Shown here piece by piece: positions 1 to 64,000 of a stretch of 64,000 bases of DNA. Origin of the DNA: Candidatus Kapaibacterium sp. GTDB lineage: Bacteria; Bacteroidota; Ignavibacteria; Kapaibacteriales; UBA2268. A program made the position numbers and the translations under genes. Position 1 is the stretch's first letter. Each line of letters begins with the position of its first letter. The notes beneath the pieces were generated by a model. That model saw nothing but the letters and a program-made list of their open reading frames with translations, was not told where the DNA came from and searched no databases. The stretch is taken from contig OY761611.1 of the NCBI GenBank assembly GCA_963664875.1, positions 1,760,958 through 1,824,957 of the forward strand, written 5' to 3'.

Positions 1-442
1 TAATTGGTACACTTTCGTATTTAATCTTGATAACATAATTACTTTCAATATTAAAACTATCGAGTACGCTTTTTGCTTTTCCTACCACTTTAACATTACA
101 AATGGAATCTGCACCGGCAAGGACAATACATTTAATAAATAAATCTATATCTTCACTAAGATTGACATCTTGTGCGTCCAACTGATAAATATCATAAGAA
201 GTTCGACTTACTTTTGTATCTATCTGATTAGAATCAGACTTGCAGATAGAATGCGGTTTCAACAATGTGGATTCTGAATTTTCCAATTCAAAAGACATAT
301 CGTATTTCGAATCGACTGCTTGACTTAGTTCGATTGGTATTCTGAGGTAAATAACATCTCCGGACTCTGCCGACAATGTATCAGCTGCTTTAAGATTGGG
401 GGTCAGCAACAGTATTAACAATATAAATATTATCTTATTCAT
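1..442 (-). CDS. Hypothetical secreted protein, partial; the gene runs off the left edge of the window
   Basis: My manual reverse-complement translation from the ATG at 440-442 reads MNKIIFILLILLLTPNLKAADTLSAESGDVIYLRIPIE... and stays open through position 1. The N-terminus looks like a signal peptide. The start overlaps the stop of the upstream vWA-OmpA gene by 8 nt in another frame, so the pair is operonic. This ORF is absent from the provided track, probably because it touches the window edge. Confidence 0.45.
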   Translation of the reverse strand, partial: MNKIIFILLILLLTPNLKAADTLSAESGDVIYLRIPIELSQAVDSKYDMSFELENSESTLLKPHSICKSDSNQIDTKVSRTSYDIYQLDAQDVNLSEDIDLFIKCIVLAGADSICNVKVVGKAKSVLDSFNIESNYVIKIKYESVPI

Positions 443-2207
443 TTTCGAGCACCACAAATTCTGTTCTTCTGTTGAGTTTTCTGTTTTTATTCGAATCATT
501 TGGTACTAAAGGCTGCGATTCTCCAAAACCTTTTGTAAATAGTCTGTTTTGTTCAATACCCAGACTTATTAGAACATCTCGAACTGATTTTGCCCTTTCC
601 TTTGAAAGGATTAGGTTATCTTCTTCTGCACCAACATCGTCAGTATGGCCATGTATTGCTATTTTTATCCCCGGGTTGTTACGCATTACTTCGTAAACTT
701 GAATGATATATTCGCGGGAAGATTCTGAAAGTTTAGCACTTCCGGTTTCAAATTCTATATTCAACATAGCAGTTGTACCTGCAGCATCAAATTGAGTAAT
801 TATGGATTTATCATAATATATCGTATCAGAAGCATTTATAGAAGTTATATTAGGAAGCTGCACATTTAAGTTCACTCTGTGAATACCTGCGCATTTTGGA
901 GGCTCATATCTCACAAGATAGTAATTATTTAGTGAGTAGTAAATATCTCTAAACACGAACGGAAACTCTTTTATCGAAAAAATCTTATAATAAGTGCCAC
1001 CTGTATAAACTGAAACATCACGCAAAAGCTGATTGTCATAGTCAAAATCTATTGATATGATTGAAACTTTGTGCTTTTTGCATTCTTTTATAGCGGAATC
1101 CAATATTGACTTATTAGAATTATCAGCTCCGTCCGAAAGCAAAATCAAGCTTCTTTTATATCCTGCGGGAGCTTTTGCCAACTCATCAATCCCTACATTC
1201 AAAGCATCATAAATACGAGTGCCTCCGCCCACATCAGGCTTTTCTTTCAGCTCATTTTTAAATTTAGTTACGTAGTATTTTTTATCATTACTCAAAGGTA
1301 TCTGAACAAAAGATTTGCCTGCAAACTTAACTACAGAGACATAATCCTGCCTTTTCAACGCAGTAAGTATTCTAGCTAATGCCTGATTCAATAAGTAAAT
1401 TTTGCCTTCGCCCATAGAACCGGAATGATCTAAAACAAAAGCTATCGCATTTTGGACATCTGACTTTTCACTAATCTCTTCCACAAAAAAGTCGGTAATT
1501 TTATGTACTCCGCCGCAGCTATCCTGCAGCAGGTGCCAATAGTCCTGCCACTTCCCTTTGCCTTTGAAGTTAGGAGGAGCAAGACCGGCGATGCTTCTAC
1601 CGGCAGTATCCTTTACACTTAATCGGAGCTCAATCGAATTTGGATAATCATCAGTGTGAATGGAGTTGATTTTCATAACCCATGGCAAAACAGTCTCATT
1701 ACTTTGCTTATTAATTGTATTATTTACTGAAGAATTAGATTCAATACTCAGCTGTGAAGAAGTTTTGTTCTGCACAGAATCATTATCCATTCTATGATTT
1801 CCGGGCAAGTAGGCAGCAGTTCCTCTTAGGCTATCTGTAGTTCTTTCGTTACTTATGTTTGTATCAAGATTACTGTCATATAAGCCACGCATTTTCCCGG
1901 AATTACGAACTATATTTGCAATATTGGGTTCTTCCTGAGAAGCTCCGAAATTGTTTAGGGTATCTAAGTTTTTGCAATTGTTTCTTTGCTCACTCGAATC
2001 ATCTTCTACAAGTAACTCTAACCTATCCAAAGATATTTTATCAGATGAATTTTGGGAGTAATCCGGCTTTCTTTCATTTAGCTCCTTAGCCCTCTCAGCA
2101 TCTTCCTGTATAGCCTTATAAGCTATATGCGGACAAGCAGTTATGAATAAGCATGTTGCAATCAGCATAAAGAATAAACCAACTTTATTATATTTCTCTA
2201 TATTCAT
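435..2207 (-). CDS. Lipoprotein with a von Willebrand factor A (vWA) domain and a C-terminal OmpA-like peptidoglycan-binding domain
   Basis: The N-terminus MNIEKYNKVGLFFMLIATCLFITAC is a lipoprotein-type signal with a lipobox Cys. The vWA metal-ion-dependent adhesion site appears as AFVLDHSGSMGEG. The C-terminus IAIHGHTDDVGAEEDNLILSKERAKSVRDVL...NRRTEFVV matches the OmpA_C family. Confidence 0.8.
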   Translation of the reverse strand: MNIEKYNKVGLFFMLIATCLFITACPHIAYKAIQEDAERAKELNERKPDYSQNSSDKISLDRLELLVEDDSSEQRNNCKNLDTLNNFGASQEEPNIANIVRNSGKMRGLYDSNLDTNISNERTTDSLRGTAAYLPGNHRMDNDSVQNKTSSQLSIESNSSVNNTINKQSNETVLPWVMKINSIHTDDYPNSIELRLSVKDTAGRSIAGLAPPNFKGKGKWQDYWHLLQDSCGGVHKITDFFVEEISEKSDVQNAIAFVLDHSGSMGEGKIYLLNQALARILTALKRQDYVSVVKFAGKSFVQIPLSNDKKYYVTKFKNELKEKPDVGGGTRIYDALNVGIDELAKAPAGYKRSLILLSDGADNSNKSILDSAIKECKKHKVSIISIDFDYDNQLLRDVSVYTGGTYYKIFSIKEFPFVFRDIYYSLNNYYLVRYEPPKCAGIHRVNLNVQLPNITSINASDTIYYDKSIITQFDAAGTTAMLNIEFETGSAKLSESSREYIIQVYEVMRNNPGIKIAIHGHTDDVGAEEDNLILSKERAKSVRDVLISLGIEQNRLFTKGFGESQPLVPNDSNKNRKLNRRTEFVVLENE

Positions 2208-2440
2208 TAAGTTATTCGGTTATTTATTACTATAATATTCACAATATAACGATTATTTATCGAAATAGTTCAATTTTGGGAATTATTTCAAGTTTATACC
2301 TAACTATTTTCAATAATTCAAACATTGCCTGTTACATTTAGCTCAATCAACTGTTTATACTAAGATATGCAAGAATAAAGTTGTATATATTAAATATCTT
2401 TATATATTGCAGTTACAGCATAATTTCGTGAGATTAGCCT

Positions 2441-5400
2441 ATGAAATATATATACACTCTTTTGATAATATCATTTTTATCTTTCAGTGCTTTACAAGCC
2501 GATTACTGGGAAGAAGTGACTGATATTACTCCATCATCTTTTATTGATTCTTATTGGCTTGATATTTATTTCCTGCCTTCAAATCTAAATTATGGTTGGG
2601 TTTGTGGACGAGATGCACGAGTTCTACGCACTACTGACCGCGGGAAAACATGGCGTGGAGTTACACTCCCATCTACTGAGCATCTTGAAAGTATTCATTT
2701 TACAACTCAAAATATTGGATATGTCTCCGGCGTTGATGGTATTTGGAAATCTGAAGATGGCGGGATTAACTGGACTGACATAACCCCTTCGGACACAGTT
2801 AGTTATTGGGGTTGCTATTTTTGGGACTCAAACACCGGCGTAGTTGTAGGTGACGGCTGCTCGCTTTACCACCAATATTTCTGGCATACTACTGATGGTG
2901 GAAACTCGTGGACACAATTTGAAGGGAATCAGGAAAATAGCGGACTCACTGACGCACTTATCGTAAACCCTAATACTGAAGCCTATGCTATTAGCAGCGG
3001 CAGATTATGGATTAGCTACGACGGTGGCAGAAACTGGGAAGTCAAAGATACTACAGGCACTACAGTCTGGCACGAAGAAATTACAAAATTCTCGAATTCA
3101 TTCCTGATACCAACTTCAGGCACTACTTGTTCTGGTGGAGGTTCCGTAGGCGGTATGCGATTTTCCACAAATGGTGGTGCTACATGGACAGACAGATCTG
3201 CACCTCGAGGTCCAATGTACGGCACGTTTCTTATTAATCAGGCGAAAGGCTGGGCTTGTGGACTATATGGACAAGTACTATATACAGACGACGCCGGGCA
3301 AAGCTGGAAAGAAATGAGCTGTGGTCTTGACAACTCACATCTTGATGACATTAGATTTTTGTCTGAAACAGAAGGCTGGGTAGTTGGTCAGGGACTATAT
3401 AGGCTTGGGAAGAACACATACGAAGTTTCTGAAGATCCTGTTATATTTCCGGATATGTGCCTGCCCGGATATAAAGATCACACGATTTACATCAGCAATA
3501 AATCTTTCGAATCCAATATTGTTAGCCTAAATATTATTGGACTCGACAAAGACGATTTCACATTGATGATGCCTAAAACTACAATAAATATGGCAAGCTG
3601 TGATGATATTCCTGTAGTAATTCGATTTGAACCCAACACATTGGGCGAAAAAAATGCGATACTGCATTGCGAGTTCACAGGAGTAGTTACGCGTGACATC
3701 CCTTTAAATGGATTTGCATTAGAGCCTTCCTTGATAATGGATAGCACTACAATCGTTATCAATCCTGCATACTGTGGACTGATGAACAGTCGATATATAG
3801 AACTCGGCTCTCTAACTAAAAAAGATACGATAGATTCCTATAACAAGAAAAACGGCTCCAATGATATAAAAATATTAAGTTCGATGCCCCTTGGAGTTAC
3901 GGTAGGTTCTACTTTTGCAGTGGAGGCTACCCCTAAAGACACAGGCTGGGTAGAAGCCCAGTACCTGCTCCACCTAAAGCCGTGCGAAAACGACACAGTA
4001 ATTACAGTCAGAGCCTATGGAGTGTCTCCAATTATCAATGCTCCGCTTCAGATCCAACAAGTGCTTGCCTGCACAAATAAGGGAGAGATACTTATACCGA
4101 TAAGCAATACAGGAAATACTGAACTTTATCTTCCAAATCTGGACTTTATAGAAGACAACGCGAACTTCAAATTTAAGGGTACAAAAAGTAAAAAATCCTT
4201 TCCGCTTTCAATAGCCCAAGGGAGTTCTGATACCTTAATAGTAGAGTTGCTTCCGCAGGATTTCGGGATACATGAAGAAACATTATATATCTACAATAAT
4301 GATTCTACGAAGGTACGAGGCAATAAAAATCCATTTATAATAGAGCTTCGTTATGAATATTCCACTCCGCTACCGGAAATTTCCACCGAAAAAATAGATT
4401 TTGGCAGAATTTGCTTAGGGGAGTCTCAACTACAGAGCTTTAAGTTCTTTAATAAAGGAAGTATAGAACTTACACTAACTAATATACTTGCAGAACTAAA
4501 TCTCTTTGGAATTGATTCCGAAAAATACTCAAATAGAACTATACATCCGCTCGACTCTTTAGAGATAGATATCAACTTTTTGGCTACTGAGATTGGTAAG
4601 AAATATGATACTTTAAAGATAGTTACCAATCCTTGCGAAGATACTCTATTTGTTGTACTAACATCCCAAGTAGAAACTGCAGCAATCAGAGCTACTCCTG
4701 AAGATGTGTTACTCAACCTACAAACAGGAGAAAGTGAAGAAGCATCGTTGAATCTGAAATCATACTCTACCATAGATTTGAATATTACCAATATATCATT
4801 AGTTCCTGAAAATCCTGATTTACTTGTTCAATTCGCAGATACTTTTCCGTTAGAACTAAAGTCAGGAAAATCTCTTGATTTGCTTTATTCAATTATTGCG
4901 TCAAAAGATTTAAGCTATTCCGGTAGCTTATGTATTGAAACTGACGGTTTTTGCGATGCAGATACATGTATTCCGTTTACAATTGAAAGTTTTTCCGGAA
5001 AAATTGAGCTTTCAGCAAATGATATAAATTTCGGTTATTTTACTTGCGAACCTCAAACAATAACAAAATCTATTACTATCACTAATAGTAGCGATTACGC
5101 TGATACTCTAACTAAAATTACAATAAATCCTACCGGAGATTTTGCAATAACCAACTTGCCTTCTTTGCCTCTGCTAATGAAGTCCGGAGATGAATTGACA
5201 TTAGATATCAGTTACGTAATACAAAATGAAGGTAAGTTTTCCGCCGAGTTGCTAATATCATCCTATCTCATGCAAGGTAGAGATATAAAAGTTCCCTTAG
5301 ATATTGAGTTTAGAACGCCAAAAATTTCTGTATCAGCATTATCTGCAGATTTTGGTACAAAAGAACGCTGCGACATCGCAACAAGTTTTAGCTTCAGCAT

Positions 5401-6655
5401 CGCAAATAGTGGGACTTTGGCAGATACTTTGGAGTATAGTGATAATAGTATTGCAGGATTTTCGAATACTTTAAATGATAATCTTATCATTCTTCCAAAT
5501 ACTGATACTACTATCACAATTACATTTGACCCGACACAAACTCAAGGCTTGGGCAATAAATCATACAAAATTACCTTAAGAAGTGAAGTCTGCGATTTTG
5601 AATTTACACATACATCATCGGCTGATATTATAGCTCCAAGAGTTTCATTTTTACCTACAACAGTCAATCTGGGACAGGTTTGGAAAGATTTCTCCAAGGA
5701 TACGGTAATAGTGATTTTTAACAACTCACAAGTAGAAAGAACCATAAGTCATATAGAGTTTATGCCGGAAGTACCGGGATTAGAATTTGATTTTGACCTG
5801 CCTAAAGCAATCCCTGTAGGACTCACAGATACAATATATATCAACTTCAAAGCCACAGAGAAAGGCAACTTCTCAACTAAGCTATTTATTGAAGATAGGT
5901 CTGTATGTATTGATTCTACTTATTTGGACTTTGTTGTTTCTGTGCCTGATGAATATTACAAAGTAGATTTAAGAACCAATAATTACATTTTCGATATTCA
6001 CGAAAAAGGAACCTTAGAAGTATTTCTCGACAATCCTGTTTTCAAATTTAATCCCGAAAATATTACTCTTGACCTGAATTATGATATTAATCTATTTAAT
6101 CCTGAAAAAGCATATCTGCACAACAAAGGAGTGAAAACTGAAATCGAATTTCAGCCCATTTCCAATGGTGTAAGTATCACAAGCAATAGTGTAAGCATAG
6201 ACAGCTTATTCACAGAAGCAGGACTCATACTTTCGGTAGAAGGCAAACCTCTTGCCTCTTTCCCACAATCCAGTGGACTTTTGATTTCTGAAGTTCATTT
6301 TGGTACGAATAAACCTTTTGATTTGGAAACGAAAAATGGTAGCATACAGGTTGAAGGTTACTGCGAAGCTGTGATAAACGATGGTCTAATGATGCTACCA
6401 AATATGCAGGCAAGGCTCATAAACAGCATAAACTCAGATAATATTGTTTTAGAATTGGAAAGCGATTTGCCTCAACTGGCAGATATTTCAATAATAGATT
6501 TGAGTGGCAGTGAAACTAAAGCTAAAATATTCGTAGATAAGAAAGCAGAATATCAGATTAGCACTGCCACTTTCTCTCAGGGAGTATATTTCATTGTGTT
6601 AAAAACAGAATGGGGCAAGCGGGTCGTAACTTCAAAATTTTTAATTTTGAAATAA
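2441..6655 (+). CDS. Large (1404 aa) T9SS-secreted surface protein with an N-terminal BNR/Ycf48-like beta-propeller, multiple Ig-like repeats and a T9SS C-terminal sorting domain
   Basis: There is a signal peptide. BNR-like repeat motifs recur: TDRGKTWRGV, SEDGGINWTDI, TDGGNSWTQ, SYDGGRNWEV, STNGGATWTD, DDAGQSWKE. A long series of roughly 100 aa beta-rich repeats follows. The C-terminus ...ATFSQGVYFIVLKTEWGKRVVTSKFLILK has the Por-secretion-tail pattern. Confidence 0.8.
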   Translation: MKYIYTLLIISFLSFSALQADYWEEVTDITPSSFIDSYWLDIYFLPSNLNYGWVCGRDARVLRTTDRGKTWRGVTLPSTEHLESIHFTTQNIGYVSGVDGIWKSEDGGINWTDITPSDTVSYWGCYFWDSNTGVVVGDGCSLYHQYFWHTTDGGNSWTQFEGNQENSGLTDALIVNPNTEAYAISSGRLWISYDGGRNWEVKDTTGTTVWHEEITKFSNSFLIPTSGTTCSGGGSVGGMRFSTNGGATWTDRSAPRGPMYGTFLINQAKGWACGLYGQVLYTDDAGQSWKEMSCGLDNSHLDDIRFLSETEGWVVGQGLYRLGKNTYEVSEDPVIFPDMCLPGYKDHTIYISNKSFESNIVSLNIIGLDKDDFTLMMPKTTINMASCDDIPVVIRFEPNTLGEKNAILHCEFTGVVTRDIPLNGFALEPSLIMDSTTIVINPAYCGLMNSRYIELGSLTKKDTIDSYNKKNGSNDIKILSSMPLGVTVGSTFAVEATPKDTGWVEAQYLLHLKPCENDTVITVRAYGVSPIINAPLQIQQVLACTNKGEILIPISNTGNTELYLPNLDFIEDNANFKFKGTKSKKSFPLSIAQGSSDTLIVELLPQDFGIHEETLYIYNNDSTKVRGNKNPFIIELRYEYSTPLPEISTEKIDFGRICLGESQLQSFKFFNKGSIELTLTNILAELNLFGIDSEKYSNRTIHPLDSLEIDINFLATEIGKKYDTLKIVTNPCEDTLFVVLTSQVETAAIRATPEDVLLNLQTGESEEASLNLKSYSTIDLNITNISLVPENPDLLVQFADTFPLELKSGKSLDLLYSIIASKDLSYSGSLCIETDGFCDADTCIPFTIESFSGKIELSANDINFGYFTCEPQTITKSITITNSSDYADTLTKITINPTGDFAITNLPSLPLLMKSGDELTLDISYVIQNEGKFSAELLISSYLMQGRDIKVPLDIEFRTPKISVSALSADFGTKERCDIATSFSFSIANSGTLADTLEYSDNSIAGFSNTLNDNLIILPNTDTTITITFDPTQTQGLGNKSYKITLRSEVCDFEFTHTSSADIIAPRVSFLPTTVNLGQVWKDFSKDTVIVIFNNSQVERTISHIEFMPEVPGLEFDFDLPKAIPVGLTDTIYINFKATEKGNFSTKLFIEDRSVCIDSTYLDFVVSVPDEYYKVDLRTNNYIFDIHEKGTLEVFLDNPVFKFNPENITLDLNYDINLFNPEKAYLHNKGVKTEIEFQPISNGVSITSNSVSIDSLFTEAGLILSVEGKPLASFPQSSGLLISEVHFGTNKPFDLETKNGSIQVEGYCEAVINDGLMMLPNMQARLINSINSDNIVLELESDLPQLADISIIDLSGSETKAKIFVDKKAEYQISTATFSQGVYFIVLKTEWGKRVVTSKFLILK

Positions 6656-6712
6656 AGCCTGCGGATATTCGATTTACGCTTTATGTGTTGAACCCATTAT
6701 AGAAGGCTGAAA

Positions 6713-7561
6713 ATGAAAACTAAAATTGTCGCTTTTGCGATTGCAGCATTTGCACTAAGCTCTTGTGTGTCTTCTTCAAAATATGACGCTATGGTAGCAG
6801 AACGCGATCAGGTAACTGCTTCCAAAGATTCGCTTCAAAACGAATACCGTTTATTAAATGCAAAATATTTAGAGAAAGTTGATGAAGTTGCCGGTTTGAA
6901 ACAAGAATTAAAAGTAATGACTGATAAGTACAATGAGCTCAAAAAAAGCTATGAGGCTCTGAAAACAAGCTCAACAGAAAATGTTCAGGATTTGCTCACA
7001 AGAATCGAAACTTTGGAGAAATCTATCGCTGAAAAAGAAGCTAAAATTGCTGATATCAACCAAAAACTTGCAGAACGAGAAAACAAAATGAAACGCTTGC
7101 AGCAAACTATCAGCAATGCTTTGCTCAGCTTCAAAGATAGCGGACTGGAAGTTAGCATCAAAGATGGCAAGGTTTATGTTTCACTTTCAAATAAACTTTT
7201 ATTCTCTTCAGGAAGTACTAAAATTGACAAAGAAGGACAAAAAGCTCTTATAGAGCTTGCCAATGTTCTGAAAACTCAACCTGATATAAACGTACTTGTC
7301 GAAGGTCACACTGATGACAAAAAAGTTTCCGGGGGTCAAAGATTTAGCGACAACTGGGATTTGAGTGTGCTACGTGCTACTGAAGTTGTGCGTTATCTTA
7401 CTGTGGACGGTGGTCTCGAATCAACAAGAATCATCGCTTCCGGCAGAGGAGAGTTTTTCCCTATTAGAGCTGAAGACTCTGACGAAGCAAGAGCAGTAAA
7501 CAGAAGAACCGAAATCATCCTAACGCCTAAATTAGATGCACTTTTCGAGATTATAGAGTAA
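6713..7561 (+). CDS. OmpA-family (MotB/Pal-like) lipoprotein with a coiled-coil region
   Basis: The signal peptide carries the lipobox ALSSC. The central region has heptad-like K/E-rich coiled coil. The C-terminus VLVEGHTDDKKVSGGQRFSDNWDLSVLRATEVVRYL...NRRTEIIL is an OmpA_C domain. Confidence 0.8.
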   Translation: MKTKIVAFAIAAFALSSCVSSSKYDAMVAERDQVTASKDSLQNEYRLLNAKYLEKVDEVAGLKQELKVMTDKYNELKKSYEALKTSSTENVQDLLTRIETLEKSIAEKEAKIADINQKLAERENKMKRLQQTISNALLSFKDSGLEVSIKDGKVYVSLSNKLLFSSGSTKIDKEGQKALIELANVLKTQPDINVLVEGHTDDKKVSGGQRFSDNWDLSVLRATEVVRYLTVDGGLESTRIIASGRGEFFPIRAEDSDEARAVNRRTEIILTPKLDALFEIIE

Positions 7562-7613
7562 AATCTGACTCTACGAGTCTTTGAAGATTTAGATTTTAGT
7601 ATGAAAATCATTT

Positions 7614-7653
7614 CGCCATGGCAAAGAAGAAAATTTCCCATGGCGTTTTTTTT
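7614..7653 (+). terminator. Rho-independent terminator after the OmpA-family lipoprotein gene
   Basis: The stem CGCCATGG...CCATGGCG is followed by a T8 run (cgccatggcaaagaagaaaatttcccatggcgtttttttt). Confidence 0.7.
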
Positions 7654-7730
7654 ACTTATAATGAGACGATATTTTTCAACTCACAAATACTTTCCTGCCA
7701 ATTTGCATAAGAATCATACAACCAGTATAT

Positions 7731-8072
7731 TTGTTTATCATAATAGTAACATCATCATTGTTTTTTTCGATGAAACTTAAGATCTTACTTCTCGAATCTG
7801 CGTTAGTCTCGATTGCAGCAAGCATAATAACTTTGCTTATCTTATTTTTGTTTAGTCAGATAGATAGCCTTGGAATGTTGTTAATTAAAACAATAACAAG
7901 TGCTTTTATCTTTAGTCTTATTTTATTTCAATTCTCCGGCGATGCTTACAAAAAGAATTTGTCTGAATTGAAGAATATCTCGGAAATCAGACTGACAAAC
8001 TTTGGCTATTGGTCATTATTCATAAAATTAGCATCAATAACTGTATTCTTGGTTTTTACGGAAATGTTTTAA
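7731..8072 (+). CDS. Hypothetical small membrane protein
   Basis: The 113 aa ORF is hydrophobic with about three predicted transmembrane helices. I recognised no motif, and the region is AT-rich. Confidence 0.3.
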   Translation: MFIIIVTSSLFFSMKLKILLLESALVSIAASIITLLILFLFSQIDSLGMLLIKTITSAFIFSLILFQFSGDAYKKNLSELKNISEIRLTNFGYWSLFIKLASITVFLVFTEMF

Positions 8073-8345
8073 ACCTCATTTGTCATTAGGGCTCAAAAAG
8101 ACATTTATTTTTCTTTATTTACAAAGAAAAATTCAAATCGTAAATGTAAGAAAAACTTACATATTGAATCATCGAACAAGGTAAAGATTGCTGAGCTGAG
8201 AGTTTATGCCGAGCAAAGTCGAGGTAAAGCATAACCCATTTCCCAGCAACAAGATATCGACGTATATTGATTTTTCTAATGACATCTATTTTTTATAAAA
8301 TCTTTTGCTCATTTTGCAATCGTCGCCACAGTGTAGCGACAATAT

Positions 8346-8384
8346 TAACAAAAATATCCGCAGCAAATCAAATTCACTGCGGAT
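8346..8384 (-). terminator. Rho-independent terminator downstream of nfnB (minus strand)
   Basis: The hairpin ATCCGCAG...CTGCGGAT is preceded on the plus strand by an A-run, which gives a T-run on the minus strand. Confidence 0.6.
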
Positions 8385-8411
8385 ATTTAATATTACAGAT
8401 ACTAATTTGGA

Positions 8412-9839
8412 TTATAACCAAACATCCGGATTTTTCAAATATTCGTTGATTGATTCAGCTGCTGTTCTGCCTGCTCCCATCGCTAGGATTACGGTTGCAC
8501 CACCTGTAACAATATCACCACCGGCAAATATGCCTTTTTTGTTAGTTCGCATTGTTTTTTCGTCAACTAAGATATTGCCCCATTTGTTTACATCCAAATC
8601 AGGTGTTGATTGGCTTATAATTGGGTTGGAACCATTGCCGATTGCTACCACTGCAACCTGAACTTCAATTTCTTCGATAGCTCCTTCGATTGGAACCGGT
8701 CTTCTTCTGCCTGAGGCATCAGGTTCTCCTAGTTCCATTTTCTGCAGCTTCATAGATTGCAACCAACCTTTATCATTTCCGATTAGTTCAGTTGGATTGT
8801 GAAGCAGCAAGAACTCTACACCTTCTTCTTTGGCATGATGTATCTCTTCCACACGAGCCGGCATCTCAGCTTCAGTTCTGCGATATATAATCATGGCTCT
8901 TTTTGCACCAAGACGAAGTGAAGTCCTCACCGCATCCATAGCAGTATTACCACCGCCAAAAACTGCAACTGTTTTACCTTTTATGTCAAACATTGGAGTG
9001 TCGTTGTTAGGGAAATCGTAAGCTTTCATTAGGTTTACACGAGTAAGGTATTCATTAGATGAATATACACCGTTCAAATGCTCACCCGGGATATTAAGAA
9101 AGTAAGGCAATCCTGCACCGACACCAATGAATGACGCATCAAAACGAAGCATAAGCTCCTCTAATGTTTCAGTCAAACCAACCACATAGTTAGTTTCAAA
9201 TTTCACACCGAGGGTCTTTAGATTTTCTACTTCTGCTTGCACTATTTCTTTTGGCAGACGAAACTCTGGGATACCATACATCAAAACGCCGCCGATTGCG
9301 TGCAATGCTTCAAATACAGTAACTTCATGCCCCATTTGGATTAAATCGCCGGCACAGCTCAAGCCTGCAGGGCCGCCACCTATAATGGCAACTTTTTTGC
9401 CTGTCTTATTTTTTATTTCAGGAAGCTCTATTTTGACATTATTTCTCTGCCAATCTGAGGCAAATCTTTCCAAGTATCCAATTGCAACCGGAGTGCCTTT
9501 TTTGCCGAGAATACATACTTTTTCGCATTGCTCTTCCTGTGGACAAACACGACCGCAAACTGCAGGAAGTGCGTTATCTTCTTTCAATATTTCTGCAGCT
9601 CTATTAAAATTACCCAGAGCTATTTGCTCTATAAATTGAGGGATTTTAACATTAACCGGACATCCGTCAACGCATAGAGGATTTTTACATTGGATACATC
9701 TGTTTGCTTCTTCGATAGCAGTTTCCGGTGCATAACCCAAATTTACTTCTTGAAAATTTTTATTTCTTACATTTGGATCCTGCTCAGGCATCTTATGTCT
9801 TGGAATAGCCATTCTTTCTTTTTTGGTCAATTCAGCCAT
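8412..9839 (-). CDS. nfnB: NADPH-dependent glutamate synthase small-subunit-like (GltD/SudA family) iron-sulfur flavoprotein, probably NfnB
   Basis: Two Cys clusters are present: CIQCKNPLCVDGCP and CGRVCPQEEQCEKVC. A dinucleotide-binding motif KVAIIGGGPAGLSCAGDL and a second Rossmann motif TVAVFGGGNTAMD follow. The gene overlaps the upstream PyrK-like gene by 1 nt. Confidence 0.8.
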   Translation of the reverse strand: MAELTKKERMAIPRHKMPEQDPNVRNKNFQEVNLGYAPETAIEEANRCIQCKNPLCVDGCPVNVKIPQFIEQIALGNFNRAAEILKEDNALPAVCGRVCPQEEQCEKVCILGKKGTPVAIGYLERFASDWQRNNVKIELPEIKNKTGKKVAIIGGGPAGLSCAGDLIQMGHEVTVFEALHAIGGVLMYGIPEFRLPKEIVQAEVENLKTLGVKFETNYVVGLTETLEELMLRFDASFIGVGAGLPYFLNIPGEHLNGVYSSNEYLTRVNLMKAYDFPNNDTPMFDIKGKTVAVFGGGNTAMDAVRTSLRLGAKRAMIIYRRTEAEMPARVEEIHHAKEEGVEFLLLHNPTELIGNDKGWLQSMKLQKMELGEPDASGRRRPVPIEGAIEEIEVQVAVVAIGNGSNPIISQSTPDLDVNKWGNILVDEKTMRTNKKGIFAGGDIVTGGATVILAMGAGRTAAESINEYLKNPDVWL

Positions 9840-10702
9840 TACTTTTTCTCCTCTAAGCCTGCATTAAACATCTTGTCCATATTACATTCGTGTTCTTCTT
9901 TTGAAACGGTTTCCTGTTCTTGGTACATGAAGTTTCTGTTTCTTAAAATATCAAAATCTACTTCATGCGCATCAAACTCAGGGCCATCAACACAGACAAA
10001 TACTGTTTTACCGCCGACAGTTGCACGACATCCGCCGCACATTCCCGTACCGTCAACCATAACAGGATTCAAACTTACCACGGTTTTAATGCCATAAGGA
10101 CGAGTGAGATCAGCAATAGCTCTCATCATCGGGATAGGACCTATAGCAAGCACAAAGTCAATCTTCCTGCCTTCGTCAATCAATTCCTGCAACTTCTGAG
10201 TTACAAAGCCATGGAAACCATAAGAACCGTCGTCAGTTGTAGGATAGACCTCATCAGAGACTTCTTTCATCTCATTTTCTAAAATAACATGTTCTTGAGA
10301 TCTGCCACCTATAATACTGATTACGTGATTACCTGCTTCTTTTAGTGCTTTAGCAGTTGGGAAGGCAATTGCAGTACCCACGCCTCCACCAATAGAAACA
10401 GCAGTCCCGAAGTTTTCAATGTGTGATGCTTTGCCGAGTGGACCGACTAAATCCTGGATATAGTCTCCTGCTTCGAGATTATTAAGCATCTTTGTGGTTT
10501 TACCCACACCTTGAACGATAATTGTTATGGTGCCGTCATTTGTATTCGAATCAGCTATAGTTAGCGGTATTCTTTCACCGTTTTCGTGAACTCTAAGTAT
10601 GATAAACTGTCCTGCTTTACGCTTTTCAGCAATTTTTGGAGCTTCAATTCTGAAAAGCTTTATCTCAGGGCCTATAAATCTGGCTTCAACTATTTTGTTC
10701 AT
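9839..10702 (-). CDS. nfnA: Ferredoxin-NADP+ reductase-like subunit (PyrK/SudB family), probably NfnA
   Basis: The 287 aa protein has the FAD/NAD-binding fold of the PyrK-like family (RVHENGERIPLTIAD, GGGVGTAIAF). The C-terminal Cys cluster CGGCRATVGGKTVFVC fits a 2Fe-2S site. It is paired with, and overlaps, the GltD-like gene. Confidence 0.8.
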   Translation of the reverse strand: MNKIVEARFIGPEIKLFRIEAPKIAEKRKAGQFIILRVHENGERIPLTIADSNTNDGTITIIVQGVGKTTKMLNNLEAGDYIQDLVGPLGKASHIENFGTAVSIGGGVGTAIAFPTAKALKEAGNHVISIIGGRSQEHVILENEMKEVSDEVYPTTDDGSYGFHGFVTQKLQELIDEGRKIDFVLAIGPIPMMRAIADLTRPYGIKTVVSLNPVMVDGTGMCGGCRATVGGKTVFVCVDGPEFDAHEVDFDILRNRNFMYQEQETVSKEEHECNMDKMFNAGLEEKK

Positions 10703-10986
10703 GTTGTCCCCTGAATGATATATATATGTGAGTGTGAGTGTTAATTAGCCGTTAGCATTTTTCTAATATAAGAAATAAAAAACAAAATTGCATAGAGAAT
10801 AGTAAAAATGCTTCGACTTCTGATACTATTAACTTACCAAAAGGTCAAATATTTAGCTTTGACAGAGAAATAAGCTCAGAGGCTATACGAAGTTTATATA
10901 ATATCCAAAGCAATATTTAGCTTTTAATCTTATCAGTGTTTTATTTAAATAGTATCTTTTTTGAACTTTATTCGTATTATTAGCAA

Positions 10987-11925
10987 TTGTTTTTCGATTT
11001 TGTACTTTCGTTACATCTAAAGCCGGAGCGTATAGTGAAAAATGTAATTTATACTTTTGCCATTCTATTGTTGACTTTTTCCGTTTCCCTTTCTGCTCAA
11101 GACACTTATGTAGAAGATGAAGCAGATACACTAACTAAGCAGGAACCAAGGATTACTCATCGAGATGTATTGGACAGTCTCAAAAGATTTGTCAATACAA
11201 GATCTGCTATCGGCTTGATGGGAGGAACAACAATTAACGATAATAGCGATGCTTTCGGTGAAGGGAATACTTCTTTTGGTTTCTTTTTGGGTACTATTAG
11301 CACTACAAGATTAGAATTTGAAAACATAATTGATGTAGATCAGTCGCATTTAGGCATCAACTTTACGGATTTCATAGGCGAATCAGGCAACAAGTTTAGC
11401 TTATTTTCCGTCGAACTTTCAGATGTGGCAGGAAAATCATGGGAGTTGTCAAAGGATCACCTTTTAGGTTTCTATGTTGGTGGTGCTATTACATGGACAA
11501 ATATTGACCTCGAAAATCCATATTTAGGTAGCTTTAACGAAGGTGAAGCCCGAATATCAGCAGAGGATGATGATTATCTGGCTACAAATTTTGGTGACAC
11601 CTATAAATGGGGTATCACATATTCTGTTGCAGAATCTATTAATTTTAATGCAGGCTGGGAATCCAATCACGTATTGCATCACTTTCTGCCTTACAAATAT
11701 ATCTTGAGTAGAATGCTTTATGCTCTTGGCCATGAAATTATCAAAGGAACCAGTTCTACAATTTTTGGAGTAAATTATTTTACGCCTGTAGTCGATTTCG
11801 TGCTTAGAGGTGCGTATTATTTACTCTTAGATAATATAAATAAAAAGGAAATGTACGGCCCATATAGTGGTTCGCCTTCATTCCACTTCAATCAATTCAA
11901 ATTTGCAGTTTCTTACAGTTTGTAA
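10987..11925 (+). CDS. Hypothetical secreted protein, possibly an outer-membrane protein
   Basis: The real start is probably the internal GTG or ATG giving VKNVIYTFAILLLTFSVSLSAQD, which is a signal peptide. The protein is beta-rich and ends ...FKFAVSYSL, an aromatic-rich C-terminus. No family was recognised. Confidence 0.5.
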   Translation: MFFDFVLSLHLKPERIVKNVIYTFAILLLTFSVSLSAQDTYVEDEADTLTKQEPRITHRDVLDSLKRFVNTRSAIGLMGGTTINDNSDAFGEGNTSFGFFLGTISTTRLEFENIIDVDQSHLGINFTDFIGESGNKFSLFSVELSDVAGKSWELSKDHLLGFYVGGAITWTNIDLENPYLGSFNEGEARISAEDDDYLATNFGDTYKWGITYSVAESINFNAGWESNHVLHHFLPYKYILSRMLYALGHEIIKGTSSTIFGVNYFTPVVDFVLRGAYYLLLDNINKKEMYGPYSGSPSFHFNQFKFAVSYSL

Positions 11926-11959
11926 GGCAAAAAAATAAAATTACAAGTGATAAAGACAT

Positions 11960-12005
11960 AAAAAAAATCCGCATCGAGTCCCATAGCCAATGCGGATTTT
12001 TTTTA
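11960..12005. terminator. Bidirectional rho-independent terminator between convergent genes
   Basis: The stem AATCCGCAT...ATGCGGATT has an A-run on its 5' side and a T8 run on its 3' side. Confidence 0.7.
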
Positions 12006-12038
12006 TGTACGGTGTGAGTCCGATTTTTTTGTCTTTTT

Positions 12039-13544
12039 TTATTTGTCACAGATATAGTCGTTCCAGTTTACCCCTCTCATGTCGCCATCCTTCTGCAATT
12101 TGATGTGCATACCAAATGCTGCAGCAAGGTGAGTTGGTGTATGACTGTGGTCACCTGTTATTTTTACATATTCCCAAAGCTGATCTTTGTAATCAGGATG
12201 AACGCAATTTTCGATGATCGCTCTCATTTTTTCTTTAGGAGATTTGGATCTCAAATCAGCGATACCTTGCTCAGTGATTATTATCTGTACTGAGTGTTCG
12301 TTGTGATCTACGTGCGATACCATTGGAACAAAAGCGGATATTTTTCCACCTTTAGCAACTGAAGGGCAAGTAAAGATAGAAATATAAGCATTACGTGTGA
12401 AATCGCCTGAACCGCCGATACCGTTCATCATTTTTGAACCCATCACCTGAGTGCTGTTTACGTGTCCAAAAAGGTCACATTCCAAAGCTGTATTTATTGA
12501 GATAATACCAATTCTTCTTGCAATCTCAGGGTTATTTGATATTTCCTGAGGTCTTAGAACTAATTTATCTTTAAAGAAGTCCCAATCAGCATATATTTTT
12601 TTGAGCTGGTCATCAGAAACTGTTAGTGAGCAGCCAGAAGCAAATTTGATTCTACCTTCGAGCATCAAATCTATAACAGAGTCTTGGATTACTTCTGTGT
12701 ACATTTCAAAATCAGGAATATCTTTTGCCTGTCCTAAAGCTCCAAGTACAGCATTGGCAATATTGCCCACACCTGACTGTATCGGAAGGAAAGAAGCAGG
12801 AATTCTACCGTCTTTCAGTTCTTTTGCTAAAAACGCTGCTACGTTTTGTCCGATTCTGTTTGTAACTTCATCAGTAGCTGAAAAAGCACCAACACCATCG
12901 GGAGCATTTGTTTTTACAACACCAACTATTTTGGCAGGATCTACTTTAATTACAGGGCTACCCGCTCTGTCTTTTGCACTATATAATGGAATTTCTCTTC
13001 TGTTTGGTGGGTCTAAAGGTATATGAATATCGTGCAGACCTCTTAATTCTTTAGGATGAAATTCATTTAGCTCTATCAAGATTTTATCTGCTACCTGGCA
13101 AATCGAAGGTGAAATGCCAACACCTGTAGTCAGTACTATTTCGCCGTCTTCTGTAACGTCGCAGGCTTCTATAATACCCCATTTCATTTTACCTAAAAAG
13201 CCATAACGAAGATTTTGTGCAACCACAGATAAGTGCGAATCGAAGTACTCAGCTCTGCCTTCGTTGATTGCATCTCTAAGGTCTTTGTTTGATTGGTATG
13301 GAGTCCTGAAAGCAACTGCATCAGCACGAGCCAAAGCACCATCTAAAGAGTCTCCTGTAGAGGCACCGGTTATAACTCCGATTTTGAAAGGATTACCTTC
13401 TGCATGGATTTTTTTTGCCATTTCACCTATTGCTGTAGGTATTGCTTTTGCTGCACCTGCAGGAGTGAATCCACTAAAACCAACTATATCGCCATGCGCG
13501 ATATGAGACGCTGCTTCTTCCGCAGAAATAAAATTGAGAGCCAT
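12039..13544 (-). CDS. Acetyl-CoA hydrolase/transferase family protein (succinyl-CoA:acetate CoA-transferase-like)
   Basis: The 501 aa protein has a family-typical N-terminus MALNFISAEEAASHIAHGDIVGFSGFTPAGAAKAIP and a length typical of the family. Confidence 0.8.
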   Translation of the reverse strand: MALNFISAEEAASHIAHGDIVGFSGFTPAGAAKAIPTAIGEMAKKIHAEGNPFKIGVITGASTGDSLDGALARADAVAFRTPYQSNKDLRDAINEGRAEYFDSHLSVVAQNLRYGFLGKMKWGIIEACDVTEDGEIVLTTGVGISPSICQVADKILIELNEFHPKELRGLHDIHIPLDPPNRREIPLYSAKDRAGSPVIKVDPAKIVGVVKTNAPDGVGAFSATDEVTNRIGQNVAAFLAKELKDGRIPASFLPIQSGVGNIANAVLGALGQAKDIPDFEMYTEVIQDSVIDLMLEGRIKFASGCSLTVSDDQLKKIYADWDFFKDKLVLRPQEISNNPEIARRIGIISINTALECDLFGHVNSTQVMGSKMMNGIGGSGDFTRNAYISIFTCPSVAKGGKISAFVPMVSHVDHNEHSVQIIITEQGIADLRSKSPKEKMRAIIENCVHPDYKDQLWEYVKITGDHSHTPTHLAAAFGMHIKLQKDGDMRGVNWNDYICDK

Positions 13545-13961
13545 ATAACTAAATCCTTGTTTTTACTTATAATTGCTCTAAACACATAAGAGACTTATGT
13601 TTAGATATTTCAACCATACAAATTTAAAATTTTTAGGATTAAGCAGACAATTTAATTTACTGCTGTATGAACGCTAAAATAGGACTAAATGAGCATTTCA
13701 GGTATATGCTTTGTAGCAGATATGATATTATAATGGCTTAGATTTAAGTATCTCAACAATCACAAACAAGATGAATGCCATAGATTTGACATAGCTTATA
13801 ATCTATGTTTTGAGCGAAGCGAAAGTCAAGAATATTAAGACAATGTAAAAGTGGAGTTAATATTGCCGCTAAGAAATACAAATAAATCAATATTACAATC
13901 CTATAACCGAGATAAATTTCCCTATATCTAAGATTTAATTGTATTGTTTATGAAAAGCCGT

Positions 13962-14498
13962 CTATCTGTTGATTTCCCTTCTTGGAATCATAAGTAGCAT
14001 GGCAAAAATTGACATAATTGTAGTATATAGAGAGATTGCCAGACCATATTCGGTAAATAGTGCCCAGTAATCCATCTCGCTAACTTTAATATAAAAGAAG
14101 AAATAAATGATATTGTGGAATAAGGAAGCCAGAAATACTGTAATTAAAAACCTTACACTGCCTATAGTCTGATCCTGTTTGCCTTCTTTGTAGAAATATC
14201 CGGCTATAAATGCCACTACAGTTTTGGCGAGTGCATTGGTACCAATCACATCATGAGAGGTCATATCAAACAGCAAGCCTATACCAAAACCAAAAAAAAG
14301 ACCTACAAACTGACCTTCTGATAGAGCTATCCAAACAACTAATATCAATAATAAATCCGGAGTCAGCCCACCAATTTCGATAAACTCAATGAACAGTGCA
14401 TTTGCCAAAGAAAGGATTAGTGCAACAAGTGTATAAACTACATAAGTCAAACCTTTAGACTTTTTACCCGTGTTCAGCTGATCTAAATATGGAAACAT
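13962..14498 (-). CDS. mreD: Rod shape-determining protein MreD
   Basis: The 178 aa polytopic membrane protein lies immediately downstream of mreC with a 2 nt gap. Confidence 0.65.
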   Translation of the reverse strand: MFPYLDQLNTGKKSKGLTYVVYTLVALILSLANALFIEFIEIGGLTPDLLLILVVWIALSEGQFVGLFFGFGIGLLFDMTSHDVIGTNALAKTVVAFIAGYFYKEGKQDQTIGSVRFLITVFLASLFHNIIYFFFYIKVSEMDYWALFTEYGLAISLYTTIMSIFAMLLMIPRREINR

Positions 14499-14500
14499 AT

Positions 14501-15352
14501 CTATTTTTTCTTCCTTGCTATTAGTTTTTCCTCAAACTCTTTTATCAATTCCAATCGCTCTTCGTCCGGTATATATTTCATAACAAAGACCTGCTCTATG
14601 GTCGAAAAGTTCACGTAAGGCTCTATCTCAACTTTAAAGAACAAAGATCCCGGGTCATCCTTGATTTGTTTTATCACACCTATCGGCACATTTTTCGGAT
14701 ATTTATTGGTAAAATTTGAGGTAAGCACCACATCACCTATCTGGACATCAAACGATGTGGGTATATTTTTAAGCAGAAGATACTCATCACCTTCCCATGC
14801 GACAATACCGTCGATGCCGGTTCGCTGAATTTTTGCAGAGATTCTGACGTTTCTGTTGAAGATAGATTCCACAAGGCTGTAATTATCAGATGACGACACA
14901 ATTTGCCCGGCAAGTCCGGCATCAGTCCTTACAGACATACCCTCAGTTATTCCTTCGATTTTGCCACGGTTTAAAGTAAGTGTATTTCTCATTTCGACTG
15001 AATTTTTACCAACAACCTCTGCACTTATGACCTCGTAATCAGCATCATCTTTAAATTCAATCATCTGACGGAGACGTTTGTTTTCAATTAGAGCATGCCT
15101 CATCCTTGTTATCTCAGCCGATTGACGAAGATTTAACTCTCTTACGGCTCTGTTTTCGCTTTTAAGAGCTCCGGGGTTAGGAATCCAGGCAAATGCCTCC
15201 TGCATCCAGCCAACCGTCCCGATAATTACTGCCCGATACCCGCCCAACTTAGAAACATCGCCCATTGAGATTAGAGCAAGACATATAACTATCAGCGAAG
15301 CGAAAGTAATATATTCTTTGAACTTGACTATAAAATTGATTATTCTTTGCAT
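14501..15352 (-). CDS. mreC: Rod shape-determining protein MreC
   Basis: An N-terminal transmembrane helix is followed by a coiled coil (RAVRELNLRQSAEITRMRHALIENKRLRQMIEF). The beta domains end with GDVVLTSNFTNKYPKNVPIGVIKQI. Confidence 0.8.
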   Translation of the reverse strand: MQRIINFIVKFKEYITFASLIVICLALISMGDVSKLGGYRAVIIGTVGWMQEAFAWIPNPGALKSENRAVRELNLRQSAEITRMRHALIENKRLRQMIEFKDDADYEVISAEVVGKNSVEMRNTLTLNRGKIEGITEGMSVRTDAGLAGQIVSSSDNYSLVESIFNRNVRISAKIQRTGIDGIVAWEGDEYLLLKNIPTSFDVQIGDVVLTSNFTNKYPKNVPIGVIKQIKDDPGSLFFKVEIEPYVNFSTIEQVFVMKYIPDEERLELIKEFEEKLIARKKK

Positions 15353-15622
15353 ATAGAAGTCTATCGTAAAATGCTAAAACAGCAACAATCGGAATATACA
15401 ATTATATCATATATTCCGATAAGACACAAAAATAATAAGCAATTCGCATATAAATGAGCTAATATTTTTTGAAGCTCGAAAAAGGTACTCAATTTTGAGT
15501 TTGAAGAAGCAATAATATGTCAGGTTTATTGCTGCCAATATATTATTATAGAAGATAAAAGAGACGATCCAGTTAAGACTCTGTGAGCAAATGCAGTCAT
15601 TCACTATAACGATACATTTGTT

Positions 15623-16210
15623 CTAAAAACCTATCCCCAATCCGACTCCATAGACTACAAAAACAGTGCTTTCTATTATGTCAGCACTTATGGTAGGGCT
15701 TATCGAAAATTGTTGATAATGAAAATCATAGGCAGCTCCAAACCTAACAAAGAAATGAGAATTGGAGTGTGATATATTTTCCTCTAAAGCACTTTCTGTC
15801 CCTGCCAGCAGCACATCATTTGCTTCAAACTTATGTGTTTGAGTGTCTCCTGTCTCTAAGGTGTGATCAGTTGTGTGCGAGTCACTTGCAGTTATATATC
15901 CCGGTGCAAAAAACAATTTTAATCCCTGCCATGGATGTATAAACAATGGCAAGGCTGCAATATATTCGGTATGTTCGGCAAGAACTATTTCACCTATCAG
16001 ACCAATCCCGACATTAGGTGTCGTATGAATAAATCGATATTCGTAATCAATGCCGACTGTAAAATTGAATTCGAAAGCTATATCAGTATTAGTGGTTCCG
16101 CCAAGGAATATACCGGCATGATGCTCGTGTACCTTATGTCCGTGAGCTTCTTCAGCATTTGTATTATAGAAGCAGCAAAACAACGCTATAAGCAATATAA
16201 AACGTTTCAT
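15623..16210 (-). CDS. Hypothetical His-rich secreted protein, possibly a small outer-membrane beta-barrel
   Basis: After the signal peptide comes a His-rich stretch, EEAHGHKVHEHHAG. The protein has alternating hydrophobic beta-strand character and ends ...GVGLGIGF with a C-terminal Phe. Confidence 0.45.
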   Translation of the reverse strand: MKRFILLIALFCCFYNTNAEEAHGHKVHEHHAGIFLGGTTNTDIAFEFNFTVGIDYEYRFIHTTPNVGIGLIGEIVLAEHTEYIAALPLFIHPWQGLKLFFAPGYITASDSHTTDHTLETGDTQTHKFEANDVLLAGTESALEENISHSNSHFFVRFGAAYDFHYQQFSISPTISADIIESTVFVVYGVGLGIGF

Positions 16211-16225
16211 TACTCAAACCCCTAT

Positions 16226-17182
16226 TTATTTGCGAATAAAAATAAAAATGAGTCCACCTGCCAATAAAGCTACTACGATAACAAAAATGCCCATATAGAC
16301 CATACCCGGAGTCGAAAATAAACCTTTTTCTATAGCAGGAACCTCAAATTTATTCATATCTGTCGGCCCATCTTTTTTATCTTTTCCGTGGCTGATAAGT
16401 TCAACTTGCTGAGGATGCTCTCCAAGCCATCTGACTTTACCTGATTCGATGTCGTAAACAGCACCGACTACTGCCAACTTGCCTGTTTTTACAAGCTCTC
16501 TTGCATCTTTGGAGAAATGGAACAAATCGCTTATAGATTGCCATACATTTTCTTCAATTGCGTAAGGAACAACCTCTTTTCCTTTCAAATGACTATACTT
16601 AGATTTGGCTTTACGAACCGCCGGCTCAATATTATCCACAAGGGCAGGTATATTGCCATGCACATGGTCTTTCATTGTTACAGCAGTAACTGCTCCACAG
16701 CTCGAATGTCCCAAAACAACCATCAATGGAGTACCAAGATGGGCTACACCATATTCTATAGAACCTATTTCGTCAACATCGCTTACGTTTCCTGCTACTT
16801 TAATCACAAACAAATCACCAATGCCCTGATCAAAGAGTATCTCAACAGGTACACGAGAATCTGAGCAAGCCATAATAGTAGCAAACGGCTTTTGCCCTTC
16901 TGTGCTTGTGTTATACCTTACTCCGTCATCAAGCCTTGGATGCACAGAGTTACCGGCAAAAAATCTTTCATTGCCTGCCTGCAATTTCTCAAAAGCAATT
17001 TTGATTTCTTTTATCTCCAGATTTCCGGAAGATGAAGTCTGATGCTCTGCACTATCAGTCTCATGTTCGGAAGCAGCTTCATGAGCGTCATGTTTTTCTT
17101 CGTGCGAAGGCTCATTAGATTGTAGATAAAATAGAGGTAATAAAAACAATAATGCAAAAGCGAATATAGATTTGAAGCTCAT
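16226..17182 (-). CDS. Beta-class carbonic anhydrase with an N-terminal signal peptide, an acidic/His-rich linker and a C-terminal transmembrane anchor
   Basis: Beta-carbonic anhydrase zinc-ligand motifs are present: CSDSRVPVE and HSSCGAV. The N-terminus MSFKSIFAFALLFLLPLFYLQS is followed by HEEKHDAHEAASEHETDSAEHQ. The C-terminus VYMGIFVIVVALLAGGLIFIFIRK forms a transmembrane helix. Confidence 0.8.
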   Translation of the reverse strand: MSFKSIFAFALLFLLPLFYLQSNEPSHEEKHDAHEAASEHETDSAEHQTSSSGNLEIKEIKIAFEKLQAGNERFFAGNSVHPRLDDGVRYNTSTEGQKPFATIMACSDSRVPVEILFDQGIGDLFVIKVAGNVSDVDEIGSIEYGVAHLGTPLMVVLGHSSCGAVTAVTMKDHVHGNIPALVDNIEPAVRKAKSKYSHLKGKEVVPYAIEENVWQSISDLFHFSKDARELVKTGKLAVVGAVYDIESGKVRWLGEHPQQVELISHGKDKKDGPTDMNKFEVPAIEKGLFSTPGMVYMGIFVIVVALLAGGLIFIFIRK

Positions 17183-17524
17183 GGTTTTCTCCGGAATAGG
17201 TTATAACAGTACAATCGAAAATAAGGACAAAATATTATTAAACAGAATATAGTGTTTTTTTTTGAATTGCAAGTATTTGCCACATAAAATACATCAATAA
17301 TCGTAAAAACTAAGATCTTATATTTTATTATAAACACATTTTTCGAGCCTGTAATCGGCTACTATAGATGCACTGCAACGATAATAACATAAAATTAATT
17401 AGGCAAATGATAAATTGAAGTTAACTTTGTATATATCCATGAAATAAAGTCAATTTGAAGAAATTGCATTCTTTATTTCCACTAATAGGAAAACAATCAT
17501 TTTTCTTGCCAATTTAAACTATGT

Positions 17525-19024
17525 TTGGGAGATAGTATGGAAAAATTTAAAAACTACATTAACGGACAGTGGGTTGACGCTGTTTCCGGTAAAACTTTTC
17601 AGAACATTAACCCCGCCAATTTAGAAGATATTATTGGCGAATTTGCTCTTTCAGAACAAGCCGACGTTGATAACGCAGTAGCAGCAGCTCGCGAAGCATA
17701 TAAAACATGGAAAAAAATCCCTGCTCCTAAAAGAGGCGATATCCTCAAAAAAGCAGGCGACATTTTTGTTCGTCGCAAAAAAGAATTAGCTAAAATCATG
17801 ACACGCGAAATGGGCAAACCTACATTCGAAACTGAAGGCGATGTGCAGGAAGCTATCGATACAGCTTTTTACTCTGCAAGCGAAACACGCCGCCTGTTCG
17901 GATTTACTGCTCCTTCTGAAATGGACAATAAAATGAATATGTCTTTCAGAACTCCTATCGGTGTTTGTGGTATCATCACTGCTTGGAATTTCCCTGTGGC
18001 TGTGCCTTCTTGGAAAATTCTTCCTGCACTTGCTGCAGGTAACACTGTTGTTTACAAACCTTCTAAAGAATCTCCGCACTCAGGTGTGATTTTTGCAGAA
18101 ATCCTCGAAGAAGCAGGCCTACCAAAGGGCGTATTTAACTTATTGACCGGCAAAGGCTCAATGGGTAACCTTATGGTTGAGCATCCTGGTATTGACCTTA
18201 TCGGCTTTACCGGCTCTACTAATATTGGTTTCCAAATTGGCGAAATTTGCGGTAAAACTAATAAAAAATGCTCTCTCGAAATGGGTGGAAAAAACGCTCA
18301 AATCGTTATGCATGATGCAAACATGGACTTAGCAGTCGAAGGTGCATTATGGGGCGCTTTCGGTACGACAGGTCAAAGATGTACTGCAACTTCTCGCTGC
18401 ATCGTTCACGCTGACGTTTATGATGAGTTTTTGGATAGAATGAAAGCAAGAGCTGAAAAATTGAAATTGGGTTACGGCCTTCTTAAAGAAACAGAAGTTG
18501 GTCCGGTTATCCACGAAGGTTCTTTGCAAAATTGCTTGAATTATGTAGATATCGCTTTGAAAGAAGGCGGTCGATTAGTTACCGGTGGCAAAAGAGCTAC
18601 TGACGGCGATTTAGCAAAAGGTTGCTTTATGGAACCAACTATCATTGCTGATGTAACTAAAGATCACACTATCTTTAACGAAGAAATCTTCGGTCCTGTG
18701 CTTTCTGTTACTAAATGCGAATCATTAGACGAAGCAATCGAATTGCAAAACCATTGCGAATTTGGTTTGTCTTCTGCTATTTTCACTCGCGACGTAAACG
18801 CTGCTTTCAAAGCAATCAGAGACATCGAAGCCGGTATTACTTATATCAACGCTCCTACTATCGGCGCCGAAGCTCACATGCCTTTCGGTGGTGTAAAAGG
18901 TACCGGTAATGGTCACAGAGAAGGTGGCTGGACTGTATTTGATATCTTCACAGAATGGAAAACAGTTTATGTTGACTACTCTGACAAACTACAAAGAGCA
19001 CAAATTGACAACTATGACGAATAA
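17525..19024 (+). CDS. NAD(P)+-dependent aldehyde dehydrogenase
   Basis: The ALDH N-terminus reads FKNYINGQWVDAVSGKTFQNINPAN. The catalytic Glu lies in SLEMGGKNA and the catalytic Cys in GQRCTATSR. An SD-like GGGAGA precedes the start. Confidence 0.85.
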   Translation: MGDSMEKFKNYINGQWVDAVSGKTFQNINPANLEDIIGEFALSEQADVDNAVAAAREAYKTWKKIPAPKRGDILKKAGDIFVRRKKELAKIMTREMGKPTFETEGDVQEAIDTAFYSASETRRLFGFTAPSEMDNKMNMSFRTPIGVCGIITAWNFPVAVPSWKILPALAAGNTVVYKPSKESPHSGVIFAEILEEAGLPKGVFNLLTGKGSMGNLMVEHPGIDLIGFTGSTNIGFQIGEICGKTNKKCSLEMGGKNAQIVMHDANMDLAVEGALWGAFGTTGQRCTATSRCIVHADVYDEFLDRMKARAEKLKLGYGLLKETEVGPVIHEGSLQNCLNYVDIALKEGGRLVTGGKRATDGDLAKGCFMEPTIIADVTKDHTIFNEEIFGPVLSVTKCESLDEAIELQNHCEFGLSSAIFTRDVNAAFKAIRDIEAGITYINAPTIGAEAHMPFGGVKGTGNGHREGGWTVFDIFTEWKTVYVDYSDKLQRAQIDNYDE

Positions 19025-19063
19025 ACAATTTAGATTTGTTTATCTCATCAGTTAGCTGAGTTG

Positions 19064-19100
19064 CCGCAGATATCACCAAGGTATCTGCGGTTTTTTTTTG
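19064..19100 (+). terminator. Rho-independent terminator after the aldehyde dehydrogenase gene
   Basis: The stem CCGCAGATA...TATCTGCGG is followed by a T9 run. Confidence 0.75.
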
Positions 19101-19141
19101 GAAGATATTTTAGTTGTTCAAGTTAAATTCACCAAGAATTA

Positions 19142-19175
19142 TAAAAAAAGAGCATATATCTTAAATATATGCCCT
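19142..19175 (-). terminator. Rho-independent terminator after the FKBP gene (minus strand)
   Basis: The stem GCATATAT...ATATATGC is flanked on the plus strand by an A-run, which gives a T-run on the minus strand. Confidence 0.65.
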
Positions 19176-19206
19176 TCAATTTTTTTATCTAAAGAGAGAG
19201 AAGATA

Positions 19207-19896
19207 TTACTTAAGAATATCTAATAGCTCTACTTCAAATACAAGTGTTCTGTTTGGTCCAATTTCGCCCGGGCCATTAGGACCATAAGCTAAATTAGCA
19301 GGTATGTAGAATATATATTTGCTGCCAACGCTCATAAGCTGCAAACCTTCTGTCCAACCCGGAATAACTCTGTCAAGCGGAAATTCTGCAGGTTGGCCAC
19401 GCTCTACTGAGCTGTCAAATACTTTACCATCAATAAAAGTACCATGGTAGTGCACTTTAACTCTATTTGTAGCAAGCGGTTTAGCTCCGTCGCCTTCTTT
19501 GATTACTTTATATTGCAAACCTGAAGCAGTTACTTTTACGCCTTCTTTGCTTTTATTTGCTTCTAAGAATTTGTTACCTTCTTCGAGATTAGCACTTCCG
19601 GCTTTGTTTTGCTGTTTCATTAAGTAAGCATTGATAAGCTCACCTGCTTTTTCGCGGTTAATCAAAGTGTCTTTGTCGCTACCAAATGAGTTCCGGATAC
19701 CTGATAGGAATGCATCTAAGTTCATTTCATCCAGTTTATCGTTTTTAAGGTTCAAGCCAATTGACTGACCTATTGCATAAGACACACTGTCCAATTCAGT
19801 TTTTAGAACAACTTTTTTTGTTTCGTTGTTTGCATTGGCATTGCATGCTATAATACCTACAATCACTGCAGCTAATACTAACATTTTAGCTTTCAT
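19207..19896 (-). CDS. FKBP-type peptidyl-prolyl cis-trans isomerase (FkpA/Mip-like), secreted or lipoprotein
   Basis: The signal peptide carries the lipobox IIAC. The FKBP domain reads VKVHYHGTFIDGKVFDSSVERGQPAEFPLDRVIPGWTEGLQLMSVGSKYIFYIP. Confidence 0.85.
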   Translation of the reverse strand: MKAKMLVLAAVIVGIIACNANANNETKKVVLKTELDSVSYAIGQSIGLNLKNDKLDEMNLDAFLSGIRNSFGSDKDTLINREKAGELINAYLMKQQNKAGSANLEEGNKFLEANKSKEGVKVTASGLQYKVIKEGDGAKPLATNRVKVHYHGTFIDGKVFDSSVERGQPAEFPLDRVIPGWTEGLQLMSVGSKYIFYIPANLAYGPNGPGEIGPNRTLVFEVELLDILK

Positions 19897-20077
19897 TAGG
19901 AAACTCCCTTAATGGTTATAATAAAAAAAATCTTATCTTCGTATTATACTTATTGCAAATTTTGGACTATATTTTCCTATTGTGCAAAATTACAAACAGT
20001 AAAGATACCAATATTTTAAGACAAAGAAAAGATTATTCAATAGTAATATTAACATATCCTAAAAGACGGAGTATATC

Positions 20078-20545
20078 ATGCCAAAAATTATCGAAGGGAT
20101 GTATGATGCAAAGGGCAAATCTTTTGCCATAGTTGTAACCAGATGGAACCAGTTTGTAGTTTCCAAATTATTAGATGGTGCGTTGGACGGGCTAAAAAGA
20201 AACAAAGCCGACGACGCAAAAATCACAGTTGCGTATTGCCCCGGCTCTTTCGAAATTCCGCTTGTAGTGCAAAAGTTTGCCAAATCCGGCAAATATGATG
20301 CTGTTATTGCTCTCGGTGCAGTCATCAGAGGAGCTACTCCTCATTTTGATTACGTTTCTGCAGAAGTAACAAAAGGGGTCGCTCATGTCCAACTCGAAAC
20401 AGGTATCCCATGTGTCCTTGGAGTACTTACAACTGATACAATCGAGCAGGCAATTGAACGTGCAGGCAGTAAAGCGGGTAATAAAGGTTTTGAAGCTGCC
20501 ACTACTGCAATAGAAATGGCAAATTTACTTCAGGAACTCAAATAG
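20078..20545 (+). CDS. ribH: 6,7-dimethyl-8-ribityllumazine synthase
   Basis: The 155 aa protein contains [12 protein letters not shown] and [21 protein letters not shown] ribosome-binding site is present. Confidence 0.9.
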
Positions 20546-20577
20546 CATTTGTAACACCAATTTACTGTGATATAGCA

Positions 20578-22800
20578 ATGCGTAAACTTAGTCTGATATT
20601 ATTGCTCTCTATATTTTCCTTAACCACTTCATACAGTCAGGTCAGACTTGACAATTGGAAGACATATTCATCGCTTACAGACATCTATCAGGTCGATGTG
20701 GATGATGATATGAATGTCTGGGCAGCATGCTCAGGAGGTCTGTTTAAGTATGAAACCGGAACAGAAAAACTGATTCCATATACTAATATCGACGCTCTTT
20801 TGAGTTTAGATATCAGCTCAGTTCTGTGTGGTAATAACGGAGAAGTTTACGCCGGCTCTACTGATGGTGTTATTCATGTTTTAGACAAAAACGGCAAATG
20901 GAGCTATCTTACAGATATTCGCTCTGCCGGAAAACCTAATCCTTCCATAAGAAAAATGTTCCTCTATGATGAGAAGCTCTATGCTGTAGGTGGATTTGGA
21001 ATTTCTGTTATAGATAAAGATCAACATATTTTTATAGAGTCTGCTTCTAAATTCGGAGACCTTCCTGCCAATGCTGAAGTCAGAGATGCTACAATACTTG
21101 GCGATTCGGTATTTCTTGCTACATCAACAGGCATTGCAGCTGCAAAAATAAATAAATCACTTGTTGATCCCAATAACTGGTTAACATACAAGAATAAAGA
21201 CTTCGGCAATAATACTTTTTTCCATATTGCTGCTTACAAAGGTCAAATCTATGCCGGCACGGAAGAAAATATTTATATTGTCAAATCAGATACTTTCCTT
21301 CTTCATAAGAAAGTTGAATACGGACTCACAGGACTAAAATCTACTGAAAGTAATCTTTATTATTCAAGTTTATCAAAAATAATAAGCACTGAGGGAGAGA
21401 TTGCATTCCCTCACTCAGAACCCGTTTCAGGATTTATAGTGTTAGATGAGCAGGAAGGCAAATTTCTTGTTACTCTCAAAAAATATGGTATCAGTTTAGT
21501 TAAATCAGGAGAGAGTAAAGAAATAGTACCAAACTCACCAAATTCGAATCTATACAGCTCAACTGACGTTGATAGCCAAGGCAATTTTTGGGTAGCCAGT
21601 TCATCAGGAGGCGGCACAGGTGTTATGAAATTTGATGGAGAAAATTGGACAAATTATACAGCCAAATTGCCTGAAATAGAAACAAACGACTTTTTCAAAA
21701 TAAAATCAGGAAGCAACGGTAAAACGATTGCTTCTACATGGGGCGATGGTTTTTATATATTCGAAAATGACGGCTCTATTACTCATTACGACGAGAGCAA
21801 TACTCCAATGAAAGGTATTGCATCTGCACCTACTTATACATTGGCAGGATGCTCTGAATATGACTTTATCGGTAATCTCTGGGTTGTAAATTATGGAGAA
21901 AATTCTGCAGGTCCTGTGCTTATAGCAATGGAACCAAGCGGCACTATGCATTCTTTCCAAAACAACTACAGTCCCAATGCCCGCCATTATGTTGCAATGA
22001 CTATTGACTACTCCGGTACAAAATGGCTGGGATCTACAGAAAAGTTTAATTCAGGTCTTTATTATTTCAATGAACGAAACACTTTAGAAGATTTGTCAGA
22101 TGATATTTTTGGTACATTTACAAGTTCTTCTCTAAACAATCTACCTGCGAATACTATCAATGACCTCGCAACAGACAAGCAAGGCAAGGTCTGGGTTGCT
22201 ACTTCTTCCGGTATATGCCAAATACTTAACCCCGGAGCAGTGCTTAGCAATCAGAAGCCTATCGCAGTCTTTTCTAATTTGATTGGCAATGTTCAGGTTT
22301 ACGATATAGAAGTAGATGCAATAGATAATAAATGGGTAGCTACTTCTTCAGGTTTGTGGGTATTAGATGCGGAGGGAACTGAAGTACTGGCTATTATAAA
22401 TAAAAGTAACTCTCCCCTAACTACAGACGTAATAGAAAGTGTTTCACTCGACGATGGTACAGGTAGAGTCTTTATTGGCACTAAAGAGGGACTTTTCACT
22501 GCTTATAGCTTGTCAGTAGCACCTGAAGATAATCATAACATTTCTTGCTATCCGCAGCCATTCAAACCGAGGAAAGACAGCGAAATAGTAATAGAAGGGC
22601 TAGCAGGGAACTCTGATGTGAGAATTCTGACTACCAACGGACAGTTAGTTGCTTCTATCCAAAGTGCAGGTGCTAAAACGATTTGGAACGGAAAAGACCA
22701 AAACGGAAACTATGTCCAGACAGGTGTGTATCTTATTGTAGCAAGCTCAGAAACCTCAGGAGCAACTGCAGTACAAAAAATTGCAGTAATCAATGATTAG
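20578..22800 (+). CDS. T9SS-secreted protein with beta-propeller-type repeats (two-component-regulator-propeller-like) and a C-terminal sorting domain
   Basis: A signal peptide is present. Short motifs of the SSGL/GGLF/TKEGLF type recur. The C-terminus ...GVYLIVASSETSGATAVQKIAVIND is a T9SS C-terminal domain. Confidence 0.65.
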   Translation: MRKLSLILLLSIFSLTTSYSQVRLDNWKTYSSLTDIYQVDVDDDMNVWAACSGGLFKYETGTEKLIPYTNIDALLSLDISSVLCGNNGEVYAGSTDGVIHVLDKNGKWSYLTDIRSAGKPNPSIRKMFLYDEKLYAVGGFGISVIDKDQHIFIESASKFGDLPANAEVRDATILGDSVFLATSTGIAAAKINKSLVDPNNWLTYKNKDFGNNTFFHIAAYKGQIYAGTEENIYIVKSDTFLLHKKVEYGLTGLKSTESNLYYSSLSKIISTEGEIAFPHSEPVSGFIVLDEQEGKFLVTLKKYGISLVKSGESKEIVPNSPNSNLYSSTDVDSQGNFWVASSSGGGTGVMKFDGENWTNYTAKLPEIETNDFFKIKSGSNGKTIASTWGDGFYIFENDGSITHYDESNTPMKGIASAPTYTLAGCSEYDFIGNLWVVNYGENSAGPVLIAMEPSGTMHSFQNNYSPNARHYVAMTIDYSGTKWLGSTEKFNSGLYYFNERNTLEDLSDDIFGTFTSSSLNNLPANTINDLATDKQGKVWVATSSGICQILNPGAVLSNQKPIAVFSNLIGNVQVYDIEVDAIDNKWVATSSGLWVLDAEGTEVLAIINKSNSPLTTDVIESVSLDDGTGRVFIGTKEGLFTAYSLSVAPEDNHNISCYPQPFKPRKDSEIVIEGLAGNSDVRILTTNGQLVASIQSAGAKTIWNGKDQNGNYVQTGVYLIVASSETSGATAVQKIAVIND

Positions 22801-22828
22801 TTTTCATAAGTTTGCATCTTACTAAAAC

Positions 22829-24499
22829 ATGCAAACAATCAAACGGAGCAAGACCTTGGAGCAAGTAAAAATATCTATATTGATGATTTTGTTTGGCATA
22901 TTTATCTATTCAGAGGCCGAATCACAGTTGAAAATTGACAATATCTATTTCGAACAAAAAGATGTTTTCGATTCGACACAGTCTGATTGGTTTTTTGCGG
23001 CTCCACTTCTTAATGCTCTTCACACTAACACGAGAAACTACATAGTTCGCGACGAATTGCTATTCGAATCTAATCAATGGGTCGAAGAAGAACTATTGTT
23101 CGAGACAGAGAGGAATCTGCGTCAAAGCGGTCTTTTTACTAATGTCAGAATTGAACTCGATTCAGTTGGTGAGGATCGATACGATGCTTATGTAATCACT
23201 CAGGACAGATGGTCCACTTATCCCTCTGCATTATTCGGAACGGGCGGTGGTGAAAACACCTACGGATTCCGCATGGAGGAGTTCAATCTGGCAGGATTTG
23301 GCACTTACATTGCCGGAGAAGCTCTTCACCGCTCAGAAAACGGTATTGGTTGGCAGGGTGCAGCGACTCTGACTCAACCACGCCTCTTTAGATCGGAATT
23401 AATGCTAACAGCCGGAATTTTGGCTCATGAAAAGCGGACCACTCAATCTTTTGCAATAACAAAGCCATATCGAACAACCTATACTAATTTTGCTTATGGA
23501 GTAAACGCCGAAAATACATTTGGCAGCGACTATATGTACCTTTTTGATCAAAGCAGCTACACTTTGCTCGATTTTACCGAAAAAAAAGCACAGGCATGGT
23601 TTTCGAAAGCTTGGGACAAAAAGGACAGAATCTTTTTTACGGGATTAGTAGAATACCATGATGTCAATAGAAGTAATATCTACGACCCGGTTTCAAAAAA
23701 ATATTCGAGCACAGCAAGAGCTTTTGACAATACAGGTAAAATCATTGCAGCTTTTTCTTCGATAGACCAAAATTTCTATTCAACAACAAAACTTAATTCT
23801 TACTTTGTTGAAGATATGACCGTAGGTGGGTGGGGTACTGCAATTTTAGGTAAATTTTTTCCAATTGGCAGCAAAGGTGAGAGTTATTACTACGTAGCCG
23901 GAAAAGGGGAAATGTCCCACTATGACGGCATAAATTATATCTTTGGTTCTGTTGTCGGGGCGAGTGCTTTCGAAACCGGCAGAAGTGTCAATACTTATTT
24001 GGAATTCCAAGGCAAAGCATTTCACAGGTTCAATTCGGACTTGCTAATTGCACTTAATCTAAGGCAACAAACAGTTTGGAACTGGTTCGCATTACGCCAG
24101 CTGATAATAGATAATGACTATGGAATGAGAGGCTATCCTGTCAATTACCTTTCAGGTGACAACAGAATAATCGGCAATCTTGAGCTACGGTACTTCCCTG
24201 ATTGGGAACTGTCAGTCTTCAAACTAAGCGGCGTAGTCTTTTATGATTTTGGCTCAGTATGGGAACAGCAAACTCCTGTTTACAAATCAAAACTGCACAA
24301 TTCTATGGGTCTGGGACTCAGGTTCCATTTTACCAAATCTCCAAATGAAAACCATGTTTTTCGTATAGATGTGGGCTACAATTTCGATGATATGAAAATT
24401 GGCGGAATAGTATTTACAACATCTCAGCAGTTTTCTGCATTTACAAATCACCTATTCAAGTTGCCAAAAATCTTCGGATTAGATTTTGATTACGAGTAA
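22829..24499 (+). CDS. Omp85-family (surface antigen D15/BamA-like) outer-membrane protein with one POTRA-like domain
   Basis: An N-terminal POTRA-like pattern is seen (IYFEQKDVF...IVRDELLF...DAYVITQDRW). The C-terminal barrel motif reads GDNRIIGNLELRYFP...GLGLRFHFTKSP...FRIDVGYNF. Confidence 0.55.
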   Translation: MQTIKRSKTLEQVKISILMILFGIFIYSEAESQLKIDNIYFEQKDVFDSTQSDWFFAAPLLNALHTNTRNYIVRDELLFESNQWVEEELLFETERNLRQSGLFTNVRIELDSVGEDRYDAYVITQDRWSTYPSALFGTGGGENTYGFRMEEFNLAGFGTYIAGEALHRSENGIGWQGAATLTQPRLFRSELMLTAGILAHEKRTTQSFAITKPYRTTYTNFAYGVNAENTFGSDYMYLFDQSSYTLLDFTEKKAQAWFSKAWDKKDRIFFTGLVEYHDVNRSNIYDPVSKKYSSTARAFDNTGKIIAAFSSIDQNFYSTTKLNSYFVEDMTVGGWGTAILGKFFPIGSKGESYYYVAGKGEMSHYDGINYIFGSVVGASAFETGRSVNTYLEFQGKAFHRFNSDLLIALNLRQQTVWNWFALRQLIIDNDYGMRGYPVNYLSGDNRIIGNLELRYFPDWELSVFKLSGVVFYDFGSVWEQQTPVYKSKLHNSMGLGLRFHFTKSPNENHVFRIDVGYNFDDMKIGGIVFTTSQQFSAFTNHLFKLPKIFGLDFDYE

Positions 24500-24647
24500 G
24501 ATGTAACCGCAAAATTATTGGTTATTCTATATTTTTCGAGATTGATAAATATATATCAAAAACCGGAAATACATTTCTGCATCTCCGGTCTGATGTTTAA
24601 ACTTTTTCAAAAATAACTTCAATCTTATAGTGAATTGCTATATACTG

Positions 24648-25337
24648 TTAGTCATTGTGATATACAAATGTAACTGCGTCATTAGGCAGCTTGCTGACAG
24701 TTTTTTTAGAAGAAGGACCTGATTTGTGCTCTTCAAGATTCCAGCCTTTTTTGCAATTAATATCGAATCCACTTACTAAATCGCCTGCAAAGTTGATGCC
24801 GTCGCCTTTTGCACTGCCGTCAGCTGAGTAGAAGTAATAGTAATAATCCGTATCAAATTCTTCTTCAGATTTGCTTAAAACTTTAGAGAACATTAGTCTT
24901 TCTTCGCCATCAACTACAACATATGCTTTTGCAGGAAAAATTGAAGCAGCAAGATTCGACGGATTAACAACAACTCCTGTTAAGTTATATGCAACATCAA
25001 AAGTATTTGCTGTACTCATTGACTTTGTAAGAGTGTATTCGTAAGTACCGTCTGCATTTACTTTGCCTTCTCCTATTTTATACTCTTCACTGCCATTTGT
25101 ACCAAGATAAACATTGATTTGGCACTCGCCCAAAGACCATGCACTTATTTCTGCACCTAATATAAGGCTTGTAGATTTTTGCAATGTACCATTTACAGTA
25201 AGCTCAGTTGCCTGAATAGTGGTAGTTGTAGGTGTAGTGATTGGAGCAGTTGTGCTTTCATCGTCAGAGCAAGCTGCTACAAAACTAACCATTAGTGCTA
25301 ATAAAAGCACTTTCAAAAGATAATTAAATTTTGCCAT
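24648..25337 (-). CDS. Hypothetical lipoprotein
   Basis: The lipobox is VAACSDDE, followed by the Thr/Pro-rich linker TTAPITTPTTTT. The protein is beta-rich. Confidence 0.5.
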   Translation of the reverse strand: MAKFNYLLKVLLLALMVSFVAACSDDESTTAPITTPTTTTIQATELTVNGTLQKSTSLILGAEISAWSLGECQINVYLGTNGSEEYKIGEGKVNADGTYEYTLTKSMSTANTFDVAYNLTGVVVNPSNLAASIFPAKAYVVVDGEERLMFSKVLSKSEEEFDTDYYYYFYSADGSAKGDGINFAGDLVSGFDINCKKGWNLEEHKSGPSSKKTVSKLPNDAVTFVYHND

Positions 25338-25480
25338 CTGAAATCTCCTGATTTTGGATTCTGTTAAAAAAGATAATGCAAAATACTATATTTTAATATA
25401 AAACCATAAAATATTTACTTTACACATGGTTTTACAGTTGATTACAATAGCTCAGTCAGCCATTTTTTCATTTACCAAAG

Positions 25481-26977
25481 TCAGTTCTTGTTTGTTTGCA
25501 AAAATTGTTCTGCAGTTTCAAGAATAGTTGCCCATGCTTCTTGGACATGATATTCTTTTAGATAGGTCTGACCTGCCACCATTCTAATTGTATATTTGCC
25601 GTTGAGCTTGGTATGAGTCAGATACAACTTTCCATCTGAATTTATAGTCTCAAGAAATTTTGCATTTATGTTATTTATTTCTTCCGAATTCAATTCGATT
25701 GATGGTACTAATCGAAAGCAAATTAAGTTCAGAGAAACCGGAGCCAGTATTTCGAAATTGGGATGAACTTTCATCTGTTTTGCAACATTTTGCACCCATT
25801 TAATTTGATTACGGATTATCTGCTGCATTTGCTCTATGCCAAAGCTACGAATCACAAACCAGAGTTTGAGCGCTCTGAACCTCCTGCCTAACTGGATACC
25901 CCAGTCACGGTAATTATTAACTACATCATCGGATTTTGTTTTCAAATATTCAGGCAAAATTTCAAATGTCCTTACCAGAGCTTCCTTGTCCTTTACAAAG
26001 TAAGCTGTACAGTCAAAGTTTGTAAACATCCATTTATGCGGATTGAATACATAGGAATCTACAAACTCAGCCCCATTGATGAAGTGCCTGTATTCAGGAA
26101 GCAACATTGCAGTCCCGGCATAAGCAGCATCAACATGCAACCATATTCCATATCTGTTGCAAATTTCGCCTATTGCAGCAAGCGGATCGATAGCTGTGCT
26201 TCCGGTTGTACCTATAGCAGCAACGGCGAAACAAGGAACAAAACCCTCAGCCAAATCCCGTTTGATATTTTGTTCAAGATCATTTACGTCCATTGCGAAG
26301 TTTTCGTCAGTTTTTATAAGTCTCAGAGCAGTTCTACCAAATCCTGCTATCTTGGCAGCTTTTTCTATAGATGAGTGTGCCTGCTCCGAACAGTAAACAG
26401 TAAATTTCTCACTACCATCAAATCCTGACTGATTTATTTTATATGAGCTTTTTTTCTCTCGGGCGGACAATAGAGCAGCCAGAGTGGCAGTAGAAGCAGT
26501 ATCCTGTATGACTCCCTCCCAGCTTTTTGGAAGCCCACACATATCACGTAGCCATTGCATCACTCGTTCTTCTAGTTCCGCAGCCGCAGGAGAGGTATCC
26601 CAAATCATACACTGTGAAGCAAGAGCTGAACTAAGCAACTCACCAAGAAGCGCAGGATAGCTACTGTTTGCCGGAAAGTAAGCCATGAATTTGGGATGTT
26701 GCCAGTGAGTAATTCCGGGCATTATAATCTGCTTGAAGTCATCATAAATCGAGTTGAAATCTTCTGCTTTTTCCGGAGCAGATTCAGGAAGCTGTGATAA
26801 AATATCACCCGGTTTGACTAAAGATTTCGGAGGTAGATTTTCAATATTTTCAAAGTAATCTGCAATTTCATCTACCATATTGTGCGCATAAAGTCGAAAA
26901 TCGTCAAGAGTCATATTATTTTCCCTTTTCATATAAACTAATTCCTTAAATATCCTTATTTTGGAGGATAAAATCAA
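25481..26977 (-). CDS. Pyridoxal-phosphate-dependent group II decarboxylase (aromatic-L-amino-acid/tyrosine decarboxylase family)
   Basis: The PLP-lysine motif NPHKW appears in FNPHKWMFTNFDCTAYFVKD. The N-terminus (DDFRLYAHNMVDEIADYF) and C-terminus are typical of this decarboxylase class. The true start is probably an internal Met (MTLDDF). Confidence 0.8.
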   Translation of the reverse strand: MILSSKIRIFKELVYMKRENNMTLDDFRLYAHNMVDEIADYFENIENLPPKSLVKPGDILSQLPESAPEKAEDFNSIYDDFKQIIMPGITHWQHPKFMAYFPANSSYPALLGELLSSALASQCMIWDTSPAAAELEERVMQWLRDMCGLPKSWEGVIQDTASTATLAALLSAREKKSSYKINQSGFDGSEKFTVYCSEQAHSSIEKAAKIAGFGRTALRLIKTDENFAMDVNDLEQNIKRDLAEGFVPCFAVAAIGTTGSTAIDPLAAIGEICNRYGIWLHVDAAYAGTAMLLPEYRHFINGAEFVDSYVFNPHKWMFTNFDCTAYFVKDKEALVRTFEILPEYLKTKSDDVVNNYRDWGIQLGRRFRALKLWFVIRSFGIEQMQQIIRNQIKWVQNVAKQMKVHPNFEILAPVSLNLICFRLVPSIELNSEEINNINAKFLETINSDGKLYLTHTKLNGKYTIRMVAGQTYLKEYHVQEAWATILETAEQFLQTNKN

Positions 26978-26994
26978 AATTATTATTCAGAAGT

Positions 26995-27897
26995 TTGATA
27001 TTGCAGATGAGAAAGTATAAGATATTGCTAACTAATCACAGCCTTGATAAAACCACCGGCTCCGAAACTTATTGCTATAATTTAGCCTTTAGATTTTCAC
27101 AAGAGCATGATGTATATATATGGACACCAAATCAGGGACAGATGTCAGAAAAAATCAAACAATTTGCCACAGTTTTAGACAAACCCGAAGGTAAGTTTGA
27201 TTTCATATTTTATAATCATAACAATACTCAATCTGATGATTTTCATGCTGAGGCTAAAATATTTACTATGCAGGGAATCTTCCCGGAATTGGAGCAACCT
27301 CCTTTGGGAATGGATGCCTACGTAGCCATTTCAGAAGAAATTGCAAACTTTCACTGCCAACTCCAACCGCATATAATCCGAAATGGAATAGATACAGAAT
27401 TATACAATATGACGAAACGACAAGGCAAGCCCAAAAATGTGCTTTTTTCGAGCAATTACAGATCAAAATTGCACAAAACTATAAAGTATGCTTGCTGGAG
27501 TCTTGGCTTAAAATTTAGAAGAATAGGGGATAAAAACCTTAAATATGACGTATTGCCTGAATTAGAATGGGCTGACATAGTAATCGGTTTAGGAAGAACC
27601 GCTTTGGAAGCTCTAAGCTGTAATAAAAAGGTAATAGTTGCCGACAGAAGAGACTACAGTGATTTGGGTATGGATGGTTTGCTTACAGTAGAAAATATCA
27701 AAGATGTTCAACAGAACAATTTCTCCGGCAGAAGATACAAAAAACCAATCTGCTACCTTAGCATTAGAGATGAATTAAAAAAAGCCCTCAATGATAGTTC
27801 AACATGGGAAAGACAGTACATCCTTGATAACTATGATATCAATAGTATTATCAAACAGTACATCAGTCTCGCAGAAAGCATTGCTGCATCTAAATAG
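26995..27897 (+). CDS. Hypothetical protein, possibly glycosyltransferase-like
   Basis: The 300 aa protein has an N-terminal TGSETYCYNLAFRF that is reminiscent of a GT-B N-terminus. It overlaps the next gene by 8 nt in a convergent arrangement. The call is weak. Confidence 0.35.
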   Translation: MILQMRKYKILLTNHSLDKTTGSETYCYNLAFRFSQEHDVYIWTPNQGQMSEKIKQFATVLDKPEGKFDFIFYNHNNTQSDDFHAEAKIFTMQGIFPELEQPPLGMDAYVAISEEIANFHCQLQPHIIRNGIDTELYNMTKRQGKPKNVLFSSNYRSKLHKTIKYACWSLGLKFRRIGDKNLKYDVLPELEWADIVIGLGRTALEALSCNKKVIVADRRDYSDLGMDGLLTVENIKDVQQNNFSGRRYKKPICYLSIRDELKKALNDSSTWERQYILDNYDINSIIKQYISLAESIAASK

Positions 27898-28975
27898 ATT
27901 GGAATAGTTTTTCTCTCATATTTTGATAAGAGTATTTTGCAATAAGCTCAATATCAGGATTAGCATTTTGCTTGTAGAAGTCCGGGTCAGTCGCAAGTCT
28001 TTTGCCAAGATTTATAGCTTTATCTATCTGGAATTCATTATCCACAGTTAGTTCCGGGAACAAAGTCGTTCCATGTCCGGTAGATTTAGTGGTAATAATA
28101 GGAATTCCGAGAGCAGCTGCATCTAACACGTACCTTGCCCATGTATAGCGTTCGTCAAGATTCACCCAAAAATAGGTGTTGCTAAGTTGATGAAAATAGT
28201 CTTTAAGAGTATAGGCTCTACGGATTTCGAGCTTATCGTCTTTATAGAATTTCTTTACTTTGTCCATACGGATATTACCATTTAAAGTACCGTATTTTTT
28301 TAGCATTTTTGGAATATTCCTCAAAGTTCTATGCTCTTTTTCTTCGATGCCAAAGTAAGGCAGCCCGCTTGCACGAGCAACAGAGTGATCGTTCCACCTT
28401 TTTAGAAGCATAGGAGCAATAAAGACTTCTCGCTTTCTTTCACCAATGCTTTTCCTAAGATTGTACACATTTTCAACAGGATAAGGCACTCCAATAAATT
28501 CAGCTTTTGTACCGGTCAGTTCTCTGAAAAATGGAAGCGATTGTTCGTTTATTACATTGATTAAATCTGAAGCTGCAAAGATTTCTTTAATATAAGACAT
28601 CGGTCTCAAATATTCTTTGGCACAGCCTTCTATCAGAGAAATCCACTTTACGCTCTGATTTCTGCCTGTGCAAAGCTGAAGCAGTTTTTCCTGATATTTT
28701 GGAGCAAAGTTAGTATTTCCGATTACTATATCAAAGCTGTCAACGATTTGCTGAGTACACTCAAAAACATTGCAGTATTCGCCATCGCAAGCGTAAACCC
28801 AAGATTCTATTCCTGTCATAAAGTCTCTGAAATGAGGGCGTTCAGATGCCTTCCATCTACCAAGATTATCTGCAATAACTAATACTTTTGGGAATTGCAT
28901 AATTGCTCTTTTCTCACAAATCGCACAATCAAATAACTTTAAATATACAATACTTTTGCTAATAATCTTAAGCAA
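27890..28975 (-). CDS. Hypothetical protein, possibly glycosyltransferase-like
   Basis: The 361 aa protein contains GIPIITTKSTGHGTTLFPE, which is similar to GT-B C-terminal donor-binding segments. The call is weak. Confidence 0.35.
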   Translation of the reverse strand: MLKIISKSIVYLKLFDCAICEKRAIMQFPKVLVIADNLGRWKASERPHFRDFMTGIESWVYACDGEYCNVFECTQQIVDSFDIVIGNTNFAPKYQEKLLQLCTGRNQSVKWISLIEGCAKEYLRPMSYIKEIFAASDLINVINEQSLPFFRELTGTKAEFIGVPYPVENVYNLRKSIGERKREVFIAPMLLKRWNDHSVARASGLPYFGIEEKEHRTLRNIPKMLKKYGTLNGNIRMDKVKKFYKDDKLEIRRAYTLKDYFHQLSNTYFWVNLDERYTWARYVLDAAALGIPIITTKSTGHGTTLFPELTVDNEFQIDKAINLGKRLATDPDFYKQNANPDIELIAKYSYQNMREKLFQSI

Positions 28976-29026
28976 AATAGAAATAGGGTAAGTTGAAGCT
29001 AAGGAATACTTCCATTATTTTATAAG

Positions 29027-29965
29027 CTAACTGTCCATCTCCTGAACAATAGTAAAGAGACCTTTGTTTCTATATACTTCACAAATCTCTTCAGCGTATT
29101 TTTCGGAAAAATATCTTTCGAGCGAGAAGGCAATGCCTCCGGCAACTTGCTTTTCCTCCGCATCAGGCTTTATTTGACGAATTAGGGCAGTTTGTTCTTC
29201 GTTTTGCGGCACTATCAATACGTGGAAATAGCTTTTTGCATTTTCTCCGCTCAGATAGTGCGAGGCTATAGCATCTAACTCAGAGAAAATAATTTCCTCT
29301 TCTTTGGAGACAAGCTCATCTGCTTTTACTAATGTCTCCAATAAATCAATCAGCTGAGCCAACTGCTCATGTTTAGGTTCAGTAGCGAGGTAGTTCTGCA
29401 TACCACTCCTGAGATTGTTCAATTTATCTGCAAAAGAGAGTGCAGAATTTACTTCTGGCTGCTGCAAATTGAAATCAATATTCCATGCATTGGCAAAATC
29501 ATTTATTAACTTCTCTTCCTTTTTATCCAAATTATTATCTATCCACGCTAACTGATTGAGAATTTCAAGGATTGCTTTGGCTTCGGTTTTACCTGAAAGC
29601 GTATTAAGCAGGTAAGTCGCTTCTTTTCTCTCGAGAGTAATCGCATTTTTTATCAACTGCATGAATCCTAATTTCTTATTGCCCCCAACAAAAAAACCTG
29701 TACTGATCACAAGTAAAATCAATGTTTCGAAGATATAAATGGCATTATCCACTATTGAGGTATATTCTCCGATAATGATATATTTCACAGTCCACACCAC
29801 GAGTATAAAAAGAGACAGAGAAAGCCCCAAAATAGACTGCGACTCTGCTACTTCCCTTTCTGCTTTCCTCTTCCAAATTTTATTTACTTTCAGATACACT
29901 TCTAAAAGGGCAAAACCAAGAGCTACATATATAATCAAATCAAGTATTTTTACGATTAGTTCCAT
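29027..29965 (-). CDS. Membrane-anchored protein with TerB-like (tellurite-resistance TerB-type) repeat motifs
   Basis: Three N-terminal transmembrane helices precede soluble segments LVKADELVSKEEEIIFSELDAIA and LAWIDNNLDKKEEKLINDFA. These resemble the TerB family (KADG...E) pattern. The gene lies 5 nt downstream of the channel gene. Confidence 0.45.
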   Translation of the reverse strand: MELIVKILDLIIYVALGFALLEVYLKVNKIWKRKAEREVAESQSILGLSLSLFILVVWTVKYIIIGEYTSIVDNAIYIFETLILLVISTGFFVGGNKKLGFMQLIKNAITLERKEATYLLNTLSGKTEAKAILEILNQLAWIDNNLDKKEEKLINDFANAWNIDFNLQQPEVNSALSFADKLNNLRSGMQNYLATEPKHEQLAQLIDLLETLVKADELVSKEEEIIFSELDAIASHYLSGENAKSYFHVLIVPQNEEQTALIRQIKPDAEEKQVAGGIAFSLERYFSEKYAEEICEVYRNKGLFTIVQEMDS

Positions 29966-29970
29966 AGTGT

Positions 29971-32169
29971 TTAAACCTGCCCTTTTAGTAAGATAATTTT
30001 ATCACCGGAAAGGAGATTGCCCGATTCAATTTTTTCAATTTTATGTGAGTTATGGTTATACTTTCCAAATACTACTGCTCTTGCATCAAATTGTAATATC
30101 AGGTCTTCCGGTAAATCTTCATATTTGATTGGTGCAATTTCAAAGCTTTTGGTATTGAATATTGCTTCAATTATTTGCTTAGAATCAGGATTGAGAGCAA
30201 ACTGTGCTAAAATAGCATACGTTAGTCGCTGCAGACTTAGATAATTATCCGGCATCAAATCCTCACCGAGTTTAGTATTTACTATTTCAGCAAGAATTTC
30301 TATGTTTAGATTCTGCTTAGTCAAAATGTCTTTAATATAAGTGTAACACAGCACCGCTTCTGTGTCTGCTTTGCTAAAATCAACAAAATCGGAATAATTA
30401 ATTATATATATCCTATCGTATTTCTGCCAATCGAGTAACAAAAGCTGGTCGTAATCATTATGAAGGTAATGCCCAATAGAAATCTTGATATTATTAGTTT
30501 TGTTTGTAATTTCAGGCAACTCAGGCAAAATTTTTGGAGTAATGAGTATTTCAATATTGAAATCTTTACCGTAGCTATCCATTTCATCTATTACACTAAA
30601 CAAGTAATCATTGAAACCAATTATCAAAATATTTTTGATGGCATTATTAGTGTTAAATTCCAATTGAGTTGATTTTGAAGTTTGTCTTTTACTGATTTCC
30701 GAATACTCAAAAGATTCGGAATCATCTGCTATAGCTATCAGTTCATCACTCGTACCAATAACATAATCATGTTCCGGAAGAAACACTATTTCATTGTTAG
30801 TGCGTTTTATACCTATCAACAATGCATCTTTAAAGTTATTGATAAGATTGCCAAATGTTTGCCCTGCAGCTTTATCAATACGTTTGACATATACTTCCCT
30901 TCCTTCAAACGAAAGTAGCTCTTCATAAACTTTAAAAGTAAGAGGTTCGAGGATTGAAAGTGCAATAATTCTGCTGATAATCCCATTGTTATCAACAGGT
31001 AGAAATCTATCATTCAATATATTTTTGCAGAATGGTCTCAGTGCGGGGTTATTTAGAATAAATGAGATATAAGGCATTTTAGCTTTATTTTCAAATATTT
31101 TATGCAAGAGTAAAAGTATCTGAGTTGATTTAGAATTATCTTCATCTTCGGATATGATTATGATAGAATTAGCATATTGCACATTCGCTATTTTCAAATC
31201 ATCTTCTACAGTAGGGCTTCCGGTACGAAACGTAATGCTTAATCTGCTACTGTTTTTGATATTTTGAGAAAAATACGCAGCCATGTCCGCTTTGCTCTTT
31301 TCTGCAAGCACAACAGCAATTATTCTTTTCTTGCCCTCTAAAGACATCAGCAATTCGTTAAAAATTATACTGATGTTGTCAGACCATCCCAAAATCACAA
31401 CATGATCGGTGTCGTAGGTCTGTTTCCTGCCGGAGGCATCTAACTCACGAATATTTTCCAACTCCGAAACTAATACACCTATAAACAAATTGAGTATAAT
31501 CATACTGCCAATAACAATAAAGGAAATGTAAAATATAGATGCAATCAGAGTGTTTCCGTTTTCTATCTGGGTGGCAAGCAAATCCGGCCAACCTTCACCC
31601 GTAATTGTCTGAAACAAAGTAAGCACTGCGGAAGAAAGATCTCCATAATGCTCTGGGTCTGACACTTTGAACATGAAAACACCCATTATTCCATAGACAT
31701 AAAACAAAATAAGAATTATCAGTGCTACATAACTCATGGAAGGAAGACTCTGGAATAAGGTATTAACAAGGCGTTGCAGCGGCTTGACAAAAGAGAAAAA
31801 ACGCAGCACTCTCAGCACTCTGGTCAATCTCACTAATCTGAATACGATTACTGCCTCAACCACGGAAGATGCTTCAAACAACCACGGCAAAATGCTAAGT
31901 GCGACAATGATAAAATCAAACAAATTCCAGGCATCTTTGAAGTAGTCAAAAGGAGTGGGTTTGTTAGCATACATCTTAATAAATACCTCAGCAACAAAGA
32001 TTGAGATAATTATATTATCAACAGTATGCAGAATGTGCGACATTTCCGAGCTCAGACCGGGTATAGTTTCCAGTCCAATCAGACATGCCGAAATAAAAAT
32101 GAGAAGCATTATTGCATTTTCGAACCAGTTATTTTCTTTATTCTTTATTTTTTCAAAAAGTTGGCTCAT
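29971..32169 (-). CDS. Voltage-gated cation channel (6TM; CaV/NaV-like TGEGW selectivity filter) fused to tandem C-terminal RCK/TrkA-N-like domains
   Basis: The S4 helix RLVRLTRVLRVLRFFSF has Arg at every third position. The pore loop reads LTLFQTITGEGWPDLL. Beyond residue ~250 two Rossmann-like segments appear: HVVILGWSDNISIIFNEL and ILIIGFNDYLFSVIDEM. Confidence 0.7.
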   Translation of the reverse strand: MSQLFEKIKNKENNWFENAIMLLIFISACLIGLETIPGLSSEMSHILHTVDNIIISIFVAEVFIKMYANKPTPFDYFKDAWNLFDFIIVALSILPWLFEASSVVEAVIVFRLVRLTRVLRVLRFFSFVKPLQRLVNTLFQSLPSMSYVALIILILFYVYGIMGVFMFKVSDPEHYGDLSSAVLTLFQTITGEGWPDLLATQIENGNTLIASIFYISFIVIGSMIILNLFIGVLVSELENIRELDASGRKQTYDTDHVVILGWSDNISIIFNELLMSLEGKKRIIAVVLAEKSKADMAAYFSQNIKNSSRLSITFRTGSPTVEDDLKIANVQYANSIIIISEDEDNSKSTQILLLLHKIFENKAKMPYISFILNNPALRPFCKNILNDRFLPVDNNGIISRIIALSILEPLTFKVYEELLSFEGREVYVKRIDKAAGQTFGNLINNFKDALLIGIKRTNNEIVFLPEHDYVIGTSDELIAIADDSESFEYSEISKRQTSKSTQLEFNTNNAIKNILIIGFNDYLFSVIDEMDSYGKDFNIEILITPKILPELPEITNKTNNIKISIGHYLHNDYDQLLLLDWQKYDRIYIINYSDFVDFSKADTEAVLCYTYIKDILTKQNLNIEILAEIVNTKLGEDLMPDNYLSLQRLTYAILAQFALNPDSKQIIEAIFNTKSFEIAPIKYEDLPEDLILQFDARAVVFGKYNHNSHKIEKIESGNLLSGDKIILLKGQV

Positions 32170-32463
32170 ATAAAACTCTCTTATAGATTATTCTATCAAT
32201 ATCATCTAAAATAAACGGCTTCATAGGAGGCAAATTAAACAAAAATATAAACATACACCCCATATTCAATTCACAATATATAAAATATCAAATTAAGAAA
32301 GTGATAAGAAAAGACTTAGATTAGATGATTTTGTAAGAACTTGTTATTGTGGAGATTATGTGGGGGGTGTTTCTATCACACTCTTTCTATTTGCGGGCAA
32401 TACAAAAAAAATGTATTTTGAGTAGAATAATTTTAGTTTGTACTATTTTTTCGAATCAGCCAA

Positions 32464-32805
32464 ATGTCAAATTCAATCCGCACAACAGATGATTATACCA
32501 AATTAGGTTTTTGGAAAAAACTTGTCAATTCTGCACAAAAGGGCGGGAAGAAAGTTATAGAAAAGGCTCTTATTCTATACTATACTCTTAATGACAGCGA
32601 TACTCCCAAAAAGTACAAAGCTATTATTTACGGAACTTTGGGCTATTTTATAGCTCCCTTGGACGCTATCCCTGATTTTGCACCTGTGATAGGCTACAGT
32701 GATGATTTATCTGTTATTGTAGCTACTCTGATCGCAGTCTCTTCCTTCGTGAAAGAACAACACAAAGAGCTGGCACGACAAAAAATAGACAAACTTTTTG
32801 GTTAG
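32464..32805 (+). CDS. DUF1232 (YkvA-family) small membrane protein
   Basis: The signature LDAIPDFAPVIGYSDDLSVI is present. Confidence 0.6.
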   Translation: MSNSIRTTDDYTKLGFWKKLVNSAQKGGKKVIEKALILYYTLNDSDTPKKYKAIIYGTLGYFIAPLDAIPDFAPVIGYSDDLSVIVATLIAVSSFVKEQHKELARQKIDKLFG

Positions 32806-32877
32806 GAAGAGAAGGACTTTACAATAAACATATAAACCATTTTTTTATCAGCAACGTTAATCTGAGAAAATCAATAT

Positions 32878-34575
32878 TTGGATTCTATCATGGAAGGTAT
32901 TAAAGATACTTCAACTATAAGTCTGAGAAAGATATTAGGAAACGGACTTACATATCTTGTTCCGAAATTCCAAAGGGATTATTCTTGGGAAACGGAGCAC
33001 TGGGATGACTTATGGTTAGACATGATAGATTTATATAATGATGTTGAAACAAGCCATTATATGGGATATTTAGTTTTTCAGACATCAGACAATAAACTGC
33101 ACAAAATTATTGATGGACAGCAAAGGCTTACTACAATTTCTTTACTCATAATTTCTATCTTGAAGAGACTCAAAGAACTTGAAGAGACAGGTATTGATGC
33201 TGAGAAGAATAAACTTAGAAGAGAACAACTTCAAAATAGCTATATAGGATTTATCGACCCTGTTACTTTGATTGCTAAGAATAAATTAGAGCTCAATAGA
33301 AACAATGATGATTTTTACAAACATTATATTGTGCCTCTTGCAAATCTCCCTCAAAGAGGCAGAAATGCCTCAGAAAAGTTAATGAAAGCTTGTTTTGAGT
33401 GGTTTTATAAAAAAACAACTTCTCTATATAAAACCGGAGAAGAGCTAACAAGGTTTATTGAAAAAATAGTAGATAAACTTTTCTTTACGGTTATCACTGT
33501 AGGCGATGAACTAAATGCTTATAAAGTATTTGAGACATTGAATGCGAGAGGAGTTAAACTATCTACGGCTGATTTATTAAAAAACTACCTTTTTTCAATT
33601 GTTGACTCGAATGAGAAAGAAACTAGGAAAGAAGAATTTGAGCTTTTAGAGTACTTATGGAGTGAATTACTCAGGAAGCTCGGTTCTGAGAAATTGCCTG
33701 AGTACATACGATATTACTGGAACAGCAAAAATAAAACTGTAAGAAAAAATGATTTATTCAAGACATTAAAATCTAACATAAAAGATAAAGCAAACGTTTT
33801 TGCATTGTTGAGAGATTTAGTTGAGAAAGCTGATATTTTTGTTGCGATTTTAAGTCCTGAAGATGAGTATTGGAATAACCATACTTTAGAACTTCGCAAT
33901 AGCTTACGAGAATTGAAAATCTTTGGTGCAAAACAACAAATCTCTTTACTTATTTCAGGCAAAAGTAATTTGACTGACCCAAAATTTACTGAGTTAGTTA
34001 AATACTGCTCGATAGTGTATATGAGATATAATATTATTGGTGGACTTAATCCAAATGAGCAAGAAGGAATTTTCAACAAGTTAGCTTTGGATATTCAAAA
34101 CAATAAAGATTATAACAAATCTGATTTTTTGGAAATATACCCATCTGATGAAGAATTTGAAGTAGCCTTCTCAAATAAAGAATTTACAAATACCTCAAGA
34201 AACAACAAAGTTACAAAATACATCTTAACAAAAATAGAGAACTATATCTCACAGGCAGATTTTGATTTTCAGAGCGATAGAAATACGATTGAACATATTT
34301 TACCTGAAAATCCGGATGATACATGGGATATCGAAGATGATGTGCGAAATAGATGCAGATATAGACTTGGCAATCTAACATTGTTAGAAAAAAACAAAAA
34401 TTCGCATCTTAAGAACAAATCTTATGATCAGAAAAGAATTGTTTTTCAGAATTCCAAATTTGCTATAACTAAGGATATTGCGGCAGATTATTCTCATTGG
34501 GGTGAAGAAGAAATATCAAGACGTCAGAATATTCTGGCAAAAAAAGCTAAGACTATTTGGAGAATAAGTTTTTAG
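32878..34575 (+). CDS. DUF262-DUF1524 fusion protein (GmrSD-family putative type IV restriction endonuclease)
   Basis: The N-terminal DUF262 has the DGQQR motif (IIDGQQRLTTISLLI). The C-terminal DUF1524 has a His-Me-finger-like segment TIEHILPENP...LGNLTLLEKNKNSHLKNKSY. Confidence 0.7.
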   Translation: MDSIMEGIKDTSTISLRKILGNGLTYLVPKFQRDYSWETEHWDDLWLDMIDLYNDVETSHYMGYLVFQTSDNKLHKIIDGQQRLTTISLLIISILKRLKELEETGIDAEKNKLRREQLQNSYIGFIDPVTLIAKNKLELNRNNDDFYKHYIVPLANLPQRGRNASEKLMKACFEWFYKKTTSLYKTGEELTRFIEKIVDKLFFTVITVGDELNAYKVFETLNARGVKLSTADLLKNYLFSIVDSNEKETRKEEFELLEYLWSELLRKLGSEKLPEYIRYYWNSKNKTVRKNDLFKTLKSNIKDKANVFALLRDLVEKADIFVAILSPEDEYWNNHTLELRNSLRELKIFGAKQQISLLISGKSNLTDPKFTELVKYCSIVYMRYNIIGGLNPNEQEGIFNKLALDIQNNKDYNKSDFLEIYPSDEEFEVAFSNKEFTNTSRNNKVTKYILTKIENYISQADFDFQSDRNTIEHILPENPDDTWDIEDDVRNRCRYRLGNLTLLEKNKNSHLKNKSYDQKRIVFQNSKFAITKDIAADYSHWGEEEISRRQNILAKKAKTIWRISF

Positions 34576-34655
34576 TCAAATCAATTATCCATTCTTCTCT
34601 ACGCAATTTGTATATTTGTTTTTCGTACTAAGTAGAAAATTCTATTGAGCGTGAA

Positions 34656-36686
34656 ATGGGTGATTTTAAATTACAGTCTAAATATAAGCCGTCTGGTGAC
34701 CAGCCTACTGCTATCAAGGAGCTGACAGAAGCTGTCGAAAGAGGTGACAAACATCAGGTTTTGCTTGGTGTTACCGGGTCGGGTAAAACTTTTACCATAT
34801 CTAATTTGATAAAAAATGTGCAGCGTCCCACTCTTGTCATTTCTCCTAATAAAACTCTTGCAGCTCAGCTTTTTGGCGAATTGAAGGCTTTTTTCCCTGA
34901 AAACTCAGTAGAATATTTCATTTCCTACTATGATTACTACCAGCCGGAAGCATATATAGTTACTTCCGATACTTATATTGAAAAAGACTTTTCTATAAAC
35001 GACGAAATCGACCGTTTGCGTCTTCGTGCTACTTCTGCTTTGGTTGAGGATAGGCGTGATGTGATAGTTGTAGCTTCTGTTAGTTCAATCTATTCCATAG
35101 GTAGAAAGCAGGACTTTGTGGATAGCCTTTATCATGTTTATGTCGGCAAAAAAGTTGATAGACAAGCGATTTTATATAAACTGACTGACTTATATTATAC
35201 AAGAAATGATTTCGAATTTCAGCGCGGTACTTTCCGTGTCCGCGGCGATGTTATAGATATTATCCCTGCGTATGAAAACCAGCTTGGTATTCGCATAGAG
35301 CTTTTCGGAGATGAGATAGACAAAGTTTCTTATATAGATGCTCTGACAGGAAAGGTCGTTCAGAACCTGCAGGGTACAAAAATATTCCCGGCTAAGCTTT
35401 TTGTAACAGGTGACACTCAACTAAAAACTGCAATGCAGAAAATAAGAGATGAGCTATATGACAGATTAAAAGAATTGCGTAGTCAGGATAAGTTAGTAGA
35501 AGCACAACGCCTCGAGCAGCGTACTCTTTTTGATTTGGAGATGATGAAGGAAGTAGGTTATTGCTCTGGTATTGAGAATTATTCAATGCACATTTCAGGC
35601 AGAGACTTTGGCGAGAGACCTCACTGTCTTTTCGATTTCTTCCCGGATGACTATTTGCTTGTAATTGACGAAAGTCACGTTACTTTGCCTCAGCTAAGAG
35701 CGATGTATAATGGCGACCGCAAGCGAAAAACTAATCTTGTGGAACATGGTTTCCGCCTTCCTTCAGCAATTGAAAATAGGCCAATGAAGTTTGAAGAGTT
35801 TGAGGCTATGGTGAATCAGGCTGTGTATGTAAGTGCGACACCAGGGCCTTATGAATTAGAAAAAGCAGAGGGTGTAGTGGTCGAGCAGGTTATCCGCCCA
35901 ACCGGATTATTAGATCCTGAGATTGATGTTAGACCAATATCTAATCAAATAGACAATCTTCTTTTCGAAATTCGCAAAAGGCAGGAAAAAGGCGAAAGAG
36001 TACTCGTTACTACTCTAACCAAGCGTATGGCGGAAGACTTGACTGATTACCTAAGTAATTTAGATGTAAAAGTAGCTTATATCCACTCAGATATAGACAC
36101 TCTTGCACGAGTAGAAATCATACGTGATTTGCGTCTGGGCGAGTTTGAAGTATTAGTTGGTGTAAACCTGCTTCGCGAGGGCTTAGACTTACCTGAAGTA
36201 TCGCTTGTTGCTGTACTCGATGCTGATAAAGAAGGCTTCCTTCGCTCCGAAACATCTTTGCTTCAGATTGCCGGAAGAACTGCACGTAATGCTGAGGGGC
36301 GCGTAATTTTATATGCTGATAGGATTACAAGATCTATGCAGGCTTTGATTGACGAAACAAACCGTCGCCGTAAACTGCAAACCGAATACAACGAAAAGCA
36401 TGGCATAAATCCTGTTACAGTATTCAAATCCCTGGAAGAAATTCTAAGCTCTACTTCTATAGCTGATGTAAGAAAAGACAGCAATAAGAGAGATTTAGCT
36501 TACGGAGTCCACAAAAATAAAGAGATAAAAGTAGCTGACCCACTTGCTGAATATATGAGTAAAGAACAGCGAAAAGAGCTAATTGAACAAATGTTTGTCG
36601 AAATGAAAAAAGCCGCCAAAGATTTGGACTTCGAACGTGCTGCAGAGTTGAGAGATGAGATACAAAGACAGCAGGAAATGGTGTAG
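34656..36686 (+). CDS. uvrB: Excinuclease ABC subunit B
   Basis: The N-terminus reads [42 protein letters not shown], with the Walker A and helicase motifs. The C-terminal UvrB/UvrC-interaction segment ends [14 protein letters not shown]. Confidence 0.95.
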
Positions 36687-36794
36687 TTTGTATATATGCT
36701 GTAGTATAAAGTACTTTTTTCAATTTGAAAATTGTGGGTCAAGTTCCTGAGTAGTTAAAAAACTATTCTATCCGGAAAATCAAAATATTACACA

Positions 36795-36836
36795 TTGAAA
36801 ACCTCCCGTGGTATAAAAGCCCGGGAGGTTTAATTC
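36795..36836. terminator. Bidirectional terminator between convergent uvrB and the 1075 aa oxidoreductase gene
   Basis: The perfect stem AACCTCCCG...CGGGAGGTT has T/A-rich flanks on both sides. Confidence 0.7.
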
Positions 36837-36857
36837 AATTTACTTTAATTCAATTTC

Positions 36858-39800
36858 TTATTTGAATGCTTTTTCTAAAAGTCCATCGCCTTTTAGACTT
36901 AATCTTTCGAAGTAATCAGGTACGTCTTTGCCCGTTAGTTTATCTACGTACATTTTTGCAAGGTACTGACCAAGCATAAAACCTTGACCACGAAGACCGG
37001 TAAATAAACCTAATTCAGGATCTATGTACATTCTTGGTTCCACGTAGTAGCCTGCCCAGATCGCCTGGAAACCAACGCTTGATAGCTCAGGTAGCCAATC
37101 CACAAAGACTTCTGAGACTATTCTGAGGAAGTCTTCAGAGTTGATTTTTAAGTTGGCTTTTGCTTCCTGAGGGTCAACTGCAGGTGATGCACAACCTATA
37201 ATCTGTCCTGTTTCTGCTAATTGCTGACCGTAAACTGCCACAAAACCTTTGTAGTTTCTGCGGTCAATAAGCATAGGAAGCGGAATACCATCTTTACCCA
37301 TCATAGGCAAACGACGAGTAATAAATGCCTGATGTTTCACAGGGTACAAGCCTGTTTCCAGACCAACCATTTTAGTAAATTCTTCTGCCTCAGGGCCAAG
37401 TGCATTTATAAAGACTTCAGTTTCATATTCTACATATTCTTTATCGTGATTATGTACCAAAACGTGGTATTTGCCATCTTCTTTTGTTACCTGAATTAGT
37501 TTACAGTCCTCCTGAACCGTACCACCATTTTTGATACCGATTTGTCTGATCAGGTCAACTACTTTGCCCGGAGTAGCCTGCCAGCAGTCTTTAGTAATAA
37601 GGGCCGCCTGATAAGTAGAAAGATTTTGGTTAAATCTTGGAGATATTTCTTTAGCAAAGTCTTTAGGTTCTACCATGTATGCATTTGACCATTGTTTAGA
37701 AGCTTCAAGAGCCTGATAAACATTGTCGTCATGAGCAAATGTTACATAATCGATAGGTCTGTAGTCGATATTTGCTATTTTATCCAATTCTTTGAAAATA
37801 GCAAGGTTATTTATTGCTATGTCTGAGATTTCAGGCAATGAAAACGCAGGGCGACCACCGGCAATATTTCTCCATGAAGAGCCTCTGCCGTAGTTTACCA
37901 AAGTTGGTTCCATGCCTGCTTCTGCCAGATAGCGGAATAAAGCAGAGCCACCGATACCGCCGCCCGCAACAAGTGATTTGACTTTGATTTTTCTGATATT
38001 TTTAGTTGCTACCGGAATTACTTTATGCACAGAACCGTTCGGGTAAAGCTCGCCCATATTTACCTGATTTGACATCGGCCCGCGTGGGGTCGCTTCACCT
38101 ACAATAGTTATGCCGCTGCCTGCAAGCGTCTGTTTCAAACGTTTGATACATCTTTTACCGCGACATGCACCCATACCCAAACGTGTAGTGTGTTTGATTT
38201 CGTCAATTGAGATGAATTTTCTGTCTCCGATAACATCCATGATTGTATCAAGCGTAACATCATCGCAGTGGCAGATGTATTTTTTTGATTCGATATTTTC
38301 TTCATTATCCACAAACTCGACAGGTTCGGGGTAGTTTTCTCTAAGGATAAAACCGCGAGCTTTTACAATTTCTCTACCTTCTAAAGTAGTAGATTTCACT
38401 CTTGCTATATGAGTTTTATTTCCTTTTTTGAATATTTTTTCGATGATTCCTTCGCCAAGTTTTTTGCCATGATTATCAACAAGAAATACTTCTTTATTAG
38501 TTTCAATATCAAATTCGATAGGAAGGAATAACCAGCCTTTTTTGATATTATAACCAAATATGGCTAAGCCCGGGCACTGATAAACGCACTCCATACAGCC
38601 GATACATCTGTCATAATCAATAACAGGTACAGTAGATGAAGAGTTTTTGCTGATAGCACCATGAGGACAAGAGAAAGCACAAGGATTACAAGCAAAACCG
38701 TACAAACAGTCAGCTATAACAAAAGGTTTTTCTAACCTATCTTCATTAGGCATAACAGCTTCTGCGATTATTTTGTGAGGGTGCTGCTGAGAGTCAATAT
38801 ACTCTTTAGAGATTTTTAGATAGTCGTCGTAGTTATAACGCATACCCAAATCTTCCAAAATCTCAAACGCTACCTGCTTGCCCCGAAGTACAGCACTTGT
38901 ACCTTCGCCGATTCTAACGGCATCACCTATGCCATGGCAATCGCGTTTAAATATTTCTTTGCCTTTGATAAGCAAAGCATCATCTGGCACAAGACCTGTA
39001 CAGATATTTATCGCATCGATACCTTTGATAATTTTTTCAGTACCCGGAACAGGTTTGAAGTTTTTGGCTTCAGCAACCACTGCGCCGATGATACCGTCTT
39101 TATTTTCATTTGGAATCGCTTTAACTAAGATATGAGAAAGCATAACAGGAATGCCAAGTCTTCTTACTCTGTTTGCCTGAACAGGGAAACCACCTTCATG
39201 AGGTTGTGCTTCGATAATAGCTTTTACGTTAGCACCACCCTGCATAAGCTGGTAAGAAGTCAAGTAACCGATATTACCTGCACCAACTGTCAAAATGTTT
39301 TTACCAAGAAGAGTAAGCTCGTCATTCATCATTTTCTGAACAACTGCAGCAGTATAAACTCCCGGTAAATCATCATTTTCAAAAGAAGGCATAAACGGTA
39401 CTGCACCTGTAGCAATGACAAGCACATCTGCTTCTACATAGTAGATTTCATCTGTTTTGATATTTTTAACAGCTAAACGTTTGCCGTCTAAAATGTCCCA
39501 AACAGTTGAGTTCAGGAAGATATTTTCATGGCTGGCGCCGGCTAAAGTAGCAGAAATATCAAAACCACGCATACCGCCAAATTTCTTCTCTTTTTCGAAG
39601 AAGAAGAACTGGTGTGTTTGCATATTAAACTGACCGCCAACTTTATCATTATTATCGATAACAATATTATCTACGCCAAAGTTATTTAACTCTTCGCGTG
39701 CTGCCAAGCCTGCTGGGCCGGCACCGATGATAGCGACAGTAGTTTTATAAATTTTTACTTCATGATTATTTTTATAGTCCGAAACGCTCGGAGTATAATC

Positions 39801-40085
39801 TTTAGGAATCTCTTCAACATTACTAATGTTATCAACTTTAGTAATGCAGATACGTTTGATTTGACCATCTACAAGCATTTCGCAGGCGCCACATTTTCCG
39901 ATGCCGCATTCCAAGCTGCGTTTACGGTTGTCTAAGCTGTGGCTGTGAACGGGATACCCCGCTTGATGCAGTGCCGCAGCTATTGTTTTGCCTTTTTGTC
40001 CTTTTACTTTGTTTCCCATATAAGTAAAAGTAACTTCAGATGATTCCTGTATCTCTAATATTGGGTGTGATGTGATTTGATACAT
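36858..40085 (-). CDS. Multidomain fused flavo-iron-sulfur oxidoreductase: 2Fe-2S ferredoxin-like, FAD/NAD(P) pyridine-nucleotide-disulfide-oxidoreductase-like, 4Fe-4S dicluster, BFD-like [2Fe-2S] and DAO-type FAD oxidase domains (HcnABC / proline-dehydrogenase-complex / opine-oxidase-like)
   Basis: An N-terminal CGIGKCGACEM (Fer2-like) is followed by VAIIGAGPAGLAAREEL and LTVGAGNIGYLTSYQLMQGGANV. Two 4Fe-4S motifs, CNPCAFSCPHG and CIGCMECVYQCPGLAI, come next. The BFD-like segment is CHCDDVTLDTIMDVIG...GMGACRGKRC. The C-terminal DAO-like motif is VAGGGIGGSALFRYLAEAG. Confidence 0.7.
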   Translation of the reverse strand: MYQITSHPILEIQESSEVTFTYMGNKVKGQKGKTIAAALHQAGYPVHSHSLDNRKRSLECGIGKCGACEMLVDGQIKRICITKVDNISNVEEIPKDYTPSVSDYKNNHEVKIYKTTVAIIGAGPAGLAAREELNNFGVDNIVIDNNDKVGGQFNMQTHQFFFFEKEKKFGGMRGFDISATLAGASHENIFLNSTVWDILDGKRLAVKNIKTDEIYYVEADVLVIATGAVPFMPSFENDDLPGVYTAAVVQKMMNDELTLLGKNILTVGAGNIGYLTSYQLMQGGANVKAIIEAQPHEGGFPVQANRVRRLGIPVMLSHILVKAIPNENKDGIIGAVVAEAKNFKPVPGTEKIIKGIDAINICTGLVPDDALLIKGKEIFKRDCHGIGDAVRIGEGTSAVLRGKQVAFEILEDLGMRYNYDDYLKISKEYIDSQQHPHKIIAEAVMPNEDRLEKPFVIADCLYGFACNPCAFSCPHGAISKNSSSTVPVIDYDRCIGCMECVYQCPGLAIFGYNIKKGWLFLPIEFDIETNKEVFLVDNHGKKLGEGIIEKIFKKGNKTHIARVKSTTLEGREIVKARGFILRENYPEPVEFVDNEENIESKKYICHCDDVTLDTIMDVIGDRKFISIDEIKHTTRLGMGACRGKRCIKRLKQTLAGSGITIVGEATPRGPMSNQVNMGELYPNGSVHKVIPVATKNIRKIKVKSLVAGGGIGGSALFRYLAEAGMEPTLVNYGRGSSWRNIAGGRPAFSLPEISDIAINNLAIFKELDKIANIDYRPIDYVTFAHDDNVYQALEASKQWSNAYMVEPKDFAKEISPRFNQNLSTYQAALITKDCWQATPGKVVDLIRQIGIKNGGTVQEDCKLIQVTKEDGKYHVLVHNHDKEYVEYETEVFINALGPEAEEFTKMVGLETGLYPVKHQAFITRRLPMMGKDGIPLPMLIDRRNYKGFVAVYGQQLAETGQIIGCASPAVDPQEAKANLKINSEDFLRIVSEVFVDWLPELSSVGFQAIWAGYYVEPRMYIDPELGLFTGLRGQGFMLGQYLAKMYVDKLTGKDVPDYFERLSLKGDGLLEKAFK

Positions 40086-40448
40086 AAAATCTTTTTTAAT
40101 TAATGGCTATTCTAAATTTATATAGTATAATAAATTAGCCAAATTATGGGATACAGCCAAGACTTAGTCTATGCTAAATATTAAGTACATATAATATCAA
40201 TATCTCAGCTAAAAGCATATAAATAGGGCTAATTTAAGAGATTTTAGCGACTAAGCTATCTTATCAGCTAAATTTAGTTTTTGTGAGATTTTGTATATTG
40301 GAAGAAATTAGTACAATAAAAGCAAAATAAGAAAAAATATAGATCATTGGAGAAAGAGAGGAAAGCAAATTTAAAGATATTGATTTACTTTATATTCTTA
40401 CGGGTTCATAATGCAAGTCTGAAACTTTACTCGTTGATGTCGGCATCC

Positions 40449-41021
40449 CTATCGAGTCCTCATTGCATTAATCCAATATCTCAAGGCAGGGAAAAACGCA
40501 AATCCTAAAGCTATTTTCAACTCTGTATAAACAGATATTAAGTATGTATCTACAACTACATATGCTAACAAAGGCAAGACTTCAACTGAAAAAGTAAGTA
40601 CTGATTTGATGTTTAGATAATCTATTTTTTTCAAAACAAACTCAGTAACAAGCATACCTAATCCAAAAAAGACATTTATTTCAAATATTGCTTTTGCGAT
40701 AGAGTATAGATTAAAACTATCAACAAAAGATAATAGAATCAGCTTCTCTGCAAAGAGCGCAAGCATTAACATATACAGTGCTATATCTCTTGAGTAATTG
40801 ATTTCTTTCATAGACAGCGGAAGCCGCTCTAATCTCGCTTTCTCAAAATTGAAATACAAACCATAAAAGACTATAGGGTATGCAACAATTTCAATTAACT
40901 CAAATGCAGATCTAATGTACTCACCGCTAAACCAAGCTAAAGTCATCAGGAACGGATATAGAAAAAACAAAGCATAGTAGTTGTTTCTTGTCCGGAGGAA
41001 ATATGCAACAAGCGTAAACAT
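40449..41021 (-). CDS. Small polytopic membrane protein, paralog 5 of 5 (ABC-2-type permease-like)
   Basis: The likely start is the ATG at 41019-41021, which gives MFTLVAYFL and has a GGAGGA SD 7 nt upstream. That start forms a TAATG 1 nt overlap with paralog 4. The protein has about 6 hydrophobic helices and shares the LPLS(M/F)..(I/L)(N/Y)(Y/F)..(D/K)I..Y motif with paralogs 1 to 4. Confidence 0.55.
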   Translation of the reverse strand: MFTLVAYFLRTRNNYYALFFLYPFLMTLAWFSGEYIRSAFELIEIVAYPIVFYGLYFNFEKARLERLPLSMKEINYSRDIALYMLMLALFAEKLILLSFVDSFNLYSIAKAIFEINVFFGLGMLVTEFVLKKIDYLNIKSVLTFSVEVLPLLAYVVVDTYLISVYTELKIALGFAFFPALRYWINAMRTR

Positions 41022-41638
41022 TAGAATGTCCTCCAATTATTCATCTTCGCTATCATATAGTCAGCAATTGTGATTATTATAAGAGGACTTACAGAAAGTA
41101 GAATTAGAAGCAAATGTTCTTCGCTAAATCCAAAGTTCCCAATAATTATATCTTTTAGATTGGTCAGAAGAATGCTGTAAACAAATAATCCAACAACAGC
41201 ATAAGCTGATGCAGTTAGTACAGGGAAGTTCTTTTCTTTCACCATCAGCAGTCTGCTCAGGAAAAAGGAGATAAAATACATAGAAAATATTTGATTTGAT
41301 ATTGTACCTATATGCAGCTTATACTCCGGATCAAAATTCAATTCAATTATAATAAAGCTTAGAGCATATATTGTCATATAGAAAAACATACTCAGTAGCT
41401 TAGCAAGCCATATTTTCTTAGTATCAATTGGAATATCTGCTTCTATAGCGTTTGTTTTGCGTCCGAAAAAATCCTTAGAAAAGATAAAGAAGTAAGCAAA
41501 AATCATTGCAAGCGCGATAACAGAAGCTACTTCTTTAGTCTCAAAAACAAAAGTACTTAGAACCCCAATGAGTATCGATAAAAGCATCACCAAGAGCGGC
41601 TCTTTCGCAGTAATATAGTATTTTATTATTAGTAACAT
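41021..41638 (-). CDS. Small polytopic membrane protein, paralog 4 of 5
   Basis: The N-terminus MLLIIKYYITAKEP is family-typical. About 6 transmembrane helices are predicted. The conserved GFSEEHLLLILLSVSPLIIITIADY segment is present. A 1 nt overlap links it to paralog 3. Confidence 0.6.
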   Translation of the reverse strand: MLLIIKYYITAKEPLLVMLLSILIGVLSTFVFETKEVASVIALAMIFAYFFIFSKDFFGRKTNAIEADIPIDTKKIWLAKLLSMFFYMTIYALSFIIIELNFDPEYKLHIGTISNQIFSMYFISFFLSRLLMVKEKNFPVLTASAYAVVGLFVYSILLTNLKDIIIGNFGFSEEHLLLILLSVSPLIIITIADYMIAKMNNWRTF

Positions 41639-42267
41639 TATAGATTTACCTTATATCTTTTTGCAAAGTAAACTACCACAAAATCTAATATTGATATTAC
41701 TGATATTGGTAGTAAGTACATTAGAAGCAAAACCGGATGCTCTCTATCAATACCGGCATAGGAGCTTACTGCATTAATCAACTTGTAGAAATTTAATGTA
41801 TAAATTCCATAAATAATGAACAGCCCAAAACAAATCGATAGAACTTTTACATGACCAAGTTTTCTGTACTTCCACTTGCTCAATAAAAAAAGCATAAAAT
41901 ACATCATAATATAAGAGTGTATAGAGCCCTCTGTGGCATGCCACACATTCCCGAAGTAGTCTGATCTCAATACTATCTGAAGCAGAATTGTAATTGAAGA
42001 AAGGATGTAAAAACTGATATACTTCGCCATCCATAAAGTATTAAAACTCACAGGTATAGACAAATTCAAATCTGAGTTTGAAAAATCTGAGTTTGAGCTT
42101 TTGCCAAAAATTTCGAAGTAAGGTGCAATCAGAATTAGCATATAAAAATCAATAGCTGTACGCTCAAGGAATACAAGCTGATCAAGAGAGAATACTAGTA
42201 TCATGCCCAAAATAAAAGCAGGGAGACCTGTTCTGCTTTTAAGGTAATGTAGAATAATCTGTAGCAT
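41638..42267 (-). CDS. Small polytopic membrane protein, paralog 3 of 5
   Basis: The N-terminus is MLQIILHYLKSRTGLP. The conserved segment is GIDREHPVLLLMYLLPISVISILDF. A 1 nt overlap links it to paralog 2. Confidence 0.6.
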   Translation of the reverse strand: MLQIILHYLKSRTGLPAFILGMILVFSLDQLVFLERTAIDFYMLILIAPYFEIFGKSSNSDFSNSDLNLSIPVSFNTLWMAKYISFYILSSITILLQIVLRSDYFGNVWHATEGSIHSYIMMYFMLFLLSKWKYRKLGHVKVLSICFGLFIIYGIYTLNFYKLINAVSSYAGIDREHPVLLLMYLLPISVISILDFVVVYFAKRYKVNL

Positions 42268-42899
42268 TATATTTTCACCATGTTATTCTTATTGAAATAT
42301 GCTATCAAGTAATCAGATAGCGTTATTACTAATATGGGTATCAGAAACGATAATAGAATTACAGGATGCTCTCTTCCAAAACCTGTTTGCTGCATTAGCG
42401 TATCCATTAGCCACTTGAAATTCCAAAGATATACTGTAAAAAAGAGAAGCACACCAAAAATAACAGTCAAATATTTATAGCTTCCGGGTTTGAAAAGCAT
42501 CCATTTCCCCATCAAAAAAAATATCAAATACATTATCATATAGCCTCTTACTGCTCTCTCTGTCTCCTTCCAAAAATCAATTTCAAAATATGAAATCATA
42601 AGTAGATGAATAGCAATTACTAATGCTGAAAGCACATAGAAACTGATAATCTTTGCAGCCCAAATTTTATTAAATCCGAGAGGCAATCTCAAACCCAAGC
42701 CGGTATAGTCCTTATTTGCACCAAATGGCTTGGCGAACATATCCAAATATGGGAACATCAACACAACACTTATGGATGTAATTACTCCCACTTCTTCGAA
42801 CACAATAAAGTCGAAAACAAACATAACAGCGATAGCCAGTAAAATAACGGGAATACCGCCCCGATAGAACAAATAATGCTTAATAATCTGCCACATCAC
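42267..42899 (-). CDS. Small polytopic membrane protein, paralog 2 of 5
   Basis: The N-terminus is MMWQIIKHYLFYRGGIP. The conserved segment is GFGREHPVILLSFLIPILVITLSDY. A 4 nt overlap links it to paralog 1. Confidence 0.6.
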   Translation of the reverse strand: MMWQIIKHYLFYRGGIPVILLAIAVMFVFDFIVFEEVGVITSISVVLMFPYLDMFAKPFGANKDYTGLGLRLPLGFNKIWAAKIISFYVLSALVIAIHLLMISYFEIDFWKETERAVRGYMIMYLIFFLMGKWMLFKPGSYKYLTVIFGVLLFFTVYLWNFKWLMDTLMQQTGFGREHPVILLSFLIPILVITLSDYLIAYFNKNNMVKI

Positions 42900-43510
42900 G
42901 CCCTCGTTAATCTGTTTCTGTTTAGATAGGCTGCACCAAAGTCAAAAGCAGTAAAAACCAATAAAACTAAAAGGTTTATGGGTATTGCAGTTGCAGAGTT
43001 TTCTTCATTACTCAAGAGATTTGTTTTAAATAGTAGTACAAAATAAGCTATACACAAAATCATATAAGCAAGATTAGGCAAGTTTACTACAGTATGCTTA
43101 TCTCTTAACCATACTACTTTACCAATAAATGAGATGACGACATATATCATTCCATAAACCCAACTCAAAGCGGCAGCTCCTTCCTGAATATCATTACGTT
43201 CATGATACATAACGATAAAAATTACAACTGTAGCAAAGGCTAAATAGATATAGAAACTGATAATTTTTGCGAAATACAACTTGGAAAAGCTAAGCGGCAA
43301 GTTCCGGGTGATACTGTCAATTTTTTCTTTTCTCCACATCCCGTCAAACATCAATAGATATGGCATCACCAATCCTGATGTGAGCAAGCCGAAACTCTTG
43401 GATATTTCATATCCTAATAGGTTCGAATAGACTAAGATAAATGCTAAGATTCCGGCAATGAGAATCAAGCCGTACCTATAGGTCATATAATATTTGATTA
43501 CGTTTAGCAT
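42896..43510 (-). CDS. Small polytopic membrane protein, paralog 1 of 5
   Basis: The track extends this ORF to 43603. The more likely start is the ATG at 43508-43510 (MLNVIKYYMTYRYG), which has a GAGG SD upstream and lies 2 nt after the ATPase stop. The protein shares the LPLSFSKLYFAKIISFYIYL motif with its paralogs. Confidence 0.55.
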   Translation of the reverse strand: MLNVIKYYMTYRYGLILIAGILAFILVYSNLLGYEISKSFGLLTSGLVMPYLLMFDGMWRKEKIDSITRNLPLSFSKLYFAKIISFYIYLAFATVVIFIVMYHERNDIQEGAAALSWVYGMIYVVISFIGKVVWLRDKHTVVNLPNLAYMILCIAYFVLLFKTNLLSNEENSATAIPINLLVLLVFTAFDFGAAYLNRNRLTRA

Positions 43511-43512
43511 AA

Positions 43513-44370
43513 TTACCTCAATCGTATAAGTACGATTTCCTGAATAGTCATATAGTGAGTATCGCGAATGCCTATATTGAGATTGGCGAGATGGCGCTTG
43601 CACTCTTCAAAATTATTTGTTGTTATAGTAAAGAAGTCGGTTTTGTCTTCCTGCTTTTGGATAAAAGGCTTGTCGTCCATGCGGTTTGTGATGTTTACAT
43701 CAATCCTTCGCCAGTTTTCTATCATATCTTCTTTGTACTCGTTAGCCACTATTTTTCCGTTATCGAGCAAAGTAACCTTGTCAACCATTCTCTCAATCTC
43801 AGGAATAATATGAGTCGAATAAATAAGCGAGTGTTCTTCGTTTTCCATATACTCAAAAAGTAGCTCGGCAAAATCATCTCTTACTATCGGATCCAATCCG
43901 TCCATAGGCTCATCTAAAAGCAGAAGTTTAGGCTGCTTTGCCAGCTCGCCTGCGATAGATAGCTTCATCTTTTGCCCCTTCGACATCTGATGTATTTTGT
44001 CATCCAAATCGAGCCTGAGCACTTTCGCCACACGGTGACACAAATCCCATGACCAAGTGGGATAAAACGAAGACAAAAACTTCAAATGCTTCATTGGCTT
44101 CACGTAGTAGAACTTCGGATTGCTGTCGATAAATCCTATTTGGCTTTTCCATTTTTCGTGGTCTTTTTTAGTATTATAGCCAAGCACCTCTATTTCGCCT
44201 CTGTCCTGCGACATCAGTCCGGCGAGGATATTCAGTGTAGTAGTTTTGCCGGCACCGTTTCTGCCGAGGTAAGCCATAGCCATACCTTTTTCGAGTTCCA
44301 AATCTATTGGGCCTAACTTGAATTTTGAAAAATCAAGAGAAGTGCCGCTAATTTTAAAAGAAAAATCCAT
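43513..44370 (-). CDS. ABC transporter ATP-binding protein
   Basis: The Walker A motif is GRNGAGKTTTL. The ABC signature is LSKGQKMKLSIAGEL. The Walker B motif is LLLLDEPMDGLD. The gene overlaps the GntR gene by 1 nt. Confidence 0.85.
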   Translation of the reverse strand: MDFSFKISGTSLDFSKFKLGPIDLELEKGMAMAYLGRNGAGKTTTLNILAGLMSQDRGEIEVLGYNTKKDHEKWKSQIGFIDSNPKFYYVKPMKHLKFLSSFYPTWSWDLCHRVAKVLRLDLDDKIHQMSKGQKMKLSIAGELAKQPKLLLLDEPMDGLDPIVRDDFAELLFEYMENEEHSLIYSTHIIPEIERMVDKVTLLDNGKIVANEYKEDMIENWRRIDVNITNRMDDKPFIQKQEDKTDFFTITTNNFEECKRHLANLNIGIRDTHYMTIQEIVLIRLR

Positions 44371-44762
44371 TATTTGCTCTCCAAAATCTTATTCAAAGTT
44401 TCCAAAATCTTTGATTTATTTATGCCCTCGCTTATAGCCTTATCTATCAAAGGCGAGACAGCTGACTTAAAATCCGTCAGAGCCATAGACTCTTTTGAGT
44501 TTTCACTTATGCCACTGACAAAGTAACCTTTGCCTACCCGGGCATAGATTAGCCCCTCTGCCTCTAAAGTTTCATAAGACTTTTTAACAGTGATGACACT
44601 GACCCGAAGCTCTTTTGCCAGCTTGCGAATAGACTGCAAAGCTTCGCCTTCGCCTATCTTTCCGGAAAGAATAAGCGAGCGAATCTGAGAGTATATCTGC
44701 CGATGAAGCGGCTCAGAAGAGCTTTCTGTTATATTTAAGTGCATAGATTTCCTATGTGTCAT
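44370..44762 (-). CDS. GntR-family (YtrA-like, short) transcriptional regulator
   Basis: The 130 aa protein has a winged helix-turn-helix: IYSQIRSLILSGKIGEGEALQSIRKLAKELRVSVITVKKSYETLEAEGLIYARVGKGYFV. Confidence 0.8.
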   Translation of the reverse strand: MTHRKSMHLNITESSSEPLHRQIYSQIRSLILSGKIGEGEALQSIRKLAKELRVSVITVKKSYETLEAEGLIYARVGKGYFVSGISENSKESMALTDFKSAVSPLIDKAISEGINKSKILETLNKILESK

Positions 44763-44763
44763 T

Positions 44764-44788
44764 ACTGTATATAGACAATATATACAGT
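44764..44788. promoter_or_regulatory. Perfect 10-5-10 palindrome, the candidate autoregulatory operator of the GntR operon
   Basis: ACTGTATATA-gacaa-TATATACAGT begins 2 nt upstream of the GntR ATG. Confidence 0.55.
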
Positions 44789-45114
44789 TGTCGAATTATT
44801 TCCAAAAATATTTTTGTAAAATTCAATTTTTTGTAGATTTAGCAAAAGTTGGATATTGGGAAGGAAGAGGCTGTTACATGAGTCAAAATTTGCATTGTAC
44901 CTCTGAGACAGCTTCGAATAGGTAATGAAGACTTGGGAAATTTAAAGGCCAATTTAACTTGATTGTTTGAGATGTTATCTAACTAATATGCTTATAATAT
45001 CCAGTAACGCTATATGTAGTTTTTATAGATTATATTGCACATAGCTTTAAATTCTTGACTTAAAATATAAAAAGTATATTCACTTCCTCCTAACACCTCA
45101 ATCCAAGACTAAAT

Positions 45115-46743
45115 TTACATTTTCCTGTATTTTCCATCTTTTAATTCCAATTGCAGATACCGGAGGTAGCTATCTTCCGCAAATTTCGTTTGATGCAAAA
45201 AATAATCTTTGTGAATTGGCAATTGCTCCAAATCGCCTCGGAGCACTTTGTGTGTGTTGAATATCTTTTGGAAGATAAAATTTATGATTTTACTATTCAG
45301 CAAATCGGCAAGCTGACTGTGAGTGATACCAGCGTCCTCGTGCAATATCAGCATATTGGCACTATTTAAAAAAAAGCTTTGCTTTCTGTCGCATACAAAA
45401 GACAGTTTCGAGGATATAAACTTATAAATCAGCTTCTCTTTAGCCTGATAAAGATGAATTGGAGCTACCTGTTGGTACAAGCTCAAATCTGCAGGTATGT
45501 AATTGGAAGCATTTTTCAAACCACCTTCGCTTATGTCTGCCCCTTTGTAAACAGGGATATAACCCGCTTGGTTTTCTGACTGTAAAAATTTAGAGTTACT
45601 TCCAGTTACAATACCCATGCCCCATTCGGCTCTACTTTGCAAAGTAATATGCGGCTGATTGTAAATGTGTTCAATGATTTTACTATCCTCGACAGAACAG
45701 AAAAAATTAAAGATAGCCTTAGGATTTTGTTTGAAAGATTCGCGTTCCCTAAAGTGCGAATAATCTGCTCCTTCGCAGAGAATATCATGCTTTTCTTTTG
45801 AGCATTTTTGCAGAGTGATTGCCTGAGCTTTTGTAATCAGCCCGCCAAAACATTTCCCATAATCTTTCATTTTCAATATTTTATTCTGCAATGCTTTGTT
45901 GCGGGCGTCTTCAAATATTTGAATATTGAAAAAAGCTTCCTGCAGTAAAAATCCTAAATACCCACCCTCTTTCAATGACTTTATCGCTGCAAAGAAAAAC
46001 AGGGAACTCGTGTCATTGCTTTTTCCGGAAGCAAAATAATTAGATAATTGTACTTTGCTTTCTGCATCAATCTTTTTTCCCCATGGCGGATTGGTAAAAA
46101 TCAAATCGAACTGCAAATCTGTCTGAGTTATATGCTTCAAAAAATCAGCATTTTGTATATTTTTACATTCTTTCCCGGTTTTTTCCAATATTCTTTGTTT
46201 GGCTATAGCTACTGCCACCGGATCGGTATCAAATCCGTAAATATTATCAGGAGAAATTCCCAATTCTAATGCTCTCATTAGAAAATTGCCGGAACCACAG
46301 CAAGGATCGCAAAATGTCAGTGCTGAGAAATCGGGCAAAAGCTCAACGCTTAACATATCTTCTACAACATCAAAAGGAGTGTAATAAATGCCTTCTTTAT
46401 TGCGAAAAGAGTCCGAAAGTTCATTTTCGTATTCCGAACCTAATATTTCCAAATCTGACTCGCCTCTTTTCAGCCTTGCAGTAATGGCTTGGGCAAGTAG
46501 ATTTTGATTGTGCTTGTCCTTGACTGATTTGTTAGCTCTGTTGTTGAGTTTATAAGTCCCTGCTACTTCATGCAGAAATTTCTCAAGAGAAACTGCACAC
46601 ACCATTCCTTTGGAAGTCTGAACCAAATACTTCGTTTTGATCCAATTACGGATAGTGGCTACTGAGACTTTAGCCTGCTTGGCTGCTTCTTTAATAGGTA
46701 TTTCCGTGACCTTGGGATTGATAGAATTTTTCGCAGGTTGCAT
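45115..46743 (-). CDS. N6-adenine-specific DNA methyltransferase (gamma-class, NPPW motif) with an N-terminal helix-turn-helix
   Basis: Motif I is FCDPCCGSGNFLMRALE. Motif IV is FDLIFTNPPWGKK. The N-terminal AKQAKVSVATIRNWIK is an HTH. A target-recognition-like region of about 250 aa lies at the C-terminus. No restriction endonuclease gene is adjacent. Confidence 0.8.
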   Translation of the reverse strand: MQPAKNSINPKVTEIPIKEAAKQAKVSVATIRNWIKTKYLVQTSKGMVCAVSLEKFLHEVAGTYKLNNRANKSVKDKHNQNLLAQAITARLKRGESDLEILGSEYENELSDSFRNKEGIYYTPFDVVEDMLSVELLPDFSALTFCDPCCGSGNFLMRALELGISPDNIYGFDTDPVAVAIAKQRILEKTGKECKNIQNADFLKHITQTDLQFDLIFTNPPWGKKIDAESKVQLSNYFASGKSNDTSSLFFFAAIKSLKEGGYLGFLLQEAFFNIQIFEDARNKALQNKILKMKDYGKCFGGLITKAQAITLQKCSKEKHDILCEGADYSHFRERESFKQNPKAIFNFFCSVEDSKIIEHIYNQPHITLQSRAEWGMGIVTGSNSKFLQSENQAGYIPVYKGADISEGGLKNASNYIPADLSLYQQVAPIHLYQAKEKLIYKFISSKLSFVCDRKQSFFLNSANMLILHEDAGITHSQLADLLNSKIINFIFQKIFNTHKVLRGDLEQLPIHKDYFLHQTKFAEDSYLRYLQLELKDGKYRKM

Positions 46744-47044
46744 GAATAATTTGATTTAGTATTTAAGTAGGCAGTTTTTATATCTAATGATAGTCCAAAT
46801 TTACATACCATAGCCTCAAAATACAACATAATAATCTCTGTGATAAGAAAGCAAGAGCAAAAGAATACCTTAACCTCATCAAAATCTGTCAGTTTTGCAG
46901 ACTGTATTGCAATTATGTCAGACTTCGAGATGCCGTTTTGACATACATAAAAAATCTAAACGCCATTTTGGCACGCCACTACGCCATATTGACGTGTTTT
47001 TAGTTTTGGCACGGTTTTGCTAATAAGTTATTATGTAAGCGAAA

Positions 47045-47527
47045 TTGACACAACAAAAAAGCAAAAAATATATCAAAGGAGATTTGAAAATGACAATGAT
47101 TAAATTCGACCCGGTTAGACATTTTGAGAATATGACTCGCAAAATGCAACACATAGCCAACGAGGCTGAAAAAGGTTTTGTATTCGAAAAAGGTGGTTTC
47201 AATCCGAGAGTTGACATCACTGAATACGACAACAAAGTAGTGGTCTATGCGGAAGTGCCCGGTTTGGCAAAAGAAGACGTTAAAGTATCGGTAAACGAAG
47301 AAAGAATTTTGACTATCAAAGGCGAAAAAAAGAAACCAGAGCTTGCTGAAGGCGAATCGCTCATCCGCATGGAACGCTCTTTTGGTGAATTCTCCAGATC
47401 ATTTATGCTCCCTGAAGATATTGATTTGGAAAACATCAAGGCTTCTTTCAAACATGGTCTGTTAGAATTGACTTTGAGCAAAAAAGAACCCGAAGAGCCA
47501 AAAGAGATTAATATCACAATCGAATAG
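47045..47527 (+). CDS. Small heat-shock protein (Hsp20/alpha-crystallin family), copy 1
   Basis: The alpha-crystallin domain reads PRVDITEYDNKVVVYAEVPGLAKEDVKV...GLLELTLSKKEP. The likely true start is the ATG at about 47090 (MTMIKFDP), which has an AAGGAG SD. Confidence 0.9.
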   Translation: MTQQKSKKYIKGDLKMTMIKFDPVRHFENMTRKMQHIANEAEKGFVFEKGGFNPRVDITEYDNKVVVYAEVPGLAKEDVKVSVNEERILTIKGEKKKPELAEGESLIRMERSFGEFSRSFMLPEDIDLENIKASFKHGLLELTLSKKEPEEPKEINITIE

Positions 47528-47714
47528 TTTAAATAAGAGAGTCCGGTGTTTGACAGACAACCCCATAGCAAAGACATTAGACAGATGTAGCTCGTTTTCA
47601 TAGCACCAGTATATTAAAAGAAACAGAATGACAGTATATCGGCATCGGACTCTTCTTTAACAAAAAGTATTAAAGAAAATAAAAAAAAGCAAAAAATAAA
47701 AAGGAGATATAAAA

Positions 47715-48164
47715 ATGGCAGTAGTAAGATTTGATCCTTTCAGAGGATTTGAAAGAATAAATAAGAGAATGGGGCAATTTGTTGACGAAATGGAAAAAGG
47801 TTTTAGAGTAGAGTATGGATCATTTGCCCCCACGATTGACATAGTTGAAGACGAAAAAACTTTGAAGCTCTTCGCGGAGCTTCCCGGTATTCCGAAAGAG
47901 CAGGTCAAAATCACTGTAAACGAAGACAAAGTGCTTATAATCAAAGGCGAAAAGAAAAGATGCGAGGAAGAAACTGACGAATGCAAGGAAAAAGCTTATA
48001 TCAGAGCAGAAAGAAGTTTTGGTGAGTTTTCCCGCTCTTTCCAGCTACCGGAAAATATCAATACCGACTCAATCAATGCTAAATTCGAAAATGGTGTGCT
48101 AAGCATATCTTTGAGTAAAAAAGAGCCGGTAAAACCAAAAGAAGTTGAAGTAACGATAGACTAA
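47715..48164 (+). CDS. Small heat-shock protein (Hsp20 family), copy 2
   Basis: The sequence reads PTIDIVEDEKTLKLFAELPGIPKEQVKI...GVLSISLSKKEP. The SD is AAAGGAG. Confidence 0.9.
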   Translation: MAVVRFDPFRGFERINKRMGQFVDEMEKGFRVEYGSFAPTIDIVEDEKTLKLFAELPGIPKEQVKITVNEDKVLIIKGEKKRCEEETDECKEKAYIRAERSFGEFSRSFQLPENINTDSINAKFENGVLSISLSKKEPVKPKEVEVTID

Positions 48165-48287
48165 AATTGAATTGATTGTATTTTGTTCAGGTCTCGAACA
48201 ACAGCAAGGAATAAAGAATCTTAAGTTTTTTACCCAAAAACAAATTGACCAAATAGTAATGTTCAACAACCTAATCGGAGGTGTATT

Positions 48288-48740
48288 GTGACTTTAGTAA
48301 AATATGATCCGTTTACCGGTGTAGATGGCTTAATCCGCAGAATGGACAGATGGATGGATGGCTTTAACAGAAGAAGCATGGTGTTTAATACATCAGCATG
48401 GATGCCTAAAATTGACGTACACGAAGAGGCAGATAGATTTTGGATTTCTGCGGAACTACCCGGCATAGCAAAAGAAGACGTTAAGGTAAAAGTAAACGAC
48501 GACAATATGCTTATCATCTCCGGCGAAAAGAGAAGCGTATTTGAGGAAAATGATGAAAAAGATGATAAGCGTCTGATTCGCTCTGAAAGATCTTACGGCA
48601 GTTTCACGCGCTCATTCATTTTGCCTGACAATGTTGATAAAGACAGCATCAAAGCAAAATATGAAAACGGCGTGTTGAATATGGAAATATTGAAGAAAGA
48701 ACCGGAAAAACCAAGCGAAACAGAAATAACTATAGACTAA
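48288..48740 (+). CDS. Small heat-shock protein (Hsp20 family), copy 3
   Basis: The sequence reads PKIDVHEEADRFWISAELPGIAKEDVKV...GVLNMEILKKEP. The start codon is GTG, with an SD of GGAGGTG. Confidence 0.9.
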   Translation: MTLVKYDPFTGVDGLIRRMDRWMDGFNRRSMVFNTSAWMPKIDVHEEADRFWISAELPGIAKEDVKVKVNDDNMLIISGEKRSVFEENDEKDDKRLIRSERSYGSFTRSFILPDNVDKDSIKAKYENGVLNMEILKKEPEKPSETEITID

Positions 48741-48828
48741 ATTTTCCGACCTTTTAGCACAAGACGCAATGGAAATGGTATTTAAAAAAGGAAAGTCGTA
48801 CACTTTAGGTGTTCGGGAAATTATCAAA

Positions 48829-48870
48829 AGAGACTCCACTCTACCCTCGGAGTCTCTTTTTATTTTATTG
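48829..48870 (+). terminator. Rho-independent terminator after the third sHSP gene
   Basis: The stem AGAGACTCC...GGAGTCTCT is followed by TTTTTATTTTATT. Confidence 0.75.
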
Positions 48871-48968
48871 TAGTGCCACAAGCTGAACTGTAGCAAAAAA
48901 AATATTATAAGACAATATTAGTCCTATTTTTATTCGTTTTATTTCGTATATTTGTTCTGCAATCTATC

Positions 48969-48982
48969 TTGCTATATAGCAA
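48969..48982. promoter_or_regulatory. Perfect 14 bp palindrome upstream of hydG, a candidate operator
   Basis: TTGCTATATAGCAA lies about 120-170 bp upstream of the hydG start. Confidence 0.35.
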
Positions 48983-49103
48983 TTAGTTAGAGCTAAGTTT
49001 TGTAGAATAGATATGATTTATCCTTTAAACCTTGTTAATTAGGTAGTTTTTCTTACTCAAAAAAGGATAAATCAATCGTCTTTGCAAAATAGAATGCTTA
49101 GTT

Positions 49104-50555
49104 TTGCGTAAAGCAATTTGCTTTCTCTTTACTTTTTATTTTCTTGGGAACATGATGTACGATAATATTATTTCTGAGTCGCAGATATTTGAGCTTCTTA
49201 GTCATGCTCAAAAACCTGATAATAAGCAAATAGATGATATTTTGATTAAAGCTAAAGAGCTTAAAGGGCTTTCAAAAGAAGATGTAGCCGTCCTTCTTAA
49301 TATAGAAGATAATGATACACTCCAAAAGCTATATGAGACTGCACTATACATAAAAGAAGAAATTTACGGCAATCGCCTCGTGCTTTTTGCTCCGCTTTAT
49401 GTCTCTAATCATTGTGCAAATAACTGCTTATATTGCGGTTTCAGAGCTGCTAATAAAGAAATACACCGTCACACCTTGACGTTGGATCAGGTAAAAGAGG
49501 AAACTCTTGAGCTATTGAAGCAGGGACATAAGCGCGCTCTTATGCTTATTGGCGAAGGACACAAAAGCTGTACGTTTGACTACTTCCTCGAAACAATCGA
49601 CGCTGTTTATAGTGTTAGAGATGACAAAGGAAGCAGCATCAGACGTGTCAATGTGGAAATTGCTCCGCTCACTGACGAAGAATTCCAAAAACTTAGAAAT
49701 GTAAAAATTGGTACTTATACTGTTTTTCAGGAAACTTACCACAGAGAAACATATAAACAAATGCACCCGAGCGGCAAAAAGTCTGATTATGACTGGCGTA
49801 TCGAAGTTATGCACCGTGCATTGAAAAACGGAATGCACGATGTCGGAATCGGCGCTTTGTTCGGATTGTATGACTATAAATTTGAAGTAATGGCTCTTAT
49901 CCAACATGCTGAATCTTTGGATAAGGAATTTAACGTTGGCCCTCACACGATCTCTATCCCGAGGATCAAACCAGCTTCCAATGCACCGGCAGCATTGCAT
50001 ATACCTCATCAGGTTAGCGACAGAGATTTTAAAAAGCTCGTCGCTGTGCTTAGGCTTGCTGTCCCTTATACCGGTATGATTTTATCAACTCGCGAACCAA
50101 TGTCTCTTAGAACTGAGCTATTCGATTTGGGTATATCTCAAATAAGTGCCGGCTCTAAGACTAATCCGGGTGGATATAAGCAGGCGATGAACGAGCACGA
50201 AGAAGATGCTTCTCAGTTCTGCCTAAACGATGCACGCACTTCCGGTGAAATTATACATGATGTAATTAAAATGGGGCACGTTCCTTCTTTCTGTACCGGT
50301 TGTTACCGCAAAGAAAGAGTGGGAGCTGACTTTATGGACTTGGCAAAACCGGGACTTATCAAGTTGCACTGCCTTCCAAACGGGCTAACTACGCTAAAAG
50401 AATATCTCGAAGATTACGCAACTCCTGAAACTAAGGCTCTAGGCGAAGCTCTGATAGAAAAGGAAATAATGAATATTCCTGCTGAAAACGTTAGAGAAAG
50501 AACTCGGGAATTCTTAAGCAAAATCGAAAAAGGCGAAAGAGATTTATACTTCTAA
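49104..50555 (+). CDS. hydG: [FeFe]-hydrogenase maturase HydG (radical SAM, tyrosine-lyase-like)
   Basis: The radical-SAM motif CANNCLYCGF is present. The C-terminal auxiliary cluster motif CTGCYRKE-x22-C (FCTGCYRKERVGADFMDLAKPGLIKLHC) is present. The protein is about 470 aa and sits next to hydE. Confidence 0.8.
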   Translation: MRKAICFLFTFYFLGNMMYDNIISESQIFELLSHAQKPDNKQIDDILIKAKELKGLSKEDVAVLLNIEDNDTLQKLYETALYIKEEIYGNRLVLFAPLYVSNHCANNCLYCGFRAANKEIHRHTLTLDQVKEETLELLKQGHKRALMLIGEGHKSCTFDYFLETIDAVYSVRDDKGSSIRRVNVEIAPLTDEEFQKLRNVKIGTYTVFQETYHRETYKQMHPSGKKSDYDWRIEVMHRALKNGMHDVGIGALFGLYDYKFEVMALIQHAESLDKEFNVGPHTISIPRIKPASNAPAALHIPHQVSDRDFKKLVAVLRLAVPYTGMILSTREPMSLRTELFDLGISQISAGSKTNPGGYKQAMNEHEEDASQFCLNDARTSGEIIHDVIKMGHVPSFCTGCYRKERVGADFMDLAKPGLIKLHCLPNGLTTLKEYLEDYATPETKALGEALIEKEIMNIPAENVRERTREFLSKIEKGERDLYF

Positions 50556-50564
50556 GGAAAAAAA

Positions 50565-51659
50565 TTGAATAATATAGATAGCATCCTCTTACAAGACAAT
50601 TTTACAAAAGAAGATATTGTCTCTCTGCTCGCTATTGAGTCAGACGAGGACATGGAAAAACTACGCAAGCGAGCCAACGACGTGCTAATGGAACACGTCG
50701 GCGAAAAGATATTTCTGCGTGGTTTAGTCGAGTTTTCCAATATCTGTGCTTTAGATTGCAACTATTGCGGCATCAGAAAAAGCAACAAAAATGTACACCG
50801 CTACCAGCTCACTAAAGATGAAGTAGTCAGTGCAGCTAAGTGGTGCGCCGATAAAGGATACGGCTCTTTTGTGCTACAGTCAGGCGAAAGAAGTGATAGC
50901 CATTTTATAGATTACGTATGCGATTTGCTTCGAGGCGTAAAAGATGCTTCCAAATCGGAACAACTACCGAACGGGCTTGGCATAACTCTCTCCATTGGCG
51001 AGCAAACGAAAGAGGACTATCAAAAGTTATATGATGCCGGAGCTCACCGCTTCCTTCTTCGCATCGAATCTACAAATAGAGAACTTTTCGATAAAATACA
51101 CCCGCACTCTCAGTCTTTTGAAAGTCGCATCAAAGCGATGCAAAATCTGCGTGAAGTAGGTTTTCAGGTGGGAACAGGCGTTATGATTGGTCTGCCCGGA
51201 CAAACTTTGGATGACCTCGCAGGAGACATTCTTTTCTTCAAGGAGCAGGATGTTGACATGATTGGCATGGGGCCTTACCTTGTGCATAGAGATACACCTA
51301 TGGCAGATTACTATGCAACATGGCTCGAACGCAAAGACGAAATAACAAAACTCGCTCTGAAGATGATAGCCGTTACAAGGATTGTGCTGAAAGATGTAAA
51401 TATTGCCTCTACAACTGCACTTGAGACAATTCATCCGAGTGGAAAAGAAAAAGGACTGATGCACGGAGCAAATGTAATCATGCCTATGCTCACTCCCGAA
51501 AACATACGCGCAAACTACAAACTCTACGAGGGCAAGCCAACAGGCGACAACTTCAAATCGGAACAAGGCGGAGACTCCCCTATTCTAAAAATTGCCGGAA
51601 GAGAAGTAAACTACGGCTCATGGGGCGATTCCAAGCATTTTGAGAGAAAGAGGAAGTAA
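50565..51659 (+). CDS. hydE: [FeFe]-hydrogenase maturase HydE (radical SAM, BioB-like)
   Basis: The motif CALDCNYCGIRKSN is present. The 364 aa protein lies immediately downstream of hydG. Confidence 0.75.
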   Translation: MNNIDSILLQDNFTKEDIVSLLAIESDEDMEKLRKRANDVLMEHVGEKIFLRGLVEFSNICALDCNYCGIRKSNKNVHRYQLTKDEVVSAAKWCADKGYGSFVLQSGERSDSHFIDYVCDLLRGVKDASKSEQLPNGLGITLSIGEQTKEDYQKLYDAGAHRFLLRIESTNRELFDKIHPHSQSFESRIKAMQNLREVGFQVGTGVMIGLPGQTLDDLAGDILFFKEQDVDMIGMGPYLVHRDTPMADYYATWLERKDEITKLALKMIAVTRIVLKDVNIASTTALETIHPSGKEKGLMHGANVIMPMLTPENIRANYKLYEGKPTGDNFKSEQGGDSPILKIAGREVNYGSWGDSKHFERKRK

Positions 51660-51730
51660 GAGAGTAGCTCTTCCACCAGTATCAAGGCTCGTTTGGGACT
51701 TACACCTATCGTAACCGTGCCGGGAGCACG

Positions 51731-51764
51731 AAAAAAAAGACTCTATGAATTATATCATAGAGTC
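51731..51764 (-). terminator. Rho-independent terminator (minus strand) after the small-membrane-ORF cluster
   Basis: The 10 bp stem GACTCTATGA...TCATAGAGTC is preceded on the plus strand by A8, which gives T8 on the minus strand. Confidence 0.65.
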
Positions 51765-51815
51765 CAATAATAGGTAAGGAAAAAATATTTTCCCAAACAG
51801 TACTTGTTATAATTG

Positions 51816-52181
51816 CTAAGTTTCTTTGTTTCGAGACATATTCCCAAAAAACGCTAAAAAAGTTCCATATGATTGAACAATCATGCTTGGTGACATCAGT
51901 ATTTGGATAATATCGAAATCATTTGCACTATTTAGAAAAAAAAGATACAAAGAAATAAGAAGCAATATTTCCGATGCATACCTCATCATAATATATACTT
52001 TTTTTTCTTTAAAATTGAAAAACAATCTGTTAATTAAGACAATATTGCTAAACAATAATATTAAATGTGCTTCTGAGTTTGCATACTTATCAAAAATAAA
52101 TATACTATACAGTAAGAACAACTCTATACTTGCTAAAACAATGAAACCGGTCACCAATAGTGCAGTATTTCTTTTTTTCAT
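51816..52181 (-). CDS. Hypothetical small membrane protein (121 aa)
   Basis: About three hydrophobic helices are predicted. A minus-strand terminator follows about 55 nt downstream. The region is AT-rich, so confidence is low. Confidence 0.3.
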   Translation of the reverse strand: MKKRNTALLVTGFIVLASIELFLLYSIFIFDKYANSEAHLILLFSNIVLINRLFFNFKEKKVYIMMRYASEILLLISLYLFFLNSANDFDIIQILMSPSMIVQSYGTFLAFFGNMSRNKET

Positions 52182-52247
52182 AATATTCTACTTCTTTTTA
52201 ATCACCGAAAAAACGAGCAAAACTGTTATATATTAAGGTAGCCGTGT

Positions 52248-52484
52248 TCATTGCTTCCTTCTTTTTAGCAGTGCATCTTTGCTATATTTTACTCCATAGA
52301 TGATGACATGCGGAAGAATAGCTATATTAATCATAAAAAAGTAAACATGCAGCAAATCTAACTCTATCAAAACTAAGACCGCTATAAATATCAGCACTTC
52401 TATATATAGATATATCGGTTTCATGTCATACCTGCGATTATAAATTACAATTCGCAAAATACACAATATTATATTCATTTTCAT
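52248..52484 (-). CDS. Hypothetical small membrane protein (78 aa)
   Basis: About two hydrophobic helices are predicted. It has the same orientation as its neighbours. Confidence 0.25.
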   Translation of the reverse strand: MKMNIILCILRIVIYNRRYDMKPIYLYIEVLIFIAVLVLIELDLLHVYFFMINIAILPHVIIYGVKYSKDALLKRRKQ

Positions 52485-52778
52485 ATAGAATACAGCATAG
52501 AGTGTAAGTTTTATGCTCTATTAGCTACTATTTACCTATACTACCTGCTAAAAGCTACCTGAGAAGCCTGACCGTCTAAGTGCTGGATGCCAAGGCTGTT
52601 AAATCTAAAGTTTTGCCTTTTAAGGAGTATTTGGAGTTAAATGTTTTTATTATTTATGACTATGCTGATAGTTTGTTTCAATTATAGTAATCAAAGGGCT
52701 CTGTTTATCATTGTCGAAGAACATGATATTACATAATCAGAAAAAGTTCTACAAATACAGTTCAGAATCAATAGACTA

Positions 52779-52967
52779 TCAAACAAAAAGCCAAAACAAA
52801 ACAACTACTAATGCCACATAGCAACTGAAAAAAATATACTTTTTATTTCTGTTGCCAAAGAATATATTCGATACTTTGGCATATAAAACAGGATTGTTCT
52901 TTTCTGTTTTATGTTTCAGAATAAAAATCGAAAATAATATTCCAAAATACAATAAAAACAATACCAT
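52779..52967 (-). CDS. Hypothetical small membrane protein (62 aa)
   Basis: It consists of two hydrophobic segments. It has the same orientation as, and lies downstream of, the paralogous lipoprotein genes. Confidence 0.2.
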   Translation of the reverse strand: MVLFLLYFGILFSIFILKHKTEKNNPVLYAKVSNIFFGNRNKKYIFFSCYVALVVVLFWLFV

Positions 52968-53040
52968 AGGATTTACCCTAAAATTATTTTTTGAATTCTA
53001 TGTAGGTTTAGGTCGAAAACCTAAACCTACGTATGTTTGA

Positions 53041-53940
53041 TTAATCCCACCAACCGAAAAGATATTTACCTGCTGCGGCAACTCCACAAACAACTGCATT
53101 GGTCACCACTACAGCAGAACTACCAGAGGCAGCTGCAGCACCTGGCAAAGCTCCGATTCCTCCTGTACAAACACCACCTGCAATTGCTCCAGCAGCATCA
53201 GCTAATACAGTTCCAACTGCACAAGCAGCAACAGCAGCTTCTGTTTTTCCAATCTTTTTAGAAACTACATTTTGTTCTTTTGCTCCTAACAACTTGCTTA
53301 CGTTAAATTCATAAGAATGTTTCACGATAGCAATAGTTTTAAGAGCCATAGTTTCTTCTTCATCCCATGTCTCTTGTAAAATCTTACTTTCTACTGCTTG
53401 AATTCGATTAGCAATACTTGCCAAAGTAAACATCTCCTCTCCTTCAATAATATTTCGTAATTCATCAAAAATGTAAACTACCATATTAGCATCTTTCTCA
53501 GAAGTACAGCCATATATGGTCTCTCTTAATGAGGATGTCAGAAAATAGCCTGTGTTTAGTTCGTTTACTGCTGTTTTAAATCCGTTAGATATTAGGAAAT
53601 CATCCACTTCTTGTTCAGATACGTTTAGGGACTGATTATTAAGAGCTCCAGTGATAATAGTCAACACTTTGCTATTAAAGTTGTCATCTTCATAGTTAGA
53701 AGTACTAGTAAACTCACCTGATTGGTAGTAAGGCAATAATTGCTGAAAAACTTCTTCCATAGCTTTATTATGTATTTCGCCTAAGTAATCATAGGGATTT
53801 ACTAACTGTACTTGGACACTATTTGTTATAGTATTGTTTGACATTGCAGGAACAACAGATTCATTGTCTTCTGTACAACTCATCAAACCAAAGATTGAAA
53901 GCGATAATGCCATTAAGGCAAGGATAATTTTTGTTTTCAT
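53041..53940 (-). CDS. Secreted lipoprotein with a C-terminal Gly/Ala-rich glycine-zipper tail (bacteriocin/microcin-like)
   Basis: The N-terminus MKTKIILALMALSLSIFGLMSC has a lipobox. The C-terminus is AVAACAVGTVLADAAGAIAGGVCTGGIGALPGAAAASGSSAVVVTNAVVCGVAAAGKYLFGWWD. Confidence 0.6.
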   Translation of the reverse strand: MKTKIILALMALSLSIFGLMSCTEDNESVVPAMSNNTITNSVQVQLVNPYDYLGEIHNKAMEEVFQQLLPYYQSGEFTSTSNYEDDNFNSKVLTIITGALNNQSLNVSEQEVDDFLISNGFKTAVNELNTGYFLTSSLRETIYGCTSEKDANMVVYIFDELRNIIEGEEMFTLASIANRIQAVESKILQETWDEEETMALKTIAIVKHSYEFNVSKLLGAKEQNVVSKKIGKTEAAVAACAVGTVLADAAGAIAGGVCTGGIGALPGAAAASGSSAVVVTNAVVCGVAAAGKYLFGWWD

Positions 53941-53975
53941 TTTGATATCTGTAATTAGTTTTTACATTAAGTAAT

Positions 53976-54102
53976 TGAATTACTATTGCTTTTAAGCGAA
54001 AAAGCAATAATTTACAGTGCATGATTTCGTGTAAGTCAAACATTTCGAAATCACGTGCGTTTTGTAGCCGATTACTCCCCAGTATCGGCTCTTTTTTTGC
54101 CG
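53976..54102 (+). repeat. Conserved upstream element, copy 1: three hairpins, the last being an intrinsic terminator on the plus strand
   Basis: Copy 1 is nearly identical to 55217-55344. The first hairpin is TATTGCTTTT...AAAAGCAATA. The second is TGATTTCG...CGAAATCA and contains the palindrome ATTTCGAAAT. The third is AGCCGATTACT-CCCC-AGTATCGGCT followed by T7. Confidence 0.7.
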
Positions 54103-54314
54103 TTTGTGTAATTTAGTTATAGTTTTTAGAACACTTTACTCCTGTTTCTTATTGAATATGATATTCCTATTTCGTAAAACTGATTTTTGAAGTTAAATGT
54201 TCCAAAATAGAACAACCATTTTGCAAAGAAAATTATTACAAGTATACTTTATAATACAAAATTAGCGAGTTAACTTTTATGTATTCATCCTATTACATAT
54301 TAGTATGCTATATT

Positions 54315-55181
54315 TTATTTTCCCCAGTTGCCTAAGTCAACTTCTCCCAACCAAACCTCAGCTATATCAGGCTCGAGTTTAACAAGCCCCATTTTAATTA
54401 ACACTTCAAGCCATGAACCAGGTAAAACAACTACACCTTTCAAGCTAATAAAACCATCAGGCATAAACTTGATATTCCCATTGCCAAACCAGAACAAACT
54501 CCCCAAAAACATTTGCATAGTCGGCTTAGTAAAGATTGGCAATTCACCTTCATAGTCCGGTTTACAGCCGGTTTGGACAAACCAAACATCTTTATCTTCA
54601 TCTATAAGATTATTCCAATATACTGCATTAGCAAGACTTAGTTCACAAGCATTAAGTAAGATACTTTTTTTCGAGGACAACAATCCAAAATCACTATTAA
54701 TTGCTTTTTTTATTTCAGTGATTTTAGAATCCATCTCAGCTATATCATTAACATTTGCAATTATATCTGCGATTTGTCTGATATAATTTTTCACTAAATC
54801 AGAAATATTCGCATTATTATAATAATCCTGTAATGAGATCGATTGTATCATTGTGTAATTTTCTACAATCCAATCGTTGAATTCTGTCGGAATTGAATTC
54901 ATATCTGAAGCTACAAATATGTTGCTCTTGTACATATTGCTAAAGCTCTGATAATCACATAATCCAATGAATTGATCTTTTAAACTAAAAAAATTATGCC
55001 AAGTTTGATTAAGCTGGTAAGAAACCTCAGTATTCAATATGCTAAGTTTTGACACATTTGAACTGCTAAATTCGCTTGAATTATCTGATGGCATTGTGTT
55101 AGAAGCTTGTTCCGTACAACTCATAAGACCAAAGATAGAAATCGATAATGCCATAATAGCAAGAATAATTTTTGTTTTCAT
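54315..55181 (-). CDS. Secreted lipoprotein paralog
   Basis: The N-terminus MKTKIILAIMALSISIFGLMSC matches the 53041..53940 gene at 19 of the first 22 residues. The rest of the protein has diverged. Confidence 0.6.
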   Translation of the reverse strand: MKTKIILAIMALSISIFGLMSCTEQASNTMPSDNSSEFSSSNVSKLSILNTEVSYQLNQTWHNFFSLKDQFIGLCDYQSFSNMYKSNIFVASDMNSIPTEFNDWIVENYTMIQSISLQDYYNNANISDLVKNYIRQIADIIANVNDIAEMDSKITEIKKAINSDFGLLSSKKSILLNACELSLANAVYWNNLIDEDKDVWFVQTGCKPDYEGELPIFTKPTMQMFLGSLFWFGNGNIKFMPDGFISLKGVVVLPGSWLEVLIKMGLVKLEPDIAEVWLGEVDLGNWGK

Positions 55182-55216
55182 ATTTTTAACTGTAATATGA
55201 TTCTACATTATTTTAT

Positions 55217-55344
55217 TGAATTCCTATTGCTTCTTTTCAAAAAAAGCAATATATTACAGTGCATGATTTCGTGTAAGTCAAACATTTCGAAATCACGTGC
55301 GTTTTGTAGCCGATTACTCCCCAGTATCGGCTCTTTTTTTGCCG
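55217..55344 (+). repeat. Conserved upstream element, copy 2
   Basis: Copy 2 is about 95% identical to 53976-54102 over roughly 125 bp. It includes the same hairpin and T-run terminator. Confidence 0.7.
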
Positions 55345-55455
55345 AAATTATTTTTTACTTTTTGTCAAGAAATATATCACCTATAAATCAATGAATAAAC
55401 TATTTTCGTCTGTTATTATAGTCAAATATCAACAGCACTAATTTAGCAATTTCTC

Positions 55456-55495
55456 AAAAAAAAAAAAAACGAAAATGCTATGTTTCTTTAGCATT
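55456..55495 (-). terminator. Rho-independent terminator (minus strand) about 200 bp beyond the esterase terminator
   Basis: The plus strand carries an A14 run followed by AATGCTA...TAGCATT. On the minus strand this is a hairpin followed by T14. Confidence 0.5.
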
Positions 55496-55671
55496 CATAA
55501 TTCAAACTATCCTTGATAACATGGGCTATGCAATGACTTATATTCTAACATAATGATTTAACACTATTTACCGCTGAATTTCTGTCGTTATATAGTATTA
55601 TTTTTACAATAAGAACTATTATGAATGAGTATTTTAATACACCTATAATTTATTCATTATTTTATTCATTT

Positions 55672-55710
55672 TTACAAAAAAAGAGCATAAGACCTGCATC
55701 CTATGCTCTT
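55672..55710 (-). terminator. Rho-independent terminator after the esterase gene (minus strand)
   Basis: The stem AGAGCATA...TATGCTCT is preceded on the plus strand by A-rich sequence, which gives a T-run on the minus strand. Confidence 0.7.
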
Positions 55711-55733
55711 TGATATGAATATCTGTATAGCAA

Positions 55734-57596
55734 CTATTGCACTATTACTTTTACATTTTTTCCGTTGAGGATTAAATTGTAAACTCCGGCGGAAAGTGCT
55801 CTTAAATCAAGCTGTTTCCCGTCCGCTTTTACTGCAGAAGTAACATCATTACCTAAAATATCAACTACTTTATATGTACTTGGTAGCTCAGTATTGATTG
55901 TAATAAAGTCAGCTGTAGGATTAGGGAATACTGAGATTTCTTCTTCGTTTGTTTCTTCTACTGAAACATTAGGATCTAAGATAATATTATCTATAAGAGT
56001 CATACCGCCCATTGCTCCATAAACTGAGAATTTGAATTGAGCGTGTTCGGACATATATTTAGAATCAAGATCAATTCTTTCAGTTCTCCAGTTTTCCTCT
56101 GCCGGTTTTACATTGTAGATATAAGTCTGTTCAAATATATCTTTGAATGGCTCATCATAAGTCGCAAGCTCTTCTCTTGTTTTTCTGTATATCTCTTCGA
56201 AAGTTTTACCACCGTCTATTGAGATTTCTACTACAAGAGTATCAGAGTAAATATATTCTGTTCCCTGAATATTATAATGGAAGTAGTTATAAGCAACATC
56301 AAAAGATAAATATGGAGCCATACCATCAATATTAAAGAATGGAGAAATCAGCTCATCTTTGAAGCCTTCGTAGTTAAATACCATAAGTGTAGGATTGCTG
56401 TAAAATGCCATAGCATAGTTGTCTCCATCTTGGTAAGGTTGCCAAGTTTCTAGTTGAGGGGATTCTTCTAAAAACCAATCATTTTCTAATTCGTTACCCG
56501 GAGCAGGATTGAATACATAAGGCAATTTATGAGGTTCCTCTGTGTAATAAATTGTATGTACAGTTTCTTCCTCTTCTTCTTTTGCTACGCCATTTACTTC
56601 CAGTACTTTGAAAGAAATATCATTTAGTCCCGGCTCTAAAGCACCTGCTTCCACTTCGAGCGATTCAAAAACGTACTGTTCAGCTTCGCCTTCCCAAGTA
56701 TATTCGTATGAATTAGTACCATTAGAAACTTCAAATTTGCAAGAAGTGATAGAGTTGTCTCCGGCACCTCTAAATCTGATATTAAACTTAGGTGTTTCTT
56801 CCAAAGTGTTGTTCGGTGAATCTATATCCATGATTTCTACTATGTCGTTGCCCATATTGTCCCCGTTAAAAGCAACCTGTGCAACCGGGAACGCATGATA
56901 AACAATAGAGTGTCCCATATCAGGAATCACAAAGTGACGCATAATTGCATTGTATTTTTCTAAACTGTCAACTACCATCTGAATTGGTTCTAAATAAAAA
57001 ATATCATCAGCACCATTTGTAATAATCATAGGAACCTTTCTTGCATTTTCATAACGAATGCGTTCGAAAATGCCTAAATCAGCATATAAATTCATTGCAT
57101 CTTTCGGCCCTTGCACTGCAGGAGTATTTAGTATTAGAGTATGAAATTTTTCCGGGTACTGCAAACCATAGCACATAGCCGAGCGCGCACCAAGAGAAAA
57201 GCCTTCAAGAAATATTCTGTCTTCAGCTACATTGTAGTTTGCTTTAACATAGTCGATACACTTGTCAACTATAGTAATGTCTTCACGAGGCTCGTAGAAG
57301 TCTCTGTTTTGGTCATCGCCACCATCAGGAATAACATAAATATAGTTATTATACATTGGGTCTAATTCCGCAACAGATTTAGCAAAAGCTGCCATATTCG
57401 CAGAGTTGTCACCCAAACCATGTAGCATAATCATTACATCATAAGCTTTTGTACCATCGTAATCCAAAGGTACATAAAGCGAAACAGGTCTGTCTTCATC
57501 CAAATGAGGAAGTGTGATATTAATTAAGCCGGTTTCCTGCGAAAAAGCAGTGCCAAAGCAAATAAATAAAGCGAGTAGAGTAGATAAGTATTTCAA
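55734..57596 (-). CDS. T9SS-secreted alpha/beta-hydrolase (esterase/lipase or depolymerase-like) with a C-terminal sorting domain
   Basis: An HGLGDNS oxyanion-hole-like segment is present. The nucleophile elbow is GFSLGA (GxSxG). The C-terminus ...GVYNLILNGKNVKVIVQ is a T9SS C-terminal domain. The start codon is TTG, with a GGGAGA SD. Confidence 0.75.
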   Translation of the reverse strand: MKYLSTLLALFICFGTAFSQETGLINITLPHLDEDRPVSLYVPLDYDGTKAYDVMIMLHGLGDNSANMAAFAKSVAELDPMYNNYIYVIPDGGDDQNRDFYEPREDITIVDKCIDYVKANYNVAEDRIFLEGFSLGARSAMCYGLQYPEKFHTLILNTPAVQGPKDAMNLYADLGIFERIRYENARKVPMIITNGADDIFYLEPIQMVVDSLEKYNAIMRHFVIPDMGHSIVYHAFPVAQVAFNGDNMGNDIVEIMDIDSPNNTLEETPKFNIRFRGAGDNSITSCKFEVSNGTNSYEYTWEGEAEQYVFESLEVEAGALEPGLNDISFKVLEVNGVAKEEEEETVHTIYYTEEPHKLPYVFNPAPGNELENDWFLEESPQLETWQPYQDGDNYAMAFYSNPTLMVFNYEGFKDELISPFFNIDGMAPYLSFDVAYNYFHYNIQGTEYIYSDTLVVEISIDGGKTFEEIYRKTREELATYDEPFKDIFEQTYIYNVKPAEENWRTERIDLDSKYMSEHAQFKFSVYGAMGGMTLIDNIILDPNVSVEETNEEEISVFPNPTADFITINTELPSTYKVVDILGNDVTSAVKADGKQLDLRALSAGVYNLILNGKNVKVIVQ

Positions 57597-57637
57597 CTCA
57601 AGTTCTCCCGATTAGTAACAGTAAATACAAAATGTTT

Positions 57638-57666
57638 TATATGATTAGCACAAATATATGTAAAAC
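57638..57666 (-). promoter_or_regulatory. Promoter-like element upstream of the esterase gene, duplicated at 60462-60490
   Basis: On the minus strand it reads TTTTACATATATTTGTGCTAATCATATA. This contains a TAtaTTTG -7-like box of the FCB-group type. Confidence 0.4.
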
Positions 57667-57869
57667 TGTGAACATAAAACAATTAAAAATGACGATTCGT
57701 TTTAACAAGAATCGTCATCAAATAAATAAGTGAAATATCTATATAAACATCTTCTTTTTTCAGGTTTTCTCAACTTTGTGTAAAGGATAGTTCGATATCA
57801 TTATCTTTGGTGCAGTAAGTGCTAGAACGATAGCAAAACCATACTTAAATAAATTGGATAACATGATAA

Positions 57870-60314
57870 TTACCTCCTATTAATATTAATTATTTTTGAA
57901 ATCTTTTTATTATTCATCTTAATTTCTAATATGTATTCTCCCATAGAAAGATTGTATGGTAACACAATCGTCGCTGCATCGGAAAACCACATATCTTGGT
58001 GCAATACTAAATTCCCGGTAATATCATACAATAAAACCGTTGCGTTACCTCTATAATCTGACATATTCCTAATATGAACATAATTGACAGCAGGATTTGG
58101 AAAAAGTTGGAATTCTGATTCTACACTACCTTCCATTTCCTCAATTACAGATAAAACATTACCAATATCTAATATAGATATGTTTTCTATTCTTCTAAAC
58201 GAATTATTATCTCCATTTGGAACCGTATTTGCAGAAAACAAATAAACAGATTTTTTGTCCTTAGACAGAATTGGATATATATAACTGTGTTTTAATTTTG
58301 GAATAGCCTTACTTAGATCAATATTTTGTATTATCTGTTCATTATCTACATCGAGTATCAACATGTTTTCTGTGTCAAAATTACAAACAATCATATTGGA
58401 AGACTGTGGTACAGATATTATACTAGCACTTTCGTTATCACTTGAGCCTAATTGGTTATAAAACAAACTCGAAAAACTATCTTCATTAATGTGCAACTTT
58501 ATACAAATGTCATAGTCATATGATAATATATACAACAAAGAATCATTGTCAGGTATATCATAAGAAGCAAACTGATTATATATCTCATTTGTCTGAAAAA
58601 AAACTCCACCCTTGAAAGGAATTACTTTTTCATCTATCAGTGAATACTTCGCAAATGAAAACAAATTATTATCATCATACTCTTTATCGATGTCTTTTTT
58701 TGCTGTCACCAGTATAAGCTCATAGTTATCGATTAATAGTAAGTCAGATATAACAGTATTGGTTGAATACTGTTGAACAACTTTATCTAATGATATATCA
58801 TAAATAATAATATCACCAGAATATGTTGTAAGAATAATATTTTCAGAGTTTTTGTAGAAGTGAATAGAGCTAATATCTTCGTCATATTGTATAGTCTGTT
58901 TCAAAGACATATCTGATGCATTTAATATCCTAATTGTATTATATATTGATAACTCTTCATCTCTTACCAACATAGCAACATATTGATCATCTATAGAAAT
59001 ATCAAACTTGCCTTCATTCATATTATCACAATAATAAAAATCTTCAATTATAGAAGTAGATGGATCATATTTACATACATAACTAGTATTATAAGAATAA
59101 TCATAGCATCTAGTACTGATGCACATATCATCAGATTTATTATAACGTTTTATATTGTTAACATTTCCTGGCAAAGTGAGTAATTTTGTCTTAGAGTCAG
59201 AATAGTCTGATAATAATAAAAATTGATCTGCTATTGAAATAACTCTGGAATTACCTATATAATTCCCTGTCGCCAATATAGGAGAACTATAGCTCAACAG
59301 AGGTTGCTCATATTTCGGAGATGATATATCATTCAAATCATAAGTACAAATCTTTGCATTATTCATAGCTGTAAAAGTATTATATTTTTTATTTATATTA
59401 CATTGATAGCTAGAATTAAAATCTAATGTTTGCCGATTTTTTAAGTTTGAATCTAAAACATTCAGACTATAACAACTATTATTAGCATTATAGCCTACAA
59501 ATATGATTTTATCTCCTGATTCAAACAATCTACCATAAGCTCCATAAACAATATTGCCAGTAATATCTCGCATACTATAATTAATAGTCTCATCATACTC
59601 ACCAGACTCGGTCAATGCAATCAAACGCCCATTAGTACTTTGATCATAAACTAAACAAAGCAATTTATTATTAAAGTAACAAACATCAAGAGGACCACCT
59701 TTGTACTTTTCAGTCACATTTACAACCCAATTTATTTGCATTGTTTCTATATTCATAGATAATATTTCTCCATTACCATAAATGCAGAAATAGTCTGTAT
59801 CCGAAATAGAAGTTCGAATTGGTATTTTCACATTATCCAATTTTACAATATCAGTAAATTCTTTATTTATGATATCATACTTTATAATGTAACTAGCTTT
59901 ATGTTTTCCCCACTCTCCTTGGTAGCCATTTATTAGAATATATCTATCATCTCTACTAATAATAGGGCACTGTGGAAAAAACCCAACAGTATCAATATTA
60001 TCATTCGTAATTACATCAGCTAACTCACAATCTGAATTTCTATATAGCATTAACATCCCTGATCCTTGTGGTTCTGATTCTACCTCAGAACCATTTGCAA
60101 TCAAAGAGAAAATTCCACTCTCACTGGTGTATATCCTATTTAGATGAACGAGATCCCCAGCTTGATATCTAAAATATTTTGTCCCGGCTAAAGAACTGCC
60201 TTGCAATTGAGTCGTGAAACTAGCCAATAAAATCGCCCAAATAAAAAACAATATATTAATTGACAACAACATTCTAAAAACTTTCATGAATCTCTCCAAA
60301 ATTTGGTGGTTCAA
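57870..60314 (-). CDS. T9SS-secreted hypothetical protein (814 aa, Asn/Tyr/Ile-rich, probably beta-propeller-like)
   Basis: The signal peptide MKVFRMLLSINILFFIWAILLA starts from an internal Met. The C-terminus ...GEYILEIKMNNKKISKIININRR is a T9SS C-terminal domain. Confidence 0.6.
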   Translation of the reverse strand: MNHQILERFMKVFRMLLSINILFFIWAILLASFTTQLQGSSLAGTKYFRYQAGDLVHLNRIYTSESGIFSLIANGSEVESEPQGSGMLMLYRNSDCELADVITNDNIDTVGFFPQCPIISRDDRYILINGYQGEWGKHKASYIIKYDIINKEFTDIVKLDNVKIPIRTSISDTDYFCIYGNGEILSMNIETMQINWVVNVTEKYKGGPLDVCYFNNKLLCLVYDQSTNGRLIALTESGEYDETINYSMRDITGNIVYGAYGRLFESGDKIIFVGYNANNSCYSLNVLDSNLKNRQTLDFNSSYQCNINKKYNTFTAMNNAKICTYDLNDISSPKYEQPLLSYSSPILATGNYIGNSRVISIADQFLLLSDYSDSKTKLLTLPGNVNNIKRYNKSDDMCISTRCYDYSYNTSYVCKYDPSTSIIEDFYYCDNMNEGKFDISIDDQYVAMLVRDEELSIYNTIRILNASDMSLKQTIQYDEDISSIHFYKNSENIILTTYSGDIIIYDISLDKVVQQYSTNTVISDLLLIDNYELILVTAKKDIDKEYDDNNLFSFAKYSLIDEKVIPFKGGVFFQTNEIYNQFASYDIPDNDSLLYILSYDYDICIKLHINEDSFSSLFYNQLGSSDNESASIISVPQSSNMIVCNFDTENMLILDVDNEQIIQNIDLSKAIPKLKHSYIYPILSKDKKSVYLFSANTVPNGDNNSFRRIENISILDIGNVLSVIEEMEGSVESEFQLFPNPAVNYVHIRNMSDYRGNATVLLYDITGNLVLHQDMWFSDAATIVLPYNLSMGEYILEIKMNNKKISKIININRR

Positions 60315-60490
60315 AAATATTTGGTCAGCTCCGCCTTCCTCAGTGTATTCGTAGCTGTTTATACTATTAGAAACTTCAAACTTACATGAATCGATAGAGT
60401 TCTCGACCGCACTTCTATATCTGATTGTAGATTTTGGTATTTCTTCTAATGTATTATTATATGATTAGCACAAATATATGTAAAAATTTT
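60309..60490 (-). pseudogene. Remnant of an esterase paralog: an internal gene fragment fused to a copy of the esterase upstream promoter-like element
   Basis: Positions 60309-60460 align at about 70-75% identity with 56676-56830, which is internal to the esterase gene. Positions 60462-60490 match 57638-57666, which is upstream of the esterase gene. The roughly 800 bp that separate these two segments in the intact gene are absent here. Confidence 0.5.
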
Positions 60491-60604
60491 GTAATATAAT
60501 ATCACAATATTATATATTTATATATACTTATAGTAACATTGCTAAACTTGTAAGACACTCTATAGTACCAATCTTTCGCTCAATAAGCCCGGAACAACCC
60601 ACAC

Positions 60605-60641
60605 TTAAAAAAAAGCCGTCCAAATTATACATCCGAACGGC
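60605..60641 (-). terminator. Rho-independent terminator after the cyclophilin pair (minus strand)
   Basis: On the plus strand A8 precedes the stem AGCCGTCC...GAACGGCT. On the minus strand this is a hairpin followed by T8. Confidence 0.65.
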
Positions 60642-60679
60642 TTCAAACTCTTCTATTAGAGTAATTTTATTTTCTTAAA

Positions 60680-61180
60680 CTACTCTGCTTTTTTGATAGT
60701 CATCTCTACTTTTTCTCTCGGGCAATCTCTCATATCGCGAGGAGCTGATACTATTTTATCAGCTATTTCCATACCTTCGGTTACCTGACCGTAAACTGTG
60801 TACTGGCCATCTAAATGCGGTGCATCGGATACACAAATAAAGAATTGAGAAGTTGCACTGTTAGGATCCATTGTCCTTGCTGCAGATAAGATACCTCTTT
60901 TGTGAGGTGTTTTAGAAAATTCTGCTTTCACAGTTTTTTGCTTAGGATCGCCAAATCCCCACATTTCTTTATTGTCTGTCTTGGAGTTTGGATCTCCACC
61001 CTGAATCATAAATCCCGGGATTACTCTATGAAAAGCAGTGCCGTTGTAAAACTCATCTGCCACCAATTTTTCGAAATTTTCGCAATGCAAAGGAGCAATC
61101 TCAGGGAAAAGTTCTAATGTCATATTTCCAAGCTCTACTTCGCCGTGTTTTACAGAGATGATATATTTAGGATTTGCCAT
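60680..61180 (-). CDS. Cyclophilin-type peptidyl-prolyl cis-trans isomerase, cytoplasmic
   Basis: The cyclophilin signature is FHRVIPGFMIQGGDP. The 166 aa protein has no signal peptide. Confidence 0.9.
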   Translation of the reverse strand: MANPKYIISVKHGEVELGNMTLELFPEIAPLHCENFEKLVADEFYNGTAFHRVIPGFMIQGGDPNSKTDNKEMWGFGDPKQKTVKAEFSKTPHKRGILSAARTMDPNSATSQFFICVSDAPHLDGQYTVYGQVTEGMEIADKIVSAPRDMRDCPREKVEMTIKKAE

Positions 61181-61196
61181 TTTAGTAAAACTCCTG

Positions 61197-61889
61197 TTAT
61201 TGTTTCAATTCTACTTTATAATCATGTAATTTTGTTATAGTCATTTCTACTTTATCATTTGGTCTGTCGTTGCTTTTGCTTCTTGGTACACTAACTACCT
61301 GAAAAGCAACTCCGATATTAGCAAGCACCTGTCCGTAAACAGTATATTTCCCATCTAAATGCGGTGCATCCGCAACGCAGATGAAAAACTGCGAGGTCGC
61401 ACTGTTCGGGTTCTGCGAGCGTGCAGCCGAAAGGATACCTGTGGTGTGCTTAATTTCGTTAAATTCTGCCGGAATTTTTCTCTGGTTTTCATCGCCCATG
61501 CCCCAAGTCTCTTCAGGCATGTGTTTAGAGTTTGGATCTCCGCCTTGAATCATAAATCCAGGAATCACTCTATGAAAAGCTGTGCCGTCATAAAACTTGA
61601 TAGCTACAAGGCTGTCAAAATTGCGTGCGTGCTCAGGAGCAACTTCCGGAAATGTTTCCAATATCATTGAGCCAAATTCCTGCTCCCCTTGTCTTACGGT
61701 AATTTCGTAAAGTGGATTGTTGCCCGAAGGCAATTTGTCTAATAATATAATTCTTTCTGATTTGAACATAGAACATGAAGCCAAAGCCAGCATCAAAGCA
61801 AACAAAGGAATTAGTCTTTTCATTATTACTCCCATAGATAGATTACTTTTAGATAATGGATACAAAAATACAAAATTTTTGCAAGTCAT
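61197..61889 (-). CDS. Cyclophilin-type peptidyl-prolyl cis-trans isomerase, secreted or lipoprotein
   Basis: The same FHRVIPGFMIQGGDP core is present, preceded by a signal peptide with the lipobox LASC. Confidence 0.85.
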   Translation of the reverse strand: MTCKNFVFLYPLSKSNLSMGVIMKRLIPLFALMLALASCSMFKSERIILLDKLPSGNNPLYEITVRQGEQEFGSMILETFPEVAPEHARNFDSLVAIKFYDGTAFHRVIPGFMIQGGDPNSKHMPEETWGMGDENQRKIPAEFNEIKHTTGILSAARSQNPNSATSQFFICVADAPHLDGKYTVYGQVLANIGVAFQVVSVPRSKSNDRPNDKVEMTITKLHDYKVELKQ

Positions 61890-62054
61890 TACAAAAAAAA
61901 GGAAGTAGTCCTACCTTTATTATTGTTTCTTCCGGACAAGTTTAAGGCAAAATATAAAACAATAAAGGGTACTCGCAATAAATAAAACCGCACTACTCCA
62001 CCATCGGGAATGATGCGGCTTATAAATTTCATAATATCTTTTCTTCCCCACCTG

Positions 62055-62530
62055 CTACTCTACCGCGAAACCTATGCTACGCTTCTCGCTGCCATTGTCT
62101 ATCACAAGGTAGTAGATTCCGGTACTTATATCCTCAACATCTATCTGTTTACTGCCGAATGCCTCGGAGGCGTTGTAGCTGTAACTGCCGTCAAGTTCCT
62201 TAATTTTGCAGCCCATATAGTCATATATTTCAAATTTTACTTTCTCGCGGTAATTTGGATTCAAAAAGAAGTTTACCGTTACCATACGTTTCGCAGGATT
62301 TGGGTATAGTTTAGTGGGCAGTACCGTTGGGAAACTCTCCGTTTCTTCTGCTACTGAGGTAGTGTCCTTATAGATATTATAACTTACTGCTCCCTGATAG
62401 TGCCACTTGCCGTCTTTGCCCTTTATTCCATCGCCCCAATGAAAGAAAAACCACATACGCTTTTTGTCAGGGGAAATATATATTCGTCCCGGTGAAACAT
62501 ATTGTCTGACAGGATCGTTAGGTCTGTCTA
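62055..62530. repeat. Tandem direct repeat: the 3' ends of two adjacent T9SS cargo genes are near-identical (the second copy is 63521-64000)
   Basis: Identity is about 95% or higher over the first ~330 bp, including the C-terminal-domain coding region. It declines further upstream. Confidence 0.75.
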
Positions 62531-63518
62531 TCATTTCCCAATCTTTATCTTTATATTTGATGTAAAACCTTGCATAATCGATATCTGCAACAAAAGCAAT
62601 GCAGAAATCTTCGTTTACTTCTCTGATATTGAACACTATATTCTCACTTGCTTTTATACTTGTATCGTACATCGCAGTTGTCGATAAATCTTCGACTGTA
62701 TAGTCCATAGTGTATAAATTCAATGTAAACATCTGCCACTTGTTATTAGTAAAATATAGCAGACTGTCTTTAAATAAATATGATTTTATTTTTTGATTAG
62801 TGTCCTGAACCAATTCTCTCAAATCAACTGCATATTTCCCATTCTCGTTAAAATATGTGATATTGTAATAAACTGAAGGATATACATAATAACCCTTTAT
62901 TTTGTGGAGTTTATAATCAGAATAATTTATCTGCGGTATAAATTGCAAACTATCATAGCTCATCACAAATTCCCATTCTAAGGTTCTTTCCGAAAATTTG
63001 AACACTCCCGGATATTTGAATACATAATTTTCAATCTTGCACAGAAAACTACTGTCATCATACAAAGGCTGTCTGAGGATAGGTGAATCTATGCCAAACT
63101 CCTTAAATACGGGAACTTCTTTGTCAAACCTGATGATTGTATCGTCAGTAATGTAATCTATACCAAAATTATACCTTGCAAGTGCTGAATGTTTGGTAAA
63201 GTTAATTACTGACTCACAATTTGCCTGACTTGACCACTTTGTGTATCTTATTGTATCCTTACCTCTTACTATCTCATCCACATGCCAGGTAGTATCGCCC
63301 GATGGTGGAATTATCCAAAATCCTCTATCTGTTCCTACCCAAAGATTCCCGGTAGAGTCAAACGAATGTTGAGTTAATACCACACCTTTTATATATTCAA
63401 AATATACGGGGTCGTTCCAGCGTTCTGCTTTGCTGCTGATTGCTGTAATCAGGAGGAGTAAATATATGGTGTATTTCATAGTTTGCCTCTTTGATTGGAT
63501 TGTTTGGGTAATTATCAT
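62055..63518 (-). CDS. T9SS-secreted hypothetical protein (487 aa)
   Basis: The probable signal peptide comes from an internal Met (MKYTIYLLLLITAISSKA). The C-terminus ...GIYYLVIDNGSEKRSIGFAVE is a T9SS C-terminal domain. Confidence 0.6.
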   Translation of the reverse strand: MIITQTIQSKRQTMKYTIYLLLLITAISSKAERWNDPVYFEYIKGVVLTQHSFDSTGNLWVGTDRGFWIIPPSGDTTWHVDEIVRGKDTIRYTKWSSQANCESVINFTKHSALARYNFGIDYITDDTIIRFDKEVPVFKEFGIDSPILRQPLYDDSSFLCKIENYVFKYPGVFKFSERTLEWEFVMSYDSLQFIPQINYSDYKLHKIKGYYVYPSVYYNITYFNENGKYAVDLRELVQDTNQKIKSYLFKDSLLYFTNNKWQMFTLNLYTMDYTVEDLSTTAMYDTSIKASENIVFNIREVNEDFCIAFVADIDYARFYIKYKDKDWEMIDRPNDPVRQYVSPGRIYISPDKKRMWFFFHWGDGIKGKDGKWHYQGAVSYNIYKDTTSVAEETESFPTVLPTKLYPNPAKRMVTVNFFLNPNYREKVKFEIYDYMGCKIKELDGSYSYNASEAFGSKQIDVEDISTGIYYLVIDNGSEKRSIGFAVE

Positions 63519-63520
63519 TA

Positions 63521-64000
63521 CTACTCTACCGCGAAACCTATGCTACGCTTCTCGCTGCCATTGTCTATCACAAGGTAGTAGATTCCGGTACTTATATCCT
63601 CAACATCTATCTGTTTACTGCCGAATGCCTCCGAGGCGTTGTAACTGTAACTGCCGTCAAGCTCCTTAATTTTGCAGCCCATATAGTCATATATTTCAAA
63701 TTTTACTTTCTCGCGGTAATTTGGATTCAAAAAGAAGTTTACCGTTACCATACGTTTCGCAGGATTTGGGTATAGCTTAGTAGGCAGTACCGTTGGGAAA
63801 CCCTCTGTTTCTTCAGCTACTGAGGTAGTGTCCTTATAGATATTATAACTTACTGCACCCTGATAATGCCACTTGCCGTCTTTGCCCTTTATTCCATCAC
63901 TCCAATAAAAGAAAAACCACAAGCACTTTTTATCCGGTGACATATATAGTCGCTCAGGGCCTTCGTATTCCCTTATTGGATCATTTGGTCTGTCAATCAA
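63521..64000 (-). CDS. T9SS-secreted hypothetical protein, a tandem paralog that is partial because it runs off the right edge
   Basis: The C-terminal ~110 aa are nearly identical to those of the 62055..63518 gene. Confidence 0.6.
   Translation of the reverse strand: MIDRPNDPIREYEGPERLYMSPDKKCLWFFFYWSDGIKGKDGKWHYQGAVSYNIYKDTTSVAEETEGFPTVLPTKLYPNPAKRMVTVNFFLNPNYREKVKFEIYDYMGCKIKELDGSYSYNASEAFGSKQIDVEDISTGIYYLVIDNGSEKRSIGFAVE

Follow-up and report, generated by a model that had tools for sequence, protein, structure and literature searches.

Within the window, by which we mean the whole stretch of 64,000 nucleotides that was analysed, two adjacent genes on the minus (-) strand were investigated, and all coordinates given below refer to this strand. 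The first gene (29971..32169) encodes a channel of 732 aa, in which the open reading frame and Pfam matches delineate a voltage-sensor/pore module with six transmembrane segments (6TM), followed by a tandem-RCK gating-ring domain. The second (29027..29965) is an open reading frame for a partner protein of 312 aa. Both reading frames were recovered at the positions reported in the initial annotation. The stop codon TAA of the channel gene and the ATG of the partner gene are separated by a 5-nt spacer (acact; 29966..29970) without a terminator-like site. This short gap makes co-transcription plausible, and the two genes are probably transcribed together. Upstream of the channel gene lies an intergenic region of 294 nt (32170..32463), the presumed promoter region, which is shared with a divergent DUF1232 gene. 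A riboswitch or structured leader at this position was considered and rejected, since the leader folded no better than shuffled sequences (z = -0.49) and an Rfam search upstream of the channel returned no family, its one match being to an lncRNA, at chance level and within coding sequence. Paralogs of the channel or the partner were not found within the 64-kb window.

Pfam searches with the channel yielded matches to Ion_trans (residues 14-242, E = 3.1e-50), Slo-like_RCK (residues 255-348, E = 1.1e-7) and Castor_Poll_mid (PF06241; residues 397-491, E = 9.1e-17), with TrkA_N remaining under threshold; all domain matches far exceeded chance. In an NCBIfam search, the channel was without a matching family. 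The AlphaFold2 (AF2) model of the channel (pLDDT 79.5) contained two beta-alpha-beta domains of the Rossmann type after S6. The channel is thus a real and new domain architecture assembled from known modules, which are each known singly but are new in this combination. Indeed, a literature search found no description of an architecture in which a voltage-gated NaV/CaV-type pore is joined to a CASTOR ring.

The voltage-sensor domain S1-S4 comprises residues 14-127 (31789..32130), with helices assigned from the AF2 model. Its S4 segment (residues 104-127) carries an arginine at every third residue, namely R111, R114, R117, R120 and R123, which verified the canonical S4 with five charges that had been proposed for this protein. 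The charge-transfer centre is formed by F58 and E61 in S2 together with D85 in S3. To judge conservation we used a family of 19 full-length members, defined at 90% clustering. F58, E61, D85 and R117 were invariant in all 19 members; R114 and R120 were arginine in 18 of them, and position 123 was arginine in 18 and lysine in one. The S4 segment was degenerate in one family member, P0003.

The pore module, as defined by the AF2 model and by conservation, spans residues 129-246 (31432..31785) and consists of a helical S4-S5 linker, S5, the P-helices, the filter and S6, where the asparagine N227 is invariant in the fused family. The pore sequence FQTITGEGWPD corresponds to residues 186-196, and the selectivity filter itself is T190-G-E192-G193-W194-P-D196 (TGEGWPD; 31582..31602). 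Among the 19 members W194 was invariant, position 192 was always E or D, and G193 was present in 16, some members carrying Ala at filter position 4 (TGEAWPD). The K+ signature T[VI]G[YF]G was absent from the entire 732-aa protein, in full agreement with the earlier reading of this filter as a TxExW type shared with CaV, NaV and BacNaV channels rather than a TVGYG type.

Residues 12-250 of the channel could be aligned with CaV and NaV repeats and with BacNaV structures. The top single-domain PDB matches were BacNaVs, with 153 bits for 4bgn and ~130 bits for NaChBac and NavMs, as compared to ~65 bits per CaV repeat. A scan of a genome collection with the family alignment revealed 33-43% identity to at least 80 bacterial 6TM channels, and among those listed the nearest unfused relatives carried TLEDWTD or TLEGWxD filters. 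The pore hence does not align with K+ or CNG-type channels. As an outgroup we took the 80 nearest unfused relatives among the matches listed, all of 249-336 aa; in a neighbour-joining tree the 19 fused channels separated cleanly from these 80 and formed a branch of their own. One unfused relative of 299 aa with a TGEDWPD filter was 45% identical. The patterns of the genome-collection scan came from the TM region; among the matches listed it brought up ordinary 6TM BacNaV-type loci only, the window genome not among them, and thus no taxonomic or genomic setting for the fused channels.

The channel shows the filter pattern T-x-[E/D]-x-W-x-x of the BacNaV/AnclNav channels, an Ion_trans repeat, and an S4 with a charge-transfer centre. 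CavMr and NavPp, the 'ancestor-like BacNaV' (AnclNav) channels described by Shimomura et al. 2020 (PMC7041947), likewise consist of a single 6TM subunit; the arginines of their S4 are spaced three residues apart, and their filter follows the pattern T-x-E-x-W-x-D. Judged by its sequence, the pore module is a member of this group. The difference lies in filter positions 2 and 6, which are G and P in the window channel, but L and V/T in those channels. Furthermore, BacNaVs are ~250-340 aa long, with only a short cytoplasmic neck plus a coiled-coil at the C-terminus, whereas S6 of the window channel leads into a tandem-RCK domain of ~480 aa. In view of its 732 aa and this domain after S6, the channel is a derived relative of the BacNaV/AnclNav family rather than a typical member.

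The description of the filter as CaV/NaV-like was borne out and can be refined, as the closest filter is that of CavMr, a native prokaryotic CaV. In CavMr the filter reads TLEGWVD, where G4 is decisive for Ca2+ selectivity and position 7 is polar or acidic, as in CaV domains I and III (PMC7041947). Since the window filter shares T1, E3, G4, W5 and D7 with that of CavMr, Ca2+ permeation is predicted, and the channel would be the second candidate for a native prokaryotic CaV, adding to the evidence of bacterial voltage-regulated Ca2+ signalling. Conceivably, the same architecture could conduct other ions: the pore would then be Na+-selective or non-selective like that of NavPp, possibly blocked by Ca2+, while the ring would sense Na+/K+, Mg2+ or another cytosolic ligand instead of Ca2+, resulting in voltage- and ligand-gated Na+ entry. 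We regard this as possible, if somewhat unlikely. Most of the nearest unfused relatives listed carry the NavPp-type TLEDWTD, and NavPp selects for Na+ although its filter contains three acidic residues, with filter swaps having context-dependent effects (PMC7041947). The TGEAWPD filters within the family point in the same direction, because the HFS+1 rule links Ala at that position to Na+ permeability (PMC10120453). The window channel itself, however, combines Gly at position 4 with Asp at position 7, a combination common to CavMr and CaV domains I and III. Moreover, the D4G exchange rendered NavPp Ca2+-selective, while G4D and G4S lowered the Ca2+ selectivity of CavMr (PMC7041947), and in a published survey all one-domain channels with Gly at HFS+1 were Ca2+-selective (PMC10120453).

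The cytosolic part was said to carry two Rossmann-like RCK/TrkA-N segments. Two Rossmann-type RCK domains are indeed present, and the AF2 model was confident in both. RCK1 (residues 255-498; 30676..31407) consists of a Rossmann N-lobe that starts with HVVILGW and a C-terminal subdomain (Castor_Poll_mid). A linker of low model confidence (residues 499-508) connects it to RCK2 (residues 509-732; 29974..30645), which starts with KNILIIGFN, where G518 and N520 are invariant, and which was delimited by the AF2 model, the profile and Foldseek. The TrkA-N part of the description did not hold: an NAD-binding RCK of the TrkA_N type was rejected, as TrkA_N scored 14.9 bits against a cut-off of 23.8, no GxGxxG motif is present, and the beta1 loop has the sequence ILGWSD, like that of CASTOR. 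When the C-terminal family profile was compared with the PDB, CASTOR (6o6j) was matched with an E-value of 7e-103 over all 516 profile positions, reaching into the second half of the CASTOR ring (RCK2), and DMI1 with 5e-97, whereas the RCK domains of MthK and BK were matched at only ~1e-8. In addition, Foldseek matched the channel model to the LjCASTOR and MtDMI1 rings (6o7a, 6o6j and 7vm8) with E ~1e-30 and target TM-scores of 0.80-0.82 over ~510 columns, followed by whole Slo1 chains. The RCK-like character of the C-terminus was thereby confirmed, and we assign the ring to the CASTOR/POLLUX type, not the TrkA-N type.

The C-terminal ~500 residues are homologous over their full length to those of the plant nuclear-envelope channels LjCASTOR/POLLUX/MtDMI1 (Kim et al. 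2019, PMC6697748; 6o6j, 6o7a, 6o7c and 7vm8), the likeness including both RCK domains and the peripheral subdomains (TM 0.81, 20-22% identity). CASTOR, reported to be a Ca2+-activated Ca2+ channel, provides a functional precedent for a non-K+ pore beneath an RCK ring. The CASTOR-type proteins, however, have no S1-S4 sensor with a charged S4, lack a TVGYG filter and are not known to have a T-x-E-x-W filter, their pore being formed by the last two TM helices, whereas the membrane part of the window channel is a full Ion_trans voltage-sensor domain with a CaV/NaV-type pore. The bacterial CASTOR-like matches P0029-P0074 were also without an Ion_trans domain. For the plant symbiosis channels, the fused family would give a prokaryotic point of reference as to their origin.

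The CASTOR ligand sites, taken from PMC6697748, were mapped onto the window ring. The Ca(II) ligand E493 corresponds to E425 in RCK1 (codon 30895..30897), which was invariant in 19 of 19 members and is embedded in a conserved loop, E-L-L-S-F-x-G-x-E. For the Ca(III) ligands, D553 corresponds to D483 and D554 to S484. The Ca(I)/Mg site is lost, with D442 and D444 corresponding to N374 and A376, and the H463/R589/R590 latch of CASTOR was absent from the window channel in this mapping. As the Ca(I)/Mg, latch and D554 residues are not kept, the ring may respond differently from that of CASTOR, or to another ligand. The loss of the Ca(I) ligands adds to the case for a Na+-conducting channel with a ring that senses other ions, as does the Na+/K+ site in cluster II of CASTOR, which shares E493 and modulates open probability (PMC6697748).

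From the sequence we infer the following function, which we hold to be reasonably probable: a homotetrameric, single-domain, AnclNav-derived channel, in which a CASTOR-type ring replaces the coiled-coil, the pore is permeable to Ca2+, and an ion bound to the ring biases the gate. The membrane part would have descended from the lineage of CavMr and NavPp, with the usual C-terminal coiled-coil of BacNaVs swapped for a tandem-RCK domain of the CASTOR/POLLUX/DMI1 type. Four subunits would contribute eight RCK domains to a ring under the pore, as in CASTOR and BK. Upon depolarisation, movement of S4 would open the S6 gate, and the ring of four E192 residues with the neighbouring G193 would give the pore selectivity for Ca2+ or, failing that, permeability to it. 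A cation in the cytosol, with Ca2+ at the Ca(II)-type site E425 as the likeliest candidate, would then change the conformation of the ring and bias the gate. If the permeant ion is also the ring ligand, the entering ion would feed back on its own entry, in either direction. Voltage and an internal ion could in this way be sensed within one protein. Such a channel may also lend itself to engineering, as a starting point for channels under the control of both voltage and a ligand.

The same design logic is found in BK/Slo1 and Slo2, where voltage sensor and cytosolic ring (eight RCK domains) act together on the gating of a tetrameric pore, as well as in MthK and E. coli Kch, which combine a pore with an RCK ring. 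Work on RCK rings has so far dealt with K+ pores (MthK, BK, Kch, Trk/Ktr) and with the sensor-less CASTOR and DMI1; the voltage-gated Na+ and Ca2+ pores studied to date have coiled-coil, EF-hand or IQ tails. To read the window protein as a voltage-gated K+ channel of the Kch/BK kind, with an RCK ring, would fit the classical Kch/Slo combination of 6TM and RCK, the whole Slo1 chains in the fold search, and the name Kch that JGI gives to the homolog P0018. Nevertheless, we consider this reading to be contradicted by the sequence and effectively ruled out: BK/Slo, Kch and MthK are K+ channels with TVGYG filters, and the window channel lacks any TVGYG or GYG motif. In addition, its P-loop aligns with CaV/NaV/BacNaV filters, its Pfam assignment is to Ion_trans and PKD_channel but not Ion_trans_2, and CASTOR is the closer match to its ring, by ~95 orders of magnitude over MthK or BK. 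In Slo channels the S4-S5 linker is short, and they are not known to be domain-swapped. The corresponding linker of the window channel is long and helical in the AF2 model (residues 127-143), which suggests the swapped arrangement of NaV and CaV channels. Being compact and symmetric, and in all probability expressible, the channel would allow the coupling of a cytosolic ring to a NaV/CaV-type, probably domain-swapped gate to be modelled.

The fusion is conserved across a small bacterial family, whose full-length homologs share 27-42% identity with the window protein. About a dozen full-length 50%-identity clusters were found among 1.84 billion (1.84e9) representatives, with hosts in Leptospiraceae, Spirochaetota and Bacteroidota, so that the combination of a BacNaV-type pore and an RCK ring is as uncommon as had been supposed. 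Automatic names, such as 'ion transporter' or the 'voltage-gated potassium channel Kch' of P0018, conceal a distinct family. The window channel was a singleton at 90% identity, even though the genome, related to Kapabacteria by UvrB similarity, has close relatives, as judged from the UvrB cluster; those relatives therefore either lack the channel or can dispense with it. The singleton status, the neighbouring GmrSD-type defence gene, the slightly low GC of this stretch and the degenerate S4 of P0003 could be taken as signs that the fusion is decaying or has no function, having come in recently as an island gene without a physiological role. We regard this as highly improbable, however, as the 732-codon reading frame is uninterrupted and can be aligned with homologs over its entire length, the S4 arginines, the charge-transfer centre, the filter, the S6 asparagine and the ring glutamate are all kept, both RCK domains are modelled with confidence, and a 99%-identical channel fragment was present in another sample.

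The partner protein comprises a three-helix membrane bundle resembling SemiSWEET/PQ-loop proteins (residues 1-95; 29681..29965), a TerB-like helical domain (residues 101-242; 29240..29665) and a small beta-alpha-beta-beta-alpha-beta domain (residues 245-311; 29033..29233). Three TM helices were predicted. TerB (PF05099) scored 22.6 bits on the window partner alone, below the cut-off of 24.4, and was matched by 24 of 27 members of the partner family, with a best E-value of 2.6e-11. The downstream protein had been described as a 3-TM protein with TerB-like motifs located 5 nt away, and this was upheld. Its 3-TM part is a SemiSWEET-like triple-helix bundle, and the likeness is one of fold only: PQ-loop and MtN3_slv Pfam families gave no match at E <= 0.1 for the window partner or at E <= 0.01 for the 27 members. 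The end of TM1 bears a conserved motif, YLxxNK[IL]WKR, and the corresponding window segment contains no Pro-Gln. A protein in which a triple-helix bundle is fused to TerB and a ferredoxin-like domain is, to our knowledge, not described. The only paper that came up in the literature search on this fusion concerned silicon uptake in coccolithophores.

A partner homolog was located directly downstream of the channel in four of ten channel loci (L001, L002, L092 and L095), the same gene order being kept although these channels are only 38-42% identical. The two genes lie on the same strand at 5-nt spacing, and the partner family is rare, which makes chance adjacency unlikely. TerB domains were reportedly predicted to be metal binders by Anantharaman, Iyer and Aravind in 2012. 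These points would fit a two-component module in which the partner is obligatory and serves the channel as an auxiliary subunit or Ca2+ sensor, a reading that we nonetheless consider unlikely. The partner was absent beside the channel in the other six loci, and all 82 independently found partner loci (80 metagenomic loci plus L090 and L091) were without a channel within 5 kb, which argues against an obligate subunit. The closest partner homolog (71% identity) also stands alone, in a closely related genome whose UvrB is 94% identical. Furthermore, three of the four paired loci apparently belong to one lineage, L002 and L095 by shared flanking genes and L092 by sequence similarity only, leaving about two independent observations. 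We therefore conclude that the channel does not in general have the partner as a subunit and that their pairing is lineage-restricted; within this lineage, the partner may act in the same cation-handling context.

On the favoured reading of a Ca2+-permeable channel, a wider proposal can be made, which we offer as a speculative one with rather low probability. The permeant Ca2+ would itself act on the CASTOR-type ring, resulting in self-regulating Ca2+ entry that either reinforces or limits itself, a CaV-type pore being under dual gating as in BK; in some lineages the SemiSWEET-like/TerB-like protein would join the channel in a Ca2+ signalling or handling module; and the family would mark the prokaryotic pool that separately gave rise to the CASTOR/POLLUX ring of plants and to the CaV-type pore. 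When the neighbours of the 82 partner loci were clustered, the sole outcome was an FKBP-type gene downstream of the partner in 12 loci, and none of the clusters was related to channels. An anti-phage defence module, as the neighbouring GmrSD and the TerB domain might suggest, was rejected, there being no PADLOC match for the channel, the partner, the DUF1232 protein or the 361-aa neighbour; GmrSD alone was matched, as HEC-06/Orf5.

The channel gene (29971..32169, minus strand) is an ORF of 732 amino acids, divided by five nucleotides ('acact') from the partner gene directly after it (29027..29965, minus strand; 312 amino acids). Both ORFs lie where the initial annotation had placed them, and no terminator-like site was found in the 5-nt gap. 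The features that this annotation had read from the channel were recovered as well: S4 has five charges, namely arginines at residues 111, 114, 117, 120 and 123, and residues 186-196 in the pore read FQTITGEGWPD. A K+-type filter (T[VI]G[YF]G) is absent over the whole 732-residue protein. Pfam assigned Ion_trans to residues 14-242 (E 3.1e-50), Slo-like_RCK to residues 255-348 (1.1e-7) and Castor_Poll_mid to residues 397-491 (9.1e-17), while no NCBIfam model matched the protein. In an AlphaFold2 model derived from 19 members of the family (mean pLDDT 79.5), the membrane part consists of six helices plus P-helices; S6 is long (residues 207-246) and is followed by two beta-alpha-beta Rossmann-type domains (~255-498 and ~509-732) with a disordered linker between them. 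In addition, the S4-S5 linker was long and helical in this model (residues 127-143), which suggests a domain-swapped assembly of the NaV/CaV type above the C-terminal gating ring; Slo channels are not of this type.

The C-terminal region had initially been described as two RCK/TrkA-N segments. Foldseek superposed it on the gating-ring crystal structures of the plant symbiosis channels LjCASTOR and MtDMI1 (6o7a, 6o6j, 6o7c and 7vm8; E ~1e-30, target TM-score 0.80-0.82, ~510 aligned columns, 20-22% identity), and whole Slo1 and Slo2.2 chains were the next matches. A profile of the C-terminal part only matched CASTOR with an E-value of 7e-103, covering all 516 profile positions, and DMI1 with 5e-97, whereas the RCK domains of MthK and BK reached merely ~1e-8. 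The designation as tandem RCK is therefore correct. The TrkA-N/NAD type was ruled out by the missing GxGxxG loop and a TrkA_N score of 14.9 bits, under the Pfam threshold of 23.8; the beta1 loop of the channel, ILGWSD, is CASTOR-like. We conclude that the ring is of the CASTOR/POLLUX/DMI1 type.

The ion sites of CASTOR (PMC6697748) were subsequently mapped onto the family. All 11 named anchor residues agreed with the reconstructed CASTOR chain, so the register of this mapping is sound. In CASTOR, E493 is the sole side-chain ligand of Ca(II) (PMC6697748). This residue corresponds to E425 of the channel, which is present without exception in the 19 members and lies within a conserved loop, E-L-L-S-F-x-G-x-E; the equivalent loop in CASTOR also makes the neighbouring Na+/K+ site (PMC6697748). 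At Ca(III), D553 of CASTOR is kept as D483 and D554 is replaced by serine (S484), while at Ca(I)/Mg the acidic D442 and D444 correspond to N374 and A376. The CASTOR latch H463/R589/R590 is missing in the channel. This mapping makes the cluster-II cleft of RCK1 the probable site of action of a cytosolic cation, with Ca2+ as the most plausible candidate. The ring does not have to respond as that of CASTOR does.

A word-indexed search returned 19 full-length proteins with the channel architecture at 27-42% identity. Their sources are labelled as Leptospiraceae, Spirochaetota or Bacteroidota MAGs, and their existing names are only 'ion transporter', 'hypothetical' or 'Kch'. An exhaustive HMMER search of 1.84 billion cluster representatives gave about 12 full-length single-stretch matches among the best 150, the remainder of these being four-repeat eukaryotic channels. 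Conserved over the family are the charge-transfer centre (F58, E61 and D85), the filter tryptophan, an acidic residue at filter position 3 and the S6 asparagine (N227). Within S4, all members have R117, 18 of 19 have arginine at positions 114 and 120, and position 123 is arginine in 18 and lysine in one. The filters form three groups: T-G-E-[G/A]-W-P-[D/E] in the core clade, with the variant T-A-E-G-W-A-E; [S/T/A]-F-E-G-W-S-x; and T-F-D-D-W-S-[E/Q]. In one homolog, P0003 (L094:5001-7235), the five S4 positions read D, S, R, I and R, so that three arginines are gone, but the filter TGEGWPE and the ring are still present; this homolog may be insensitive to voltage. As to gene neighbours, a CDF-type Cation_efflux gene follows the homolog P0002 by 39 nt in a Leptospiraceae MAG (L093:7334-8224), and in a Spirochaetota MAG (L005:1-4828) the homolog P0009 and a cheR-cheW-MCP-cheA chemotaxis cluster are arranged divergently.

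With regard to the origin of the pore, the best single-domain structure match was the bacterial sodium channel 4bgn (153.7 bits), and NaChBac and NavMs scored ~126-132 bits. Single CaV3 repeats reached ~65 bits, the high totals of CaV/NaV chains being four repeats summed. The matches listed from a scan of species-representative genomes were ordinary 6TM channels only, of 249-336 amino acids and with 33-43% identity to residues 1-250 of the window channel. Their filters were TLEDWTD in at least 44 loci and TLEGWxD/E in at least about 20 loci. TLEDWTD and TLEGWxD are the filter types of the single-domain channels NavPp and CavMr, respectively, which define the 'ancestor-like BacNaV' group (Shimomura et al., PMC7041947). 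A neighbour-joining tree built from the membrane module, without support values, set the 19 RCK-fused proteins apart from all 80 unfused ones in a single bipartition; the 14 core members were monophyletic. The separation in this tree fits a single fusion event. An unfused 6TM protein of 299 amino acids, P0218, has the filter TGEDWPD, 45% identity to the membrane part of the window channel and a short helical tail, and is the nearest 'pre-fusion' form among the sequences seen.

In CavMr, whose filter is TLEGWVD, Ca2+ selectivity depends to a large extent on the glycine at position 4: the exchanges G4D and G4S lower it, and D4G makes NavPp Ca2+-selective (PMC7041947). Gly4 together with a polar or acidic position 7 is common to CavMr and CaV domains I/III and absent from canonical BacNaVs (PMC7041947). 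In a later survey, one-domain channels with a glycine directly after the acidic ring of the filter were Ca2+-selective and those with serine or alanine Na+-permeable (PMC10120453). The window filter, T-G-E-G-W-P-D, has E3, G4 and D7, and we therefore predict from its sequence that the channel is Ca2+-selective or at least highly Ca2+-permeable. It differs from the CavMr filter at positions 2 and 6, and filter behaviour is context-dependent (PMC7041947). In our working picture, the channel would be a depolarisation-gated tetramer, and the ion that it admits would tune its gating.

Judged by its sequence, the channel would work like a hybrid of a BacNaV/CavMr-type voltage-gated pore and a CASTOR-type ring with the dual-gating logic of BK. 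It departs from each of these families in one defining feature: the short coiled-coil tail of BacNaVs is missing, a voltage sensor and a TxExW filter are present that CASTOR does not have, and there is no K+ filter. We therefore assign it to none of them and regard it as a new domain architecture made from known kinds. No account of such a fusion of a voltage-gated pore with a CASTOR ring was found in the full-text literature, the coverage of which is incomplete, so that an earlier mention elsewhere is possible; domain databases already contain sequences of the family under generic names. Together, the initial observation was confirmed and its interpretation supported with refinements, the function of the channel being predicted. 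We regard the channel as of moderate-to-high relevance for ion-channel biology.

The partner belongs to a well-conserved family of 64 clusters with 229 confirmed metagenome matches, in which the motif YLxxNK[IL]WKR at the end of TM1 is invariant. Its description as a 3-TM TerB-like protein held: Pfam TerB was detected in 24 of 27 family members (best E 2.6e-11), the window partner alone scoring slightly below threshold, and in the predicted model (pLDDT 83) a helical region (101-242) and a small beta-alpha-beta-beta-alpha-beta domain follow three TM helices. As modelled, the partner joins three parts: a triple-helix bundle resembling SemiSWEET/PQ-loop proteins, a helical domain of TerB-like type and a small alpha/beta domain similar to ferredoxin/PII. 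We know of no account of such an architecture. PQ-loop and MtN3 profiles of Pfam had no match in the window partner or the 27 family members, and the N-terminal resemblance appears to be one of fold only.

In four loci, namely the window/L001, L002, L092 and L095, the gene immediately after the channel is a partner homolog; the channels of these loci have only 38-42% identity to the window channel. L002 and L095 have flanking genes in common, and L092 groups with both by sequence similarity only; if these three are one lineage, the pairing amounts to about two independent observations. At six further channel loci the partner is absent beside the channel, and none of 80 metagenomic partner loci has a channel within 5 kb. 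The same holds for the partner loci L090 and L091; the L090 partner is 71% identical to that of the window, and the UvrB proteins of the two genomes are 94% identical. The sole recurrent neighbour of the partner is an FKBP-type gene (12 of 82 loci). Channel and partner probably form an operon in the window genome, and the partner is not a general channel subunit.

The window UvrB has 78% identity to Candidatus Kapaibacterium sp., 74-75% to Kapabacteria and 73% to Ignavibacteriae. The exact channel sequence was found on two contigs, of 3.8 Mb and 1.03 Mb, and a fragment 99% identical to it in another assembly. At 90% identity the channel forms a cluster of its own, although the UvrB cluster comprises at least five related genomes; the channel is thus patchily distributed. 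A DUF1232 gene (32464..32805, plus strand) and a type IV restriction-like GmrSD-type gene (32878..34575, plus strand; PADLOC HEC-06/Orf5) separate the channel from uvrB (34656..36686). The slightly low GC around these two genes (0.32-0.35) hints at a variable region. No PADLOC defence-system model matched the channel or partner, and the 294-nt channel leader contained no Rfam element and no unusual structure. The consensus of the Bacteroidota-type -7 promoter box is TAnnTTTG, sigma-70-type scans being uninformative for this phylum; a similar sequence, TAttTTTG, lies at 32239..32246 (minus strand), ~70 nt before the channel ATG.

In a Bacteroidota MAG (JBBFLU010000013.1; L006:1909-9551), the distant family member P0015 lies between a uvrA-like gene and uvrB, and the window channel is also near uvrB, only two genes away; this proximity could be coincidence or old synteny. 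Beyond uvrB, a 1075-residue multi-domain oxidoreductase (36858..40085, minus strand; precomputed Fer2_4, Pyr_redox_2, 4Fe-4S, Fer2_BFD and DAO domains) looks like fused subunits of the sarcosine/opine oxidase kind. The whole 64-kb window contains no tRNA genes. Its lowest GC (0.28-0.32, versus ~0.37 overall) is found at 52001..56000 and 58001..60000, where the GC skew is strongly negative.

What the first reader, a model, noticed from the sequence alone, without database searches (positions are those of the whole stretch)
32464..34575. GmrSD-family (DUF262-DUF1524) putative type IV restriction enzyme next to a DUF1232 membrane protein: a small candidate defence islet
The 565 aa protein has the DGQQR motif of the DUF262 NTPase/ParB-like domain. 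It also has a C-terminal DUF1524 His-Me-finger nuclease region (TIEHILPENP...NKNSHLKNKS). This is the GmrSD/BrxU/SspE-like architecture used for modification-dependent restriction. It lies between an ion-channel/TerB-like pair and uvrB. A DUF1232 gene sits 72 bp upstream on the same strand. No cognate methyltransferase is adjacent, which is consistent with a type IV enzyme.
Basis: established knowledge. Interest (0 to 1): 0.5.

Follow-up and report, generated by a model that had tools for sequence, protein, structure and literature searches.

The report
Stand-alone HEC-06-type GmrSD anti-phage nuclease
This is an ordinary, intact member of an already described family of single-gene anti-phage nucleases (GmrSD-like, subtype HEC-06). 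It was picked up horizontally and sits alone just upstream of the DNA-repair gene uvrB, and the small membrane-protein gene beside it is a resident neighbour, not part of a defence islet.

Summary
Window 32890-34575 (+) encodes a 561-aa protein (565 aa from the upstream TTG). It has Pfam GmrSD_N plus GmrSD_C, an invariant DGQQR motif and an EH...N...N His-Me motif. A 113-aa DUF1232 gene lies upstream and uvrB downstream.

The protein matches PADLOC model HEC-06 over its full length (698 bits). It is 35% identical and collinear with the E. coli HEC-06 that was shown to block phage. All four residues whose mutation abolished that defence are conserved. Its only structural neighbours are DndI, SspE and BrxU.

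It is an accessory gene:
- Seven genomes share >=90%-identical UvrB. Only two carry it, and five have the same conserved uvrB leader without it.
- Its nearest relatives outside the genus are Flavobacteriales genes, mostly embedded between hsdS and hsdR.
- UvrB's nearest relatives are Kapaibacteria-like.

DUF1232 stays next to uvrB in four of the five relatives that lack the nuclease. It is absent from about 80 other HEC-06 loci. The "islet" reading is therefore not supported.

Most likely function: a stand-alone, NTP-dependent nuclease that restricts phage DNA, probably modified DNA. Modification dependence is inferred, not shown. Verdict: new member of a known kind, low interest.

The parts
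32890..34575 (+). HEC-06-type GmrSD-like nuclease gene, 561 aa. An alternative TTG start at 32878 gives 565 aa.
   Evidence: ORF. Pfam GmrSD_N + GmrSD_C. PADLOC HEC-06 PDLC04154, 698 bits, profile positions 8-567 of 569. 35% identity over the full length to E. coli HEC-06. GC 31.3% against 36.4% for the window.
32926..33594 (+). N-terminal DUF262 / GmrSD_N (ParB-like NTPase) domain
   Evidence: Pfam PF03235, E 1.2e-36. Contains the invariant PKFQRDY (32962-32982) and DGQQR (33112-33126) motifs.
33112..33126 (+). DGQQR nucleotide-hydrolysis motif (D75-R79)
   Evidence: Invariant in 25 orthologues. The Q79A and R80A equivalents abolish defence in E. coli HEC-06. Aligned.
34138..34542 (+). C-terminal DUF1524 / GmrSD_C His-Me-finger nuclease domain
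   Evidence: Pfam PF07510, E 2.8e-30. pLDDT is mostly 80-95 in the model.
34291..34401 (+). Catalytic E468-H469 ... N495 ... N504 of the His-Me finger
   Evidence: E468, N495 and N504 are invariant; H469 is present in 24 of 25 orthologues. The E471A and H472A equivalents abolish defence in E. coli HEC-06. Coordinates.
32464..32805 (+). DUF1232 small membrane-protein gene. It is a resident neighbour of uvrB in this lineage and NOT part of the defence cassette.
   Evidence: Pfam PF06803. Present next to or near uvrB in L085, L092, L086 and L087, which lack the nuclease. No PADLOC hit.
34602..34655 (+). Conserved uvrB leader/promoter region. It marks the right-hand limit of the inserted cassette.
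   Evidence: The same ~54-nt sequence (CGCAATTTGTATATTTG...GAGCGTGAA) precedes uvrB in five genomes, with or without the nuclease gene.
34656..36686 (+). uvrB, the housekeeping gene that anchors the insertion site
   Evidence: Pfam UvrB_inter, UvrB, Helicase_C, UVR. 94-97% aa identity to relatives.

Best explanation
The gene encodes a stand-alone, single-protein anti-phage nuclease of the HEC-06 branch of the GmrSD-like family.

Proposed mechanism:
- The N-terminal DUF262 (ParB-like) domain binds and hydrolyses NTP through the DGQQR motif. This acts as the sensor and switch.
- The helical middle region links it to a C-terminal DUF1524 His-Me-finger nuclease (E468/H469, N495, N504). That nuclease nicks or cleaves invading phage DNA.
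- The target is most probably DNA carrying a non-host base modification, i.e. type IV restriction logic. Unmodified host DNA would then be spared without a cognate methyltransferase.

Origin:
- The gene is a bare ~1.8-kb one-gene cassette. An ancestor of this Kapaibacteria-like lineage acquired it horizontally, and the nearest donors look Flavobacteriales-like.
- It was inserted immediately upstream of the uvrB leader. It has since been kept under purifying selection in two diverged species and lost, or never gained, in their relatives.
- DUF1232, the ion channel and uvrB are unrelated residents.

Shown here: family membership, intact catalytic motifs, accessory status, discordant phylogeny, defence-embedded relatives.
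Inferred: nuclease and NTPase activity, anti-phage role in this host, modification dependence.
For: Family and motifs:
- Pfam GmrSD_N + GmrSD_C. PADLOC HEC-06, 698 bits, full length.
- 35% identity, E 2e-120, collinear with E. coli HEC-06. Q78/R79 and E468/H469 align to the residues whose mutation abolished defence.
- Motifs are invariant across 25 orthologues from several phyla.
- The AlphaFold model's only significant PDB neighbours are DndI (TM 0.58), SspE and BrxU (sequence search).

Published function:
- HEC-06 gives orders-of-magnitude EOP reduction in E. coli lacking R-M systems, and it acts alone.
- HEC-06 blocks T4. A 22%-identical Bacteroides homologue protects against T4 but not against unmodified T4-GT7.

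Accessory status and HGT:
- Present in 2 of 7 genomes with >=90% UvrB identity. The uvrB leader is conserved across filled and empty sites.
- UvrB's nearest outside relatives are Kapaibacterium-like at 78%. The nuclease's are Wandonia, Fluviicola and Brumimicrobium at 65-67%.
- GC is 31% against 36% for the window.
- Homologues occur in >=10 phyla, on 23 plasmids, in 2 Listeria phages and in an E. coli Rac-type prophage.

Defence context of relatives:
- Four of the closest homologues lie between hsdS and hsdR (L005, L006, L089, L090). One lies in an Abi_C / type I R-M / Schlafen island (L088).
- Among ~80 species-level loci, 6 have PglZ directly downstream and 4 have PglX-type MTases upstream.

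Selection:
- Window versus L002: pN 0.125, pS 0.72. The gene is under purifying selection.
Against: - No experiment exists on this protein or on any close (>40% identical) relative.
- Modification dependence has only been shown for a 22%-identical homologue. It is implied by T4 sensitivity for the E. coli protein.
- The best-matching solved structure is DndI. Its nuclease attacks unmodified DNA and is restrained by host phosphorothioate.
- PADLOC 'Orf5' (= DndI-type) model PDLC02687 scores almost as high (664 bits) as the HEC-06 model.
- In two loci (L019, L026) a homologue is sandwiched between an HTH regulator and a DNA methylase. This could mean some family members are modification-blocked rather than modification-dependent.
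- The N-terminal domain of the structure model has low confidence (pLDDT <50 for residues 1-32 and 120-158).
- The rest of the genome was not available. A distant partner modification system cannot be excluded.
Confidence: 0.72

Rival explanations
1. DndI/SspE-like mode. The nuclease reads a modification on the HOST's own DNA, such as phosphorothioate or a methyl mark made elsewhere in the genome. It attacks DNA that lacks that mark, so it is the restriction half of a split modification-restriction pair rather than a type IV enzyme.
For: - The closest solved structure by sequence and fold is DndI.
- PADLOC Orf5 (= dnd-cluster ORF5/DndI) model PDLC02687 scores 664 bits.
- The aromatic position equivalent to the PT-sensing Y25 of DndI is an invariant Phe in PKFQRDY.
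- L019 and L026 have an HTH-nuclease-methylase trio.
- An apparently solitary N6-adenine MTase lies 10.5 kb away in the window.
Against: - No dnd or ssp genes are in the 64-kb window. None appear among the recurrent neighbours of ~80 homologous loci.
- E. coli HEC-06, which is closer (35% against ~20% identity), works alone in E. coli K-12 lacking R-M systems without reported toxicity.
- The cassette was gained and lost as a single gene, which is hard to do for a nuclease that kills unmodified hosts.
Confidence: 0.13
2. Two-gene defence islet. DUF1232 and the nuclease work together, for example as a membrane sensor or effector plus a nuclease.
For: The genes are on the same strand, 72-84 bp apart in the window. 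DUF1232 is also within 2.6 kb of the nuclease in L002.
Against: - DUF1232 sits beside or near uvrB in L085, L092, L086 and L087, which have no nuclease.
- In L002 two opposite-strand genes (MBOAT, LB_356) separate the pair.
- DUF1232 was not detected in any of ~80 other loci by tblastn. It is not among the recurrent upstream Pfam families.
- It has no PADLOC hit.
- HEC-06 functions alone.
Confidence: 0.03
3. Housekeeping or DNA-repair role linked to uvrB. On this reading the gene is a domesticated DUF262 nuclease co-expressed with nucleotide excision repair.
For: The gene lies directly upstream of uvrB, on the same strand and 80 bp away, in two diverged genomes. No terminator is predicted between them. 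A Ferruginibacter homologue also has uvrB within 1 kb.
Against: - It is absent from 5 of 7 close relatives, whose uvrB leader is intact.
- In Ferruginibacter uvrB is divergent, and an HTH gene intervenes.
- uvrB is not a recurrent neighbour in ~80 loci.
- The family is validated as defence and is carried on plasmids and prophages.
Confidence: 0.04
4. The gene is an inactive relic of a former R-M-embedded cassette and no longer functions.
For: It has lost the type I R-M context seen in its nearest relatives. No promoter above chance was detected.
Against: - The ORF is full length with all catalytic residues intact.
- pN/pS is about 0.17, with saturated synonymous sites, between two species that both keep it.
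- Most homologues in the survey are also stand-alone.
Confidence: 0.05

Closest known systems
HEC-06 (E. coli MOD1-EC1687 WP_096851903.1; Payne et al., bioRxiv 10.1101/2024.01.29.577857)
   Same: - Same length (560 against 561 aa) and domain order.
- Collinear 35% identity, E 2e-120.
- Same DGQQR and E-H motifs at equivalent positions. Single-gene system.
- Full-length hit to PADLOC HEC-06 model PDLC04154.
   Different: - Only 35% identical. The nuclease motif reads EHILP instead of EHICP.
- Not embedded in an Hma, BREX or R-M system or in a prophage. It sits alone upstream of uvrB in a Kapaibacteria-like chromosome.
- Untested experimentally.
DndI (= ORF5 of the Salmonella Cerro 87 dnd/dpt cluster; PDB 9JFL; PMC11662687)
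   Same: - Best sequence (E 2e-17) and fold (TM 0.58) match among solved structures.
- DUF262 with DGQQR plus a DUF1524 HNH nuclease. Similar size (596 aa).
   Different: - About 20% identity.
- DndI is co-transcribed with dndFGH, next to dndBCDE. It is toxic without host phosphorothioate.
- No dnd genes are in the window or in homologues' neighbourhoods.
- The PT-sensing Tyr25 position is Phe here.
BrxU (= HEC-05; PDB 7P9K), a GmrSD-family type IV enzyme embedded in BREX
   Same: - DUF262-DUF1524 architecture.
- Homologues of the window protein occupy the same PglX-...-PglZ position in 4-6 loci.
- Acts alone against modified DNA, according to the literature quoted.
   Different: - Weak structural match (TM 0.35, 14% identity).
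- The paper reports that HEC-06 lacks BrxU's RLFDS motif and has a different predicted quaternary arrangement.
SspE (PDB 6JIV/7DRS) and EcoCT GmrSD
   Same: Same two catalytic domains. SspE's C-terminal domain aligns at E 1e-5 to 1e-7 and matches by fold at E 9e-9.
   Different: - SspE is ~770 aa and depends on SspABCD phosphorothioation.
- PADLOC SspE and mREase_IV models score only 53-75 bits, against 698 for HEC-06.

Membership tests
GmrSD-like family (DUF262 + DUF1524) | N-terminal DUF262/GmrSD_N domain above the Pfam gathering score | tested here: met
   PF03235, 127.2 bits against a cut-off of 33.2, profile positions 2-199 of 199.
GmrSD-like family (DUF262 + DUF1524) | C-terminal DUF1524/GmrSD_C His-Me domain above the Pfam gathering score, in the same polypeptide | tested here: met
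   PF07510, 105.5 bits against a cut-off of 23, profile positions 1-137 of 138.
GmrSD-like family (DUF262 + DUF1524) | DGQQR NTP-hydrolysis motif and (D/E)H...N...N nuclease motif intact | tested here: met
   D75-R79, E468, H469, N495, N504. Invariant or near-invariant in 25 orthologues.
GmrSD-like family (DUF262 + DUF1524) | Fold resembles solved family members | tested here: met
   The only Foldseek hits with E<1e-3 are DndI, SspE and BrxU. The model's mean pLDDT is 76.5, and the N-terminal domain is weaker.
HEC-06 subfamily | Full-length match to the PADLOC HEC-06 profile as best hit | tested here: met
   PDLC04154, E 1.9e-210, 698 bits, residues 10-564 against profile positions 8-567 of 569. 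Top of 31 hits.
HEC-06 subfamily | Collinear homology to the experimentally tested protein, with the four functionally essential residues conserved | tested here: met
   35% identity over 558 columns. Q78, R79, E468 and H469 align with Q79, R80, E471 and H472. Caveat: the E. coli S3 copy used for comparison is identical to the tested gene over the 399 nt available. The remainder was not verified.
HEC-06 subfamily | Confers phage resistance as a single gene | not testable with these tools
   Shown only for the E. coli protein and for a 22%-identical Bacteroides homologue.
Type IV (modification-dependent) restriction enzyme | Cleaves modified but not unmodified DNA | not testable with these tools
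   Inferred from T4 against T4-GT7 data on a distant homologue, and from the gene's stand-alone gain and loss without a partner.
Type IV (modification-dependent) restriction enzyme | No cognate methyltransferase required or adjacent | tested here: met
   No MTase lies within 10 kb. The nearest is at 45115-46743 and is separated by unrelated genes.
DndI / Orf5 (PT-sensing Dnd accessory nuclease) | Linked to dndBCDE/dndFGH genes | tested here: not met
   No Dnd or Ssp models hit any of 48 window ORFs. There were only weak generic PbeA, AriA and helicase-type hits. None recur in neighbours of ~80 loci. The rest of the genome was not seen.
DndI / Orf5 (PT-sensing Dnd accessory nuclease) | PT-sensing Tyr (Y25 in DndI) in the N-terminal hydrophobic patch | tested here: inconclusive
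   The equivalent residue is an invariant Phe (F27) within PKFQRDY. It is aromatic but not Tyr, and the functional meaning is unknown.
Two-gene DUF1232 + GmrSD 'islet' | Co-occurrence of the two genes across genomes | tested here: not met
   DUF1232 is present without the nuclease in 4 relatives. The nuclease is present without DUF1232 in ~80 loci.

The most novel reading that the evidence does not exclude
The immediate upstream flank of uvrB may be a preferred landing site for cargo genes in this lineage. It holds the nuclease in two species and a T9SS-secreted protein in a third, and it is empty in four genomes. The nuclease's retention there for a long time (synonymous sites are saturated) could reflect functional coupling. 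For example, read-through co-expression with uvrB would mean that nicks made by the defence nuclease are handled by, or signalled to, nucleotide excision repair. Alternatively, this Bacteroidota-type clade of HEC-06 may recognise a phage DNA modification not yet described.
Probability: 0.06. Interest if true: 0.5.

Novelty: new member of a known kind. Interest (0 to 1): 0.2.

Why it matters
- It adds a clean, datable example of single-gene gain and loss of a validated defence nuclease. The lineage is poorly studied (Kapaibacteria-like Bacteroidota). Filled and empty sites can be compared base by base.
- It shows that HEC-06 genes travel as bare cassettes. The nearest relatives sit between hsdS and hsdR, whereas this copy stands alone.
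- It is a caution against reading 'guilt by adjacency' into a single genome. The DUF1232 neighbour looked like a partner but is simply a resident gene.
- It does not open a new question about defence mechanisms.

Tried and rejected
- I looked for terminal direct or inverted repeats, tRNA genes, integrases or transposases bounding the cassette. Only chance-level short repeats were found, no tRNA occurs in the window, and there are no mobility genes nearby.
- The sigma-70 promoter and intrinsic terminator scan was at shuffle level and uninformative.
- NCBIfam has no model for the protein.
- tblastn with single Hsd proteins was too insensitive to census R-M neighbours. I replaced it with a Pfam scan of predicted neighbour ORFs.
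- I tested whether ~113-aa ORFs upstream of homologues in L018, L019, L026 and L031 were cryptic DUF1232 genes. They are HTH_3 regulators or XisI.
- I tested whether uvrB linkage recurs. It does only in L026, in a divergent orientation.
- A whole-window PADLOC scan found no second defence system apart from a solitary MTase. The weak ZorB, mad, PbeA, DinG and AriA hits are probably generic OmpA/MotB, helicase and ABC-ATPase domain matches (inferred). I did not assign them to individual ORFs.
- The source genome and L002's genome were not in the species-representative genome collection. I therefore recovered lineage relatives through the UvrB 90% cluster instead.
Full report
**Observation**

The two ORFs exist exactly as described. 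A 113-aa ORF lies at 32464-32805 (+). A 565-aa ORF lies at 32878-34575 (+), counted from a TTG. Public gene calls use the ATG at 32890, giving 561 aa. I use 561-aa numbering below.

- Pfam places the small protein in DUF1232 (E 2.9e-13).
- Pfam places the large one in GmrSD_N/DUF262 (E 1.2e-36) and GmrSD_C/DUF1524 (E 2.8e-30). Both cover essentially the whole profile.
- DGQQR is at nt 33112-33126, TIEHILPEN at 34285-34311 and LGNLTLLEKNKN at 34366-34401.
- The left neighbours are a 732-aa Ion_trans/Castor_Poll_mid/RCK channel and a 312-aa protein. The TerB match of the latter is below Pfam's threshold.
- The right neighbour is uvrB.
- No methyltransferase is adjacent. The nearest is a type II N6-adenine MTase about 10.5 kb away.

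**What the protein is**

- PADLOC gives a full-length best hit to HEC-06 (PDLC04154, 698 bits).
- Next comes 'Orf5' model PDLC02687 (664 bits). SspE and generic type IV models are far behind at 53-75 bits.
- 'Orf5' is ORF5 of the Salmonella Cerro 87 dpt/dnd cluster. It is now called DndI.
- HEC-06 was defined by Payne et al. as a GmrSD-like gene embedded in Hma systems. The E. coli representative reduced plaquing by orders of magnitude in E. coli lacking R-M systems. It lost activity with Q79A, R80A, E471A or H472A.
- I recovered that E. coli gene. The supplement gives its accession and its first 399 nt, which are 100% identical in 30 E. coli chromosomes. In strain S3 it lies in a Rac-type prophage.
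- The window protein aligns to it end to end at 35% identity (E 2e-120). Q78, R79, E468 and H469 are in register.
- An alignment of 25 orthologues (51-79% identity) shows these residues, plus PKFQRDY, N495 and N504, to be invariant or nearly so.
- An AlphaFold model has mean pLDDT 76.5. The C-terminal two-thirds are confident and parts of the N-domain are not.
- Its significant PDB neighbours are only DndI (TM 0.58), SspE and BrxU. This agrees with the sequence search.

**Is it core or accessory?**

- UvrB from the window belongs to a >=90% identity cluster with seven full-length variants.
- I examined all seven loci:
  - Window/L001: DUF1232 - nuclease - uvrB.
  - L002: DUF1232 - <LB_356 - <MBOAT - nuclease - uvrB.
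  - L086 and L087: the L002 layout without the nuclease.
  - L085 and L092: DUF1232 directly followed by uvrB.
  - L093: MBOAT - a T9SS-tailed protein - uvrB.

- The nuclease is therefore present in 2 of 7 genomes.
- The ~54-nt leader in front of uvrB (window 34602-34655) is conserved in all five loci I compared at the base level, filled or empty. The cassette's right edge is therefore within ~25 nt of its stop codon.
- No repeats, tRNA or mobility genes flank the cassette.
- Between the window and L002, synonymous sites are saturated (pS 0.72-0.83). The nuclease's pN (0.125) is similar to DUF1232's (0.106) and higher than UvrB's (0.035).
- My inference: the pattern fits one ancestral insertion followed by vertical descent under purifying selection, with loss in relatives. 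Two gains at one site are not excluded.

**Origin**

- UvrB's nearest relatives outside the cluster are Kapaibacterium-like MAGs at 78% (taxonomy).
- The nuclease's nearest relatives outside the genus are Flavobacteriales: Wandonia, Fluviicola and Brumimicrobium at 65-67%. A Kapaibacterium homologue is only 47% identical.
- The gene's GC content is 31.3%, against 36.4% for the window and 40.4% for uvrB.
- Homologues at 44-57% identity occur in at least ten phyla. They also occur on 23 plasmids, and at 28% identity in two Listeria phages.
- Together this is the signature of a horizontally mobile accessory gene.

**Context of relatives**

- Four of the closest homologues sit between hsdS and hsdR of type I R-M operons (L005 Wandonia, L006 Fluviicola, L089, L090). 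L089's operon is on an element with an integrase and MobC.
- L088 is flanked by Abi_C, SatD, a type I R-M system, a Schlafen/AlbA_2 protein and an nSTAND NTPase.
- I ran a Pfam census of the nearest predicted neighbours in ~80 species-level loci:
  - PglZ directly downstream in 6 loci.
  - PglX-type MTases upstream in 4.
  - HsdR-type proteins in 2-3.
  - AAA_21 in 3.
  - The remainder are diverse housekeeping genes.
- Stand-alone copies like the window's are therefore common.
- DUF1232 and uvrB are not recurrent partners. The ~113-aa ORFs upstream of some homologues are HTH_3 regulators or XisI.

**DUF1232 and the 'islet'**

- DUF1232 is retained next to or near uvrB in four relatives that lack the nuclease.
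- In L002 it is separated from the nuclease by two opposite-strand genes.
- It has no PADLOC hit, and it is absent from the other loci.
- It is a resident gene of this chromosome region. The islet reading is not supported.
- The rest of the window has no other defence system. It holds a solitary MTase and weak hits that look like generic domain matches.

**Mechanism**

Best-supported reading (confidence about 0.72 for the whole statement): a single-protein, NTP-dependent His-Me nuclease that restricts phage DNA.

- Defence-family membership is very likely.
- Modification dependence is perhaps 0.55-0.6 likely.

Support for type IV logic:
- The reported block of T4 by HEC-06.
- The T4 against T4-GT7 contrast for a 22%-identical Bacteroides homologue.
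- The fact that the gene is gained and lost alone.

The main rival is a DndI/SspE-like, host-modification-sensing mode.
- For it: DndI is the closest solved structure, the 'Orf5' profile scores high, and two loci show HTH-nuclease-methylase trios.
- Against it: dnd and ssp genes are absent in the window and in homologues' neighbourhoods, and HEC-06 is autonomous.

**Verdict**

- Right: the family assignment and the defence role.
- Wrong: the 'islet'.
- Still inferred: the 'type IV' label.

This is a new member of a known and already validated kind. Interest is low (0.2).

Noticed in passing
window 45115-46743 (-): A 542-aa type II gamma-class N6-adenine DNA methyltransferase. It hits PADLOC MTase_II PDLC03356 at 622 bits and Pfam N6_Mtase + Eco57I + TaqI_C. 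Its neighbours are a GntR regulator/ABC transporter cluster and three tandem HSP20 genes, so it is apparently a solitary (orphan) MTase.
   Followed up: partly
L019:9669-13375 and L026:9663-13417: In a Saprospiraceae MAG and a Ferruginibacter MAG the HEC-06 homologue forms a tight trio. An HTH_3 regulator overlaps its start by 4 nt, and a 560-570-aa N6_N4_Mtase follows 25-28 bp downstream. This is an R-M-like arrangement and suggests that some family members may be paired with a methylase.
   Followed up: partly
window 34602-34655; L002, L085, L086, L087 upstream of uvrB: A ~54-nt uvrB leader is conserved in five genomes whose uvrB coding DNA is only ~80% identical. It contains GTATATTTG, which resembles the Bacteroidota -7 promoter element TAnnTTTG (from my own knowledge, not tested).
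   Followed up: partly
L086:3303-4967 and L087:3302-4967; L093:1874-3433; L002:7394-9768: The DUF1232-uvrB neighbourhood is a variable spot in this lineage. A LysM/CHAP hydrolase plus three small ORFs occur in L086/L087. An MBOAT + LB_356 pair occurs in L002, L086 and L087 but not in the window or L085; L093 shows MBOAT, with its short contig ending just beyond. A T9SS-tailed 519-aa protein lies directly upstream of uvrB in L093.
   Followed up: no
L091:9001-10683 (E. coli S3, NZ_CP010228.1): The E. coli HEC-06 gene lies inside a Rac-type prophage, between DUF977 and a TPR protein and near sieB, kilR, recET and ralR. It is present in only 30 of 5426 complete E. coli genomes.
   Followed up: partly
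window 29027-32169 (-): A 732-aa voltage-gated-type cation channel with Castor/Pollux and RCK domains is followed by a 312-aa membrane protein with a sub-threshold TerB match. The pair is not conserved next to the nuclease in L002 and seems unrelated to defence.
   Followed up: no
window 47045-48740 (+): Three tandem HSP20/alpha-crystallin genes (160, 149 and 150 aa).
   Followed up: no
window 52000-60300: A low-GC stretch (28-32%) carries T9SS Por_Secre_tail proteins (620-aa esterase-like, 814 aa) and two ORFs without Pfam hits. There are no PADLOC hits.
   Followed up: partly

Follow-up and report, generated by a model that had tools for sequence, protein, structure and literature searches.

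A YtrA-type repressor, one ABC ATPase and five diverged permease paralogs in a putative ABC-2 exporter operon of Candidatus Kapaibacterium

In the genome of an uncultured Candidatus Kapaibacterium, the minus strand from 44788 to 40449 of a 64-kb window (the whole stretch of DNA that was analyzed) carries a palindrome followed, in order, by genes for a YtrA-type GntR regulator, a single ABC ATPase and five permeases, here termed P1 to P5. The interpretation that we favor on balance is that these genes encode an ABC-2 (type V) exporter that is self-repressed and probably inducible, and in which the ATPase is shared by interchangeable permeases.

Organization of the operon and its regulatory region

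The seven genes are translationally coupled, and an independent gene caller applied to the public contig agrees with the seven genes listed in an earlier, sequence-only reading of this DNA. The junctions described in that reading are, with one exception, those found in the sequence. The GntR and ATPase genes overlap by 1 nt (TAATG at 44370), the ATPase stop codon TAA (43515–43513) is separated by 2 nt from the P1 start codon ATG at 43510, which is preceded by GAGG 5 nt upstream, and the P2/P3, P3/P4 and P4/P5 pairs are joined by TAATG at 42267, 41638 and 41021, respectively. The exception is P1/P2, where a 4-nt GTGA overlap had been proposed; the sequence reads GTGATG and the overlap is corrected to 1 nt (TGATG), with the P2 start placed at ATG 42896 on the basis of the family N-terminus MWQIIKHY and the choice of the gene caller. 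The P1–P5 genes abut one another, their reading frames are all intact, and their products are membrane proteins of 190–209 aa. No adaptor or outer-membrane component is present, even though the host is presumably a diderm FCB-group bacterium.

The published −7 consensus of Bacteroidota promoters is TAnnTTTG. The sequence TATTTTTG at 44803–44810 (minus strand) matches this type and is taken here to be a putative promoter element. It opens a conserved promoter/operator block, AAATAT(T/A)TTTGGAAA..ATTCG.CAACTGTATATATTG..TATATACAGTAATGACAC, which is kept in seven loci; the DNA further upstream is unalignable. The palindrome, ACTGTATATA-N5-TATATACAGT (44764–44788), has a 10-5-10 architecture of 25 bp with 100% complementarity, ends 1 nt ahead of the first ATG of the regulator and occurs once in the window compared with 0.01 copies expected by chance. 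Its arms are invariant in six of the seven loci, with one substitution in L005, and two spacer positions vary. The perfect palindrome previously noted at the regulator start is present as described, and its assignment as the YtrA operator is plausible because it is conserved across the seven loci.

The regulator (44370–44762, minus strand) is 130 aa long from ATG 44762, or 124 aa from ATG 44744, the start selected by the gene caller. Its N-terminal part is a GntR winged helix-turn-helix domain (PF00392, E 7.1e-14, 51.7 bits against a cutoff of 27, residues 20–82), and a very short C-terminal region takes the place of the effector domain of FadR, HutC or MocR. The YtrA subfamily is defined by such a short C-terminal region and a total length of about 120–130 aa (PMC5080381). 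End-to-end phmmer matches to YtrA-type structures of 113–134 aa (4HAM, 6SBS, 4R1H, 3BY6, 3NEU and 2DU9/2EK5), together with PF00392, uphold the earlier classification of the protein as a short GntR regulator of YtrA type. The PmtR equivalog model (NCBIfam NF047563) was rejected at 72.1 bits against a cutoff of 200.

The ABC ATPase and the permease paralogs

The ATPase (43513–44370, minus strand, 285 aa) is the only nucleotide-binding gene product of the operon and has a C-terminal extension of about 65 aa. It matches PF00005 with an E value of 1.8e-24 (87 bits, cutoff 25), and its translation retains an intact Walker A (GRNGAGKT), signature (MSKGQ), Walker B (LLLLDEP) and H-loop (STH). The best NCBIfam matches are PmtA, DrrA and GldA, each below its own cutoff, and the nearest solved relatives are ABCA NBD1, NosF and Rv1218c, all of which we take to be type V partners. 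These family matches and nearest solved relatives place the ATPase in the ABC-2/type V group. Assignment as a PmtA equivalog (NCBIfam NF047565; 167.3 bits, cutoff 350) or as an ECF-type ATPase (106 and 96 bits, cutoffs 330 and 315) was rejected.

The first permease, P1 (42896–43510, minus strand as for all five, 204 aa), is a head-type paralog that most closely resembles the genes occupying the first position in other arrays (44% identity to L002_m1). P2 (42267–42896) and P3 (41638–42267), both of 209 aa, are middle-type paralogs and P3 is closest to P2 (36%, E 3e-47), whereas P4 (41021–41638, 205 aa) is closest to L003_m8 (27%). P5 (40449–41021, 190 aa) is of the tail type and the most diverged. 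Mutual similarity of the five proteins, which had been named beforehand as a test of their paralogy, is present at two levels: P1–P4 are clearly paralogous by BLASTP (E 6e-6 to 3e-47, identity 18–36%), whereas P5, with a best pairwise E of 0.004, joins the rest of the family only by profile-to-profile comparison (hhalign 96.8%, E 2.8e-10, 162 columns) and does not stand as an equal paralog. The subfamilies, judged by identities of 18–36%, are old. Among the shared motifs reported earlier, the N-terminal M..IIKYY and LP.SF..W.AK are confirmed and rank highest in column conservation across the family, whereas G..REHP is restricted to P2–P4. The tail type is single-copy and the last gene in every Kapaibacterium array examined, a position equally compatible with a fixed partner and with an alternative permease.

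The AF2 model of P2 (pLDDT 83.4) contains helices at residues 2–11, 15–32, 38–54, 75–103, 108–134, 140–158, 160–171 and 178–208, corresponding to an N-terminal amphipathic helix, the six transmembrane helices anticipated from hydrophobicity, and a short outer helix between TM5 and TM6 that P5 lacks. The predicted structure is a six-helix bundle with both termini inside; the P5 model is of low confidence (pLDDT 64) with the helix order unchanged. In the predicted topology, lysine and arginine residues number 363 inside compared with 57 outside over 40 paralogs, and alignment columns are on average more conserved on the cytoplasmic side (0.46) than on the outer side (0.32; Mann-Whitney p 3e-10). 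P1–P5 match no Pfam or NCBIfam model, the Pfam ABC2_membrane families included. One of 23 family members searched, P0021, matches ABC2_membrane_4 at the LP motif with E 2.7e-5 (24.7 bits, cutoff 27), and other members reach at best E 0.08 and 2.6 against Pfam ABC2_membrane models. The permease genes adjoin the ATPase gene in every locus, which, together with the conservation of the cytoplasmic face, suggests a putative complex of permease and ATPase. With moderate confidence, we infer that the permeases have an ABC-2 fold.

Relatives of the array and likeness to known systems

A set of 1.84 billion proteins contains just 25 representatives of the permease family, all of whose traced loci lie in Kapaibacterium or related MAGs. 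The copies per locus are 5, at least 7, 6 plus 1 broken, 10, 10 (with one copy interrupted by an IS element) and 10. A close relative has at least seven copies compared with five in the window, and the number differs even from that of a relative whose ATPase is 96.5% identical. A fixed five-gene heteromer in relatives, which the sequence-only reading had set against its own proposal, is thus not what the loci contain, with copy number ranging from 5 to 10. The order of subfamilies along the arrays is kept across species, and whole subfamilies are either present or absent. Between species the ATPase is 79% and the GntR protein 85% identical (79% and 85–86% to the counterparts in L002 and L003), compared with 27–44% for the best-matching permeases. 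Permease dN/dS values of 0.10–0.21 (0.19 for P1 against L012 and 0.21 for P3 against L010) indicate purifying rather than positive short-term selection. In L012 the first 21 nt are identical between an extra copy, x, and m1, and the m3/m3' pair, representing the extra copy of P3 in the close relative, is a mosaic in which identity falls from 97% to 34%. No linkage of the module to a substrate, toxin gene, peptide precursor or biosynthetic cluster was found, and its genomic context differs between genomes. The function suggested in the sequence-only reading, multi-specificity export, sensing or immunity toward envelope-active compounds, stays hypothetical.

The combination of a YtrA gene, an ATPase gene and four to five small permease paralogs is found again in one KSB1 MAG and on three contigs from metagenomes (L015, L016, L019 and the P0041 contig). 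The likeness is one of architecture, with ATPases that align over their full length at 35–39% identity. The permeases (209–244 aa) are of a different sequence family, which starts with a helix M..I.KAE, has its LP motif around residue 70 and is linked only weakly to the Kapaibacterium family (hhalign 29%, E 6e-4), and several of these loci have in addition a GntR-SpoIIE gene or a large ABC2_membrane_3 permease (in L016 together with a second ATPase). Canonical modules of YtrA, ATPase and a single ABC2_membrane_5 permease (such as L018 and L021) have the same gene order, an ATPase 36–37% identical and a permease of the same size (209–217 aa). In these modules, however, the ATPase similarity spans only 78–87% of the query, and there is one Pfam-recognized permease instead of five unrecognized, mutually diverged ones. 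The earlier judgment that the five-permease array is unusual is borne out by the rarity of the family, its lack of a Pfam or NCBIfam model and these distant ATPase relatives with one permease. The five-permease layout is unannotated, and the absence of both permease families from Pfam and NCBIfam explains why the examined records label the permease genes as hypothetical proteins.

The Staphylococcus aureus Pmt system (pmtR-pmtABCD) is fixed, with two ATPases and two permeases in a firmicute host, whereas the present operon combines one ATPase with permease paralogs that number 5–10 across loci in a presumably diderm bacterium, and PSM-like peptide genes were not seen. LanFEG lantibiotic immunity systems likewise pair an ABC-2 ATPase with small six-helix permease paralogs and protect against membrane-active peptides, but with two permeases instead of 5–10, and lantibiotic genes are not found near the array. 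The ATPase matches the LanFEG-type model TIGR03740 with E 2e-30; membership was rejected at 106 bits against a cutoff of 310, with no MutE/MutG-type permease match among NCBIfam models. In Group II ECF importers, a shared EcfAA'T module energizes many small, six-helix, sequence-diverse S components, and the likeness lies in one energizing module serving several small membrane subunits. ECF systems are importers that require a T component and have S-component genes scattered in the genome, whereas here the genes are arrayed, the ATPase groups with ABC-2 exporters, and the operon contains no EcfT transmembrane coupling component. The Bacillus subtilis ytrGABCDEF operon is induced by envelope-active antibiotics (PMC12772383) and encodes a YtrA repressor that is autoregulated and, after it, ABC components including the paralogous membrane proteins YtrC and YtrD (PMC8060467). 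The Kapaibacterium operon shares this succession of repressor, ABC components and paralogous membrane proteins, whereas Ytr is a fixed set of two ATPases, two membrane proteins and YtrF without an expanded variable array.

Proposed mechanism and alternative explanations

In the favored model, a dimer of the YtrA-type GntR protein would bind the 25-bp palindrome, between the −7 box and its own start codon, and hold the seven genes off until a signal releases it. An ATPase dimer would then serve as a shared motor that docks onto homo- or heterodimers of any paralog. The cytoplasmic docking surface common to all paralogs may comprise the N-terminal amphipathic helix (M..IIKYY), PY..MF where TM2 ends, LP.SF.K.W.AK where TM3 begins, and the motifs GK and D..Y.NRN at the ends of TM4 and TM6, respectively, and the diverged outer halves would provide a set of transporters with differing specificities. 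Likely substrates would be hydrophobic or amphipathic compounds, for example membrane-active peptides, cleared from the inner membrane. The array may evolve through gene duplication, deletion and recombination, with the conserved 5' ends of the paralogs as exchange sites; the identical 21 nt in L012 and the mosaic m3/m3' pair support recombination. The variable copy number and the odd number of paralogs in the window argue for alternative rather than joint assembly of the permeases. Points that weigh against the favored model are the lack of a linked substrate, toxin, precursor or biosynthetic cluster, the absence of an adaptor or outer-membrane component, the fixed last place of the single-copy tail type, and short-term selection that is purifying.

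An opposite arrangement, in which the ATPase and all five membrane proteins form one fixed hetero-oligomeric machine with a single function, would fit the tight coupling of all genes and the conserved subfamily order with the single-copy tail type always last. Known ABC transporters have two membrane domains, however, and both the presence or absence of whole subfamilies, with copy number varying from 5 to 10 among relatives, and the existence of canonical relatives with one permease gene make such a machine improbable. Even less credence is given to neutral amplification, by which redundant duplicates of the same function drift apart without specialization. It would account for the broken copies that relatives carry, one with an internal deletion (L002) and one interrupted by an IS (L004), but the five intact genes in the window are under purifying selection, old subfamilies are retained in order across species and the divergence is spatially structured.

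The membrane proteins could instead detect envelope stress or different ligands and use the ATPase to regulate either the YtrA repressor or some other process, in line with proposals made for Bacillus ABC systems that do not transport. Ytr of B. subtilis affects competence, biofilm and wall thickness, with a substrate that is not known (PMC8060467), and a GntR-SpoIIE phosphatase fusion adjoins the module in KSB1-type loci. A sensing or signaling device is nevertheless unlikely, as a kinase, phosphatase or other signaling partner is absent from the Kapaibacterium loci, no catalytic motif is missing from the ATPase and exporters are its closest characterized relatives. Slightly less likely again, the small membrane proteins may not be ABC subunits but a stand-alone immunity or protection array, with the true permease of the ATPase located elsewhere or being only one of them; the five proteins of the window have no significant Pfam, PDB-sequence or Foldseek match, and their rapid divergence, gain and loss resemble those of immunity-gene arrays.

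A broader form of the shared-motor model is put forward more tentatively. The system may be a modular type V exporter in which a shared ATPase dimer serves a fast-evolving, recombining library of 5–10 interchangeable permeases, each conferring a different specificity, as a resistance repertoire against the membrane-active peptides or toxins of competitors, widespread though unannotated in Kapaibacteria, KSB1 and other lineages. ABC exporters are usually described as fixed assemblies of two ATPase domains and two membrane domains. If the model is true, type V exporters can be modular, with specificity swapped through exchange of a 200-residue subunit, and the array would be to exporters what the shared-module ECF systems are to importers. 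It would also provide a compact natural system for finding universal ATPase-docking residues in the conserved cytoplasmic motifs and substrate-choice residues in the variable outer half, as well as for studying array evolution by recombination.

Operon layout and control region

The seven genes are encoded on the minus strand (44788–40449) with spacing between neighbors close to nil and comprise a GntR gene (44762, or 44744, to 44370), an ABC ATPase gene (44370–43513), and the genes for the small membrane proteins P1 (43510–42896), P2 (42896–42267), P3 (42267–41638), P4 (41638–41021), and P5 (41021–40449). An independent gene caller returned the operon as the sequence-only reading had described it, and the TAATG overlaps and the 2-nt spacer behind the ATPase gene, with GAGG upstream, can be read directly from the DNA. 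The P1/P2 junction had been given as a 4-nt overlap, which is incorrect. The sequence there is GTGATG, and the overlap is 1 nt from the ATG start, because both the family N-terminus and the independent gene caller favor ATG. A terminator scan gave no convincing terminator downstream of P5, the 363-bp gap between the array and the following flavoprotein gene contains no recognizable one, and an Rfam scan of 39900–45300 gave no match.

Upstream of the operon lies an intergenic region of 326 bp (44789–45114) with a conserved block at its operon-side end. Within this block, TATTTTTG (44810–44803) fits TAnnTTTG, which we take to be the consensus of the Bacteroidota -7 promoter element; a scan for sigma-70 promoters gave matches at chance level only. 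A perfect 10-5-10 palindrome, ACTGTATATA-N5-TATATACAGT (44788–44764), follows the likely promoter closely and borders on the repressor gene's own start codon; it is present as a single copy in 64 kb, compared with 0.01 expected. The promoter/operator block is kept in 7/7 loci, with DNA farther upstream not alignable, and across the seven loci a single substitution is the only change in the palindrome arms, and the spacer differs at two positions. By analogy with PmtR (PMC5080381) and Bacillus subtilis YtrA (PMC8060467, PMC12772383), the repressor would bind the palindrome and be freed by a signal, and expression of the operon would yield one ATPase and five permeases.

In the window, the module has a methyltransferase gene on one side and the gene for a large flavoprotein on the other, and in the other genomes genes for OmpA-like outer-membrane proteins come after it. 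This difference in context hints at mobility. Directly upstream of the operon is a 542-residue N6-adenine methyltransferase with Eco57I and TaqI_C domains (45115–46743, minus strand), which possibly forms a small defense neighborhood with a GmrSD-type (modified-DNA nuclease) gene located beside uvrB a few kb downstream (~34575 and below). Three tandem HSP20 small heat-shock genes encoding 145, 149, and 150 aa are found at ~47090–48740 on the plus strand. The flavoprotein, whose gene comes next after the array and shares its strand (36858–40085, minus), is a 1075-residue fusion of Fer2_4, Pyr_redox_2, 4Fe-4S, BFD-like 2Fe-2S, and DAO domains. A link between the module and the methyltransferase, HSP20, or flavoprotein genes was rejected because the module context differs in other genomes, and an anti-phage defense system was rejected because PADLOC gave generic ATPase similarity only. 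The loci compared gave no link of the module to a substrate, a toxin gene, or an adaptor component. In the related locus L002, two Y1-type (IS200/IS605) transposase genes (5002–6137) are immediately upstream of the operon.

Identity of the regulator, ATPase, and permeases

The regulator carries a GntR domain, is just 124–130 aa long, and aligns from one end to the other with YtrA-type proteins of known structure (121–134 aa), including 2DU9/2EK5, which we take to be the structure of Corynebacterium glutamicum Cgl2947 cited in PMC5080381. These features place it in the YtrA subfamily of GntR proteins. The ATPase has the full set of catalytic motifs. Among NCBIfam models it scores best with PmtA, DrrA, and GldA, each time under the cutoff, and the proteins of solved structure closest to it are ABCA NBD1, NosF, and Rv1218c; all of these are known as partners of ABC-2 (type V) membrane domains.

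P1–P5 have no meaningful match in Pfam, NCBIfam, or PADLOC, the family profile has no match among PDB sequences at E values up to 10, and Foldseek gave no significant match in the PDB. That the five proteins are diverged paralogs, as had been claimed, is clear from pairwise BLASTP for P1–P4 (E 6e-6 to 3e-47, identity 18–36%), whereas P5 is marginal by this comparison (E 0.004) and is recovered at the profile level, where P5 and orthologues, aligned together and compared by hhalign with the profile built from the remaining paralogs, reach a probability of 96.8% (E 2.8e-10, 162 columns). Family membership of P5 rests on hhalign because its AF2 model is poor (pLDDT 64, residues 1–69 below 50); this model was left out of the fold search. 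For P2, AF2 with 23 sequences of the family gave a confident model (pLDDT 83.4, pTM 0.79) with an N-terminal amphipathic helix followed by six transmembrane helices, of which TM5 and TM6 are separated by a short helix. Counts of lysine plus arginine over 40 paralogs, 363 inside versus 57 outside, support an N-in/C-in topology. At the LP motif, one family member (P0021, equal to L004_m7) aligns with ABC2_membrane_4 with an E value of 2.7e-5, its 24.7 bits falling short of the cutoff of 27, and distant ATPase relatives have one ABC2_membrane_5 permease of 209–217 aa next after the ATPase. The model, the topology, and these two family relationships are the reasons for which P1–P5 are filed as highly diverged minimal ABC-2 permeases, their correspondence with that class being partial. 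Columns are on average better conserved on the predicted cytoplasmic side (0.46) than on the outer side (0.32; Mann-Whitney p 3e-10), and the shared motifs picked out in the sequence-only reading coincide exactly with the conserved cytoplasmic elements. The tail type, to which P5 belongs, is without the outer TM5–TM6 helix (window 40449–41021 and the last genes in L002, L003, L004, and L007).

Variation of the array and related loci

The permease family is extremely rare, with 9 matches in 5.8e9 proteins in a word-indexed search and 25 when 1.84e9 representatives were searched exhaustively by HMM. Tracing the family matches led to metagenome contigs of close relatives, with a taxon assigned for some, and the loci found via the ATPase belong to Candidatus Kapaibacterium and to two MAGs, one labelled Chlorobiota and the other uncultured bacterium; the family is restricted to a few uncultured lineages. 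Array size ranges from five paralogs in the window to six intact copies and one internally deleted copy in L002/L006, 10 paralogs in each of L003 and L007, and 10 slots in L004, one of them split by an IS3-like insertion (16408–17563). The deleted copy in L002 (10550–10973) consists of two reading frames of 73 and 79 aa. The close relative L010/L012, with an ATPase 96.5% identical to that of the window, has at least seven paralogs, the extras being a copy between the ATPase gene and the P1 orthologue and a P3-like copy behind the P3 orthologue. Subfamily order is constant in the Kapaibacterium arrays, with head types followed by middle types and the tail type always last and single-copy. This tail type could be a common heterodimer partner and not an alternative permease.

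Compared with L002/L003, the window has a repressor that is 85–86% identical, an ATPase that is 79% identical, and permeases whose best matches reach just 27–44%. Values of dN/dS against the close relative are 0.14 for the GntR gene, 0.07 for the ATPase, and 0.19, 0.10, and 0.21 for P1, P2, and P3, respectively, and by dN the rate of evolution of the permeases is ~1.5- to 3-fold that of the ATPase. The low permease values indicate functional genes and not decaying copies, and together with the intact reading frames they led to the rejection of pseudogene decay. The extra copy in L012 and the P1 orthologue are identical over their first 21 nt, and a P3 pair in L010 (2498–3492) is a mosaic, with identity dropping from 97% at residues 1–30 to 34% at residues 91–122 and from 93% to 56% at the DNA level. 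The decay along the P3 pair suggests gene conversion or recombination limited to the 5' part, and both cases are signs that the paralogs recombine at their conserved 5' ends. An invertible or shufflon-type switch was rejected, as the paralogs are far too diverged and no sign of one was seen in the comparisons of their genes.

Outside the Kapaibacterium-type loci ATPase identity is at most 42%. Four of seven distant relatives inspected have the same architecture with a different permease family of 4–5 proteins of 209–244 aa: L015 (KSB1 MAG) and L016 each carry four mutually paralogous permeases, L019 carries five, and the P0041 contig has five small membrane-protein genes behind the ATPase that are putative paralogs. 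The other three (L020, L017/L018, and L021) have a single permease. The relationship between the second family and the Kapaibacterium family is weak (hhalign 29%, E 6e-4, collinear from residue 1; best BLASTP E 7e-4). No description of such arrays was found in literature on tandem ABC-2 permease arrays, PF13346, and ABC2_membrane_5. In KSB1-type loci a protein of ~370–510 aa in which a GntR DNA-binding domain is fused to a SpoIIE/PP2C phosphatase domain, an unusual combination, is encoded directly upstream of the YtrA-type regulator (L015 6059–7588, L019 182–1294, and the P0041 contig).

Proposed assembly of the probable exporter

In the model we prefer, an ATPase dimer would be common to alternative permease dimers, with one docking surface kept by all. 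This arrangement is proposed because there is a single ATPase gene, canonical relatives work with one permease gene, paralog number differs among genomes, with an odd number in the window, and conservation lies on the cytoplasmic face. One fixed hetero-oligomer was considered as well, and the variation in copy number argues against it. Neutral amplification, in which redundant copies would drift apart without specializing, is at odds with purifying selection on the permeases and with the retention of ordered subfamilies. A sensing device and stand-alone immunity proteins, the latter unrelated to the ATPase, were also considered alongside the shared ATPase dimer.

What the sequence-only reading observed is confirmed, and its structural interpretation is supported; its functional interpretation, that the module may act as a multi-specificity exporter, sensing, or immunity module for envelope-active compounds, we can only infer. 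We read the module as a probable ABC-2 exporter under YtrA-type control, in which minimal permeases of a family that had no annotation before form an expanded and variable array, and its interest would grow if the model of a shared motor with interchangeable permeases were demonstrated.
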